This document shows, one piece after another, positions 1 through 64,000 of a stretch of 64,000 nucleotides of DNA. The notes below the pieces were generated by a model. The model was not told where the DNA came from, made no database searches, and saw nothing but the letters and a program-made list of their open reading frames with translations. Every line of letters starts with the position of its first letter. Position 1 is the stretch's first letter. Made by a program: the position numbers and the translations under genes. This DNA comes from Raillietiella orientalis (taxonomy: Eukaryota): positions 2,542,001 through 2,606,000 of the forward strand of contig JAYWIR010000027.1 in NCBI GenBank assembly GCA_036172245.1, read 5' to 3'.

Positions 1-3000
1 TGAAGGGCGAAGGCACAGTGCACAGCCAGAGGGCGCAGCTCCTTCAGTGCTCCGGCGCCAACTCCCGGTGCGTTTCCCCGAGCTCATGCCCCGGGGGCGC
101 GCTCCCGAGAAGAGTCGCCGCATACCGACCCTTCCAGCGTGGACGCCCTCATCGTCACGGTGCCCCTCCCCCGGAGGAAGGGCATTGTGCTGGCCGCCCT
201 GAACGGGGATAAGAGCGTCCTCTACGAGCCCCTGCTGGCCCCCAACAGCAGCGACACGAAGAAGTGCTTCGAGCGGGCCATCCTGGTCAACCAGGTACTG
301 ATGCCCCTGTACCCCAGGTACGAGTCGGGGGGCGGGAACGCGCGTGTGCGTCCACGGGGCGCGCCCTCCTTTCAGGCGCTACGACAAAACCATGAAGATC
401 ATCTGCGACAGGATCCACCGGAAGGAGGTGGGAAGGGTGGAGATGGTCAGGATTTGCCATAGGGACCAGTCGCTCAAAGGCTCAAGTAAGCTCGGGGTTG
501 CCGCGCGCCCGCGAGGGATGTCCGGCGCCTGGTGCCGGGAGCCGCGAGACTAGGCGAACGCCCGCCGGCTAGGCAGCGCGCTTGCCCGCGCCATGGCGGC
601 GGAGGCGGGAGGCATGTGCGGACACCGTGGCCGCTTCCGCAGGGTCCGGCTTCATGTAGCCCTGGGGACTTCCCGGAGGAGCCGCCGGCGTGACAACCCG
701 GACCTTACCCTCCCACGAGGAGTGAGGTGGGGTGGGGGGCTATGGACGCGGTATCCAGGCCCGGCGGCGGAGGGGGGGGAGGACCTATTCCAGCTCGCCC
801 CGGTCGACTGTGGGGCCGCCTCGCCGAGCGACGGGAGCAATCCAGGAGAGCTCCCCGACTGCCGCTCCGTTCTTCGGCCTGGACCAATTAAGGCGATGCA
901 AGCGGCGTGTGTCCCCGCGCACCTCCCTGAACAACGGCCGGGGGAATTTCGGGACCTTCTGGATCGCAGCAGGACACACGAATCCCGCTGCCCACTTTCC
1001 CCCTTGCTGGGAGGGTGGCGACCTCACTGACCAAACGACGTGGCCGAGCCAGCAAGGAAGAGCGCGCGTCGCGGTAGCGCGGGAGACTGCCCCTCCGGCA
1101 GGGATCGTAGCATCCGGACATGAGGAGCAAGCCCGTAGGCGGCAGGGAGAAAATGCGGCGGCGGAGGAGGCGTTGGCGGCACCTCCGCCTCGCTCCAGTA
1201 GGCTGCTGCGGTTCATTTCGCGCGCTGTCAGGGGCGCGCGCCACGGCGGGAAAGCCCGGCGGTGGCAGCGGCTCGCACGCTCTGTCGTCCTCCTCGAACG
1301 CGCAGGCGCAGAGCCTCTGACGGCCGTGGCCGGCGGGGCAGGCGGAATCGCGAACGAACGAAAACGGATGCGTACGGTCGATAATGTACATTAATCTGCG
1401 TACATACGTTCCGATCAGATTCATTTTAAAATACATATTTACTAACATTTTTCAACATACATATCATTAATGCAATTAAATAGGTATTAATATTTGATTG
1501 CAATCTGTATTAGAGATTATAAAAACACGTGTTCCTTATATAAATATATCAATATGAAGATCTCATATACAGAATTACCTTAACACACAGATTTATTGTC
1601 AACATAAATATTATTAATACAATTAAATAATATGTAGGAATATTTGATTAGTATCTGCATTAGAGGATACTATCTTTATTAGAGATTATAAAGATAATAT
1701 GTTCATTAAATATGGCAATATATAGATTAATATGCAGAGTTATTTATTCATGTAGATTTATCAATATTATCAGCATGCATATTTTTAATCAAATTAAATA
1801 ATTTTCATTCATATTTGATTGCTGTCTGTATTAGGAATTATAAATATATATACAGAGTCATTCCATCACGCATATTTATTCATATAATTAAGAATATATT
1901 ATTAACATATATGTATTAAGATCTTAAAAATAAATATACATGCTCAGTATGTATGTTAATGTACAGATCAATGCACAAATTATTCGAATTTATTAAAAAA
2001 AATATTTGTTACATATGCTGGCATAAATCATAATGTATACCAATATATTATACATAGGTATTAAAGGTCAGAGAAAATAAATACACGTTTGTAATGTATA
2101 TATGAAGTGAATACATAAATATCGAATCATAAAAACTAAAAAACAATGGCGACGGTTGAAAACGGTGGGAAAAAGAATAGAAAAGGGAACGAATTAAAAA
2201 ACAAAAAAGAAAATTCGACACACGAAAGCATGGAGAAAGTCCCCCTTTTATATTTCTAATAAGTATACGAGCCTTTTATATTCTATATTATTTTGTATTT
2301 ATATTAATAATATAATATTTATCTTTGTATGTTAACTTTGAAAATAAAACTGGGTTAGGTTATGGACAATTGCACAGCATACATACATATAATAAGCACA
2401 TGTACTTATTTGTTAACAATTTTTCTAGTGTATATGCACATTTATATATAGGGTGATATAATTAATAATTAATGATATATAATAATATATATCATTAATT
2501 ATAATATTGATATGATTAATATATATTATTGGTTATATTAACCTATATATAAGTATATATACATATTTGTATACAAAATAATATATATCATTAATTAGCA
2601 TCACATATATGCGCTGCTGCCAATACCCAATAATACATTCATATAATTAATAATATATCTTAATGCATATAATAAAACATGTGCATTTATTTTTCATGAT
2701 CTTCCGGGATTGCGATCGCTCGGGATTTCGACCCCAACGCTGGCATGCTGTTGCCCCGGGCCGAGCCGCAGAGGCACACACGAAGATGAGCGTCCCATCT
2801 CCACGGTGACGGCAGGAGTGCCGTCGGCTATCCGGCCGAACGCGTAGGACCAAGCGGGTCAAGCTGCGCGAGCGAGCTGCTGGGAGGACCGCTCGCTCCC
2901 CCTCCCCCCCGTCTCGTAGGGAGACGCGACTGTGGGAAGAGGGAGAAAAAGGCGCGAGGGGAGCGTGGCTGGAGGCGGTGGGCAGTGGAGCAGCATGCTT

Positions 3001-6000
3001 CCCGGGAGGAGGCGGTGGCGATGGCGGTAGGAGTGCCTCGGGCGCAGACACCACCATCGGATCGGGAGGGCGGGGAGACCCTGTGGTGGCACCTTCGCGA
3101 ACGAATGGCGCATTCCCGGAAGGGCGTTCCCGCGGCTCCTTCGCGGACGCAGCGCGTCCGCCTTCCTTTCTTCCTCTCGCGGCCGAAGCCAGGCTTCGTC
3201 GCACCGCCACGTGAGAGAACCGCAGGATCGACCGGGCGCTCTCGGGTAGAGTGGAAGCCAGTCGGCGCCCATCCACCCTCGCGGGGTGCACGGGCCGAGC
3301 CAACCTGACCGAGACCGCGAGCGCGAAAGGGGCACACGCGACGGCCCCGCGTCAAGAAACTGCGGATGCGAGAAGGGGGTGGGTGGGGGTAAGATATGAT
3401 GGCACGGGAAAGCGCAAAGCGAAAGGAGGCGGAGACCGTAGGAGTAGTCGTCGTCACCGCATCACGCGCGCATGCCAGCTGACCGAGTTGGGGTCCTCAC
3501 ATCCAGAGTCCCCTCAGCTTCATTTCCCGTCTCAAGGACGGCGCACGTTCGGCCTCTTCCTCTGCCCGCGGTCGGATGGCGCGGTTGCCTGTAAACGAGA
3601 ACGCCCCTTCCCTGGTTCCCCCCCGTGCGTGTGTGCGTGCGTGCTGCAAAGGGGGGTGGATGGTTTTCCGACGGGGGGGTCCCCTGCTGGAAAAGGAGGT
3701 CTGACGGTCGTATCCTAGGCATATTCTACGACATGGCCAGCCAAGACATCGATTTCGTCTGCTGGCTGCTGCAGGAGCATCCCCTAAAGGTGTTCTGCTT
3801 CGGGCACTCCCGCTACAACGCCTCTCAGGAAGCAGAGGACCCCGAGGTCTTGCTGATCACCATGCAGTTTCCCAGCGGGGTCATCGGCGTGATCGAGCTG
3901 TGCCGCAGCTGGTCGTGCGGCCTCGACGACAGGCTGGAGGTACGCCAGGAACTCTCTGCCTCGCGATGTCGCTGACCGGCGCCGTCCGCAGATATCCGGA
4001 AGGAACGGCATACTGGTCAGCGACGAACGGAAGGTCTTCGAGATCCAGACCCACTCCTCTCCAGATGTCAGGCAGTCCCAAGTTCGCGATGGTGCCCACC
4101 CGAAGCACCACAGCAGGTGCTCGTCCGCTCTGGACCACTTCCTCGACCTGATGCAAGGTGACTCCTCGGGAGGGGGGGGGGGGAAGCAGCCAGAGGGGGA
4201 GGAGGTTCGCTTGGCTGCCGCGGACGCATCCCGCGGGCGGACCCGAGCAGCAGCGCATGCGCCCAGAGGGTGGACCACGTCCGGGAGGCGGCAGGGACCG
4301 AGAAGCTCGGAACTGGCGCACCCGCAACGAGAGGGAAGGAGCTGCCCCTCGGAAGCGATTTCCGAGGCAGAGAGGCCTCCCAGGCACACGTCCGGCACGG
4401 CGACGCTAGTGCCACGGCAGCGGTTCGCGGGCGCAGAAGGTGACTGAAAGGAGCGGCGAGTTCGACGGGGAAGAGGAAAGCTCAAGTGGGAGGTCCTACC
4501 CGAGCGCTTCCCGGCGGGAACAGCGTGGGCGAGGGCTCATGTCCCGGGAAGAACGTTTGACCCTGTGCTTGTCCGAGGCTCGCCGTGCAGAAGCAGATGA
4601 TCGCATTGGTGGGCGGGGGTGGAGCACCCTGGGCGTCGAGGAAAGCGGCCGTTGTCAAAGGAACGGGCGTCGATGCAGCAGCAGTCCCGAAGACTTTTTG
4701 CTGCTCTCCTGCAAGGTCCGCGTCGCCCAGCATCGGCAGGGGGACCAGCGAACAATGGATTGCCTCGGGCTCAGAACATGGATCGATCCACGTAACCCTT
4801 TCCGAAGACTTCCTGGGAGCGCAGCAGGTGGAGGGAGCGTGCCAGAACCAGGACCGGTTCCGTCTCGGTAGGCGTGACGAGAGCGGAAGAGGAAGTAGAA
4901 GGGAGAAGTGGGGTTGTGCCTACCGGAAGCTGAAGCACGCGGCCAGAGAGGCACCTAGTAGCCTCCGGGTTTCGCCCGGAGCACCGCCACCTCCGTCGCC
5001 ATGCCGAGCAGCTAGCACAGCAGTTGCCCGAGAGCGCCATCGGCGCGCGCGCGAGAGAGAGAGACGAAAGCCATCTCCACGGCGCTCGTTCCCTTCCCTT
5101 CCCGACAAGCCGAGACGCGCAACGCGAAATTTTTGCCCTCGGCAGAGGTACGAGCGGGCCCGATAGGTAGAGGACATTCGTCTCTCCAGACGGAGGAGAG
5201 AGAGAAGGCTCTACTAGATGGGGCTTTACTACCGCCTCCAGCTCCTCCGGTAGCCGAGGTGAGAGATGAGCGACGGAAGACGCTCCGGACGCAGAATCCT
5301 CCGTGGCCGACCAGTGAGCTCTTCCGTAACCGCAATAATCCTCCAGCAGCGACCGACGTCAACAACGCCTTACTGGTCCATCCAGAACAGTCTCCCGATG
5401 GCTCACAGGCCACCATCCGGGGCAGCCACTAGGTGACTCGCAGGTCACCATCAAGAGAGAAAGGGAGGCCGGGGAGGGGAGGATGCGGGTTGGCAAGGAG
5501 AGCACCGGCGTCCAACAGGAGAGGCAAGGGACGTCGCCAGTGACGGGTTGGGAACGCTTTAATGACTAAAAGCACCGAACCGACCGAACGCCCGCAACTG
5601 TCTCAGTTGCGTTCAGCCCTTCAGGGGATTGCCCGGGGAGCTGCTGCTCCGCCGGACTTCGCTCGCGAGGGCGCGCCCTCGTGATACCAGGAAGCGCCGG
5701 GGAGAGGTGAGGTGTACACACATACCCTCCCTTCCACCCCCGTGAAAAAGGAGATTTGTAGGCGATCAGGATCAAGGAACCTGCGACGCCACAGATTCCT
5801 TGATCCCGAGATCCTCTCCGTGTCTGAGACGCCGTAGGGATGGGAAGTGGCGACGGCGAGCCAAGGGAGGTCGCGCTCTGCCGCCGCTCCCGCCGGCGCT
5901 GGCACCACAGGGAGACGTGGACGGCTGGAAGGGAGGCCTCGGGGTGGGGTGAGGGAGCGTCCCTCCATCCTCTTCTACTCAAGAGCTCGCGCGTCTGCGG

Positions 6001-6424
6001 AGGATGCCTGAGGGCAGCGACACCCCGCGTTCGACGTTGTCCACGGGCGCCATCCCATGAGAGCCGAGCGCTGCCTTCTTACCAGGAACGGGCGCGACTG
6101 GCGGCAGTGCGGTCATCCGCGGCTGGACCTACCACCATGATCCGACCGTGGTTTCCAGGCAATGAGGAGCGGGCGGTCGAGGCCCAGGAGTCCATCTCGG
6201 TGTGCCGAATCGTCATGGCCTGCGAGCTAGCCTTCCGGACCGGCCGATGCGTCACCATCAAATGGGAAAACGAGGACGTCATCCCGTTTTCCAGGCCTCT
6301 GGAAAAGAAGCTGGCGCAGAGGAGGATCTCGGAAGTCCACCGGGAGAAGGGCATGCCAGCCTCTCAGACGAGGAGACACTCCAGGGATTTCCACTTCGAC
6401 TTGCTGCCCGAGGCCCTCCACTGA
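1..6424 (+). CDS. Gfo/Idh/MocA-family oxidoreductase (myo-inositol 2-dehydrogenase-like), 5'-partial; exons <1-67, 138-317, 376-485, 3719-3939, 3992-4157, 6159-6424
   Basis: Phase-compatible GT-AG joins give RVDALIVTVP...KSVLYEPLLA...YPRRYDK...VGRVEMVRICHRD...IFYDMASQDIDFVCWLL...FPSGVIGVIELCRSWSCGLDDRLE...LDHFLDLMQG...ACELAFRTGRCV, colinear with the animal inositol dehydrogenase-like consensus (VDAV..CEKP..NRRFD..DCAVHDID..YDQRLE). Confidence 0.85.
1390..2700. repeat. AT-rich island containing diverged ~150-170 bp tandem repeats, inside intron 3 of the oxidoreductase gene
   Basis: Abrupt switch from GC-rich to extremely AT-rich sequence; the motif TATTTGATT(N4)TCTG(T/C)ATTAG recurs at ~1491, ~1641 and ~1812, with weaker echoes near 1912 and 2057. 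Confidence 0.6.
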
Positions 6425-7799
6425 TTGCTCGTCGTCGGTCCGGCGAGGGCGCGCGCGACCTCGCTGGTTCCAGGAAGAGAGATTCCAGGGAGGAGCGAGA
6501 AGCCAGGCATCCCGGAGGCCATGCTCCCCTCCGACCGCTCCCCCAAAAAACCTTGTGTCTTCATCTCTCTCGTTCATTCCCTGACTTCTTGGTCCCTGGA
6601 AGACGGTGGCTCCCCTCTGTCCCGAGGCGGTAGGTGTTCCCAAGCGAACCAACATGGAAGCCAATCAGCTTCGGAGAGGATGGGGGGGGGAACCGACTCT
6701 GTCCGGACAACAGGGGAGGGGGTACGGGGAGAACTCACTACTCCCTCCCCCCAGCACCTTGTGTGTGGCGGCAGGGCCGAGCTGAAGACGCGACCTTCCG
6801 GGCCAATGGTCAGAGGCTGCTCCCCCGTCTTGCCACGTCGCCGCGGCAAGGGTGCACAGCGCGGGAGGGGCGAGGAAGAACCCTGCACGGGTCAAGATCC
6901 ACCACGGCGCTGCAAAATGCGCGATCCGGGGACGCCCGGTTTCTTGGCGATTCCCTGCCGCGGCCGCACCGCCTTGCAGCGAAGGGAACGCGGGTTGGGT
7001 GGGGTAAGGTGGGGGATGGGGGAGAACCGAAGCCACTGAGGGAAGTCTAGTCGAAGAGCGGCACTCAGATGGGAAACGGGGAAAGCGCGCAGCCTCGGAC
7101 GACCGCGCATCTGGTGGACTGCTGACGAGACTTGCGCGCACCCCGAGGTGCTCCCGAACACAGTCATCCGCGGCAACATCCGAATGCCCACCTCGCCCGA
7201 CGGGAACGTGCGGGCACAGCCGTCCCCCTTACCGGCAGCTTCCAGAATAGTCACTAGTGGCTCTCTTCCGCTTCCCGCCGAATATGTCGCGTCTGAGGGC
7301 GGTACCGGCTCCGGAGTCATCTCGCAGATGCCCGAGGCGACACTACCACGGAAAGGGCAAGCAGGGCTCAGGGAGCGCACCGGTTGTTCACGAAGTTCGC
7401 CACCCCTCTGGGAGGCGAGATCGCGCGTCCGGAGCCCCCAGAGACTCGTGTGAGTCTCCGCGCGGGAGGTCGCCGTCGGGAGGTCGAAGATCCTGTCCCG
7501 AGAAGAAACCATGCCGCCTGCCGTGCGAGCCATTGCCAATCCTTAGCAGCCACCAGGTGACACACAGGTCGTCATCCAGAGTGGGAAGCCAGTCCAAGGA
7601 ACAAGGAGGGAGGAGGTGAGGGGTTTCCGAAGGGAGGGACAACGTCCAGCAGCGGACGCAGAAGACACCGCCAGCGACGGGAAAGAACTAGATCGGGCCG
7701 TCAGCAAGAGGCAGGACAGTCAGGCGTGGTGGAAGCAGAGGAAGTCGGCCGACAGGCTGCCCACTACGCAGTCCTCTCTCAGGCTGCAGCACCACTGGC

Positions 7800-8030
7800 G
7801 CCGTGGTAGGGGCGCCTCGCCGGAACGTGCGCGGCAGCCTTCGAAGGCGCTCCAGAGGTTGGGCACGGTGACACGTCCCGCCGCCCCGGAGCACCCAGGA
7901 CTGGACCTCGTCCGCGTGCTCTCGAAGTTCGGCCCGGTCCATGCCACCCCCCGGGGAGAACCCCAGAAGGAAGAAGCGGGAGGTGGCGTGCAGTCCAGAG
8001 GACACATGGGTCAACTCCCTGCGGCCCGTT
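7800..8030 (+). mobile_element. Possible decayed non-LTR ORF1 (gag-like) remnant
   Basis: KALQRLGTVT...LVRVLSKFGPV...RGHMG loosely resembles L1/Tx1 ORF1 RRM plus zinc-knuckle; the Cys residues are missing. Confidence 0.2.
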
Positions 8031-8552
8031 CAAGGGCGCGCGCAGCAGCCCGGAGGCGGAGGGCCTCAGTCTCAGGCAGCGAATCCAACGTGCTCCCGTG
8101 AAGAGGAGCGGGAGGGCCATGGAGGGCACCTGGGGGTCTTCGGGAGGTCGCCGCCTTCCTGCCCCGCATGGCTCACTAGTCGGACCTCCCTCCAGCCTCT
8201 CCGTCAGCGCGTGAGGGAGGGCATGCGGCCTCGCTGGAACCCACATACTCGGCTGCACTCGACCCGTCCAGCTGGACGCACCGCCCGAGGTGCCGTGTTG
8301 GGCTTCCTGACGGACCATGCCGGTCCCACGATTGCACAACTGGTAAGGGGAGCGGGGCAGGGGCGGAATGCCGTTCTTCGGCGCGGAAACAAAGGCAGAA
8401 GGTGGGAAGCCACACGCGGGGCCAACCGGTACGCCACTCAGGGCGACGAGGAAGATGTTTGACTGTCTGAAGCGGGGGAAGCCAAGTGGCCGCGGACTCC
8501 ACATTGGCCATCGGGAGGCTGCCATCACCGCGTTAGTCACCGCGTGGGAGGT

Positions 8553-9600
8553 TTTTTACCTAAACAGGCCCGGGCATTTTTTATTAAAATTTATAAATAA
8601 AATTTTATAATAAAGTCTTAAGTTTGTTTTTTGTTTTTCAGGCAGAACACATGGTTCTGCCTGTCATGGAACACTTGCTGTTACCGGCCCTCAGGCCGGT
8701 GAGGTCCTCACCGCTGGCGAAGAGGATGGGAAAACCACAAAAAAAGCAAAGAAAAAAAAACACGAGGGGAGGGCACTGTTTTTCGGGGAGGGGAGGACAT
8801 GGAAGGGATCACAGTTCACTGCGAGCGGTCCTCTGCATCCTGGTTTGGATGCGAACAAGTGCCGGTCTTAAAGTTCGTAACCGGCGCCATCCGGAAGCCT
8901 TCTCCATGGAGATGGCTGCCCAGTGAATGACATTCCAGCTTCTGTGGCCTCTCCTAGACGCAATCCATTTGTCCAGGATTTCGCGTATGCAGCGGAGAAC
9001 TGCTACACACGCGGCTGCTGGCAAAGCGTCCCGCATCAGAAGGCGACGGAATCATATGACCTTTGGATCGCTCAACGGAAAGTTCAGAGTCAACGATAGT
9101 CGATTCCGCATGGAATGGAGGGCGACGCAGTCGATGATCAGGTGGGGGAAGGTTTCCCTTTCCCCGGACTTTGCAAAATTGGCATCTACACTCCTACAGG
9201 TCTAGTGGGAGAGGCGTGCTCTGCAAAGGAGCCCCTAATGCAGCACAAGCAGCGCCGTCTCTTGCCAATCCAAGGGGAGGGTGCCACTGTCCCAACAAGC
9301 TGGAGGTTACTTCACCTCCTCCGGAGGTACCACGAGCAGCTCGCCTCAGCTCAGAAATCCTTTTGGCGGGACACTCGGGGTCATAGCGTCCGTCAGCTCC
9401 TGGGCTGTCCACGCACTTGACAGTTTCTTCCTTCCTACAATGTGGCAAGGCACTTCCCACCCTGCTGGAAGGTCACTGTCCCTTGTTTCCTTTAATGAGG
9501 GCAGCACTGGGACAAGGGGGTGGACGATGCCCACGCCAACTGGCGTGGGTTCCTCACGATATCCTGCAGCGGCTGTCGAGAGTACCTCCCTTCCCCGAGT
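8553..9600 (-). mobile_element. Copy A: decayed 3' fragment of L1/Tx1-clade non-LTR retrotransposon
   Basis: Minus strand GERETFPHLIIDC zinc-finger remnant, TPSVPPKG and DALPAAACVAVLRCIREI match copy C ORF2; followed by the family 3' module (hairpins 8641-8661 and 8683-8700, AATAAA, decayed terminal motif). The 5' boundary is approximate. Confidence 0.75.
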
Positions 9601-10619
9601 GTTCCGACCGCGGAACACTCTGGTGATGGTGGTCCGTTCTTGGGCAGACCGACGCGACGTGGCCGACCACCCCATCGAGCTCGGATGAAAAACCGGGAAG
9701 CCTCCCGAAGTGGCCGAGATTGCGTGGAAGCCGGGAAGGAAGGAAGAGGGGAGGAGGAGAAGGAATATATGAAGAGCACTGTCCTCGACACCCGGTTGCC
9801 GCGCAAGTCTGGAGCGGCGCCTCGGTGGGAAACCAGTCAGCGGAGATGACCTTTCGGTCCACCACAGTCCGCGGGAGGGCAGGTCGAGGATCATGAAGGT
9901 GAAAGAAGTGGGAGGAAGGAGAGGAGACCGCAGGCATCTTCACGGTCCATCCCTTGATGCCTCAAGGGCATTTTGGGGCAGTCCCTTTGGCTCAGTTTCG
10001 AGGAGCAGGCGCCTCCACGCTCTGCTTCCGCTCCTCCAGGGTGCATTTGCCGCCAGCGTTGACCCGAGCACGGACCTACTCCCTCTCCTCCACTCCCTCC
10101 GTACGCGGCGTCTATGGGGAAAGAGGGGAGGAAGTTCTGGTTGAGGGATCGGCTGCCCCAGGGGGCACGTGTTCCGTCCTGCCGCAGCCGAACACCGGCC
10201 GCCCCGCTGCCGACGTTTCGGCACGTCGAACGCTCCTCTCCAAGTCTCCTCCGGATGCTGTCAATGCTGACTGCGAGGGTGGCGAAGAAACCTCTCGAGG
10301 TCTCGCTCGTATCCCTCATGCTCCTCAGCAACGAACCGGAGTCACCCAGACGACTGCGTCTTGTCCCTGCCGCGTGGTCGTCCGCCAGCGGCTTGCGGAG
10401 ACCGGGCGCCTCTAGTCGTCCTGCAGACCGACCTGGAACACTCGTCTTCTTCGGCAGTCGGACAGACTTCCAGGGGAAACCACTGGCGCATCCCGTCCCT
10501 CCCTGCCCCTCCTTGCCGTCTGCCACGCTCCCTTCCCCACCTTCAAGAGTATACCTTACACTTCCGGTCTCCGTGCGGCGTCTTGTCGGTGAGCTGCTGC
10601 CGACCTGCTCCCTCGGGGC

Positions 10620-11410
10620 TGCCACCCGATCACGTCGGGGAGTTTATTTATAAAAAATAAACATACACGTCTGTGGCAGGACGTTTGATCCTGCCACCTT
10701 ACTTATATCTACGAGAAGGAACCTACTGGGATCTGGCACGCAGGCCAGCGGGGTTCGCCTCGGCAGCACAGGGGAAGGGGAAACGTACAAAAAGAAAACA
10801 AAACAAAACAAATAACATACAGTCAAAAATATGCGTTTTGGGGTTTGGGAGGGTTTGGGAAGGGGTCACTGTGTGCTGTAGGGCGTCCTCTGCATCATTT
10901 GCAAGATGCCGGCAAGTTCCTGTTTTAAGACTCCCAGGTGGGGCCATCTGGACGCTGTCCTCATGAAGAGGACAGCAAAATAGATGGCATCCCTGTCGTC
11001 CTGACCTGCTCTGACGCAAAGTGCAGGCAGGGCATCCCGAACAAAGGAGAGCCGTAAATCGTCCTTGGAGATGTCAACCGGGATCCGGAAGGTCGTTTCG
11101 AAATGTTCCCATAGAGGCCGGAGGGAAACACAGTCTACTAGCAGGTGAGGGAGGGATTCTCACTCCCCTCACCTGCGACAGTCCAGACCCGCCCTCCTTG
11201 GCGTCTAGTGGTGTCGGCGCGCATTTCAGGAGAGACCCCACTGCAACAGTAAAAGCGCAGGTTCCTGCCACTTCAAGGAGCTCTGGGGTTCACTCCAGGT
11301 CTCCCAATGTAATCCCGAAGAGCTCTCCCTAGCGCTGGAATGCTCGCGGAAGGACGCTCGGGGTCGCGGCATCCTCCAGCTGTCCCGTGGTGCAACCGCT
11401 CATCAACTTC
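10620..11410 (-). mobile_element. Copy B: 5'-truncated L1/Tx1-clade element
   Basis: Minus strand LKWQE and SLPHLLVDC match copy C; 3' UTR hairpins at 10673-10697 and 10733-10748; ends AATAAACTCCCCGACGTGATCGGGTGGCA. Confidence 0.8.
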
Positions 11411-12479
11411 ATTGATTTTCGATTTACAAAATCGATGTTTTAGATGAACTAATAGGCTAATAACTAAGGGATTAGCTAGATAGGAAATAGCATGAAGAAC
11501 AGGTTGGATTTATTTACTGCGATCGCAAAGTCATCCATGGCAACTGGCAACTTCTTCTGGAGCCGGACTGTTCGAGATTCTGTAGGAATTCTGAATGAAG
11601 TTTCGAAAGCTGTCCACGAGGCGAAAGAGGTCGTGCTGCCCCTCAGCGATTCGCTCGGGAGCTCTCGTGATTATGCCGTTGTGCGGTTGCGGCAGAAAAC
11701 GCCCCGCCGACTTCCATGCACCTACAGTCAGCATCACCCCGAAAGAACGGGAGTTGAGGATGTGCAAACGGTTTCGGAACGTGATCGGAGGTGAGCCGAT
11801 CGGCATCCAAGAGCGACTTTTCAACAGGTATCGCATAAAGGCTCCACCCAAAGGTTACGGTTCCCCTCTTTCGCGAAGGAGGACGAAGTAGGGCACTTCG
11901 TGGTGTTTCGAAGTCCCTCGAGATTTGACAGGTTTGGCGCTTTGTGGACCCGCGTCTCTGTTGCCGCAACTTCTGGAAAGCCTTGCTTTGCATCTTCTCG
12001 TATGAGATGCAGAACCCTGCGATCCTGGTGGCGACCCAATTCACAGAACAACGAGCGACGATTCGCACTCCGAAAAAAAAGCTCCGAGATGAGCGGTCGG
12101 TCGCTAACTAGACAGCAATGGCGGACGAAACGACGAATTGCCAAACTTGTGCTGGTCACAGAAACCGAAACAGGAGATGCAACCACATGTTTGTCTTCGG
12201 CACGAGAAGGGATCAGTCGGTGTTGGTTTTTTTCTCTAGAGACAGCAACAAAGACGTCACATGCACCGCTGGACCGAAGCAAGAGGACAACGCGGGGTCT
12301 CCTCCTGACTGACGTTCGCTCTCACATGCATTCTCAGACCATAGTAGGTATCCAACACACAGCAGGTTGTGTATTTCCTACGCCCACAATGTCCTGCGAG
12401 GGAGCTTTTTTTTTTAAAAAAAAGACCAGTAGCGACCCTCACGAGCAGATCGTTACATTGGCCTAGGGATGATGGAAAT

Positions 12480-13215
12480 TCTTTTGGGTTCTTCTCTGTC
12501 TTCTCTGTTTTTTCCCTGCAGCTTTTTTTTTTTTTCGGGTTTTATTTTTTTTGGTTCGCTAAGTACCTCGCAGCGCGCACTTGGCTCTTTAACACCACGC
12601 CGCCAGCGGAGGGTGCGATTCTTCAAGATAGGGGGGCACCCTGGAAGGGGAGAGTCCGCCCTATGAATCCAGGAAGGGCTCGGAGTCCGTTTCTCTCACG
12701 CTTGGGGAGGGATCCACCCAGGAGGGGGGGGAATCACACCTCCCACCCTGGGTTGTCTCCGAAGGGGAACCCCGAAGCGAATCTCCTTTCTCATTCTCTC
12801 CGGAGGGACCTTCTCTGGAGTGGGATCCTCTCCATGTCATCTCCGAAGGGAACCCGGAAAGGATCCGCTTGTAGGAATTTCTTCTCCGGAGGGAACCCTC
12901 AAGGGAACCGCTCCTGTGCACTCCTCTGAAGAGAACCTCGAAGGGACGCTTCCGAAATTCAGAAGGGACTCTGCAGCTTCCCGCAGGGGATCGCTCTCGC
13001 TTGCTTCCTTGCACTCTCCTGGAGAGGCAGCAACTCGGAAGGTTCCCTCCGCAACAGTGGGGAATTCGCTCCTTTAAACAACTGGGGAGGTGCCTGTGAA
13101 GGCTCCTGCTCCGTCTTAAACAAACCAGAGGGTTTCCCCGGTGTGGAGGGTCCGCTCTCCGTTGTACGAACAGAGGGGAACTCCCCACTCCTTGATTCCT
13201 GGAAGGACCCGAAGG
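12480..13215 (-). mobile_element. Second dispersed repeat family (copy F1), probable retroelement remnant with A-rich end
   Basis: Shares TCTTCAAG..GCACCCTGG..CTATGAATCCAGGAAGG..CTCTCACG with 62660-62740, and CTCCTCTGAAGAGAAC and TTGATTCCTGGAA with 63595-63815; minus-strand frames end FLDS* in both copies. Confidence 0.55.
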
Positions 13216-15701
13216 TCGACTCCCATTGTTCCGGCCTTCATCGGTGGTTTACGGCTTAATCCACCGCCGGTGCCACGCCCGAATGATTAGACCAACCAGC
13301 GCCGTTGCAGGAGGAAATCGGAACCCAACGACGCAATGGCGTCAGTTTCTGCCGGAGTATTCGAACCCTCGTCGCATGGTGCCACGCGCGGAAGCCTTAA
13401 TTACAAAGGCATTACGCTTGGAATTTTTGTTTCTCCACGACATACCATAGTTCCACTCACAGATATGTTGCGATTTTTTTTTTTTTTTTCTAGTAAACTC
13501 ATTTTCCACACGCTCCGCACTACTTTTCATCTCCATCTCTGCCACTTCTTCGAACAAGAATCCTGCGTGAGTGCAAGTGAGTTTCAACCATAAATTGATC
13601 TATATGGTTGTGATCCCCCTACCCACATCTAGGCATCGTCATGTAGAGCCTCATTCACATTTCCTGCTGCTATTGGATTACTTTGTACTCTTGTCCATCT
13701 TTATTAGTTCTATCTCTATTTTGATTTGCTGTGCAATTCTTGTTTTTTCCACGTTTAAATCTGAAATAGTTTTGCATTCTTTGTGTGTGTGTGTGTGTCA
13801 CTTGAACTAAGGTAATTTTTTTCATTCGTGTTGCTCATCTTCCTTTATGGAAGTCCTCTCGTCAACAAAGTTTTGCATGATTTAAGAACCTAATATTTAA
13901 TGGCTGCATTCTTACATGTAGCCATTTCCCTTGATTTCCAAATATTCGAAATTTCCAATCATAATGACAAAACGAATATCTTGAATAGTATTGTGTTCCA
14001 GAAAGCAAATTCCTTGTTTGATTTATGGCCTCAGCAACCGGAAAGTCAGTCAGGTGTAGCTTTTTTTTTTGTTCTTTTCAAGTGTCGATATTTATTGAAG
14101 TTCTCATCACTACGCGCCTGTTCATTCGTGCAGATACACTTTTCATAAATAACTCTGTTGACAACAAAAGTCCTCTTTTCAAATTTATGAGATGATTCGC
14201 AAAGTAATGCGTATTGTCTTCTGCTGGTTGCTCCTGAAGGATAAGTTTAAAGTCAAAAATTTCCAGGAACTTTCTTTTTCAATGTGAGCACTGCTGCATT
14301 TCACTACTTTTGCATCTATCAAATTCTTTATAAAGCCAACATAAATAGGTATAAACTACGGTTCTTCGGATCAATTCGCTGTCTTGACACCCCTTCTTAA
14401 TTTGTAATTGGATGTGTGTTTTTTTTTCATTTTTTCACTAGAAGCATAAGTCATAGTGCTTTTGTGACAACTGAAATGCTAAATATAATAGCAAATATAA
14501 AAAGGGTCTGTGCTGCCATTTTAATAGACGGATTTTAAATTATGGGACTTGCTGTGCCGAACGAGAGCTCATACTTTCTCTATCCTTTCTTATAAAAGGG
14601 AGCTGATTTGTATTTTGTTGTGCGAAGGCTCTTCGCTTCTGAAATCGTTGGTTATTCGTTATACTCTATTTCATTCAAGTTCGATTTAAACTTTTTCCCT
14701 ATACTTGCTTATTTCCTTTTTGCTTTTCATTTTTGTCCTACTTTTTTGTATTTGATTCCTTTTTATGCGAACTGTTTTTTTAACTCGAACATGTGCCGTG
14801 TATCTCAATTGGAAGGCACTTTGAGAAACTTTGAGTACCTGCATTGAACGGATTAAGAAATTCCGACAAACATGCATTAAATGAAAGAGTATTACACCGT
14901 GATTTAGGTATAATACTCTTTCATTTAATGCATGTTTCAGTAACATAAAATCGTGAAATGAAAAACATGGGTCCAGGCAATCGAACCAGATTGTTTAGCC
15001 AAAGGAAACGATTCGAATCGTAGAAGAATTAGGCTTGTTCACGAATGCATTTGTGAATCAGCAATTAAGAGGGAAGTTGAAGCAAGGAAAATTCCTTTTA
15101 TGAACACGTGGGAGTGTGAACATATCGGCAGTAAACTATGCAGTTAAATGGTGAACAGAGTCCGTTTGCGTTGCTTTCCGGAATTCACAAAGCAAAGGCA
15201 CTTTGGCTTTTTAAGGGAAGATGAGCGCCCAAACGCAGACCGAGGTACACCTACTTTTTTCAACCGTGGTAATCCTTACGCTCAGTAGCGTAGCAATGCT
15301 GCAAGTGCCTTGAGACTATGTGGAATTTGTTACCTTCTCAATCATTATGATTATTCCTTGGGTGCAGTCGTTAATGGATTGAATCAGGTGGTTCCTCAGT
15401 GAGTGTTATTGTGCCGAGATTTAAAACCATTTTGAGGTGATGGAAAACCAGGAGCCGTAATCGTATCTTCGTCATGATACGTTGTAGCAGGATACTCAAA
15501 GTAAGGCTGCTGATTGCAAATCTAAACTTTTGTTACAAAGTGAACCAGATGTACTTCACTGAAGTACATCAACTTTAAGTATACGCAACACATTATGTTA
15601 TAAGCATGGATTTTGGAAATCGTAGCAACCGTTGGCAGGAGCAACAGTCGGTTTGCCAAGCAACGATGCGTTTGTTTCGAAAATCTAAATTAAAAAACAG
15701 A

Positions 15702-16249
15702 ATGAAATTGTTTCGCAGTCTTCCGCTTCCTTGTTTTTGCCGTGAATCACGTATTTCCGTGTACATTGTAGATCTTTATTCCATAAATTAAGCTGCAAAA
15801 AGTAGTGACTGAGTAACTAATCTTATTGCTAATTAGCAGTAAACTTAAAGTGATGCCAGTATAATTTTAAGCTTGATCAATAAGCCTTGTTTTACGATAT
15901 CAATTCATAGCTTTAAAAGATTTGATTTTTAGTCAGATTATGCAAAGGTTTTCATTCGTTGGAAATCGGAAATTACACATATTTCCGGTGGAACGCCTTT
16001 GAACAGTAAGCCTTTAAAAGAATCTAGTGCAAATTCATCCAAAGTGAATACATGTAAGTTAAATCTGATACATGGAATCTATGTTTAAGTTTGGAAATTT
16101 TTCCAGATGTTTCAGAAGCAACACCAATCACTTCCAAGGATGGGGAGTATAAAAATCTAGAATATTATGCATATAATTCATATTCATATTATGATCTAGA
16201 AAGAGAACTGATGAAATACCGTTTGCCTCAACCAAGTTCCAAGAGCTAG
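15702..16249 (+). CDS. NDUFV3: NADH dehydrogenase [ubiquinone] flavoprotein 3, mitochondrial; exons 15702-15750, 15937-16053, 16107-16249 (~102 aa)
   Basis: Last exon reads SKDGEYKNLEYYAYNSYSYYDLERELMKYRLPQPSSKS*, the diagnostic NDUFV3 C-terminus. Upstream exons are phase-compatible and give a presequence-like MKLFRSLPLPCFCRES; the first exon is less certain. Confidence 0.88.
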
Positions 16250-19200
16250 AATTTTATCATAATTACTAATTGCAAATCATGAAATAGAGTCATTTAATCT
16301 TATTTGTGTTGATTTTCATCAAAAAAGTACATACATCATTGGTTTTTACCATATTGTACTGCACTGCATTAGACTGATGCCAAATGAAAAAAAAAAATTA
16401 CAGGGAAATGTGAGCCTTCTGAACCATCATTTTTTTAGTCTTCTTTCATTAGGTAGCCATTTCAGCAATTTTGTGCAGACATTGGTTTACCTGAATGAAG
16501 TGCATATAGATACAAGACTTCAAGCAGAGTGATTTCCATGTGATGCTTTATTAATATTATAGTGTGTGTGGTCAGTATGTTCTTTTGTAATAAATGAAAA
16601 ATCTTAATTTCTCCAGGTATGTTTGTCAAAATTCATTTTTAAATTTTCTAAAGTCTATTTAAAAAATTTAAAGATGTAAAAAGGAAACAGTATTATCAAA
16701 GGTTCATCTTAGTAGTTTCTTATGCATAGGGAGCTATTTATAAATTTAACACGTCTAACTCTATGGTTGATTTTTATGACAAATATAAGCTCAACCGTTG
16801 ATACGTGTTTAATACCTAAATGGATATCTTTGTCAAAATACCAAGACTAAGTATGAATATGAGTTCTGTCAGAGAATAATAATAATAATTTGTGGTTGTG
16901 TGCAATCAAACAAACTTTCACAGGTTTTCATGGGCAAGTTGGAATGCAAAATGCAAAAACAGGAAGGAACCACAAGAAGGTTGCTGCAAGTTCTTATGAC
17001 ACTGTCAATATTACCCTCATTGTCAAAACAACTTTACATTGACAAATGGCATGTTACTTATTGGGAGTAAATGCCTATCAGGTTCATGGAATCTAGTTCA
17101 GTGTATTCTGTGAAATGAATTCTCTGTGCATAGAAATGGTGTATTGTAAATTTGAGATATGGCTCTCCATTTTTGTGATAAAATAGGCATACTTAACAGT
17201 CATCGAAACGGTTAGCAATCAGTTATTAAAAATCATTGATCGTCCTGGTCATTGATATTTTGCTTTGCTTTTTTTTGAAGGCTTTCTGAAGAATATGTGT
17301 GAAGAATTGGGTTGCTAGAGAGCTCTTAAAATGGAAATCCAATGAAATAATCCTTGGACCTGACATGGTCATAAGTATTGTAACATGCAGCAATTCTTGA
17401 AAATGCAATCCAGCCTGATGTTCCATTCAAGACCATCTTGTGCATGACGAAATCTTAGTATTTGAATACAGTGCCTACAGAAAATCAGTCATTGTCTTGC
17501 AATTGTTATAAGTCCTTCAAGAAATAAGCCAGAAAGATACGTACTTGGTTTGATTTTCTAGCAAGTAATGTGTATCAATACAAATGATAACATAACTCTG
17601 ATTCCGAAATTGCCAGAGTAGTTTCAGTTATTATATGGATAATGCTGTAGTTCCTAGAAAGCTACTGTGTTGTTTGTGAGATGGATGTTGTAATCATGTA
17701 ATGCAGACAGATCCTGAGAAACTTTGTTTGCTTCATAACATGGTAAATTGAGCTCTGGTGTTCATGTTATGATTATCTGCCTGGGAATTTAAAATTTTCT
17801 ATTGTTTGCTACTGATGTTACTGAACAGATTCCATCATGTTCCAGTAAAGATCGAAGCTGCTTTTGCATCTTACTGTTTGTAATTCAAAAGAACAAAAAT
17901 AGTCGTATTGAGTGCTAAAGAATCATCATCAGAATTTTGCAATTCTTTTTTTAAGTAAAAAAAAAAAATCTGCCATTTAGAATGTGTACAATATTGCTGA
18001 GTGAATAACTGTGCCAGAATTATCAAAAAAAAAACTCTCAGTTAAATGCATTTCACTGAGAGTTTCTTTCTCAGTGCATTTCACAAGAAAGCAATGATCA
18101 AATCTGCTGCTGCAGCATACATGATCATGATGCATTCGTACTTTTCAATTGAATTTTCGTTTCCAATCACATCTACTCTTGCGTGTGCCGAATTTCGATC
18201 CTGATTTTGGAAACTTTCCCATTTGGCAAACTGGCCGGGCCTTCGAAGCGGAGGCTGCTGGAGGTGAAGATCCCTTGCAGTTTGATCGTGCGGTTGCATG
18301 GAACCAGAACTGGGCTCGAACGATTTCGAAAACTGTTGTCAGGGATCTTCAAACCCATAGTAATCATCGTAATATCTAGATTACCATGGGTTTGGAGTTG
18401 ATGAGAGGGTTTACTATTAAGCGATTGGTTAATGCATGCTAGTATAGTTCGGGGGATAATTGATAAGGGGTGGGTGGAGTTGTCAGTAAGAAGAGTATTT
18501 TAGAATTTTAATGTTTCCCTCCCGTCATGGTCTCGCGGCTGTGGAAAGCTGTGGCGAATACCGTGGACAGACGGCGGGCGTAGTTGCAGCAGTCGTCAAA
18601 GCAGCGACTGCGTTTCGATCGAAGTCATTGGGGAAATTCTGGCATGTTAAAAACTTGATAAAGAACTTGGAGGCCTATCGGAAGCATTACAGCATTTGAC
18701 CATGCTGATGCCCACTCAATCACGGAAGTCATGCGCTCACTCGACCTCACCCGTCTTGACCAATGCGTAGTTGCTACCTATTGCTTGAAATCGTTTCTAT
18801 TGAAATTTCGAATATATAACAAGTGAAAGATGTTTATAGTCACACTACTTGAATAAATACAGATAAAATTAACAACATATTAGGAATCCTTATTAAACCA
18901 TTCATTTTTGAGCACGCACAGACGCAATTGGACCCTGTGGAAAAGAGTTGTTGAAAACTGGAATGCATAACAACATATTGCTACAATACATATATACTTC
19001 TATTGGAAATATAATACTGGTGCCAAACACAACTACTGCGTAATTATTCAGGCAAACTGTATCTCGTGCTGCTGCCTCCAAGCAACCCAAACCACAGTAA
19101 CAACCACAGCAACGCTTCTGCGCCACCATAAGCTGAATGCGGAAGCGTCCTACCACCACAGGAAAGCAAAAGACAAAGTGAAACTGTGATCTGGAAACCT

Positions 19201-21691
19201 GGCGTTCAGGACGGAGAGAGAAAAACGAGCGTTTCACTGGCTTCATCGCCTAAGCACAAAAGCACCGGCTGTGTACAACGGATACAGATTTGTCAGTTCA
19301 ATGAGGCCACACATCTACGATTCCCGGCATCACACCAGTGTACCACGAAGCTACGCAACCAGAACCGCAGCCAGGCATGAGAAGATACAGTGGCTGCGCA
19401 TGCAATGAATTCTCATGAGACCTCAGGGGCATTGAATCACGAAAGTAAACCATGATCGTTGTGCTTCCTTCAACTGAGTTTTTAACAGTGCTTATAAAGA
19501 GCCCATCTACTGTTTTTTTTTTGGCTAACTTCTGTATCATAGACTAGTGTAAATTTATCAACATTGTATACATTCAAGGTATTTACACTTAGAAGCAGTC
19601 CGAATTTTTCTTCCGAAGTTCCAACGTTGCATGAAACACCAGACGCAGCCTCAATACATCTGATTAATTAGCCATACGTATGCTATATGTAAGCATATTG
19701 ATAGCTACTTTCACTTTAATATTTATTTTATTTGTATAATTCATAACATTTACATAATCGTGAAGGGATAAAGGAAAGACCGTGTTGTTTGTGGAAATCA
19801 TCACCCAAGATTCCCTTCCGCTTCGCTGTCTGGTATGCATGAGTACTTTATGGAATAGTTTTGGTTGTGGATGCGCTCCCCTAGGAAAGCGTCCCCTCGC
19901 TCGGACAGCAGAGCCCATGAGTGAGCACCGCCTGCACTGCCTTTGTGGAACAGTAAAGACCGGAAGTGCTGAGTGGACCACGGACGTGTTGCGACTATGA
20001 CATAATGACCGAAAGAAAACACTGGAGGCTACACAAGGAATTGGATAAGATGGAAAGGATGGCGATTCGTCTTCTTCCGGCCGCGAGCACGAACGCGATC
20101 ACTGGGTTTGTGAGATGAGACAGGAGAGACAAAAGAACATACACAGTCACACACACGCACGCACGTTCTGTTCCAGCATTTGAGCAGCGGTAAGGATGGA
20201 AAAGGTCGATCCCGCTTTGCCGAAGACATTTCCTTCTTTCCTTTTTTCCCTTTCCCTTCAGCGTTTCGATCACTTTAAAACTCGTGAGTGGAGAAGAGCG
20301 GACCAGACGCAAGGATCGTCTGTCACCGCCTCGCTCGTGCACACCCGATGGCTCTTTGACCAGAAGATCGGATGGCAGCCACCACAACTCAGCCGAACTC
20401 TCCGCGCCGCAGATCCTCGGTGGGGTCCAAACCTCCTCAGCACACTGGTGCTGGCGCAGGGCAGCCAATGTCCTGCAGATGGCGCGTCCTTCGTTCCTCG
20501 AAGGTGGATGGGTGGGTGGTAGCTGTGAATGATCATCACACCGTGCGCTCGTCCCGGCCGCGAGGTCCGGACGAGACCCAGCCGACGTGACACCAGGGAG
20601 CTGCAGAATGCCCTTCGCAGTCTAAAATTCCGGGAACAGGTGCTGGCGCCATGCGGAGGATTTCAAGGGCAGAGGTCCGGCGGTTTCTCGAAGAGAATTT
20701 TCGGAACCTTCCGACCTTGCCCTTGGTCCGGGTATCGAAGCAGGGTGCCACGGGGAAACGCAGCAGGTCATCCTCCTCCCCTCGGCGCGCCCCTGGTGGG
20801 AGGGAGACGGTCCGGAGGCACGGAAAAGCACATCACGGAAGGAACGCCACCCCGCAGCACCCTCCAGCAGCGTGACCGTGAAGTAAGGGGTGCGAGCATC
20901 CGTGGGGGAAGTCCATGGTGAAGCGCTCAAGACCTGGATTCGGTAGTTTCGCTCCGGCCCCACTGCTGGCGAAGCGGGAAAGGCAGTGGCCTGCGGGCGG
21001 CCGATCGCCCTGACGAGACAGCCGAGCTGTTGGGCCGTTCGCGAGGCTGCAAGGGAAAGGGGAGGGCAAGGAGCCTCCCCCTCCCCGAGAGGGAACCCGG
21101 CGCCAACAAGAGGAGCAGCCAGTCACTTCCGGGTCCCAAACCTCCCCCTCATCCCGTTCGACACGCCGTCATCTCCCTCCCTCCTTTCAGGGGACGAAAT
21201 CCCCGGGGCACGTTCCTACATTCCCGGCAGCCCGAGGCCTTTCCTTGGACCACCCCGCCCGGATCCACTCGCCTCCCGTTCGTTCCCCGAGGAGACGGGG
21301 AAGGAGCATCTAGCAGACCCCGGAACCTCCCCCGGACGGAACCCGAAACACTATCCTTCTCCTTCTTCCCCTCTTTGTTGAAAAGAGGAGGAGGGGGCCA
21401 CTGCAAGGAGGGCCCCAGTGAGCAAAGGGTGGGCGCCGACAGCAGGAGCGACCAGAGGACCTGCGGCGGCGCGCTCGCAGCCGCCTCCGTCCCGGTCGGA
21501 CGCCGGGAACAGAGCGAGGAGGAACAGGGTGGGCGGCGCCCGGAAAAACCTCCCTCCCGGCGCGTCCAGGGCGGAGCTCCCGCGAACCGGAGGAGAGAGG
21601 GAGAGGGAGGGAGTTGGTCAAGCGCCCGGAAAGGGCGGAGGGAAGGCTGGAGCTGCGGGCGCCCTGCCCCTCCCTCTCGCTTGCCGTCTCC

Positions 21692-24600
21692 TCAGATGTG
21701 CACATTGTGGATGCTGGACGAATGCTCGGGATGGAAAGAAGAATTCTTCTGGCGGTTGGTCCTCGAGTAATCGGAGAACCTGTCGATGTCCTGCGGGATG
21801 AGCATGACGGGTTGCAGGTTCATCGACTTCCGGGATCCACCGATGGAGTACGCATCTCCAAGGTAACCGCCGTTGAACTCCCCTGGAAAGTTTCGACTTG
21901 ATTCTCATCGCGGGGAGCGGAGGGATCGCTTGCTTGACGCCGATCCCCTACCCCACCCACCCTTGCACGCGGCCGCAGCACTGCCGCTGGCTCCAGCCGC
22001 TTGCACCCTCCATAGGAACCGCTCGCCCCCGCGGGCGTCTCGGGTGGGGACGGATCGGGGGGCACGATAGGAAGCCGCCCTTTGCACTGCCACACCCTTC
22101 ACGCCCAGCAGCTGCGACACCGGCCGCCTCGAGAGGCGGAGCGGTCTGCGCAAGGAGGGAGGAGGCGCGCGCAGCCCTACCGAACCATCCCTTCCGGGGA
22201 TGGGCTCCCGGGGGAACGGGAGGGGGCGAAGCGGCTGCTGCCATGACGACGAGGGAGAGGGGGATGGCGCACAAGACGAGGCGTCCCCGCACGATCTGGG
22301 TGGAGCTAATGCGTTACGGGGAAGATCAGGAGGGAAGGGAGGGGTGAGGAGAAGGCTGGAAGGGTGGGGTCTGGGGGCAGACCACGGAGAACGGTCCCTC
22401 TTCCCCGCGCCCTGCTCACCTTTGTAGACAGAGGCGTTGGCGGCGTATCCCGGCTCTGCCTGGAGGACGACGTAGCGCGTGCCGAGGATCAACGCCAGGG
22501 CGCCCAGGACGAGGCCGTCGAAGACGGAGACGGCAGCAAGGATGAAGGCCCATTGAACCCTGCACTGGCCAGGGCGGTAGGCTCTGCTGTCGCCGCAGAC
22601 GTCCCCCACGGCAGGATGCTCCCAGCCGGAGGGGTAGGCCACCACGCCAGCCGCCATGCAGAGGGCTGAAATGCGGGAACACCCGGAAGACGTGAGTACC
22701 AGTGAGAGCTGGGCTCGCGCGCGCGCGCTCGCAGCCCACGACGACGAGCGCCGGGCGTTCGAGAACGACAAGCCGGTCCGAGGCGGAACCTCGGGGAAGA
22801 TGAGGGGTAGGGGGTGCCGAGATGAGAGGGAAAGAAGCGGCGGCAGTGACCCCCTACAGGCATCCAGCGCGCACGAGAGAGCCGCCTCTGGGAGACGCCG
22901 CCTCACAGGGGGGCGCGATGACGATGTTGTCGTGACAGCGAGGACGACGAACGAAGCACGCGCAGCTTCCCTTCAGTGCCCTTCACCCCCACCCACAAAA
23001 CCCTAAAGCCGCAAGGAGGAGCTGGCAGGCGAGTGTCCGCTCTCGCGGAGACCGGGGTCGCACTGGGGAAACGCCTGCAGGCGCAGCATGTCGCACCCGG
23101 AGAGGGCAGGCGCACCCCGCATTCCAGACCCCCCCCCTCTCGCTCCGTCGCCACCTACCACCTGGTGCAGCAAACAGCAACACCTTCGCACGCGAACGAC
23201 CGTGCGCGTGTTCAAGCGGAGGGGCACCCAGGTCGAGCGTTGAGCTGTCACCCCGCATTCCCGCGCGCACGCCCAGCTCGCCCGTGGGCCGCCTCGGTCC
23301 TCGCGCGACCTCCTTGACCGCAGGCAACTACGTGCGGACCCTGTCCACTCGCAAGAGTTCTCGCCTTGGCCCGCCTCCAGGCGCGTGTCCGGCTTTGCGG
23401 CGCAGTTTTGTTGACGGAGGCGTATTCGCGGTGTTTTGCTTCGGGAAGTCTCTCATCCAGGACGCGTTCTCTCTCAAGCGACGGCGAACTGCAGGGGGCC
23501 CGTTCCCCGCACCGTGCAGCTCCCAGTATCCCTTCGCCCCTCCTCAGAATGCACGGCTCAAGCAGAGGAACAGTGCCGCAGCTGCGCCACGCGCGACGGT
23601 CGTTCCGGTTAGGTGCGAGAGCCCGAAAGGCCGCCGCAGGGAAGAGGAGAAAACCAGGCAGAAAGAAAGGGATGGGCAAACAGGAAGTCGGAGTGGGGGG
23701 GGGGGGGGTGACGCAGCGCGCGCGCAGCGCAAGGCTTCATGGGAGGCAGGGAGAGCAAATCACACAACAGAAGCGTCGCCACCCCGGCTGCCCCCACTAA
23801 AAACTGCAAAGCATCACCGGCGGAGCGGCGGCGCAGCGAGGGAGAAGGGAGGGAGGGAGGCGCATTCCACCGAACGAAGCTGCGCCCATCCGCGAACATC
23901 GCGCGCAGGCGAGAGCACGCGGACGCGGGAGGACAGCGCCGCCGCGAGCCGCTCCGTCAACAGTGCACCGCGGACGCCATTTTGATTACCAGCGAGCGAG
24001 GCAAACGAAAAAGGCTGCACAGGGAGCAGTGGGTCCACGGGCTGGGATGTGGCGATCTGCTATGCCGCCCAAAGGGAAAGAGCTGCCGCGCGCGTACGTT
24101 TCGCAGTCCCCCTTCCCATCTTCCTATCGCCTCTCGCTCGCCCGTCCAAAGGCACAAGAAGCGCAGGATGCCGGAACCCTGCGCGGTGGTGGGAAAAGAG
24201 CAGTCGCACCGTGCAGGAGGGACGAGGAGCACATTGACTACGGGCGAGGGCACGAACGCACGGGGCGGCGAGCCACGCCGCCCGCTTCTCGGAGAGGCAT
24301 CGCGGACCAGGGCGCATTCCACAGGCGTTTCCCCTGCGGATACGGGCGAGCCTCTGCTCCTGCGAGAGCCGCTGTTGGGAAAGGAAAGGGTCGGCCACAC
24401 AGGCTCGTGGTTCTTCGCGGCGTGCCGACGTCGCCACCCATACGCCGCGTTTTGCCACCGTCTCCGCACAGACGCCACGCCTTTACAGATGCTCGCGTGG
24501 TCCAGCAGGCAGGCCGTTCGCAAAAGGAAGCAATTTTCGGGAAGCGAAAGTGGCGGCAGACACGCGAAACTCGAAGGTGCGGAACGGGCCGCCGCCGCGG

Positions 24601-25486
24601 CAGGGGGAGGGGGAACCCCATCCGCGTCCTCCTCCGTCTACGCGCAGGAAGAAAGCGAAAGGAGGCGACGCCAGCATGATAAAACATCAGAGAAGGCTAC
24701 GATTAAACATTTCAGAGAAAGAAAACACGTTTGCATGCATGTCCTCGTCAACAACGCGCCAGAATCGCCATTTTGAATATTTACGCAGGGTGGGAAGAAG
24801 AAGAAGAGGAAAAAGGGTTGCTAACTATGCGCTGGAAGAATGCAGAGGGTCTGTTGTCGGTGCCGCCGCCGGGAGGGTCACACGTCACGGCGGCAGCAAC
24901 ACCCGACACGCCTACCCATCGTGACTTTGGGTTAACTCTCCCTGCCGAGGCTGTTCGGTTACCGAGGTTTCGGCGTGAGGTCCTGGGGCCACGCATGCAC
25001 TCATGGGGGGGGGGATGCACAAAGGAAAAAAAACTCCATCCCAAGGAGTCCAAGGAAACCACGAGACTGATTACCTGACAAAATCTGAAGCCATCCGCAT
25101 ATGTGAAACACCGTAGGTGACTGGAGGAAAAGGAAAAGCATCATGCAAACAACGCTAAGCGATGCAACGATAGCGGAAAGACCGACGAGGACGGTGCAGC
25201 ACTGGAAGATCGTCGAGAGGATGGAGGAGAAATCGTCGATGCTTCCGAAACACTGCACTTGCTGTTCGCTTGGGCGGAAGACGCAGTATTTGTACAGTCC
25301 GAAATGACCACTTCCTTGGGCATCGCTGCTGTCGGCAATCCAGTGTGGCTGCACAAACACTATGGCACAGATAACAGCCAAGCAAATTGAGAAAATCGCC
25401 CATAGCACGGCTACGGCTCGGGCATTGCGGACATAATTGATCAGATGCACTTGGGAACTATCCGTATATTCGACTTTTGAACCCAT
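21692..25486 (-). CDS. Tmhs: LHFPL3/4/5-type tetraspan membrane protein (Tmhs orthologue); exons 25486-25075, 22665-22420, 21882-21692
   Basis: MGSKVEYTDS..NYVRNARAVAVLWAIFSIC..GHFGLYKYC..VFHICGWLQILSALCM..YPSGW..VCG..GQCRVQWAFILA..GSRKSMNLQPVML; all junctions GT-AG and in phase; closely parallels Drosophila Tmhs. Confidence 0.93.
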
Positions 25487-25990
25487 AAGGGACACCAACG
25501 AGTCGCATCTAATCGATCATTTGCTCATTTCGAAGGGACGCACAAACTCCGCGATCGCACCAACAGCACGCAGCGCGCGGGCGAGAGTCGACGCCAACAG
25601 CAGCAGCGGCGGCGGCAGGTCACCGTAGCTGACAAAAACTTACGCGAATAGCCATTCACCGAAGGAAAAAAAAAAAAAAAAAAAAAAAAGGGAGATGATC
25701 GTGTCACGTGATACTCCTGCATGGCACACTTTTTGCCCAGAGGACGCTCGGCGTCGCACAGGCGCCTCGGAGCACCTGGAGGATGCCTGGTTCCTCAACG
25801 AGCGTCTCTCCTTCGGGATGCTTGGGTGCACAACCCATGAATGCACGGACGTACGGGCCGTGCAAACACGGGAGTCAAAACCCCCGTACGTACACAAGCT
25901 GTGCCTCTTAAGACGGGCGGACCCGCTGACGGGGCAGAAATTTGAAAAAGCCCGAGGATGGCATGACGGCATTCCAGAGCCGGGCGATTG

Positions 25991-26137
25991 AGAATGCTGC
26001 TGCATGGGACTGCAGTTTCGGCAGGAGCACTCTTCCCACACAGGGAGGAGGGTCCTCGCTCCCTGTGTGGGAAGAGTGCTCCTGCCGAAACTGCAGTCCC
26101 ATGCAGCAGCATTCTGGAGGAGGGTCCTCGCTCCCTG
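25991..26137. repeat. Perfect 57-bp inverted repeat (25991-26047 / 26059-26115, 11-nt spacer) with the spacer region directly repeated at 26116-26137
   Basis: The two arms are exact reverse complements; GGAGGAGGGTCCTCGCTCCCTG occurs at 26044-26065 and 26116-26137. Confidence 0.95.
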
Positions 26138-29100
26138 GATTTTGAAAGTTGGTTCGCTCCGGCTCGTACATTTGGGAGAGCTGGAGAGAGCTTTGCGTGA
26201 AACGCTCCTGGTCCATTTCCTGGATACTTTCGCGTCATCCGGAAGAGGAATCCATTCCAGCGGAACGAGCCAGCGGTTTTGGATTCGGAAATTAATCTTT
26301 GCACCTGCAAATTATGGGAGGAGAAGTGGTTCGGGTTGCGATGCTCGTGCTCAAAATCCATTCCGATATCTAGATCAAGGCTGACACTTACGAAGAAAAT
26401 GAAATGGCAACCAAGCGCACCCAAGAAATCGACTCCTGATGGGTCCTTGCCGATTGTGCACTTGACATTTTTTTTTTTTTTTTTTCCCTTCCTCGGTGAA
26501 CACGATGAATTTCCGTCTATACGAGTGTTTGGGAACGTCGATAAGCATCCAGGAAAAAGAGCAAAACGAATTCATGCACGATGCACATTTGTGCACATTT
26601 CCAGAGTTTTTAGGGAGGAAACGTTTACATTAAGTCCGCCAGTAAGGAAAGTCGCGTCATGAACACACGTCAAAATATGACGGCAGGAACGGACTTCCGT
26701 GTTTCGGAACCCAGCGCTCCTTACGTTTTGTTAATCACAAAAACCCGCTTTCGAAGTGAATCCCGCTGGGGCATTGGTAACGATAATTACCGATAATTAG
26801 CTCGTTCGTCAATGCTGACAACCGAGCAAAAACGAGATTGCTTACAAGTCGAGAACAACAAAACAAAACAAGGCTGCCTGATTTCAGGATGGTAAGCTCA
26901 ACACTTACTGCAGAAATGCCAACAATCTCGTGGTTTATTTTTTTAGTTTGTTTTCTGGAAAAATCTTGAAGTATTTTAAAGCCATCAGAGAAGGAAAGAT
27001 TGTTCTCGATTAGTTTAGAGACGCATACCGAGGCGCGAATAATATCCAGCATCAGCTTCATGCACTTTGAAATAAAAATAATGGCCTGCAGCAATAATCA
27101 TACTTTTAAAATGTGGTTCTGTTAACGTGAACAAAATATACCATTGCCCATAATACAGCAATAAAGGACTCATTGAAAAAGAGCAGTAACAGTTTTTGAG
27201 AGGCTGATGTCATATTCCCTGTAATAGTGTTAAGTATTTATGACTTGAGACTTTTGCCTTCTCCAACTGCAGTTGGAATGAGTTCAAGCATGAAGACTGA
27301 ACTCTGCGTCAGGAACGAATCACTGCACAAACTGGATTGATTTCTAGAAGAATAAACACAATTGCCTTCTTTTTTCTTTTTTTTTCCAGTGTCCATCAAA
27401 GCGTGCACTGAAACATGCTCAACTAAAAACAAGTCGCAGCAAATATCCGAATCACAGCAGCATCTTTATAAACACCTTCAAGAGAACCTTTAAACCAGTG
27501 TGAAAAAATAACACTGGACTCGATTCACTGACGGGAGCTCAACGTTTTTGGAGGCAGGAAAACAACCGGCGCTGTGATTTTACTTTATTTTTTTTTCATT
27601 TTTCCACGAAGATCATTCGCAGTAATGAAGAATTAAACAGAACCTCGGAGCAATAATCATCGACTATATGTTGTCGGATTAGTTCACCAAAGAAAGGGTA
27701 GATGATTTCATTGATAATCTGTATTCAGCCATGAATTTCATCATCAACCTGCAAACAGTGCAGTAGTCAAGGAAAAGCTAGCAGAGCGGAAGGGATGGAT
27801 AATGTCTTGGATAACGTTTGTTTTTCTTTTTTCTGGTTTTGACAAACTAATAATGCACAGCACTAGGTAAATGCCAAGGATTAAAATACGTATGCTCAAA
27901 AATTCAGTGACCTCACCCTGAAACATATCCAACTCAAACATGAGTTTGCTATCTCTGGAAGAAACACAATGATGCTCAAAATATAACAGTCTCATTCTCC
28001 ATTTCCTATTAGTGTTTATTTCTCTCAATGCTCTTATTACTTTTCTTTTTTCGTTTTTGAGTGCTTTTATGAGATTCAATGTATTATTTTTGTAGTTTGT
28101 TTTCTTCTTCTATAACACTTTAAAAATGGTTAGTTTACGCACTTGTTGTAGATTTTGTTCGCTTCTATATATGGACTTTCTGATTCCACATTAATTCAGG
28201 ATTCATTTCTGAGATAACTACGAATGATAAAAATGAAAATATTTAAAAAAAAAAAAAAACTGGAAAATCCGAGGGTGCCGCTAATTGTGAGAGCAGCTTT
28301 ACAGCTTGCTGCTCGTGCTTGTTCCCTTTTTAGTGTCACTGGGATCCATCGTTGTAGAATGCAATCCCGTGGGAAGCAATGCTGGAATCCCCTACCTGTA
28401 CTCTGGGTCTGCTGAAAGTTGTTGGACGAGACTCCACCGAATAGATGCCATCATACAGCAACAGAATTCCTCCATGTCTTTAATGATCCATACACGTACA
28501 TGCATGCAGTAAAAGTAAAATATGTGCAAATAGGACTTGAGTAGCCGTGGCGTGTTTTTTTTTTTTTTTTTGTAAACACATGCAGATGGACATTTCGATG
28601 TTCGCTCCGTGAACTGTTAAACCCGCTAACGAATGACCTCGTGTGCCAAATGATATTCCGCATGAAATCGGTTCCTAAAATGCAAAAGGCGTTTTTTTCG
28701 GGCAAAAGTAAAGTGCAGCTTCCCATATGGCTTTGAAGAAGTTGATGGTATTCACAGAATTCTGTGCAGGGAATCGGCAGTTGCATGAACTCCAAATCCC
28801 CAAAATTAATTGAATTTGCTTTCGAGGGCAACGCCAGTGGCTTCGTATTCCCACTAAGAAACAATGTAATGGGAATGAACCTGAATGTAGAATAAATCCA
28901 TCCCGTCAAAGCGTTGCTTAAATAGTAGCCAACACCTAAAAGTTGTGCTAAACCTTAATGACCTCAACATTACTCATCCGGGAAACAGTGACCTTGGGAG
29001 CTTCAGACAAGATTCTGTTTACTTGTTTTCTACAGCAAACCATTGTGCAGCTTCCAGACGGGAAAATGAAATTCACGAAACACATAAAATAGTATACAGT

Positions 29101-29203
29101 GTGTGACAAGGGATACCGAATAGAATGTGTTCTGGAGATTAAGCTGATGGTTGCACGCAGGAATACTTCCTGCGTGAACGCAGTTAGGGATGGAATTTGT
29201 TAG

Positions 29204-30909
29204 TTGCCACCCGGTCACGCCGGGGCGTTTATTACAAATTCTCTATGATTCGTGGTACGAGGCCCCACTACGGCCAACTCAGCTGGACCTGCCGGGTCGC
29301 CGGTACGCAGACCGGCGCGACTCTCCTCGGCAGCGGAAGGGGGTGGGGGAAAAAACAAAAAGAAAAATAAAACATAAAAACAAAAAGATTTGGGAGGGTT
29401 GGGGAGGGATCACTGACCACTGGGAGGAGGGTCCATCCTTCGCAGGATGCCCTCGAGGTCCGTCCGTATAATTCCCAGTTGGGGCCATCTGGTCACAATC
29501 CGCAGGTAGCGGACTGCAAGTACGACGGCATCCCTGTCGTGGCTCGGTCTTCTGACGTTGCTCCAGCACGTCACAATCCCGCGTACGCAGCAAAGTGCAG
29601 CCAGGGCAGCGGCTGGACGCAGGGCATCCTGCACGAACAGAAGCCGAAAAACGTCTCCGGGCTGGCTGCCCTCCTGGATCCGTAGGGAGGCACGAAGACG
29701 TTCCCACAGGGGTCGGAGGGCAGCACAATCAACAAGGAGGTGGGGGAGGGTTTCCCGTTCCCCACACCTGATGCAGGTAGGATCTACTTGACCCCTGGTC
29801 CAGTAGTGGCGGCGTGCGTTGCAGGGTAGACCCCAATGCAACAACAGAAGCGCTGACTCCTGCCACTTCAGGGGGAGGATCCTAGAACCAATTAATACCG
29901 AAGGCCACTTCAGATCATCCGGCTGGACGCCGAGTAGCTCGCCCCATCTCTGAAGTCCTCTCGGCTGGACACTAGGGGTAGTGGCGTTTGCCAGTTCCCC
30001 CGTGAACCAGCCGCTTATCAAGTTCTCCTTGCCTGCGATGCGGCAGGAGACTTGCTACCTAGGCTTGCAGCTGCTGGAGAGCGCCCTCCTCAGAAAGAGC
30101 ATCGCCGTAGCTAGGGGGGTTGTCTCTGCCCACGTGCTTCTCGCGGGACACTGGAGTATCTTCCGCAGAGTGCAACGGGAATAGGCGCCGTGTCGCAGGC
30201 AGTTCCACATCTCTCCGTTGTTCTGGTTTATCTTCGCCCACGTGCCAGCTGTCTCCTCCAGCCATGCGGAGGAGTTGGCGGGGCTGCATACCATCCAGCC
30301 GTTTTCCTTAGCCAGAGTTGCCATGCGTCCCAGGAGAAGTCCGCATCTCTTGATCTTCCTGCCACGGCACAGAAGATAAGACGCGAGACCCTCCGTCCCG
30401 GATACACGGCTGGCAAGGATTCGGGCCGGAACGCACCAAGGGGTGCTCCATAACTTCGCTGCGATGGCGAGGGTTCGCCACCGCAGCTGAATCTCTACTC
30501 GCTCCATCGTCAAGAGGCCGAGACCGCCATCCCGACGTGGAGCACACATGTCCTTCAACGGGACTCGGGGCCTCCCTCTTCCCTAAAGGGCAATTCTCAG
30601 GAGGTCCTTCGTCCGTTTCTTCAACTCTCTGGGGACGGGGCAAACAAAAAGCAGGGGGCGGAGGATAGGAGCCGCGAACGCGTTCCACACTGCGGCCCGT
30701 TCCGGAAGGAGAAACTTGTCTTCCAGGAACGGGCCGATCGCCGTTTCCACTTTTTGGAGGCAGCCGGACCACGCTTCCGCAGTGGAGTAGTCCCCCAACG
30801 GCACACCAAGGTACTTCAAGCACCTCGCCGTGGGGATCCCCAAGCGGACCCAGTCCCGCTGCCCAGCCTACGCCGCACCGACTGGAACCACCGTCGACTT
30901 AGCCCTGTT
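29204..30909 (-). mobile_element. Copy C: 5'-truncated L1/Tx1-clade non-LTR retrotransposon (end of RT, thumb, CCHC zinc finger) with target-site duplication
   Basis: INRAKS, CLKYLGVPLG, PRRDGGLGL and CIRCGERETLPHLLVDC motifs; two in-frame TAG stops and a frameshift; flanked by GATGGAATTTGTTAG at 29189-29203 and 30910-30924 (the first 3 nt may be 5' microhomology). Confidence 0.93.
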
Positions 30910-31166
30910 GATGGAATTTGTTAGCAAAACTCGGTAGAACCCGAATCGACGAAAACGCTCCTGGCTATTGCGAATACTTGTATTAATTTTAACGTGCAAA
31001 CTTCGATCTATTCGTATTACTTACAAAACCATAATGAAACTAATGGGTTGATAAAACATTTTTTATTATATTAAAAAAACAATTTGGGAAAATTGGAATG
31101 TATCACAACGATACATTTGTAGTTTGAACTGATACATGCAATGCAGATCATTCTAAAAATTTCAAT

Positions 31167-34100
31167 TTAAATCCTTACATATTTATAAAGATAGTATCTT
31201 GCTAATTGATAAGAACCGGCAGTCTGGTATATTAGGGAGATGCTATAAGCAATTTCTTTTGTCAAATCAAACATTTCGGGGCCTTCTTCTGGATCAGTGA
31301 AAGGGGGATATGTGAGAGCTTTTTTGTAGTAAAACAGTGCCAAGTGCAGCATGTCTGGAAAAACAATGAATGCCACTAAATTAGTAATGAAACCTTACTA
31401 ATTTGATGCATAGCTCTGCCAAGATTGAAGTAGGTTTCTTGGCATTCACCTCTCAATTTCAGATAGTGTTGGAAAAAAGACATGGCCTGAAGCAGAAAAT
31501 GAATACAGCACACCTTATTTGCTCACCTGACTGCAAAAGCTGTTTCGTGAATCCACAAATTTTTGGGATAAAATATGGATCAGTACGATGCCAACCATCA
31601 AACTTAGGAAAGCATCCGATGAATTCTGCTTGTAGGCAGCAATGTAATCAGCCAAGGCATACTTGTAGGAACCATTGACAAGGCAAGAGTTTGCATTCAA
31701 GATAGCCAGGCCTAAATTATTTAAGTTGCCTCTTTGCATTCTTAACAAGAAACGCTGATACTTAGAATCTTCAGTAAATGAAATGATCTGATTTAGAAGA
31801 TTAAGAACTTGGCCAACAGGATGCTTGGCTACATGGTGCCTCAACAAATGAAAGGCACTGGAAAAGTCCTTATTGTACATAGCACTAACAACAGCCATAA
31901 TTTCCAATCTCTACAAAACCGGATTTGGCATACAAAACAATCAAACTAGCAACTTACACTTGATACACCACCTTTACGAGCCTCTTTAAAAAAAAACTTG
32001 GATCCTAATGCAGAGAAACAAGCTCTCTGTAATTCAGGGAAACGTTGCTGCTCCATTAATATCTGACACAAAAGCAAATGTAGCTCCCAGTCTTCTTCCA
32101 AAGAAACATTTGCTACAAATTCATGTTCATTGGCATCAACAGAACTACTTTCAAAATCATTCTCATAGGAACGCCTATTCAGATGGAGGACCTCTTTAAA
32201 CAAATGTCAGCAGCAGCAATCAACAAAAACTTGCTTTCTATGTCAGTGTAGTTGTGAATACGTAAGCAATGCCGGCTGAGGATAAGCTGAGCAGTTTGGA
32301 TGAAATCCTCTATGTGTCCTTCAACCCAAAGCAGACGGCAACGATGGTGCAGCACAGCCATATCCAATGGTTGTTCTGAATCTTCTACAACAAAGTTGCT
32401 GGAATGCAGTTTCTTGCTGACCTACTGCCAAGATTTGCAGAGCTTCATCCATTCTTCCCAACTCTTGAAGTAAAGCACAAAGGGACAAACGGGCACTTGA
32501 ATGATGAGGGGCCATTTGTACCACCATGTGATATGCCCTAGCTGCTTGCTCTTTGTCTCCTGTTGCTTGTAAACATTCAGCCAGTCTCAACCAAACAGCT
32601 GGCTGGATTCACTTAATGTGATGTATAAGATGACCATACCCACCAGATTGTAGCTACGTGAGTTCACCAGCTCTTGCAGCCAGGGAATGGCTTGAAGGTG
32701 AAGTTCTTTCGCCATCAGAGTTTCTGCCAGATCTAGGTATAGATCCCCAGCTTCATCTGGTTTGGAAAGTCGCAATGCTTCCAACACAGGCTACAGGAAC
32801 CCACAGAACAGCAAATAACATAACAAGCAGGGTTTATTCACCTCTATCAGAGCAACCCCACCCAAGTAAATCAGGCAAATACCCAATTTCACTTTGAGAT
32901 CAATAGGTAATCTGTCTGGAACTTGACAAGATGTAGCTTCATGAAAACTCTCGATCTTATGATCAGGAGACAATGTGAATGTATCAGGCCAAGTAAACTG
33001 AACTTTGCAATAGTCTCGTAAAAGCTCTATGCTTTTTATATATGAACGATTAGCAATCATCAGTTCTAAAGTTAAATTGATTTCTAAAAAAAAAACAAAA
33101 ACAAATGAATTCTCAGAAAAGGACAAAAATGTCGCAAATTCACCTTCAAATGACAGATGGTCTGGGTGGTCATCTATGACCTGATACATAGCTTCCACTG
33201 CTTTATCCAGATTTCCCATTTCATGATGCAGTTTTGCAAGAGTCTTGGCAATTGTGAAAGCCAATTGGACATTGTCTTTGGCCAAGTCTAGGATCACATG
33301 TAATAAATGCAAGGAATTGCTTTTTGCCTACATTTATAAGCACGAGTGTAGGTAAGAATGCAACGCCTCTTATAGCCCATCTGCTCTAACATTTCACAAA
33401 GCTCAAAATACAAGGGAGCATTGTGGGGATCAGCAGCTACAGCTACAACAACCCATGCAGCTGACTGAAACATTAGCTACAATACCTCGACTGTAACACA
33501 AGAGTCCATGTCTCTTGTCTCCTTTTTGCATAAGAAGTTTGCCTAACCGAATCCATTCTTTTGAATCAGTATGGCCAAGATGAGCAGCAATCAGCTGAAA
33601 TTGAAATCCTTTTTCAGTTTGTCCTAATTCCTCATAAATCATGGCCAGAGTATGGTAAGGTTCAGCAGCAAATGGCACTGAACAAATCCATAATATTCCC
33701 AATACAAAAACAGTTTTCTGATTACCTTCTTTGATAATCTCTTTGCACATTTCCAATGCACTGTCTGCATCACCACGAGCAAATGTCAAATTAGCCTCTC
33801 CCATGAGACCCTGATGAAAAATGCACATTCACACATGTACATGATCATGTAGCATTCACTTACCATCAAAGCAGGTGGCAACTTAGTACGAGAACGCTTA
33901 CTGGATGTTGAAGGTTTCTCTACTTTATTTGTCACCTGACTGGGAGAGACACAATCATCATCTACAAAACAGTGTCAGTCTTGTTTGCACCCTCCCCAGT
34001 TTTATTATTGTTAATTGAGAAAATGGTATAACTTGTTTTATCCGAATCCTGGAACAGGTCTACTAATCCCACGAACTCTGCATCTTCTTCTGTGAAATCA

Positions 34101-34522
34101 ATTATGGCAGCAAATTCAGAAAAGTTTAGATCACCTAAAAAAAATCACTGAAAGATGTGAAAAAAAGGGATCATGAACAGCTGCTCACCATTGATGTACT
34201 TTATTGTAAGATCTCGGACTTCTTGTTCTCCAAGATCTCCAACAAGCATTTCCACATTTCCACTATCAATAACATGAATGATCTCTTCATTTGTTGCAAC
34301 CCCCTAAAAGGAATTCCAATAGCACGTGATTTTGATAATGCACAGTACAAATTAATACAAAAAAGTTTCTTTTCATGGAAGCAAACTTTGTCATCAATCA
34401 CTAATGTGAACGTGCACCCAGAAGGGCATGGCCACAACGTTAAACCTACACAGAAGCATGCCTCGAACAATCATTATAAGTTCCATTACCTCCAGAAGGA
34501 CTTCATTTTCTGATGTATCCAT
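31167..34522 (-). CDS. GTF3C3: General transcription factor IIIC subunit 3 (TFIIIC102/Tfc4, TPR protein); multi-exon, start codon tentative
   Basis: GLMGEANLTFARGD..MCKEIIKE, EPYHTLAMIYEELG, LIAAHL, LPIDLKVKLGICLI, DLYLDLAETLM, GSYKYALADY, QETYFNLGRAMHQ, DLTKEIAYSISLIYQTAGSYQLARYYLYKYVRI*; separated by short GT-AG introns. Confidence 0.92.
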
Positions 34523-37500
34523 ATGTCGGACCTAAGTAGTTTTCACACAGTTTTTATGACTCCATATTTGCATTTACAAGAGAGTAGGCTCCTGGAAAAC
34601 AATGGTGCATGCACGGTGCAAAACATTTTTTGGTTTCAAAACAAATGCATTTACACGCTTAACGCTGCACTGCTGCTTTGAATTTCTTGACCAGTTTCTA
34701 CACGGATATTTCAACATACTTGAAGCATATTCCTGCTGTAAAATCCCTATTATTATATCGAGCATGTCGTACATGAAGAGAAAAACTTCTGTTAACTTCG
34801 ATCTTAGGAGATCTTTAACGCGTGGAGTTGTCGTCCCAAGAGCAGCTCGTATTTCTTGAGGTTGTCCTTGCGAGGCACCAGAAATTTCATTTACAAATAA
34901 ATTTTCCAGGCTCCCTAAAACCAGGTATCAAGCTGTTAAATGAAAAAAAAAAAAATCAAGAATGATAAAGTAAAAAGTGCATTCATTAGCTTGTCGTTCT
35001 TTTTGCATAATTGCAAGGACGATTCTTTAGGCTCTCCTCGCATTCCCGATTTTCGTGTTCTTATCCCACAGAATAACAGCAAACATAGGTGGGACAGGGA
35101 TACTATGAACTTGTCCTCCAAGAAGCTAAACAAGAGCAGTCTTCAACATACAGCTACATTTGCTCAGAGTTACTGTGTTCTCTAAAGAAAACAGCATCCC
35201 TGTAGCATCTTATCCTCTGGAGATCACGAATGAAATCCCAATGCCGAGTCGGATCCTAAAACACGCTACACGTGGTTGAAAAATTCACAGACTCGCATAT
35301 TCCATTTAAATAACTGCAATTTTTCTGGCATTCTATTTCATTTTATTTTTTTGATTCGTACATCTGCAACTGCAGGGGGAGCAGCTTCACGATTTGCTCC
35401 GTAGATGAACGTCTAGGAGCTCACAGTCGAAACTGCACCTCATATTCAGTGGTCTTCTTTAGTTTCAGTTTCGATAAATCATCAAAAGCCGAAGCTTCTT
35501 TTCTAATTCCAGCGGGCTCCGTTAAGTTAACCCCTCTAAGCTTTGGTGATGGCACACTGCGCTGATTTAGAATCCCATGCTCGAAAGCTAGGTATTCTAG
35601 AAGGAAGCTCTTTGAAATTTTCAGAAAGAATGAGAAACAACCGGACTCAGTAGTAAGTTATTTTGAATGCTAAAGGTTAATAATAATTAACAGCCATTTT
35701 CACTTTAATCATTTAAGGTGAACAAGAAGCAAGTCCAGCTAACCGATGGATAAAGGAAGTCGTTTAGAAAGTTTCGAGACAACAAGGAACAAAACCTCAC
35801 AAACTAATCCAGCAATACATTACAATTGTGTTATTGGAGTCCACCATCTTCATGGAACAAGACTTTGTATCAAAACTTGTGATTTCGTGCTTCATGCAAG
35901 AAGTTAGATGCCCTGATTTGTCCGCTTGTGGGACGTATCCATGCAAGATCTCTTTCATAAATAAGCAACGTAAAATGCAATTCTTGATCCCATTGAATTA
36001 TTTTTCAATAAGCAGTGAATTTGTGTATCTTAATTCTGAACTTCCTAGGTTTAGGTTTGTTTGGGGATCAGAAAATTACACTACATTTTGCTCAGCGATC
36101 TCCAATCTTAAGAAGCTAGATAGTAATCTCGTCTATCACAGCCCTTCTTCTCTAATCAGTTGACCAGTCCAAATTCAGTGGCGGTTACAAATTCCAACTG
36201 CATCAACCCATATGAATCTGAGGAGGAGATAGCTTACCTAAAGCCATTTTAGAATTTTAGAAGTTATATGAAAGCAGACTGAGGCGTTCACACGATACCG
36301 TTCTGAACACTAGGATCCTTTCTCTATCAACCCCATTTGATGTTTTCGCGGTCGACTGTTGTCTGGAAAATTTTCTTGGAAGTGTCTGCCGACATTTCCA
36401 AAAAAAACACCAACTAAAAGAAAATCGTGTTTTCCAAACACGATGTGTATCTAAACGATCAGTTTGCTCCGAATCAATCGTATTTTCTTTATGTTAATTT
36501 TTGGAGTCAGTCGTATTTACAGCAGTATCAATGCTATGCAAATTATGCAATGATAACGCCTGACATGATACTGAGGAGCTTTCTCTGCAGTATTCTGGAA
36601 AAACCAAGGGGTTCCGTGGGATAACATCCGATTTTCATGTTGAAGATGGAGATAAGTTCTGTGCTCATGATTCTCACGAACCAACAGTGCCACAGGACGT
36701 GAAGAAAAAACACAATTTGAAGTTAGGAAAGGGTCAGAAGATGGTGATTCGAATAGGATCACCGTCCTCTGACTGACTGCCATGAAGAACACAAAAAGGG
36801 ACCTAGAATTGGCTAAAAATCGGCGAGCTGCTGCTGTTTTGCAGATCCGATGGAGAGAAATGAATACATCAAAGAGAACTGCCAATTGCTGAACCTCATC
36901 TCTGAAGACTTGCATCGTAAGAGCGGAGAGTCTCAGCCAGGGATGGCTGCATTGGAGACACATTCGAAAAGAAAAATGCAATTCAGGCGAGGTGGTGACA
37001 GACAGCGATAAGGGAGATTTTTGCCGTTCGCGTTTTTATAACGTCATTTAAATTCCATTTCAAGGTTATTATGGAAGCTGCCGTTTTTGCCGAACTCATT
37101 GTTTGCTTTGATTTCTTCTTGGAAATGAAGTCGCGAAAAATGGTTAGAACACTTTTTTGTAGAGATCCTGAAGCACGCTCGAGGTATTCATTACAGGCAG
37201 ATTTCATGGAATCCTTGTTACTCGAGGATTACCTACATTCAGCCGAATGATGTACTTCTTACAAAGTAATAATTCTAGGATCATATAACCTGTTGGAACA
37301 CCATGATTATGTATACTACTATTTTACACATACAAACCTTTTCTGAACAAAAGAGCTAAGCTCTCTTGTGCAGCTTCAGGTCACGATTATTCTCATTCCA
37401 CTGTATCATGTCATTCTGTTGTGATAGTGAAGTGCTGTGTTGGTACCATCTTCATCGAAAAGAGTAGCATTTCAACAGCGTTTCGTTCGAAACGCACAAA

Positions 37501-40500
37501 GACGGGAAAAGCAGTGGACCGAAGTCCTTCTGAAGTTTTCGTCTTTAAGAAGGAGCTCTCCATTTCATACAAGTGTTCTTTTGGTGCATATTCGACTTTT
37601 CTATTTGAATAAGCAGAAAAGTGTCCAAGCAAGTATTCGGAATGCTAAAGGTCTAAAATGTAGTACCTCCATCTCTGAAATTGATACGTGTGCCTTGCAG
37701 AGTAATTTCGAAACTGGAGTTTTCCTGGAGAACCGACGTGAATGAAGAATATACATAGAGAGAAGCTGGATAATCTGTAATGATAAAACTGAGGAGTGAA
37801 GCCTTTGTGACAAAATGAGAACGCAACTGGAAGAAAAAGCGGTGAAGAAAAGAAACAGAAAAATGAAAGAGATTCAGATTTTCATATAGTGATGCAGAAA
37901 CTGTGTGATGAATAAGTTTTCTTTGCAAGTGAGGAAGTCTATTCTACAAGGATAAGGTCAAGTGTTAAAAACTCAAAGAATGGCTCCTTTTGTTCACATC
38001 TGAACTCTGCCCTTTTGCAAAATTTCTCAGTATGAAAGCTATGACAGAAATTTTGCATATCTTTCATACTTACGTCTCTTTAGAGAAATTTTCTTTCATA
38101 CCGTTCCCCCCCGACTTTTCGTTCGTTGCAGGGCTCAATTGGAAAACACTTAGGGACTCGAGTAAAAAGAAAAAAGGAGATGCCCAGAAGCTCCCAGAAT
38201 TTCAACAGAGCATCATGCAGCATCACAGTGATGTTCCGGAAGGACTTGGATTTTGAATACGCGGCATTTCATTCTTGATGGATCAGAAATCCCGAAAGAA
38301 ATCCTTTCTTAACAGATCAGTTAAGACTCCCTTGGAGTCGCACTCTGAGTCAGTGGATTTGAATGAATCTATTTGCTTTCTGACCATCCTCGTCTTTATA
38401 TAAATACCTGAAAAATTACTGAAAGTCGTAGCTCTGCTCGTCCAACATTTTCGCGCAGAGAAATGATCCAACTTGACAGGATTCCTGTCTGATGGCTGTT
38501 GCATGGGATAACAGTGTCAAGTACTGTGTCTTTTCAGGGAGAGCCACTCCTTTTTTCCTGTTCACTCAAGAGCTCTTTAAACAAGTGCTTTCCAACATGC
38601 TATGTTATTGGATATGAGTTTCTTTCTGTACGTTTTTTATATGATTATCTTATTATGTTGGTTTGGTGGACAGCAAAAGAAAAAGATATGAATGTAGGTA
38701 GTGGATTCTTCCTTACAGTTCAAATCCTTTTGTTCGGGAATCGCACGGAGTGCAACAACTTTCTTTCCCATTAACAAAAACTATAATGTTGAAAAGTAAT
38801 GAAAAGTAACTCTTCATTTCTAGGAGAGTAGATGGAAACCCTTCATGGGAGCCAAGGCTGCTCCCTCGAAGAGGAGACATGCATGAAAACGCCAATTACT
38901 GAATGCAAATGCTGCAGGAAGAAAGCGACTCGAATCTACATGGAATAGATCTCGAGACCTGTACACAGATTACAAAAAGTGCTACAAGAGAACTTTTACC
39001 GCATCAGAACGCCTCTTGCAGGCTTGCATTACTCGTTTTCCCACAAATGCTATTAAGAAAAACGAGCGATATTTTTGGAGTATTCTAAATTTTCGGTCAA
39101 GTCGATATCCATGTAGATCGTGTTCTTCGGTAAAATACAGAAACAGCACTCATACGAAAAAGTAGGAAGCTCGGGTAATTTTCGATCTTTGCCTTGAACA
39201 CTCATCCTCTCAAGTCAGTGATTTTGAAATTCAGTCAGTCAATTCTTCTCGACTTATGCAACAACCTTTGCGTATTCGGCAATCTGCTTTTTTCTATTTT
39301 CCCAGATAATGATGAACCTGCATGATATCAGCTATAGTGCGAAATTGATGCTCTGAGGAATTACCGATAAAAGGAGAGAGATCTCTCAAGAGATTCCCTT
39401 TTTCCTCCAGAGAGTGTTGTTTCTGGAAGAACCAGAAAGGATCTCTGATTCAAGAGTATTCCTTTTTCTTTGTTCCAGCACTCCGATATGAACAAAATTC
39501 ATGTTATTGAATCAACAGACCTGGACACCAGACAAATCATGGTACGGATCAGGAGCTTCCGCTCACTGGCTACTGTAAATTGTGTTTCAGTGACAAGAAG
39601 GAGCTGAAGCAAATTCCAAATGTTACTGATCTGAGGTTAGGCAGCTCGACAATTTCTCTTATGAAAAGGTAGCGTACACGAAAGTGGAATATCCTCAGGA
39701 ACTTGAAATGGGACGAAACGCAATCAGTGAGCGTTTCTTCTCGCTAACATCTTTGACGTCAGTGGTCCAGGCACAATCTCGGAGTGCCTCTTAGCTGATG
39801 GGTGTTGCTTTTTCAATCTTCCGTCTTCTAATCTCGATCGTCCTCGTTGATGGGAAAGCGCGTCCGGAGTGAGGAGTTGGTCCTCGGCAGAGTACATCCG
39901 CCCAAGCTTTTCTTGAAACACAGCTGAATATGACGGCTGGACACTTGAAGCGGAAGGAATCCAAGGATACAACTGGGCGGACCAAATCACTAAAGAGCAG
40001 GAAACGAGAAAACTTTTCGTGCTCGTGCGGAGCGACAAGACATGTTCGGAGCCATTCGTCTTTCCAAAAATTGGAGCCGTACGTTCATTTTTCTACTAGA
40101 GGGGGAAAAAACTTTTTTTTTTTCTTTCACAGCCTGCTCTTCACACCTCAATGTCTCAGAGTCAGGCGTTGTTGTGGATCGATCAACCGCCTTCCATGGT
40201 TTCAGGATTTCAAGATGAAAAGAAAAAAACTTGGAATTTTGTTCTTCTCGTTCACACTGCGTTATGTCATCTCCAAGAAAAGCGCAAAAAAATAACGGGA
40301 TGAAGGAAGCGACGTCACCGGGAAATTTTTGGTAATTTCCACAGATTTTGCCCGTGGTCCGGTGTGGACCGGAAATCTGGATGCGAGCAACGAGGGTGTA
40401 ATGCAGAATACGTCTGGACGGCATCGAGAATTCAGTTTTAGAGAGATGAACTGTTGAAGTGCGAAACGAATGCATTGCTCTGGCGCTCGTTTGACAAGCA

Positions 40501-40813
40501 ATTTCACGGCAGCTAAGGTTTCCTTTCTGCAAAGCATGCACGCTCGTTGGCATGAAAGGCATTGTGATGGAGGTGCTCTCTGGAGACCTGAAAGATGAAA
40601 TCTCGGTATGGAATCCAGAATCCTGCACAGAATAAAATCAAGTTTCTCAGCATTCAGCACTTAGGTATACTTAAGGGACCGTGAACCTTCCAGCTTATTA
40701 AAATAGTGTAACTGCTGCAAATAGTAAAAACCCCATATGTGTGTGTCTACATAGGTGGGTAGGCTATGTGTAAGAGCATATGCTATTTTTATTGATCAGC
40801 TTGAAAACCTAGG

Positions 40814-43602
40814 CTACAAACCCAGCAGTAGAACATGTGGATCTTCAACAACTGACTTGATTTTTCTAAGGAAGGTAACTGCTTCCCTTCCATCAATTAG
40901 ACGATGATCATAGGTCAGGGCCACATACATCATGGGCCGAATAACAACAGCACCATTTCTAGCTACGGGTCTATCAACAATAGAATGCATGCCCAAGATT
41001 GCAGACTGAGGAGGATTAATGATGGGTGTTCCAAACAAGGAACCGAAGACACCTCCATTGCTAATTGTAAAAGTACCACCATCCATATCTTCTACAGCTA
41101 AGCTGCCTTGTCGAGCCTTCTCTCCTAATTCAGCTAATTCACATTCAATGGCTGCAAAACTACGGGACTCTACATTGCGTAGAACTGGCACTACCAGCCC
41201 CTTCCAAAAGATACATGAGGGGATGCACACAGGTTACTTACTTTTGGTGTGGCCACAGCCACAGAAATATCCACATAGTCACGATAAACGATATCCACCC
41301 CATCAATGACTGCATTTACCACTGGCTGGTCTTTTAGTGCCCAAGCAGAAGCCTTGGTAAAAATTGACATGAAACCCAATTTCACACCATGCTTTTTCAC
41401 AAATGCTTCAGCATGGGTACGGCGCAGATCCATGAAAGCACTAACCACAGCAAAGAGATCAGTGAGATCACCTTTATAAACAGATCTACCTCATATCAAT
41501 CTCATTGAAAGTTGTCAGCATAGCACATGTATTCTGTGCATCTTTGAGCCTCTGAGCAATTCTCTGTCGCATTCGATTCATCTTAACCCTCTGTTCTGTG
41601 CGAGTTCCTATGGCCAGATGATTGTCAGGACGACATCCCACAGAATTCGCTCACCTATGATTTCTTTGGAATAATCTTTAGGAGGCTGTTTACTTTCTGC
41701 AGGCATGTAAGGTTGAGGAGTCAGTTCTGACAATGGGATACTTTGAAGTGGAGGAGGACGGACTACCTGGGCAGAAGGTGGAGGGATAACCTCTGGAAAA
41801 TACAGCAATAAAATGCATCTTATCATATCTCACCTGACTGAGCTTCTTCATGGAAAGCAACTGTTACTTCTGGAGAGGGGGCAGTAACAGGTTCCTGAGC
41901 TAGTGGTGTAGAAACATGAGAAGTTCCAGTGACTTGTGGGGAAGCTTCCTTTGAGGGTAGTGGTGGTGATGGTGATGGTTGGGAAGGTGGTGGTGATGGT
42001 GATGGATGGGGAGGTGGTGGTGGTGGTGGTGGTTCAGAAGCAGTGGCTTGTGGTTCTGATGTAATTGATGTTCCTTCTGAAAAATATGCAGCCTGTGAAC
42101 TTAATCCCCAAGGCTACCTGTCACCCTCAACTTGAATAGTGGAGTGCCTGAGGTCACAGTGCTACCATCTTCCACCAATAAGGTTTCTATGATACCTGAT
42201 GCTGGGGCAGGAATAGAAATGGCAGTCTGGAATATGAAAAATAGAATCAACAATCACCATGTTATACCCACTTTATCAGTCTCAATCTGCGCAACCACTT
42301 CATCTTCCTTCACCACATCCCCAGCAGCTAATAACAGTATATGTCTCTATTGGATCTGCACCTTTACTCACCCTTCTCCCATCTCACATCTCCTTCACTA
42401 ACAGATTCTGCAAATGGAGGCACCACAACTGTCCTGATGTCATTTCCTACAAGCCAGCTTGTTGTCAGCGGAAAGACCTGTATAATTCTTACCTAAGGCA
42501 AGGGAGGTATGCAGCCAAGACTTTTGCACCAAAGGCCACCAATCTTGTACCCTACTGAGGATAACACAAGGTTAACAAGAAGTGATACAGTGAAAGAGCA
42601 ATTGTACAAGATCAAAGTCAACAGCAATCTGCCAGTGGCCTGACCTATTAGCTGCTCCCTTCCATCACACAGAATTGGGATTTTACTAGCAAGTCAAACA
42701 AACTCACAATGTATGGTGGAGACTCTGGTAGGCATACTGCAACACCACTGGTGAATTGCTGTGGGAACCTGAAATGGAAAACATCCAACCATTGCAAGCA
42801 GCAAGGAAGCTGCACTGGCATTTGATGACAGCTTATAATGGAGCATGGCAAAAGTGTTTTGCCTCGCTGTATAATGCAGATATGCAAAGAAGCTCCTCTT
42901 AGCTGATTTTACACAAAGACCAGAGTTGAGCAAGTTATGCCTTGAGCAAGTTATGCCTTGAGCAAGTTATCAGCAAGCATGCAATACTAGCCAATCATGT
43001 GATAGGGCAGTCAACAAAATGGCTCATTTGGCTCTCAAGCATGATAAACCAATAAAATTACAGCAATTAAGCATTTGTGGGTGCTTTGTGCCATAACTTG
43101 ATTCATGAGAAAACTCATCAACAGTTTTACTTTTCTGTTTACTCTAAAAATTGCACAATAGCAAAGTTGCTTTTCTTCCAGGATTAAAACTGGTACGCCA
43201 TTAATGTACTTAATTGTACTTCTCGTATTGGGTGCTTTGGGAAGTGCTTACGTTTTTTGCTACAGCTGCAGCTGCTTTGGCTTCTACAAGTCTGAAAGAG
43301 AGACCACAATGAGTTGACTTCCTTTCGGAATGTTTTTCAATATTCCTTATCACGAAAATGAGGAAAAATTAAACTTGTCGAATATTTTTGCGTACGGAGG
43401 GTTGCAACTGAATGCAAATTGCAGTTTATTATTTCCAACGTTCAAGGCCGGAATTCCTGAATGGAATGCAAAATGAAAATGGTTGACTACCACTTACTTC
43501 TAGCTGGCTTGTCAAATGAAGGCAACGTGCTCTCCGTGAGCTGTAACTGGCAAATAATTTGGACGAATGCCTGCTCCCAAAAGACAACAATTTCGCGTAC
43601 AT
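40814..43602 (-). CDS. DLST: Dihydrolipoyllysine-residue succinyltransferase (E2 of 2-oxoglutarate dehydrogenase), mitochondrial; multi-exon
   Basis: Presequence [17 protein letters not shown], lipoyl domain [23 protein letters not shown], Pro-rich linker, catalytic domain [32 protein letters not shown] and [15 protein letters not shown]. Confidence 0.97.
42926..42970. repeat. 16-bp tandem repeat (TTGAGCAAGTTATGCC) x ~2.8 in a DLST intron
   Basis: Directly visible exact copies. Confidence 0.9.
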
Positions 43603-46600
43603 CTCAAAGCATTCTCAACAACACGACCACACGGTGAGAAATAAATAATTTTATCACCTCATGCATGCACTGAACATTTCCTGGTTCGGAATTCGTCGAC
43701 TGCTTCATCAAACAAATACATGTAGGAAAAAAAAAAAAGGGGGAAGGGGCAAATTCACGGCCAACGGAACTGCATCTGCAACTGCTGTCGACTCGAGTGA
43801 AATATCTTGGCTATATCAGGTTTTCTAATTATTTTTAGTTTTACGGTTAACAGATAATTATGATGATTTTCTAACGGATGAGACTTCCGCAAAGATTTAC
43901 GTGGTTGTCAGTGAAACCACGAGGAAAACAAACGTTGACACGAAACCTTAGTATTGTTACTGATATCGTCTTTGTTATAAAAACTTCTTAGGTTTCGAAA
44001 TCATTGTAAAATAATAAGAAGAATCAGATCTAAAGGTATGCTTTTTGCTGGTATCGAGTATTCAGTGCTTCAGTTGTGCAGGAAGAAAGCTTCAAGGAGA
44101 TTAATTTAAAAAAAGATTTTCAAGCAACTAAATTTCCCAAGGATTTCCCAAAGAATTTTTTTTTTGTTTTTTAGCTTTCTGTACTTCCAAAGGTAATCAG
44201 CAAGCCCAGTGAGTTCGATGTTCGTGAATGAGTTGCTGCTGCAACAACTTCAAACCTGAAGAAATCATCCAGCAGTCGATCCTGCATCATCCATTACCCT
44301 TTGGACATTGAGCTTGAAGATGCCACGAGGAAAGCTTTGATTTTGTGGAATCCTAGACTGAAAAGAATGCCCGAGGAGGCATTCGGATCTTCAGGAAATT
44401 AACCAACAAGTTATAAGAGTCGAGGACCATTTTCTGTGCCAGCAACGGGGAAAAACTCCCATTCTACTTCTGCCAGAAGAGTTAGGCAGTTTCCATCTTG
44501 TGTTTTAGGCATCGGTTATCAAGAAGAATTAGCATTAGTTTTCGTTTGGCAGGAACTCATCAGTCCAAGTAATTTCTGATGGATTCTGGGATCTAAAAAA
44601 GGAAAACAAAGGAAAAATATATATCCATAACTGCAAAAATAAAGAGACGAGCTATTAGTAGATATCGTTATCATTCACAATTTCGATAGCAGGTGCCTCG
44701 TATCGCAGACTGAGACGCAAATGTAATTTTGTGCACATTCGTCTAAAAAAAAAGATTGGAAAAATCTCTCCCAAAAATTATTGTTTGAATGAATGGAATG
44801 CACAGAAAGAAAAGATGCAAAAACAAACAAACAAACGAAAATCCTGCACCCAACGGGTAGCTAAGCGAAGCCGCCGTCTTTGCTTCTATGTGAGAAATGC
44901 ATCAGCAACAGGAAGCCAGCATATGTGTAAAAAGGAAATCCAAGGGCGGGATACTGCCTCCTCTTGTTGAGACGCAAAAAATTCTCTCATTAAAGGTATC
45001 GTAACGGCCACTGTCCAGTAGTTGTATGAATTCCGTACGAACTCCATAAGACAACTGGATGCGCGCCTGTTTTAATTCAGAATCCATGATTCCTGAAGGA
45101 GCGAAGACAAAGCCACGAAGCCACAAATGGAAGTATACGATTGGCTTGATTGTAATCTCAAGGAATCTCAAAGCAGTTACCAAAGAATAAAAATTCCATC
45201 CCTTTATTTGCTTATCAAATCAGCTGTTGAATGTGCATTTATTGCTAGGCATATGGAATGTTAATCGAATACAAAAGAATAATCATGAAATAGGATTTCT
45301 AGGGATAAAGCATGCCAGTGTAAGCTACCCAAAAAACAGATGTCTTGAGATTACACCTTACGGAAATGAATAGGACAGAGATGAAGGCGAACATTTTTCA
45401 TAATTTCGGGCATTATTCGTGAGAGGAAACAACTGTTCTCGATAGGAATGTCGAAGGAGGCACACAATCCTTTCTTTGAGTCACCAAACAAAGAGTTTTG
45501 CATTCTTCAGGCTGGAAAACGCCCAGAAATTCGATTTTCGCCCAACATTTTCTTCTGAGGGACTCCTCCCTCTCCCCATTCAGATTTCGTATCGATCATT
45601 CCTTCCCATCAGAAGGCAATCGTCGGCCCGATCTGCCGTGACCTTAGGATTTCACGTAGAAAAGAGATCAGAAGGAAGGTCCACGGAAGAGGGAGTCCCA
45701 TTTTACGATCTGTCTCTGGATCCTCTGGGTAAGGAACTGGCCTCTGGAAAGGCAACACCTTCGACCTGAGAGGGGGACAGACCATCTCTGGGCTCGTACT
45801 CGCCTTTTCGGACTGCTGCTCACGCCCTAGTGGCCAGAGTTCAAGCCCCTTTCTTCGTTCCCCCTCCCCCACTGACCTCCCTACGGATGGACGCTCGGCT
45901 GTATTTCCAGTCTTCGTGTTCCTTCCGCGTCCTCCTTCCTCCTGCGTGCCTGGGCGGCCATCCCCTAACGGGATAGCGAAAAGTGTCGGTGGGCCCCTGT
46001 CTGTTGTTCCATCTTCTACTCCTTCTTCCAGAGCTCCCGGGAGCCCGTCTGGGCGTCTCTACGAGGTTCGCTCCCCACTACCCCGCGGTAGCGGATGGAA
46101 GTTTGCCCCGGGCACTTCGAGAACGGAACGGCCACCTCGCACCCTTTGGCTTGGCAGCTTCCGACAGCGCGAGTTGGCAGCTGAGCGGCTCTGTGGGAAG
46201 GAGGTTGGAAGGAGGAGGAGGAGGCGCTGACGCATTTGCACCCGAGCCAAGTGTAGGCGGCGCTCCCGAGGATTCTCCAAGAGGGACAGATCGCGGGCGC
46301 GCCCTTGATGAGGTGAGGTCTGCATAAGCAGTGGTATCTCCACCGAGCAGGGAAGGGACAGGAAGAACGTCTTATAAAGGGCGCCGTAGGTGGAGGCACT
46401 ACAAGTCCGCAGGAGCCGGTTGAGGGCGGAACCGCCACCCAGAAGGGCAGGGAGAGGGGGGGGGGCGACCTCCATTCACCTACCCCGCCCTTCCCCTTCA
46501 CGCGCGTTCCTTCCCGAGACGTCGAGGAAAAAACAGAGAAAGGAGGGTTGGGTGAAGAGATGGGGTCGAACGGGGTCAGGGGATGGCCAGTCCGTCTTTA

Positions 46601-46679
46601 CGTGGACCCAGCCACGGATGCGCAAAGGACGCTGCCCGAGAGGGAGGGGGAGATCTTGCAGGACGTAATTCCCCCGAAA

Positions 46680-46860
46680 GGTAAGAAGGAGAATCGTGGT
46701 CAAAGTCGGGAACTCCTGAGACTTGCCGGTCTGGGACCACATGCCCTACAGGCCCGCTGCAGTCAGCGTCTCCGTGCACCTTCGCAAGTCCGTCCCTAAG
46801 GGCATTTCTGCCTCCGTAATGTGCCATCTGGACCCTCATAGGTGCGAAACCGGACATGGC
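46680..46860 (+). mobile_element. Possible decayed non-LTR ORF1 remnant
   Basis: RRRIVVKVGNS*DLPVWDHM..VSVHLRKSVPK..CHLDPHRCETGH loosely resembles the ORF1 segment leading into a zinc knuckle. Confidence 0.2.
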
Positions 46861-48003
46861 TGCACAAGGATTGCATCACAGGTCCTTGGTTGCCGCCGTG
46901 AAGGATCCTTTTCCCCCCGGGAACACAGTCTCTATGTCGGAGGGGCGCAGGAGTCTCCGCGGGGCGGTCCGCGGGTGCGCCCGGCCTCTCGTCGGCGCCC
47001 TCGTCGTAGGCGGAACCGAGAGAGGCGTCCAGAAAAAAGACATCAGTCTCGCTTTCCCCTTTCCCCAAGTGGAGAGGGTTCTGTTCTTGACCCGATTCCT
47101 CCTAAGTGGCGCCCATCGACGTTCTTCCCGGGGCAAAGAGCCCCTCTGTCGACGGCGGGCGGCCGTGTACCACCCTGCTCTGCACCTCGCATAGCCACGG
47201 CAACGAGCTGTTCGGGGAGCGGCCTCTTCAGCCCGCTGACAACATTCTTCTCCTTTCCCCCTTCGTCTACAGGGACGATGCCATTCCGCCTTCCCGACTG
47301 GCTACGCGCGCGACTCCTCCCTCCTGCCCCTGTGGAATGGGGGGAAGGGACTCACTCTTGCCTTAGGAAGCACACGGTTCCTCCCCTCCCCTCTCCTTCT
47401 GCCCCCTCTGCTTCCATCTGGAGGGAAAGGAAGAAGGAAGGGCTGAGCTTTGTCCCAGGACACTTTTCTGTAGTGCAGAGAGCCGGAGGTGGCCGCTGTA
47501 TGCTTTCCCATCTACTCCCCCTCTCCTCTCCTTCCCCTCCTCCTTTATTGCTGCTTCTTCTGCCTCCTGTGGCGGCCCCGACGGAGGGGGGCCCCGTGAG
47601 GATACCCGCAAGAAGTGGGTGCTGCTGCTGCTGTCCCAACTAGGTCGTCCGTCCCTGCCACCACCTGGTCCAGCGGCGTCCGTTCCGGCTCAGCCTCCCG
47701 CCCTCAGTGTGGGCGGCAGCAGGACGACGGCGGCGGCGGCGGCGGCGACGGGAGGCGCTGCTGCTCGCACACGTGGCGTTCCTGAGGGAACGAAGAGTTC
47801 GAGCAGGTTTCCCGAAGGTGGACGCGAGGATGGCAGGTGCCGCCACTTTCGGGGGGCCCTCGTCGAGCTAGCCAGCTCCACCACCCCCTTGCGCGGGTTG
47901 CGGCCAAAGACCCCAACGCTCTCCTGTGAGCTCTCCTGCCTCTCCCGGGTCGCATGACCTCGAAGGAGGGGCCACATCTGCTACTCCTCCCCCCCTGCTT
48001 TCT

Positions 48004-51000
48004 CTAGTGCCGCCCTGGATCCTTCCGCGCCGCTGCTGCCCCCCTGACGGCTCTTCCAAGTGAGGAAGTCCGCAGGTAGGGTGAGGAGAGTCCTTCCCCG
48101 CTTCCTTTCTCACCTCGCCCTGCCCCTCCTGCCTTCGCCTTACCTCCTCCTCCTGCAGACGCACCTCCCCCGAGCACCCCCTGAGGCAGCAAGCGCCCGA
48201 GGTCCAGCACCTGCTGCGCGCTGCTGCTGTACCAAGAGGGCAGGAAGATCGCGAGGCAGGACAGGTGGAGGGCACTGCCTGGGAACGGCCAGCGGGACAG
48301 CCGGGTGCGCAGCCCAAGGGTCCAGAGTCTACGCCCTCCAGGGCACCTCTTCGCGGCGTAGTGGATAACGTCGCGGCTGACGACCTGTCGGAAGAGGAGG
48401 AGATGCAGAGGAGCTCCTTGAGAAAGGGGAGGCAGGATGTTCCGATCCGCTCCTTCGAAGGGTGGCTGAAGAGGAGTAGGAGGAGGAAGAGAAAAAAAAG
48501 GAACGGGGAGGAAGAGGTGGTGGTGGCGGAAGAGGAAGTGAGGATGAAGGCAAGGGCGTCGAGTAGAAAGAAAATGCGGGTGCTTCGGGCACCGCCCGCG
48601 AGAGGCGGAAGAGGTAAGAATTTCGCTGGTAGAGCGGAGATCGAGTCGACAGGAAGGAAGGCTTGCCCTTAGGTGGTTGATCCGAGATCGTACTTGCTTG
48701 TCGTTGACGAACCAGGCGAGCTTAACCTCGTGGACGGTAGGCGCTGAGGAGCAGTTGGCTTCCAGCATGCTTTTGTCGACGTCCACCGAGTAGGTCAGCG
48801 TGGGTCCATCCCCGATCATATCTACGGCACGAAAATCCTCCTGAAGAGACCCGCCAAGCCCCTACGTCCCTGAAAGGTCCTTGCTTTACCGATGACGTGC
48901 ATTTCTCCCTTCGCCAGGACTGTCTGGAAAGTGGGGGCATCAGCGGAGACCTCACAGCGGTACTTCCCAGAGGACTGCAGGGTCACCTCAGTGATGACCA
49001 CCTCCGTCTCCGTGGACAGGCGCACCTGGGGGAGAGGGGAAGTTTCGGGGAGGAGGACGGAAAGAGATGTCCTTGAAGTGTCCGGAAGGGGGGACCAAAG
49101 TGGGGGAAAACTTGAGGAAACGGCTGGAAGGTAGCGCACGCAGCTAGCGAGGGGTCCCTGATAGAGTGGCCTCCCTGCCCTAGGACACTGCTCGCTTCGC
49201 CACCGGCCGACTCCTCCGTGATCCCCTCACGTGTTTCTAGTCGAAGACGCCTCCCTCCCTTCAGTGGAGTCTTTTTCTGCCTCATCCCCTGTCTCCAGCC
49301 TCCCGGAGCAGCCGCACCACCCTATGGACGGAAGCGCTCCTTCCGGGAGAGCGGGTCGATCCCTTTTCCCCCATTCTCCTGAGAACTGTCCCCCCTCCCC
49401 TTCTCGCATCTCCGGAATCCTCCCCATCGGTTCTCCTGTGGGACGAGGCGTCGGGACGCGGGGAGGGGGAGGAGGCGGATGTCCCGGGCAGGAGGCAGCT
49501 GGGCGCGTGCCGGCCCGCCCTCCTCTTTTCGCCACCCTCCTTTCTTCATCCCTGCTGATGGCTGCATCCCTCCGGACACGTCCCGCTTCGCGAAGGAAAA
49601 TCTCTGGGGGAACAATCGGCTCGTTGCGGGGCGACGGGAACGCGGATGCGCTCTCCTCGGAGAAATTATCATCTCTCGGGAAGCCGCCGCATCCGGCGCG
49701 GGAAAAAGGGAAGTGGGTGGGAAGGGGAAATTCCCGGTCCTGTCCCAAAATAGGGGAAACTCCCGCCTTCGAACGTCCCGGAGATCTCCCGACATGAACG
49801 GACGACGTTGATCGGGAATGAGAGTGAAAAAGGGAGGGGAAAGGGAGCAGGGGAGCTACAGAAAAGAGGGAGGAGTTTCCTCCCTAGCCTCTCTCTTAGA
49901 TGACTCCGGAGCGGTCACCCTGGCTCCTCCGGCTCTCTTGACGTTGCCGTAAGTCAGTCCTGTGGCTCCCGTCCTCGTCCTTTGGAACTCCTTTGTGGTT
50001 TCCTAGGTGAAGAAATTAGGTTTCCTAGGTTCGGAGAGGAGAAGGAGACCTCAGGCAGGGTCACCGAAGAGGCTCGGGTGGCAATGCGTTTGTCTGGCTC
50101 CGCCACAAGGGAAGAGAAAGGACCTCTGTGCCCTCCAGTGGGGCGAGACCCCTCTCTGTTAGCGGCTGAGCTCTCCCGGGATGGCGGCGTATCCGAGGAG
50201 TGCGATTCGATAGACAACGGGCGGAGCGCAGCCTCATCGGTGGGCCTCCGTGCATGGTCCCTAATTGCTAGGTCCGCTGTGCTTCTAGGTCCCTGGAGGG
50301 AGACCCCGGTTCCGATTCCGAGAAGCGTCGCTTTGAGACCATCCACTCTCCCCGAATCGGATCGGAAAGCCTCATCAGGGAAGCATGCAGAGGGACCTCA
50401 ACGGCATCATGCAAAGGATGGACCCTCCCAACAGCGGACTGTGATCCCTTTCCGACCCTCCAAAGTATTTCTTTTTTTTGTTTTCTTTTTATTTTTCTTT
50501 TTGTTTCTTCCCCTCATCCCCCTCCGCTGCCGAGGAGAGTCGTGCCGGTCTACGTACCGGCGACTCGTCAGGTCCCGAGATGTATTGGCCGTAGTGGAGC
50601 CTCATACCACGATTGTACAGTGTTTTTAATAAACGCCCCGGCGTGACCGTGTAGCACTCCCCGAAGCGGAAAGGGGGAGATGCCCGCCCTGTCTTGGGAT
50701 GGTCGCTCCATGAGCTCGATGTGGGCATCACCAGGTTCAGGCGACCGCGCCAAGAGGTCAGGCCGAAGAAAAGACCGACTCGCCCAGGGCTGAGAAAATA
50801 AGCGCACCCGAGCTGAAAACAAAGCGCCGATGTTCCGTGACCTTGATTGCCCGCATTGTTGAGACCGAAGAGCCTCGATGCCTGCTGGATACGCGTCTTC
50901 ATTTTGGGGGCCGAAGAACCTCGCCGCCTCTCGGAACGTTCGTAAGAGACGAAGGTCACTGCTGTGCAAAAGGGGAGGATGCGCATCCTACGTCCCCCTT

Positions 51001-54000
51001 TTGCACTCAAGTCACTCCATCCCCGTTCACTGCTCGCGAGAGAGATCATCTGGTACTGCTACTGAGGGGGAGCGGTTTATGCACTGCCTCCTTCCTCCCG
51101 AGCTGCTGCTGCAAAGGAGGTCGCGCGAGAGAGGGCTCCCGGGTGACTTCAGTGCGGGGAGAAAATCTGCGTCGCCGCCTCTTCCGGAAGATCCAAAGAG
51201 CGCTGCATCACCGAAGGGAGGCCAGCAGTCCAGCAAGGAGGCTCTCCTCTAGTCAATCGTTCGGAAGTTTGCCTCTTCCCTACCTTCCTAAGACCTCAGT
51301 GACCCTGAGCCTCTCCCATTTCGAATTCCTCTTCCTGGCTGCGCGCTCTCCAGGGACTTCTGCTCCCTCCCACATTCCCTCTCCGCAATGGAGAGGGGGT
51401 CCTCTAGGCGGTTGACGAGGGAAGAACGCGGCCGGGCGTCTGACTCGTCGCGTCTCTTGCCCCGAGGGAGGCGGCACCCGTTGCTCAGACCCTGCTACGC
51501 ACCCGTTCCCTTCCTGGGGGAATTTCGTCCGGGGCGTTCACTCGATAAAACCGGAGGGATCTCCAGAGGGAGAGAAAGAGAAGTGCAGGGGAGGAGGAGG
51601 GGGGGTTCATACGCCCTCCTCTCCCAGGTTTCCCGAGGGCGGCGGAGAGATTCGCTCAAATTCGAGAAGGACGGAGAAGGAGGCGCAAATAAGGGGAGGG
51701 AGACGAAAGTTCGCTCCCGGAAAGCCTCGCTTCTCCAGCCCTTTCTTCGTGAAAGGGGGGATGTCGTTGGCGCATCGATCTTCCACTCGTGGCGGGTTGC
51801 TCCCCTTTGGCGCCTCCTTGAAGGGGGGAGGGGGGAGTTGGCCTTTTGAGAGCCCCCTTTCGCGAGAGGCGGCTGGGGAGAAAGGACGCCCCATCCATCC
51901 TTCTTCCCCCGCGACTCCTCTCGAGGAGGAGAACCCTTCATGGGTCACAGACTTCTCCCCGGAAGTGGGTCGTGACCACCCCCCTCCCGACCACCCTCAC
52001 TCACGTCCACATTCACCCCCGGCAAGGGGAACGTCTGCACTGCCTGCTCGTCGTTGGGGGAGAACCGGAAGAACTCAAGGGCGTCCTTGTACCACCTCAG
52101 GCTGTAGAGGGGGTTGCCCTTCAGGTCGTAGAGGCAGGTCAGCCGGACGGTGTCCCCGGCTCTGGGGTGGTGCGGCACGTGGAACCTCAGGATCTTCACC
52201 GCCGAGAATGTCCCTGCGTGGATGGTCGTGGTCGTGGTGGTGTCGTCGTGGGAGGTCTCTGCTGGAAATAAAAAAGGGAGTCATCTCCTTCTTGGGTCGT
52301 CGGCGCCTCCTACGTCACCAGGGCACGCGGACTTGCCTGCCGGCCTCGGCCTTGGTGGCAGCACTGCTGCTTCTCCCTCGGCGGACGCGGGAAGAGGGGG
52401 GAGCGAACGCGCTAGCGGGCGGGAGGGAAGGCGCAATCCACTCCTGCCCCTCAGGATCCTCGGTGGTGCTCTCCTCATGGACCGACTAGGCGGGCGTACA
52501 GGTTCCCCTCCCCTTTCCTACTCCGGGAGGTGGACGGCGCAGAAGGAAGGACTCCGAAGGGTGAACCGCCGCCCTCGGAATCCCGGGAGTGTAGTCCCGA
52601 GAGCGGGCAGTGGACGGAGAACCCTCGATTACCATTGAGCCGGGAAACGGGAAAGGGTTTTTCCTTCCACACCCTTCTCTGAGGCCGACCTCAAGGACCC
52701 CAACCTGCCACCCCCCCTCCCCGCAGAGTCGACGCTCCAGCGAGTAGATCGCCCGAGAATGATCCCGCGGATGCTCGCGCCGCGGGCAATGTTCCGAGCT
52801 ATGGCCGTCGCGCGATCTCGATGACCTCCAGGCAGGTAAGCGCCCGCGACGAAGGAGGGGGACGAGACCGGACAGCGCGGGTGTCTCAAGCCCCTCGGCA
52901 ACCCGCCTGGAGGCTCCTGACCTGAGGAACGCGGGGCTTCATTGCTCAGTCGAGCCGCGCCCTCCGTAGGCTGCTGCAGTGGAGGGGCGCCCGGAGTGCC
53001 CGCCAGCTCGTGCAGGAGGCGAGCCCATCTATGGAGCCTCCGCTGCCGCTTCCCTCGATGGGGGCGACTCGCAGACGGCTTCCACCAGCGACTCCGGAGA
53101 AAGCGAGTCGCCGCTTCCCCCTTCTTGTCTCCATTCCTCCTCCTTCTCTCTTCCTCCTCCTCCTTGCCTCCCCGCGTGCCCCGCAGTTCTCTACTGAATG
53201 TGCCAGCAGTGCGCTCCGGGTCGCGGAGGGAGGTTACATGCTCCCAGTCGGGCGGCTATCCAGGAGAGAGGGTCATCCGCCGCCGGGCAAAGACAGAATC
53301 AGTCGAGGGAAGCTCCCAGGGTTGCTGCAAACATCCATCCACTCCACCTCACCGCTAAGCGAGGGCTCAGCGCTCTTTCTGATCGCGAGTGCCCCGCGAG
53401 CGCGCCTCGGCCTGCCTTCCGTCCGACGCGCCTCCTCGACGGTCACGCGTGGCCGAGGCAAAGGGCCGAGGCGGTGGGGGTGCATCCATCCGCGTGGGCG
53501 GCTGTTGAGCATTCGCGGCTCCTGCGAACACAGGCATGGGCAAGGATGACCCGACGAGAACACCACGAGTGGGGAAGACGCGGTTCTCCGGAGCAGCTAG
53601 CAGCCCTGCGCGGAATCCGTGTCGCCCTCGCAACCCTCCTCGTTTCGACTCACCCCCCCCCTCCCCCTACTTTCCCGTCCCAGTGCGGCGCGCAGCCGGA
53701 TGAAGGAAGGGGGAGGGAAGAGGCCACCGAAGGCGACGGCTTAGAGGTCGACCGGCAGGCGGTGTGAGAGCACGTTCTTCCGATCGGACGCCGCGACGCT
53801 GCTGTCGCACCGCTCGCGCGGTGCTCACAAGGGTAAGCATGAAGAGGAAGCAGGAAATTTGAACGGGACCTTGGGACGAATGAGGGAGGAATGAGGAGAC
53901 TAGGTGCCCACGGGTATCCGAAGGACGCTGCCGTTTGGGTCCGAAGGCTTTCGATGTCGACCTGGTCCTCCATACTCCTCGGGTGCACGGGAAGCAGGGA

Positions 54001-57000
54001 GAGGGCTGGGGCTAGCGGAACGACAAGGAGAATGGGCAAAGGGAAGGAAGGGAGAGAACCGCGAATGAACGCGAGGAAGCGGCGCGGCAGCTGCCCTCGT
54101 CTGCCCGGCGCCGCCTGCCGGAAACTGTGACAGCCATCCTCGCCTGAGGCTCCATCTGACCAACTTCTGAAGCCCTGACCGCCGGATAGTCGCCTACCTT
54201 CTTTCCCCCGGGAGCCCCGAAAGTCCTCCGATAGCTGATGACAGCGTCTGCCCTCTGCGGCCAGGATGCATGCCCCGGACGTCACGGAAAGAGGAGACGC
54301 GGAGTGGCTCCATGCGCCTTTGGGAATTCGTCCCGCTGTGGGGACGTCTGGAATCTGGGAACCCTGCAGGAGGGCGAGGGGTGTGTAGCGCTCCTCAGCT
54401 GGGGGATGGCGACCTCGGCGCGCGCAGTGGACAGGCAATAGGCGGAGGTGCAAGAAGGGGCGACCACGTCGATCGAGCCTCCGAGATGGCGGGGAGCCTC
54501 CAGATTATCCGCCCAGAGGCGAGGGCGGAAGGAGAAGGAGCGTGCGAGCGAGCAGGGAGCGAGAGTCAGTGCCCTGCCCCGCGACGGCGGTGCACTCCCG
54601 CCGCGCCTCCCGGCGCGAATCCCCCGGGAGAGGAGCGCCGCTGAGCAGTGGTTCATTAAACCCCGGTAGGAGAGATTTATGGCTCCAGCGGAGGATGCGG
54701 TGCCGCTGCGCTGGGGAGCCGGGATCCTTTCCCTCCCCCCTCATTCCTTCCCTCCCCGGGACGCACGGATCGATGGGCGGGACCGACCTTGCCCCGTTCA
54801 GGGGCCAACCTGAGCACCGGAATCCTCCACTTCCGCCCTCTCTCACGCTCGTGGCGAAGGGAGAAAGAAGGAGCGGCTGACCCAGAGCACCCACCCGCAA
54901 GAGGGGAAGAAGGAAGGGGCCGGAGGCGCGAGAGGAGGAGCAAAAGGAGGAGGAAGGGAGTCCGTACGGCCTCCGCCGCCGCCAATGCTTCCCGGCGCGT
55001 CATCGGGAGAGCGGAGCGGGGAGAAAAGGGGAGTGCGGGGCTCTTCCTGCCTGCCCGCATTCGGCGGGTGGCCATGCGTGACTCCCCGAAGTCGTGGTAA
55101 GGAGCGGCGTGGTCGGTCGATTGGGCGGTCTCTCCAGGCAGAGTGCCGCCGCCATCCGCCAGGGGAAGGGGGGGGGATGCTTTTTGGGAAAGTTCGACGG
55201 GTATCCAGCGTTCAGTCTCTTTCCCCATCCCCCTTCCTCCGTTGAGGTGCACTCGTCGCCTAGGAGACGGGTTCATGCGCGCGTCCTTCCGCTTTTCCTC
55301 TGCAATACTGCTTGCATCCCCCTCATCCTCGGGGAAGACCAGGAAGGAGGCGCGTCGCTGCCCCTTCCTTGGCAGAGCGCCCTCCTTGGTCAGCAACCTG
55401 CCCCCGTGGAATTCCACCAGGACCCTCGGTCGTCGGGCGACCTCCGTCACCGGCGTGCTCCGGAAGGAGGACAGACGCCTAGCCCCGGAGGAAAGGGAGG
55501 AAGGAGGGGTATAGAGGGGGTTCCGAGCTGCGGTGTCTTGCCCGGCGATCCCTGACCGGTAGACGGCCGTTAATCAGCTGATACCATTTGGCGACGACCC
55601 TTTCTCGGGAGCGTTCCGGAATAGCGCCGCCCTTTGATTCAAAGATGGATGGCTCTTTCGTTCATTCATGGGGGAAATGTTTAGGGGGGATGGGTGCGAA
55701 GGGCTTTTAGCCTCAACTCCCCCCCCCTTCTCACTTCCTTCGCCAACGACTGCAGCAGCCTACAGAACAAAGCTGGAACAGTCCGTGAGACGGCGATCCT
55801 CTGGGGAGGCAGTCTGCGTCTCCACGGGAACAGGGAAAAGGCTACACCTTCCTCCCACCCCCACCCTCCTTCCTTCCTCCGCACAGTCGAGGTCATTCCG
55901 ACTTTGGTCAGCAGATGTGCTGATTGTCTCGTTGGGCCGAGCGCGCGACCGCAACAAAAAGCAAGCCGAGCGGCGATGGGCCTCGCGGGGGAAATGGGGA
56001 CGCTGGCTGCTCAGGGGTGGTTGCTGTGCGGGTTGACGCAGCACCACTGCTGTTTCTCTTCACTCCTCTTCCTCCCTCCCTTCCTTTTTTATTTTTTTTT
56101 GCATTCTTGTTCCCGTTGCCGCCTTCCCCCTTCGTTGATTGCGTGTGCGCGCGCGTTCTTACACCGCGAAATCTCCGGCGCTCCGGCGAGGCGCTGCACA
56201 CCATGAAAACTGTTCGCTTTGATTATCTGCTCTTCAAGTGCATCCACACTTCTTTCCTCCCGTCGAAAAAGTCCAAAGGTATTCTTTCCGAAGCGAGCAA
56301 ATGTTATTCCTAGCACCGGGAGGCGGGAGGGGGAGAAAGCGTTGTGCTTTCACATCTTCCACCAGTACAACCTCTTTATGACTGTCTTTTTGCGGTTGCA
56401 AATTTCCACTTCCCTCTCCTGGCGGTGTTTGGTCTGCAAACACTCGAAACGTCCTAGGAAATGAGGAAAACGCCCTGAGAAGGAAGAAATTCCCTCGACG
56501 GAGAGAATGGTCTCTGCTTCATAAGCCGCCTTCCGTCGAGGCCCCGGAGGTGTTGAACGATTTTTTTCCTCCTCCTCCTCCCCCCCCTTTTTTTTTTTAT
56601 CATAGCTTGATTGGATTTGAAAGAACTTGATCTTCAAGAAAACTACTACTCGCCTGTCGTCCTCGTCGGGGGCGAAATAGCCCGTAGTACTAGGAAATTC
56701 TGCTTCCTACCCTCATGGAGGAGTGAATGCGAGCCGAATCTTATGACCGCATCGGCGATCAGGGGATCAAATGGGAAGCGGATAAATGTCGAGCACGAGT
56801 TGGGCGCACAGACGGGGCAGCAGTCGCTCTCTCCAACCGGTTGCTTTGACCGAAGGCAGACTGGCAGAAGGCGCTTCCCTCTAACGCTCTGACACTCTGA
56901 GGTCCGCGATTCGGGCAAAGCCAGAAGCTGCTCCCAAGGCGGAATCGTGGGCGACCATCGTGCAGGGGGAGGGGGGGGGGCGTTTCAGAGCAAGTGGTCC

Positions 57001-59158
57001 AGCCGCATTCCCTGCGAGTTCCCGGGTAAGCGCGAACGACTGGGAACTCTCCGAAACGTGATCGCAGTTTGCGCACTCTGGTTTGCGCGGGACACATCGG
57101 CTACAGCCACCTGGCGTTGAACACGCACACACTTTCCTGGCACAAACACAAGGACACACTTCGTGCGACCGCGGGTCGACTTCGAACACGCGGCAGCCGC
57201 CTAGGCCTAGCAGCGGTAGCCTAGGCGAGAGGACTCGAAGCTCGCCAACAATGCCGGCGGCGTGACCACGGCAACCTGAGGAGTCCGCTCTCGCCCCGTT
57301 CCCGTTCCGCACATCTCCTCCCCCTCCCCCCCTCCGAGTACTGGCAGCGGGCAGCGAGGGTGTCCGGGATTTTCTTCCCTAATGTTGCGTACCTGCCGAT
57401 TTCAACGGGGAGAGAAGGCAAGTCCAGCTGAATGGAGACGTAGGGCTGCGATCCGTCTCTCCGAATCGCCATGCAAGCCGAGCTGGCGGAGCCCATTATC
57501 TCTCCTTGACGCCGCCGTTTCAGGTATGCAAAAGTAATTTTGAGAAATGAATTCGGTTACTGGGCACGGCAGATTCCGGCAGGGACTCAGTCCAATCCGG
57601 AAGAGAGCAATGGCATTTTAAATTAAGATAAAAAAGAAGCGGAGCGAGGAAGGGGGGAGGAGGACCGGGAAAAAAAAATAAATATACACAAATAAATCTC
57701 GGAACAATAGGAGAGGGAGCCCAGGTCTCCAGGGAGACGACGCTCGCGTTTCAAACTCGGGCAAATGAACGAGGATAGAAAAGGAGGCCTGCTTGAAATT
57801 CTTTAAGAAGAGCGGATCTTCGGCGTCGAGTCCGGGAATGATAAACTCCTCTGAAACGAATAATAGCTTAAAATGCAAACTTAATGGGATGAACATGGGA
57901 AATTGAAAGCGGGATCCTTCCTCACTTCCACCTGGGAATAGGCAGCCAGCTCTGCGAAGGCAGCCGCTGTGCCTCCCTCCTTTTTTTTTCTTCTTTCTTT
58001 CTTCCAGGAGGGATGGGAGGAGTAAAGGGGGAAGGGAGGGGAGAGGGTTCTTCATTCGCCTCCCTCCCCGAATCCCTTCCCCAGTCACCTCCTTTTCTCC
58101 TTCTCGCCCTGCCCTCCTTTCCGACCCCGGGGGGCACGCCACGCACGCACTCTTCCTAAAAATAAGTGCCTGGATGAGCTGCGTCAGAGCCGCTTCGCTC
58201 TTGGTGACGCTAATGTAGAGGGATTTTTTCTGGGGCTCCCGCGAAAGTTTGTCTTCGAAGTCCGGGACGGCCGGGAAGAGGCTCCTCCCATCATCGCGCA
58301 GCAACCGGAGACACGGCGAGTCAGCTCTGGAGCGGACAGCGGCGGCGACGGCGCGGGGACGTGAGGGCAACAGGGGGAGGAGGAGGAAGAGGAAGGGATC
58401 TCTGCTCTCATCCGATATCACTTTCTGGACCTTCTGTCGCCCGCGAGAAGGGCGACTCCTCCCTCCCTATCAGGATGCGGGTGGGCAGGCAGACTCCCCG
58501 CTTGCGTCCTGGAAGCCGCGGAAGATCGCCCTCAGCGGTCACCAGCCAACTTCTTCCCCCCTCTTCCCTAGGAAGAGCCTGCTGGAGGCGAGGCCGGAAG
58601 GAGGAGAAAGGCGGCGAGCTCGTTCGCTTCCGGGTCTTAGGCTTCCTTGGGTCTTAGGCGCGACCTCCCGGCTGGGCGCACGGGAGCGGCGCGGCGAGGA
58701 CTCCTCCGGGAAGCGTGGGACCTCCTTCTTGGGAGGAAGACCGCGGTCCTTTTCCCTCGAGGGAGACCCGGGGGAGAAGCCCAGGAGAGTGGGGAAGCTG
58801 CGGAGGAAGAGAGGCAGTCTCCTGGGCGGGCAAGAGGAGCGTGCGCACTCATCTGGAAAACGGGAAGAGGGAGGATCGGCCTATGGAGACCGCCGCACCT
58901 CACCGCCCGTGGTGGCGGCAACCGGCAGCGCTCATGCGCTCCCTCCGGCGGAAGGCAGAAGAAGAAGGTGGAACGAAGGGATCTCGTGAGCGCGGAGGTT
59001 GGGAGGCAGGACCGGAGGTCCGCCTCTCTCCGAAGAGAGGACCCACGGGAAGAGACCCTCCCCCCGCCCCCTCCCTCTCCCGAATCCCTACCTGCTTCCT
59101 GGAGGCAGCACAGCAGGAGAGCGAGGCACGGCAGCCGCGCGAGACCGAGGAGTCCCAT
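48004..59158 (-). CDS. beat: Beaten-path (beat) family Ig-domain protein; exons 59158-59092 (signal peptide), 52261-52005, 49025-48890, 48821-48694, 48384-(48165 or 48004); 3' end uncertain
   Basis: MGLLGLARLPCLALLLCCLQEA joins in phase to VRLTCLYDLKGNPLYSLRWYKDALEFFRF..FPLPGVNVD, SSGKYRCEVSADAPTFQT, ANCSSAP..KLAWFVND and LHLSCLA, the typical beat V-set plus C2 Ig signature. The paralogue cannot be assigned. Confidence 0.87.
50362..50656 (+). mobile_element. Copy D: ~295-bp extremely 5'-truncated L1/Tx1-family insertion in a beat intron
   Basis: RDLNGIMQRMDPPNSGL* matches the copy C ORF2 end; T-rich tract, hairpins and AATAAACGCCCCGGCGTGACCGTGTAGCA; flanked by CTCCCCGAA(T/G)CGGA at 50348-50361 and 50657-50670. 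Confidence 0.88.
57040..57260 (-). mobile_element. Possible decayed gag-like zinc-knuckle remnant in beat intron 1
   Basis: CSRCVPRKPECANCDHVSES resembles the PKCANCxxxH knuckle of non-LTR ORF1 proteins. Confidence 0.25.
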
Positions 59159-62100
59159 GAAGGCGCGGCGGCGGCGGCAGCAGCGGCAGGAACGGGAGGC
59201 ACGCGCGGACTTTCCGCCGCCGGGAGGGAACGGCTGGAGGCCGCGCTCGCGCCGCGGCGTCCCCATGCAGCCTCCTCGGACCGCCCGTCGCCGCCGCCGG
59301 GAAGGGAAGAAAGGGACGGTCGCGTAAACGACGATGGGGAGAAAAGAGGGAGAAGGAAGGAGGTTCCGGGTGCCCTCGCATCCCGGACCTCCCTCCTCCC
59401 TCGCGATGGGGACACCAATTTCCGAGGTCGCCTCCCCTCCCTCCGAGAACTGAGGAAGATGCTGCCGGCTTGGGTTCTTCCCCCCGGCGGAGCTCCTCAA
59501 GCGAGGGATCACGTGACCTCTCGCGCCTGGGGGGAGCGCGCTCTTCCGAGTGCCGCCGTGGCACTTCCGTCTTCCCGTCCGGCCCCACGACAGGAGAGCT
59601 TCCACACCTTGGCAACCGGGACCGACTGCTCTCAACTACGGTGCCACCGAGTGCGCCTCCCCGCTCCTTTGCTAGTCGATGAGCCAGAGGGAGCGTCCCC
59701 GGCGTCGGACACCCTTCCACCTCTTCCCGTCCAGAAGCCCACACCCTCCCGCCGAAACGCTCGCGCCGGGAAGGACTGGGAAGAGGCTCCGGGCTCAAAC
59801 GAACCTCCTCCTCCCCCCCCTCTTCTCTCTCCCTCTCCCCATCTCCTTCCGTGCATTTTTCTTCTTCTCCTCTTCCTCTTTGCCTCGGTTTCCCGGGGGG
59901 GTTGCGCTCTCCTTCCCTTCCAGCCCGCTGCCGCCCTTCCGCTGGATCGAACCTTCCTCCAGACTGGCGTTCCAGGCGGTGGCAGGGACGAAGGTCCCCC
60001 GAGAGACGGCGGTGTGCCTATCGCCTCCTCTTTCATTCCAGCCCGCCGCGCGCCGGCGGACGGTCTCGGCCCCCTCGCTGGTGCCCCCTCCTCCTCCTCC
60101 CCCTCTCCCTGGTCGGCCGCTCGTCGCGAGTCCCCGACCGCAAGAGCCGGACGGGACGGCGAGCCTCCAGCCCACGCCAAAGACAGCAGCGCGCCGACGT
60201 CGAGCGAGCTGCGGTGGAACGGCGCAGGCCCTTCCGACCACAGCGGGGCAGTGGGCGAAGGGGAGAGGGGAATGGTTGGAGGTCACTCCGGACTACAGAG
60301 GGGCAGGCGTGTTCCGCAAGCGCGACGGCAAGCCGGAGCAAACTGAACGGCGCGAGAGAGAGAGAGAGAAAGAGGAGGGGGGGGAGAGAAATTAACCAGA
60401 GTTCTGAAATCTTCCCGCGTTCGCATCTTCGGGGCGTCACGCTGAGGAGCAGCGGCTACTCTTCCTCATTAGGTATTCGCCACAGCGCACAAGGATGAAG
60501 GAAAAAAAGGGAAAAAGGAAAAAAGGGGGGGGAGGAGGACGGGGGAGGAGGAGGAGGGGAGGCAAAGGAAACGCGCGTGCAAACAAACAGTCCTCTCCGC
60601 TCCTGTTTGTCCCGTTCCGGGATCCTCCGCGATCAATGGAGGAAACCACGTTAGTTAAATGAAGAATCACGATGAAGAAAGGAGAGTGCCGCAGGGTTTT
60701 CCCCTTCGCTCCTCCCCTTTCCCCCCTCCTCCTTGCAGGTTCCCGCAGTGCTCCCGTTCAGCGCTCTAGAGGCGGAAATCCCCTCCCTCTGCCCAACGCG
60801 TGCGGGGAGGCAGGCGAATGGGGCAGGTCGCTCGCGCACGCCGATTCCCGGACCAGCCGCGCGATGAGGGACTGCCCCACCCGTGTCCCGGGGAGGGCGG
60901 GCATTTGTTCAGGCCCCTGGACGCGGAACGGACTGCGCTCTTCCGTGTCTCCACGCGGCTGCTCCCGTCGGGAGTCCAGAACGACTCCCGCGCGGGCGCT
61001 GACGCGGAGGTCCCGGGGCACGACTCCGAGAGGTCGCAAGCGGCTCTCATCAGGCAGAGTCCCTCCTCCGCGCGAGGAAAGCACCACTCGAAAGCGGGGC
61101 AGCGAGCCACCACCGCAAGCACGTCGAACGGATCGGATGGATCGATCAATCCAGCACGGGATGGCAGGCGACGGGACCGCAGCCAAAGGACGCTACCCCC
61201 GACGCCACCTCGCGGCCAGCGACGTTTGCTCCGTTTCCAGCGGCGTTCCAGAGACCCGACCTCCCCTTTCCCCCCAACCCCCTAACCAATCTCCTGCGAA
61301 TCGCGTCACGGGAGCATCAGCGCGTCCGAACGCTTCCGCCGGCGGCGCGCAATCGCGTAAGGAGCGCCGCTGTGGGCAATCTCGGGCGTGGCGACTGGCA
61401 CGCGGCGGGCGAAAGGGCTCGACGCGGCAGGCGCGCCGGCGAGCGGAAAGGGAAATTCGCCGACGGCGCTGCTGCCATCTCCGCAGCCGACCGCCTTCAG
61501 TCCGCCTCCCCTCAGCACCTGGGCATCGATCGCCAACCGATTTTGCAGGGAGCCAAGCGGAGGCTGCGGCTGCTGATGCTGTATCTCCGTCGTGCTAGGA
61601 ACAGCCCGAAGCGAATTCTCCCCCACCTTGAACTTGCTCTTCTCCTCCCCCTCCTTGTTCTCTCGAAGCTCCTTTGTCCTCGGAGTCCGAAGTGCCCTCG
61701 TCCTTCTAGAGCTTCCATCCGGGAAAAGCAGCAGCGAACCAGCATGCACTCCTCCTCCGCTTTCCCTTTCCCTTCTGGAAGATGCACACCTCATGGGAGG
61801 CAGCGTTCGGTCCAGACGAGACACTCAATGGCGCGCATTGATCCCATGACGAAGAGCACCGCTCGCTCCCGGGCAAGAGGCCCGGAGACTCTTTCGGAAC
61901 CGTCAGGGCACGCGTGCGTCTCTCCGCTCGACCAGGCGGCCTGCTAGGCGGCGGCGCCTCCGGAGGGTTTCGCTCTGCCCATGACTCCCATCCTCGGACC
62001 GTCCTCAGCCGTGCGCCTTCCGGCAATTTTCGCGCATGGGCGACCCCGCTCGAGCAGCGAGAGATCCTCGGGACGAGGCGTGGTGTGAACCGCAGCTCCC

Positions 62101-62524
62101 ATGACCGTTGCCATGGCATCGGCTCCCTAATCAGCCCTGTGCTCCGATGGATGGCTGCCCTTCGGAAGGTCCTCTCCCCCCGGAGTTGACATCGAGTTCC
62201 CGAGGAAGAGAGAGCGCGCGAGTTCCGTGCGGGGTCGAGCGGGATTTCCTAGAGGTCGCGAAGACGTTTGGCCTTCCACGGCAGTGGACCCTAGCAGGTC
62301 GTGAGTGACCAGCTCTGTTGCCTCTGCTGGCGTTCGTCTTAGGCTCGACGACTGGTCCCTCTCGGAGGTCGTAGGCGAACAGGGCTCCTGAAACGACGGT
62401 GGAAACTCACTCCTTCCGACCCGCGCCCCTTCCCCCATCGGCACTGTCTCTCTGGTCGCTTCTAGGGGTCCTTCAACGCCCTGTTCAGACGACGAGCAGA
62501 TCCCCTCCGTCTCCCGCCTACCAG

Positions 62525-64000
62525 CTATTTTTTTGTTTTTGGAGCTTTTTTCTTCCCCTTTCTATTGGCTTGCTGAGTGCTCAAAGAACCGCTCGCCTCC
62601 TTTGGGGTGTCTCACGAAGCTCTTCAAGAATTGCCCACACCACCCGGGGGTGCACATTAACTCTTCAAGTTAGGAGGCACCCTGGGGGACCCCCTATGAA
62701 TCCAGGAAGGTTCTGCTGGAAGAATTCCGTTCCTCTCACGTCGTAGTTGCTTCCTATCGACCCGAACACGCCGGGGCGTTCCTGAAAATGTGAAATAACC
62801 TCATAACTTGTGGTTGGTCACCAGGATCCGCCGGGGCATTTATTATAAAAAAAATCATTATAAAAGTCGCTGTCCACATTGCAGATTCGTGGTAGAACAT
62901 TTGGTTCTACCACACGCGAAGGACTTGCCAAAAGCCGGTACGTAGACCGGTGAGGTCCGTTCCATTGCGAAAGGTGAGGGAAAACTACAAAAAAAAAAAA
63001 GAGAAAAAATAAGGAGAGGGGAAGTTTCCTAGGGAAGGAAGGGGAGGAGAGAGAAAGGATCACTGTTCACCTAAGGACGTCCTCTGCATCCTGTTCAGGA
63101 TGCTGACAAGTGCTGTTTTGGCATTGTCCAGGTGGGTCCATCTCGTCGTGCAGTGGATGACGTCCCTGCCATTTCGCCCTCTCCTTGTTGCGTTCCAGCA
63201 TGCCACGATTCCACGGACACAGAACTGCTAGGGACGGCTGGAAGAAGATCGGTACGCCGGGGGAAGAGTCGGAAAATGTCCTTTGGTTCGCCCGCCAGTT
63301 TTCCTAGGATCATTGAGAGACGGATCCAAAGAGGTCGAAGGGCAAAACAGTCTACGAATAAGTGCGGGAAGGTGTCTTTGTGGCCGCCCCTTTCACAACC
63401 CCTTTTACCTGCCTCCGATCAAGCAGGAGACCCCCATTACAGTGGTTGGCTACTGCCAATTGCCCTCCTCAGGAAGGGTGTCGTTGCCGCGAGGGGTTCC
63501 GCATCGCCCACGCGATTACGAAAGCAACTCCAAAGACGACCACTTCCTTATTCTCTCTGGAGAGACCCCCTGGAAAGAATCCGCTCCTTGATTCCTCCTC
63601 TGAAGAGAACTCCGAAGGTCCCTATTTCTCCCAAGGTTCGCTTCCCGAAGAGAACGAAGCGCTTGTTGACCCTGTGGAGGGGTGTCAATTAGCTAGCTCG
63701 CCAATTGGCAGCTCCATGGTCCCCTCGAAAGGGAGGGTCTCCCTTTTCGAGGTAAGGGACGACTCCCCTTTCGCAATCGGAGAGGAACAACTCCGAAGGG
63801 CTCTTTGATTCCTGGAAAGACCTTAACAGGCTGACTTCCAGTCCCAGACAGTCAACGAAAGCATCCGGCCTCTGGCTAACATCAAGCCGCACCTTAAAGT
63901 GGCAGGAGTCGGCATTGAAGCTGCTGCACTGGAACCTTCCGTGCAACGCCCGCTGACACCATTGGACCCGGGGGAGGAGGTGGGGCCAAACTGCGGCAGC
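62525..64000 (-). mobile_element. Copy F2 of the second repeat family (62525-62740 and ~63540->64000), interrupted by copy E
   Basis: Both halves match sequence that is contiguous in F1 (12480-13215). Confidence 0.5.
62814..63470 (-). mobile_element. Copy E: 5'-truncated L1/Tx1-family element nested in F2
   Basis: Minus strand DTFPHLFVDCFAL and the ORF2 end; hairpins at 62889-62913 and 62934-62951; ends AATAAATGCCCCGGCGGATCCTGGTGACCAA. The 5' boundary is approximate. Confidence 0.82.

Follow-up and report, generated by a model that had tools for sequence, protein, structure and literature searches.

A tail-less L1-superfamily retrotransposon family whose subfamilies appear to target the ORF2 genes of their siblings

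The window, that is, the whole 64,000-nucleotide stretch of Raillietiella orientalis DNA analyzed here, carries three genes on its minus strand and four copies (B to E) of a retrotransposon family that ends in a GC hairpin. The features are listed below, where TSD denotes a target-site duplication and S1 is one of the subfamilies.

10619 to 11409, minus strand: copy B, an older 3' fragment of a subfamily other than S1, with a compensatory A-U pair in the terminal stem and an undefined 5' end
21905 to 25516, with 31515 to 33828 and 40814 to 41490, all minus strand: exons of a TPR gene, a 2-oxoacid acyltransferase gene and an LHFPL-like gene
29189 to 29203, minus strand: 3' copy of the copy C TSD, 15 bp
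29204 to 30909, minus strand: copy C (S1), 1,706 bp, 5'-truncated, with ORF2 residues ~717–1217 (one in-frame stop) and the 3' UTR
29204 to 29209, minus strand: terminal hexamer of copy C, TGGCAA (family pattern TGNNAA)
29210 to 29224, minus strand: terminal hairpin of copy C, 5-bp stem and 5-nt loop; the stem is nearly invariant across the family, the loop is subfamily-specific
29228 to 29233, minus strand: AATAAA of copy C
29251 to 29272, minus strand: 3' UTR hairpin H2 of copy C, of variable sequence and weaker support (69% of cells paired)
29289 to 29333, minus strand: 3' UTR hairpin H1 of copy C, with a conserved CUGCGU-like loop and two-sided changes at 6/6 upper pairs across subfamilies
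30910 to 30924, minus strand: 5' copy of the copy C TSD, 15 bp, an exact match to 29189..29203
50348 to 50361 and 50657 to 50670: TSD of copy D, 14 bp, one mismatch
50362 to 50656, plus strand: copy D, a 295-bp 3' fragment close to S1 (83%)
62761 to 63400, minus strand: copy E, a decayed 3' fragment, with an extra hairpin lacking AATAAA at 62761–62775

The hairpin motif matched five times in the window against 0.73 expected. The TPR gene is one we take to be TFIIIC-102-like, and the set of neighboring genes fits an animal host. The protein of copy C showed 92% amino-acid identity to the open, 1,217-codon S1 ORF2 at locus L114, and its 3' end reads AATAAA, CGC, stem-loop and TGGCAA, then passes directly into target DNA. 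The earlier note had described copy C as TSD-bounded, with an AATAAA-hairpin end running straight into the target, and this held, the 15-bp duplication being exact; the 14-bp duplication with one mismatch that it gave for copy D held as well. The copy C TSD is similar to the S1 target motif, in which TTNG leads up to the cut and C-Y-A-N-CAA follows, and copy C is an off-target insertion of S1. A TSD search around copy B found none. The compensatory stem change claimed for this copy is present, but covariation of the terminal stem across the family was not above shuffles (119/500), in a stem that is nearly invariant and among sequences picked by a stem-like pattern. The stub around 62756–62781 was not confirmed as a family end, the hairpin at 62761–62775 having neither AATAAA nor TGNNAA. 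A degenerate AATAAA-hairpin-TGACCA end lies ~60 nt upstream of this stub, and the true end of copy E is probably near 62815. The long GC-rich (55–65%) stretches at 1–13000 and 45600–62500 of the window hold many open frames with no Pfam match, and are probably other repeats.

Full-length copies of the element are ~5.9 kb, and lengths in the sample ranged from 63 bp to that size. ORF1 (682 codons, with a zf-CCHC knuckle) lies upstream of ORF2, which has ~1,215 residues in the order endonuclease, RT and zinc region, the zf-RVT match being weak. Pfam returned PF03372 together with PF00078 in four of five ORF2s and PF00078 in all five, and the best PDB match was human L1 ORF2p (E 4e-45). The family is thus an APE-type LINE of the L1 superfamily; at this level the claim of an L1-type retrotransposon was confirmed by the AP-endonuclease and RT domains, ORF1, 5' truncation and variable TSDs. 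Database relatives were at most 31% identical, except for one protein at 66%, and the best named ones were fish proteins. A FastTree analysis of 48 RT domains (3 of 51 were left out, and no labelled Tx1 reference was among them) gave a monophyletic family (support 1.0) on a long separate branch outside the fish group. The metagenome scan returned five loci at 24–37% identity and no close relative; inverted-repeat listings for four of these were uninformative, and ESM Atlas yielded generic endonuclease-RT-zf-RVT clusters only. The subfamilies, split by a 3'-end tree, are 57–80% identical in DNA.

The 24-mer motif of the 3' end matched 856 times in the 210-Mb genome and its reversed control not once. 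A looser pattern (stem, 5-nt loop and TGNNAA) had 1,611 genomic matches, and two subfamily groups with longer hairpins added a further 215 and 82. Six or more A's followed the hairpin and TGNNAA at only 4 of the 1,611 ends, as anticipated for a tail-less family ending at a GC hairpin. The detailed sample comprised 168 ends from extracted loci, of which 165 were usable and 3 spurious. TSDs of 12–17 bp starting at hairpin+7 were detected in 51/168 ends versus 0/495 shuffled controls, by a finder that examined this register alone and in loci mostly too short to include the 5' junction. A separate finder allowing offsets placed 24 TSDs at the hairpin+7 register or a few bases off. The predicted end at a set distance from a structured 3' hairpin was therefore found, six bases after the hairpin. 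A is conserved at +5 (163/165) and +6 (156/165), positions +3 and +4 vary freely, and the TG at +1/+2 is partly imposed by the search pattern. With A held at +5/+6 and the middle bases variable, the end is not tRNA-like, and the proposal of a constant, acceptor-stem-like GCA(A) terminus was not supported. An Rfam search of four loci gave no family match at gathering score.

The family has neither the poly(A) tail nor the T-rich priming site of mammalian-type L1. The first base of the 51 TSDs was C in 27, T in 15 and A in 9 cases; with C or T as the usual first base, the L1 mode of pairing between poly(A) and primer is not available. AATAAA was exact in 138/168 ends, at canonical spacing. One copy (L214) has A15 at the start-of-tail position, followed by an 11-bp TSD whose 5' copy carries no A's. 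The exact signals and the A15 copy together indicate that the RNA is probably adenylated there and is normally copied from about the second A. The suggestion that copying begins immediately before poly(A), or where it starts, thus gained support from this one A-run outside its TSD. Slippage of the RT could explain the A-runs, since each of the four copies that have one carries A at +4; a TSD was found for only one of the four. In the mechanism that we propose, the RNA would be cleaved and polyadenylated after UGNNA, and ORF2, seated on the structured 3' UTR, would start copying at about the second A, as measured from the hairpin. Reverse transcription would then proceed without pairing between RNA and target, as in R2 and unlike human L1. 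We lean, by a modest degree of confidence, toward this hairpin-measured start on an adenylated RNA.

The 3' UTR hairpin H1 covaries at 6/6 pairs, and none of 500 shuffles reached the covariation observed for a four-helix UTR model, in which H1 and H2 had been placed by eye before the count (which favors them), on related sequences. RNAalifold recovered the terminal hairpin alone. Eight of ten UTRs folded with z below -1.6; that of copy C did not. The S1 3' UTR taken alone folded no better than shuffles (z = -0.11; z = -0.75), and its predicted fold loses the terminal hairpin. Pairing of AAUAAA with a GUUUA further upstream is possible in 75/168 ends versus 16% of shuffled controls; the ends concerned come from many other subfamilies and not from S1 (0/38). 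This potential masking stem would suit a different origin of the end, in which structure-directed processing leaves a non-adenylated RNA ending in UGNNAA and the RT starts at the true 3' end. The A-run from +5 also speaks for it, being two bases long in 127 and three in 29 of the 165 ends and never longer in the sample. We regard this origin as unlikely, as S1 lacks the masking stem, AATAAA is exact and canonically spaced in most ends, one true A15 tail occupies the same position, and neither a constant CCA/GCA end nor, for the four loci searched, an Rfam match at gathering score was found.

In most of the 30 ends closest to copy C, the flank was one and the same sequence, an antisense RT gene stopping at DAKL(I/L). 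By hand count, ~50 of the 100 listed ends with the hairpin and TGGCAA run into this common RT target, which overturned the statement in the earlier note that the flanks differ and that no target is shared. Locus L041 holds a full-length copy (5,887 bp), antisense within the RT gene of a relative. The main feature, overlooked in the earlier note, is the sequence specificity of the subfamilies, whose principal targets are conserved coding motifs of their siblings. Seven subfamilies each have a preferred site in sibling ORF2, six antisense and one sense. The sites, with subfamily labels coined here and ORF2 motif names such as GDFN and KAFD, are the following.

S1: one codon of the sibling RT gene, ORF2 residue ~505, antisense
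S2: KAFD of sibling ORF2, antisense
S3: PPGFG linker of sibling ORF2, antisense
S4: zinc region of sibling ORF2, antisense
GAG: sibling ORF2 residue ~78, antisense
X: sibling ORF2 residue ~85, antisense, with looser specificity
GAT: GDFN motif of sibling ORF2, sense

In the S2 group, 66/82 ends start with TCGA and the KAFD codons are matched in antisense by 41/82 (hand counts). A kin match adjoins 95/164 sampled ends, 65 antisense and 30 sense (the sense set includes tandems); the ends were sampled by subfamily, and the fraction does not estimate the rate across the genome. Older or looser subfamilies have many copies outside kin. The preferences of S1 (~50 of 100 listed TGGCAA ends) and of the S2 group (41/82), both hand counts, exceed the 20% rule given in PMC4494074. 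Taken together, these flanks make sibling targeting by the subfamilies very probable.

Several further sites were noted. S2 also inserts in sense (ends L042, L194), and in these S4-type hosts it uses a near-palindromic TCGA that precedes KAFD by a few codons. A branch of S3 ending in TGTAAA (L170, L177, L167) uses another site, in sense, near the ORF1 end of an S2-type relative, and is a target switch within one subfamily. At L056:1933, the GDFN site hit by a GAT-related subfamily had GAC, as it does in GAT itself. A TGTCAA-ending group (flanks L145, L147, L143) targets a different, non-kin dispersed repeat, which has a possible ORF start ~110 nt past the site and a copy in the window at 13267–13392. 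This repeat contains a tRNA B-box-like motif. In the genome listings, copies are both clustered and dispersed. Element nests concentrate toward the ends of contigs, on small contigs and within a few blocks (e.g. C5, 2.3–2.6 Mb), and may mark heterochromatin or centromeres.

Shared flanks could also arise if a few composite insertions had been amplified by segmental duplication or assembly redundancy, with no targeting involved, and the clustering of copies in nests and on small contigs is compatible with this. Across 27 RT-site insertions of S1, mean divergence was 5.5% for the inserts and 20.5% for the hosts, a four-fold difference, and none of the 351 host pairs was less than 2% apart. Inserts 1.4–3% apart were found in hosts 4–34% apart. 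The insert-host correlation was low for the 25 core copies (Mantel r = 0.14, p = 0.17); it rose with two old outlier copies included (r = 0.48, p = 0.0005), a point in favor of amplification, as is the similarity of the two flanks of L041 to different hosts. Against it, one site is common to copies with different 5' truncation points, and the hosts come from subfamilies that are 67% identical. The divergence and correlation analyses largely refuted amplification, which we consider very improbable. They showed the insertions to be, as judged from their sequences, independent events with ordinary TSDs. At L041, one flank resembles one host subfamily and the other flank another, and the TSD is mismatched at +2, which suggests that two insertions sharing a site have recombined.

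The bases upstream of the nick are conserved (G at -1 in 10/12 for S1; G at -4 in 12/14 for S2), at off-target sites too. Such conservation on both sides of the nick, on and off target, fits reading by the endonuclease. We propose that the endonuclease of each subfamily reads ~10–12 bp around the nick, and with this reading length the conserved coding motifs of relatives would be the commonest perfect sites. Endonuclease specificity is thus the likely selector of the site. Four surface segments of the endonuclease are 18–35% identical between subfamilies versus 57% for the domain; this agrees weakly with specificity set by the endonuclease, surface loops being variable in any protein. According to PMC1950540, the Tx1L endonuclease nicks its own target almost exclusively, and a surface loop shapes its specificity. 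Targeting of kin through sequence homology (an R-loop model) was rejected: insertion into self should then be preferred, and off-target sites keep the motif.

Both the site and the junction might instead be fixed by read-through priming of the R1Bm type, in which the transcript would extend into the flanking target of its donor and pair with the nicked new target. Donors already sit in the target, copies often stand head to tail at a single site (L009, L013, L115, five S3 copies), and accurate reverse transcription by R1Bm depends on target sequence located downstream (PMC7265360). The TSD mismatches contradict this scheme, as all 12 positions are affected evenly and +1 to +3 show no enrichment (23 cases). 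Furthermore, the target variant was not predicted by insert lineage (r = 0.13, p = 0.16), conservation reaches upstream of the nick, where the RNA cannot pair, and off-target ends are as precise as on-target ones. Read-through priming is therefore improbable in our judgment, and we retain site selection by the endonuclease with a hairpin-measured start.

S1 hosts were kin in 28/36 sampled ends (S2 19, S3 6, other 3, S1 0). Kin hosted X in 5/6 ends (S1 4, S4 1), GAG in 4/4 and GAT in 3/5 (all S3), and none of these three was found in itself. Two of five S2 hosts were S2-like (86%, 89%) and one of four S4 hosts was S4-like (89%); the own site of S3 matches the S3 target over the first 10 bases. 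At their own homologous sites, S1, X, GAG and GAT depart from the motifs that they target; in S1 (ATC) and GAT (GAC vs GAT) the changes include a silent codon difference. Self-avoidance thus looks clean for S1, X, GAG and GAT and not for S2, S3 and S4, in samples that for GAG, GAT, X and S4 are small (4–7 ends).

Codon usage at the RT site was compared between interrupted and intact copies by hand count. The S1 own-site codon ATC occurred at 0/35 interrupted versus 23/100 intact sites, and GTT at 0/35 versus 21 in the first 100 of 405 intact. C-ending codons occurred at 0/35 versus 25 in the same first 100 of 405 (Fisher p = 0.0003), a test that sets the genome-wide interrupted set against the first 100 intact sites in contig order and treats sites that are non-independent. 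Off-target S1 insertions with G at +2 (L058, L065) indicate that the ATC codon is no absolute block. A block by the leucine codon CTG (0/35 vs 28/100) was also considered, and was dropped because two listed S1 flanks carry CTG. The attacks run from S1 to S2 and S3, from the S2 group to X, S3, S1 and GAT, from X to S1 and from S3 to S2, some on the basis of one to three cases. They close two cycles, S1 to S2 to X to S1 and S1 to S3 to S2 to S1.

Insertion at a conserved coding motif would destroy the ORF2 of the relative. Lineages that cut themselves would lose active copies, which would select for a mismatch at the own site and for escape codons in the hosts. That self-avoidance was selected seems to us somewhat favored by the data. 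A further-reaching possibility, which we put forward tentatively as just short of an even proposition, is a self-sustaining network of predators. Endonucleases would have evolved toward a motif in the catalytic region of rivals while sparing their own, silent codons would offer escape, and attack cycles would push the family to diversify and hold its own activity in check, all enabled by pairing-free priming from the hairpin. Relatives may alternatively be a safe haven without conflict, namely harmless multicopy landing sites, with the own-site mismatch a by-product of divergence rather than of selection. Harm avoidance is the standard account of repeat targeting in PMC8869645, one group (ending in TGTCAA) targets a non-kin repeat, and S2 and S3 show little self-avoidance. 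This reading is less easily reconciled with targets that are conserved ORF2 motifs, with own-site changes that are silent or conservative in S1 (ATC) and GAT (GAC vs GAT), and with S3 variants bearing ATC or GTT, which are common at intact sites and absent at interrupted ones. We consider it possible, though doubtful.

Taking all results into account, the findings are probably best explained by a radiation of sequence-specific AP-endonuclease LINEs that would target their siblings and start copying at a distance measured from the hairpin. The sibling-targeting network is the stronger finding, and the tail-less end alone is of moderate interest. Conflict among transposons, as known so far, mostly takes the form of site competition or of non-autonomous copies that live as parasites (PMC13269885). 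In this family the siblings are autonomous and seem to knock each other out directly, and the record of who hits whom can be read in one genome, which makes models of arms races and of self/non-self distinction testable. The family would serve as a natural system for conflict among selfish genetic elements. Its at least seven close endonucleases with different targets form a natural series for how LINE endonucleases read DNA, and its L1-type protein seems to prime without poly(A)-T pairing while leaving a precise 3' junction.

Human LINE-1, the best match of solved structure, shares the ORF2 order and the TSD length. Its poly(A) pairs with ~10 target bases (PMC3649969), whereas in our family tails are absent and TSDs mostly start with C or T. 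L1-1_CR likewise ends in poly(A), unlike the tail-less family, and stem-loops are typical of stringent LINEs, both according to PMC3747384. R2Bm, R1Bm and SART1 also show a 3' UTR-dependent start. According to PMC3649969, R2 primes without complementarity between RNA and target, to which we liken the start proposed here. These elements belong to other clades with rDNA or telomeric targets; SART1 keeps poly(A), and R1Bm uses downstream target RNA (PMC7265360). Internal, homology-free initiation is reported for a Penelope element in PMC11167929. Our literature search, conducted outside Repbase, Dfam, most subscription papers and the supplements of PMC4494074 (which may list such targets), found no LINE described as targeting sibling ORF2.

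The L1-clade LINEs Zepp and ZeppL of green algae also nest into copies of their own family. Zepp targets its own copies in one cluster per chromosome, as stated in PMC8226300, whereas the insertions described here are mostly in siblings and mostly antisense, with dispersed off-target sites besides. S1 showed no Zepp-like self-insertion (0/28 kin hosts were S1), and S2 and S4 partly self-insert. Tx1L of Xenopus is not known to carry a poly(A) tail. Together with the crocodilian Tx1-Mar, Tx1-8_Crp and Tx1-9_AMi, it represents the Tx1-clade LINEs, which are likewise animal AP-endonuclease elements with sequence-specific insertion into other transposons and tandems around the TSD (PMC4494074 and PMC1950540). 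The Tx1 targets given in PMC4494074 are DNA transposons, LTR elements, snRNA genes and microsatellites, whereas here they are ORF2 motifs of siblings, with a separate site for each subfamily.

Follow-up and report, generated by a model that had tools for sequence, protein, structure and literature searches.

Conserved hairpins and a tail-less 3' end in an L1-like non-LTR retrotransposon family: a candidate stringent 3'-end signal

The 64-kb window (the whole stretch of Raillietiella orientalis DNA that was analysed) holds five copies of a single non-LTR retrotransposon family, all of them truncated at the 5' end. Their shared tail contains hairpins with compensated base changes and, in the two copies whose ends are exact, stops without poly(A) between target-site duplications of 14-15 bp. 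With a probability of roughly 0.55, we read this region as the 3' tail of an L1-like family whose RNA has its 3' end marked by shape, in the manner of 'stringent' LINEs. We infer that the sense transcript would be cleaved about 23 nt past AAUAAA, at CA, with AAUAAA as the putative cleavage signal. The ORF2 protein would then dock on a first hairpin (H1, loop C-U-R-N-G-N) and on a short terminal hairpin, and in some subfamilies also on a second hairpin (H2). Target-primed reverse transcription would start from the last nucleotides of the UTR, hairpin binding presumably setting where the cDNA begins, and new copies would be made without poly(A).

The choice of template by LINEs has been well worked out for L2-type elements, but the debate continues for L1, from which much of the genomes of mammals was built. 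Human ORF2p is able, as recent structures have shown, to hold a stem-loop beside a poly(A) tract. If our reading is true, an animal L1-like family that uses hairpins and not poly(A) would provide a comparison for the change from 'stringent' to 'relaxed' recognition and for cis-preference. Drawn from five old or truncated copies, hairpin-based recognition is to be taken as a lead and not as a result.

The five copies, each with the module, were found where the first-pass annotation had placed them. On the sense strand, every copy runs from the stop codon through a C/T-rich tract, H1, and AATAAA to the short terminal hairpin. The features of copies D and C outside the hairpins are the following.

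Copy D, 50362..50656, plus strand: about 290 bp, 5'-truncated, with the last ~27 codons and the entire 3' UTR.
Copy D 5' target-site duplication CTCCCCGAATCGGA, 50348..50361, plus strand: 3' partner at 50657-50670, 13/14 matching.
Copy D stop codon TGA, 50442..50444, plus strand: ends the element ORF.
Copy D T-rich tract of the 3' UTR, 50468..50510 (approximate), plus strand: a C-rich stretch lies just before it.
Copy C, 29204..30909, minus strand: the longest (1.7 kb) and youngest copy, with the RT thumb region, a CX2CX7HX4C knuckle, and the 3' UTR.
Copy C 5' target-site duplication CTAACAAATTCCATC, 30910..30924, minus strand: 3' partner at 29189-29203, 15/15 matching.

The TGA codon and its neighbouring bases are conserved in all five copies. 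The reading frame of copy C spans 499 codons, with three TAG codons as its sole interruptions, and the G+C content of the element ORF is about 60% or more. Copies D and C are 80.7% identical (285 aligned bases; copy D 50369-50652), so that the five copies amount to about four independent lineages. No target-site duplications were found for copies E, B, and A, and exact ends are thus available in two of the five copies only; by eye, the duplication of copy D may reach 17 nt if one accepts a slip duplication of 5 nt in its 5' copy. In one matching DNA sequencing run (X1, with a small share of words), 144 contigs fall on the copy C element (29184-30958) and none on its flanks, which marks the element as a multi-copy repeat. 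Among the rows listed in the X1 variant table there are no variants in H1 or H2, and the run adds nothing on covariation. No RNA run was among the matching runs listed. When the tail alignment was used as an nhmmer query against the 64-kb window, it matched the five copies themselves, a single terminal fragment of 24 nt, and nothing else.

The end of the tail is defined by the following features.

AATAAA of copy D, 50628..50633, plus strand: 23 nt before the last element base (50656).
Terminal hairpin of copy D, CCCGG-CGTGA-CCGTG, 50637..50651, plus strand: one pair broken.
AATAAA (29228-29233) and intact terminal hairpin CCCGG-CGTGA-CCGGG (29210-29224) of copy C, 29210..29233, minus strand.
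AATAAA and terminal hairpin region of copy E, 62821..62844, minus strand.
AATAAA and terminal hairpin of copy B, CCCGA-CGTGA-TCGGG, 10625..10648, minus strand: a compensated A-T pair.
AATAAA of copy A, 8556..8585, minus strand: extra A's after the motif and a degraded terminal region.

Copies C and D end in ...GCAA and ...GCA, 24 and 23 nt after AATAAA, respectively (the last bases of copy C are ...GGCAA, ending at 29204), and neither has an A-tail. The 3' poly(A) tail, which is typical of the L1 clade without defining it, is thus absent at both exact ends; copy A has six A's after AATAAA, whose origin is uncertain. Ends at a defined nucleotide and without poly(A) agree with what an initiation of reverse transcription at a recognised 3' end would produce, and, for genome annotation, the tail marks the 3' boundary of the repeat family precisely. 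The terminal hairpin is paired in 22 of 25 cells with one compensated pair and is kept in three to four of the five copies, being degraded in D, E, and A, and its pairing is no better than that of shuffles (266/500).

The same layout could also be that of a module serving mainly pol II 3'-end processing (U-rich element, AAUAAA, spacer hairpin, and CA site), where H1 and H2 would act on cleavage efficiency, RNA stability, or export and not in recognition by the reverse transcriptase. AATAAA in 5/5 copies, its distance of 23-24 nt from the ...CA end in both copies with exact ends, and the long U-rich tract upstream all suit such a module, and for L1 of lizard, frog, and fish an AATAAA terminus and poly-C/poly-T tracts in the UTR have been described (PMC5381506). 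However, poly(A)-dependent copying should leave A-tails, which C and D do not have, and it would be left unexplained why the H1 loop and stem form the best conserved block of the UTR. We regard this account as unlikely; it is compatible with a stringent 3'-end signal and does not exclude it.

H1 is found at homologous positions in all five copies.

H1 of copy D, GCCGGT-CTACGT-ACCGGC, 50544..50561, plus strand: 6-bp stem, loop CTACGT.
H1 of copy C, 29299..29316, minus strand: loop CTGCGT.
H1 of copy E, 62934..62951, minus strand: 5 bp, loop CTACGT.
H1 of copy B, CTGGC-CTGCGT-GCCAG, 10732..10749, minus strand: included in the motif and pairing counts.
H1 of copy A, ACCGGC-CTGAGG-GCCGGT, 8683..8700, minus strand: included in the motif and pairing counts.

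Every H1 sequence quoted by the first-pass annotation (5/5), like those of H2 (3/3), is present as written. Allowing at most one mismatch, there are four occurrences of the motif CCGGYCTRNGKRCCGG in the window where 0.12 would be expected, none of 100 shuffles reaching four, and the variant found in copy B occurs once against 0.00 expected. Over the five copies, 28 of 30 H1 cells are paired, the outermost pair being mismatched in copies E and B, and three of the six pairs have changed on both sides; the covariation score was matched or exceeded in 5/500 shuffles. Slid controls for H1 were 17-47% paired, with zero to one pairs changed on both sides. The claimed covariation across five diverged copies is visible, with three compensated pairs in H1 and four in H2, although it comes from about four lineages and one of the H1 changes may be CpG decay. 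The compensated H1 pair of copy B lies within CpGs (CCGG) of both arms, and this one of the three H1 compensations could have arisen neutrally; by our reasoning, decay of this kind on the two arms would bring the pair back in about half of the cases. The covariation seen in five copies is suggestive and not conclusive, because with about four independent lineages R-scape-grade statistics are impossible.

These points bear on the possibility that the hairpins have no function and are inherited, CCGG-rich short palindromes of a GC-rich element, with few copies, shared ancestry, and CpG decay accounting for the covariation. Such an origin would agree with the small number of lineages (~4) and with the one H1 compensation explained by CpG decay, and stems of 5-6 bp like H1 are ordinary by chance in any single sequence. 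It would also agree with the lack of significance of the terminal hairpin, with single-sequence folds of the whole UTR whose stability does not exceed that of shuffles (z = 0.01 and -0.26), and with an antisense alignment that folds as well as the sense alignment. We nevertheless consider it the least probable of the explanations, and what stands against it comes mainly from H2 and the consensus fold.

H2 of copy E, 62889..62913, minus strand: 10-bp stem, 5-nt loop.
H2 of copy B, 10673..10697, minus strand: 10 pairs including one G-U, 5-nt loop.
H2 of copy A, 8639..8663, minus strand: 10-bp stem, 5-nt loop (the stem had been given as 8 bp).

In these three decayed copies, H2 is paired in 30/30 cells (one G-U) at a sequence identity of 51%, with four compensated pairs. 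All four lie outside CpGs, and two of them are adjacent transversion pairs in which both arms have changed. For each of E, B, and A, no more than 27-56 of 2000 shuffles produced a stem of 10-11 bp in the H2 region. Over all five copies, 38 of 50 cells are paired, the covariation score was matched or exceeded by 4/500 shuffles, and, for H1 and H2 together, the slid controls fell to 17-48% pairing. Each of these results, as well as the z of -3.5 of the consensus fold given below, argues against functionless palindromes. All 12 unpaired H2 cells are found in copies D and C, where the shuffle test gave no above-chance stem in the H2 region, in line with the weaker H2 that the annotation had noted there. 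A constant hairpin module, as originally proposed, is hence supported for H1 and does not extend to H2: the C/D subfamily, to which the youngest copy belongs, has no H2, so that this hairpin appears dispensable at least there.

RNAalifold was applied to a plain, unbiased MAFFT alignment and predicted H1, H2, and the terminal hairpin. The energy was -17.24 kcal/mol versus -7.5 +/- 2.8 for column shuffles (z = -3.5; 1/300 as low), a control that related sequences can exceed without any structure. The antisense alignment gave -17.66, and a strand call from folding energy was dropped, sense and antisense being nearly equal. A basal helix around H1 (CTGCCG/CGGCAG in copy C, noticed by eye) was rejected as well; its register shifts between copies, and RNAalifold folds the alignment without it. 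When the close D-C pair is left aside, identity is 69% in H1 and 70% in the block of AATAAA and the terminal hairpin, versus 58% at the ORF end, 43-51% in the spacers, and 35% in the flank, which supports H1 and the AATAAA/terminal block as the best conserved parts of the tail. The idea of a ribozyme or another known RNA family was dropped for lack of a match to Rfam, whose covariance models gave 0 matches at gathering score in the whole window; at E <=10, positions 50300-50750 gave four weak hits of bacterial or phage type, far under the thresholds.

The H1 loops are CUACGU (D and E), CUGCGU (C and B), and CUGAGG (A), with C1 and G5 invariant in 5/5 copies. As the first-pass annotation had pointed out, they fit the definition of a pseudo-triloop, in which residues 1 and 5 form a transloop pair and residue 6 is bulged (PMC1636360), a fit that is one of sequence compatibility only; in copy A, C1 could equally pair with G6 and form a tetraloop. 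The apical loop of HBV epsilon (CUGUGC) and that of HIV-1 TAR likewise have six nucleotides with a pairable C1 and G5, a likeness in sequence alone that implies no homology. In HBV epsilon, the pseudo-triloop is described as anchoring the reverse transcriptase of the virus (PMC1636360). The pseudo-triloop is, at the same time, a proposed protein-recognition motif of many unrelated RNAs (PMC1636360), and the hairpins might bind some other factor, such as the ORF1 protein or a host RNA-binding protein, for RNP assembly, localisation, or translation control rather than for placing the reverse transcriptase. The conserved structure would be in keeping with such a role, but the precise tail-less 3' end would be left unaccounted for, and we think this quite improbable.

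An ORF2 protein of L1 type is suggested by copy C, whose protein (P0001) has a CX2CX7HX4C knuckle that can be read directly. Pfam zf-RVT matches P0001 with E 2.9e-4 and 21.9 bits, below the cut-off of 27.5, and is found in 25 of 30 Atlas hits. Among the 59 ORFs of the window, Pfam showed no RT and no endonuclease domain, and zf-RVT in copy C only; ORF1 is absent from the window because every copy is 5'-truncated. The same scan gave separate host matches of LHFPL-like and TPR type. With phmmer, there were 16 weak matches among representatives, and Pfam on nine of these 16 gave four zf-RVT, three RVT_1, one RNase_H, and three with nothing. A PDB sequence search gave 0 matches for P0001 and P0019, no longer homologous proteins were found for P0001 or P0020, and no P0001 relatives in viral contigs or genome contigs. 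A relative, P0021, is 59% identical and contains RVT_1; its best match among solved chains is human L1 ORF2p (E 7e-40, compared with 7e-17 for R2), the PDB matches listed being L1 and R2-type LINE proteins only, which leaves room for other clades.

The structure prediction points in the same direction. In an AF2 model, the last 214 residues have a pLDDT of 78.8, and the top five Foldseek matches are each human ORF2p (prob 1.00, TMq 0.57-0.60, E 0.023-0.15). VIA-align superposed the model on residues ~856-1265 of human L1 ORF2p with Z 12.8-14.1 and an rmsd of 3.5-3.8 A over 179-198 residues, compared with Z 8.2 for R2Tg and 3.6 for the next unrelated chain, these Z values being somewhat inflated because the fold is helical. 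The C-terminal domain is thus predicted to share the fold of the RNA-binding region at the C-terminus of human L1 ORF2p, and the model would be fit to hold a hairpin.

Stringent LINEs provide the framework for our reading. Their ORF2 proteins bind their own 3' stem-loops, for which both pairing and loop sequence matter (PMC4176376). Like the L2-clade elements UnaL2, ZfL2-1, and ZfL2-2, the family described here has a conserved stem-loop near the 3' end of the LINE RNA (PMC4176376) and insertions independent of poly(A). In contrast, UnaL2/ZfL2 end in short tandem repeats, for example TGTAA (PMC3747384), whereas here unique sequence follows AATAAA; the region through which their proteins bind is situated between endonuclease and RT, and every copy here lacks it; and they belong to the L2 clade, while the protein here is L1-like.

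A 3' hairpin in the L1 clade has a published precedent. Plant L1-clade LINEs have a conserved 3' hairpin with compensatory mutations that has been read as stringent recognition, and Table 1 of the same work lists L1-clade families without a 3' repeat for green algae (PMC3472496). The earlier remark that such a signal is unusual for the L1 clade can therefore be kept in qualified form only. Similar to the LINE1-1_ZM lineage and L1-1_CR (Ohshima 2012; PMC3472496), the present family combines L1-clade affinity, a 3' hairpin, stem compensation, and conserved loop nucleotides. It differs from their type in the loop (UCU there) and the flank (CGAG there), and those elements end in poly(A) and have plant or algal hosts, whereas ours is an animal element without poly(A), for which no partner SINE sharing the tail was found (nhmmer, 64-kb window).

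Vertebrate L1 elements (of mammals, lizard, frog, and zebrafish) share a C-terminal Cys/His knuckle (described as CX3CX7HX4C or CX2CX8HX4C there, CX2CX7HX4C here) as well as C/T-rich tracts in the 3' UTR and a terminal AATAAA (PMC5381506). The target-site duplications resemble those of human L1 (~15 bp, PMC4245944), as does the predicted C-terminal fold (ORF2p 856-1265). The human L1 3' UTR is said in PMC10830416 to be without such a stem-loop, as opposed to the hairpins and the missing tail found here, and the G+C content of vertebrate L1 ORF2 is given as 37.9% for mammals and 35.9% in one non-mammalian row (Table 2 of PMC5381506), versus ~60% or more here.

A 3' signal of stringent LINE type is accordingly of a known kind, including in plant L1-clade LINEs; what is new here are the exact tail-less ends and the predicted ORF2p-like fold. 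A more specific form of our reading is that an L1-clade lineage of the host retained stringent recognition of its template, or recovered it. The C-terminal region of its ORF2p, a homologue of the human domain that cradles the Alu stem-loop, would dock on the pseudo-triloop and the terminal hairpin, and cDNA synthesis would start exactly from the cleavage site without poly(A). If true, this would give the relaxed L1 of mammals a natural counterpart and show by what route L1 gave up, or might recover, the ability to single out its own RNA. We put this forward tentatively, as a possibility that is somewhat doubtful.

In the full-text literature, four 16-nt motifs of the tail had no match, and no paper was found that joins at least five of six themes, among them L1 clade, stem-loop, poly(A) tail, and fish; the supplements of Ohshima 2012 may hold animal L1-clade cases. 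In metagenomes, AATAAAYGCCCCGGCG was matched at 119 loci, none of which is homologous to the tail beyond the pattern. Several contigs of one metagenome sample carry the AATAAAYGCCCCGGCG motif within a different repeat.

Five stretches of the window share one sequence family, an L1-like non-LTR retrotransposon that is 5'-truncated in every copy, and GC-rich islands punctuate the AT-rich background across the window. The copies are located as follows:

about 50362-50656, plus strand, copy D
29204-30909, minus strand, copy C
about 62815-63400, minus strand, copy E
about 10620-11410, minus strand, copy B
about 8556-9590, minus strand, copy A

On the sense strand, all copies follow the same order: the end of the ORF, a conserved TGA, a tract first rich in C and later in T, the H1 hairpin, a variable spacer, and AATAAA followed by some 23 nt containing a short GC hairpin (the terminal hairpin). 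The stretch 50440-50656, which spans copy D from its stop codon to its last base, had been described in a first-pass annotation as a covarying multi-hairpin module. The observation was confirmed, with H1, AATAAA, and the stop codon present there, and all five copies were located; the quoted stem and loop sequences were likewise correct, except that H2 of copy A measures 10 bp instead of 8 bp. The five copies represent about four lineages, because D and C share 80.7% identity across 285 aligned bases. The family has a sixth member, a fragment at 63876-63977 on the opposite strand (+), which shows 72% identity to the copy C protein over 36 residues and heads past the window end with its tail out of view. 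Copies A and B have the same orientation and lie about 1 kb apart (9600-10620, minus strand); the 250-codon open frame between them (9891-10643) matched neither Pfam nor copy C or the database relative P0021.

Pfam scans of 59 ORFs detected no reverse transcriptase or endonuclease in the window. Copy C, the youngest and best-preserved copy, has a single 499-codon frame interrupted by three TAG codons only. Its protein shows RT-thumb-like motifs and a CX2CX7HX4C knuckle, which matches Pfam zf-RVT below threshold (E 2.9e-4, 21.9 bits, cut-off 27.5). The older copies B, A, and E have 36-54% amino-acid identity to C and contain stops and frame changes. P0021, a database relative, shows 59% identity over 259 residues and carries RVT_1; its best match among solved chains is human LINE-1 ORF2p (E 7e-40 to 5e-39), and R2 proteins reached 7e-17 at best. 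For the last 214 residues, an AlphaFold model (pLDDT 78.8) retrieved human ORF2p as the top five Foldseek matches (probability 1.00, TMq 0.57-0.60, E only 0.023-0.15), and VIA-align against ORF2p residues ~856-1265 gave Z scores of 12.8-14.1; an R2 protein scored 8.2 and the chain after it 3.6. Because of P0021 and these fold matches the element is L1-like and may belong to the L1 clade in the strict sense, the solved LINE proteins among the matches being L1 ORF2p and R2-type only. In the public DNA sequencing run X1, 144 contigs cover 29184-30958, on the element of copy C only and none over its flanks, which indicates a multi-copy repeat with these borders. An inverted repeat inside the ORF, GCATCC-N6-GGATGC (copy D 50404-50420, plus strand; 4-6 bp depending on the copy), has counterparts in C, E, B, and A about 25-45 nt upstream of the stop codon and is among the best-conserved nucleotides there; its stem bases are invariant, so coding constraint (an I-L-x-R-M peptide) and RNA structure are indistinguishable.

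Pairing in H1 is retained in 28 of 30 cells (stem base pairs times copies), and three of its six pairs have changed on both sides. Slid controls, with shifted stem positions, gave 17-47% pairing, and the covariation score was reached by 5 of 500 shuffles, a control that can be exceeded by related sequences lacking any structure. H2 is paired throughout in E, B, and A (30/30 cells, one G-U). Four of its pairs are compensated; two of these lie next to each other, with transversions on both arms, and none of the four falls within a CpG. For each copy, only 27-56 of 2000 shuffles produced a stem of its length. The terminal hairpin (22/25 cells, one compensated pair, in copy B) pairs no better than shuffles (266/500). 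RNAalifold on a plain MAFFT alignment returned exactly H1, H2, and the terminal hairpin plus a weak 4-bp helix, at a consensus energy of -17.24 kcal/mol; column shuffles gave -7.5 +/- 2.8, and 1 in 300 of them was as low. Segment identity, computed without the close D-C pair, is 69% in H1 and 70% in AATAAA plus the terminal hairpin, compared with 58% at the ORF end, 51% in the H2 region, 43-45% in the spacers, and 35% in the flank. Across about four lineages, the covariation proposed for H1 and H2 is suggestive.

That the hairpins have no function appears the least probable of the readings considered here. Several observations count against the structure. H2, described earlier as weaker in C and D, does pair less there but in fact does not form (12/20 cells unpaired; longest stem 5-6 bp, the same as in shuffles), and is thus missing from the youngest copy. 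E and B have a mismatch at the outermost position of the H1 stem, and the C-G to T-A change in copy B H1 sits in CCGG on both arms, where neutral decay of both CpGs could be expected from the sequence to restore pairing in about half of the outcomes. Whole-UTR folds show no added stability over shuffles (z = 0.01 and -0.26), folding is equally good for the antisense and the sense alignment, and the Rfam comparison proposed in the first-pass annotation matched no family. As for the pseudo-triloop suggested for H1, loop residues C1 and G5 occur in 5/5 copies, but this is compatibility with that fold and not evidence of it, and the copy A loop can equally close as a tetraloop.

The insertion ends are sharply defined in two copies. 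An exact target-site duplication of 15 bp flanks copy C, and one matching at 13/14 positions flanks copy D, with both 5' duplicates located exactly at the onset of inter-copy homology; no duplication was found for E, B, and A. Copy C ends in ...GGTGGCAA, 24 nt past AATAAA, and copy D in ...GTAGCA, 23 nt past it, both without poly(A). Conserved tail hairpins together with insertions starting exactly at the last nucleotides of the tail are the hallmark of 'stringent' LINEs: their ORF2 proteins recognize a stem-loop at the 3' end by binding it, and both stem and loop are required (PMC4176376). We therefore favor, at a probability of roughly 0.55, a putative 3'-end signal of this type recognized by the element's ORF2 protein. 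The transcript would be cut at CA, as the 23-24 nt from AATAAA to this end suggest, the ORF2 protein would bind the tail hairpins, and the enzyme would start at the UTR end and not inside a poly(A) tail. That the tail mainly serves 3'-end processing is unlikely, and service to another binding partner seems more doubtful still. In human ORF2p, the C-terminal segment and neighboring domains cradle a template stem-loop; our element likewise has the domain that could hold a hairpin. The first-pass interpretation is partly supported.

Copy E is followed, 34 nt downstream, by a 24-nt piece at 62757-62780 (-) whose similarity to the element is confined to the extreme end of the tail (AACGCCCCGGCGTG... 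with a hairpin) and which agrees exactly with the terminal motif at 14/14 positions. This could be an insertion with extreme 5' truncation, as initiation at the 3' end would allow, or else the sequence may have been duplicated locally. Both target-site duplications (first bases of the 3' duplicates, 29203 and 50657) start with CT, which would leave ...AG as the end of the priming strand at the nick; with n=2, the cause could be a preference of the endonuclease, microhomology to the end of the RNA, or chance.

Duplications of ~15 bp are L1-like (PMC4245944). The missing tail is not: the L1s of mammals, lizard, frog, and zebrafish are described as carrying poly-C/poly-T tracts in the UTR and ending in AATAAA followed by poly(A) (PMC5381506). 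LINE 3' tails recognized by shape are already known, and this kind is not new for the L1 clade either, which qualifies the earlier view of it as unusual. In a plant L1 lineage, Ohshima found compensatory mutations within a conserved hairpin at the 3' end; he also described an algal L1/SINE pair and families of the L1 clade that lack 3' repeats altogether, and proposed stringent recognition as ancestral for L1 (PMC3472496, PMC3747384). For human L1 and Alu, too, a conserved stem-loop in the 3' UTR has been put forward (PMC5135761). Different here is the combination of an animal L1-like element, GC-rich coding sequence, a multi-hairpin tail, and a retained AATAAA without poly(A). A full-text literature search gave no printed match to the tail motifs. 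A metagenome repeat (loci L014, L016-L019, L054, L067, L081, and L084, several contigs from one sample) with units like AATAAACGCCNGG and an inverted pair AATAAACGCCCCGGCGTTTATT was rejected as a relative, as it shares only the 16-nt search pattern.

Copy D is inserted within a long GC-rich stretch (46000-64000, 59-66% G+C) in which either strand holds numerous long open frames; 15 of these, scanned on the plus strand, had no Pfam match. Host gene pieces at 21905-22972 (-) and 32324-33828 (-) include an LHFPL-like (Lipoma HMGIC fusion partner-like) exon (Pfam E 6.9e-18), which as a weak lead points to an animal host and probably to a chordate, and, directly upstream of copy C, tetratricopeptide-repeat exons (TPR_19, E 1.8e-10).
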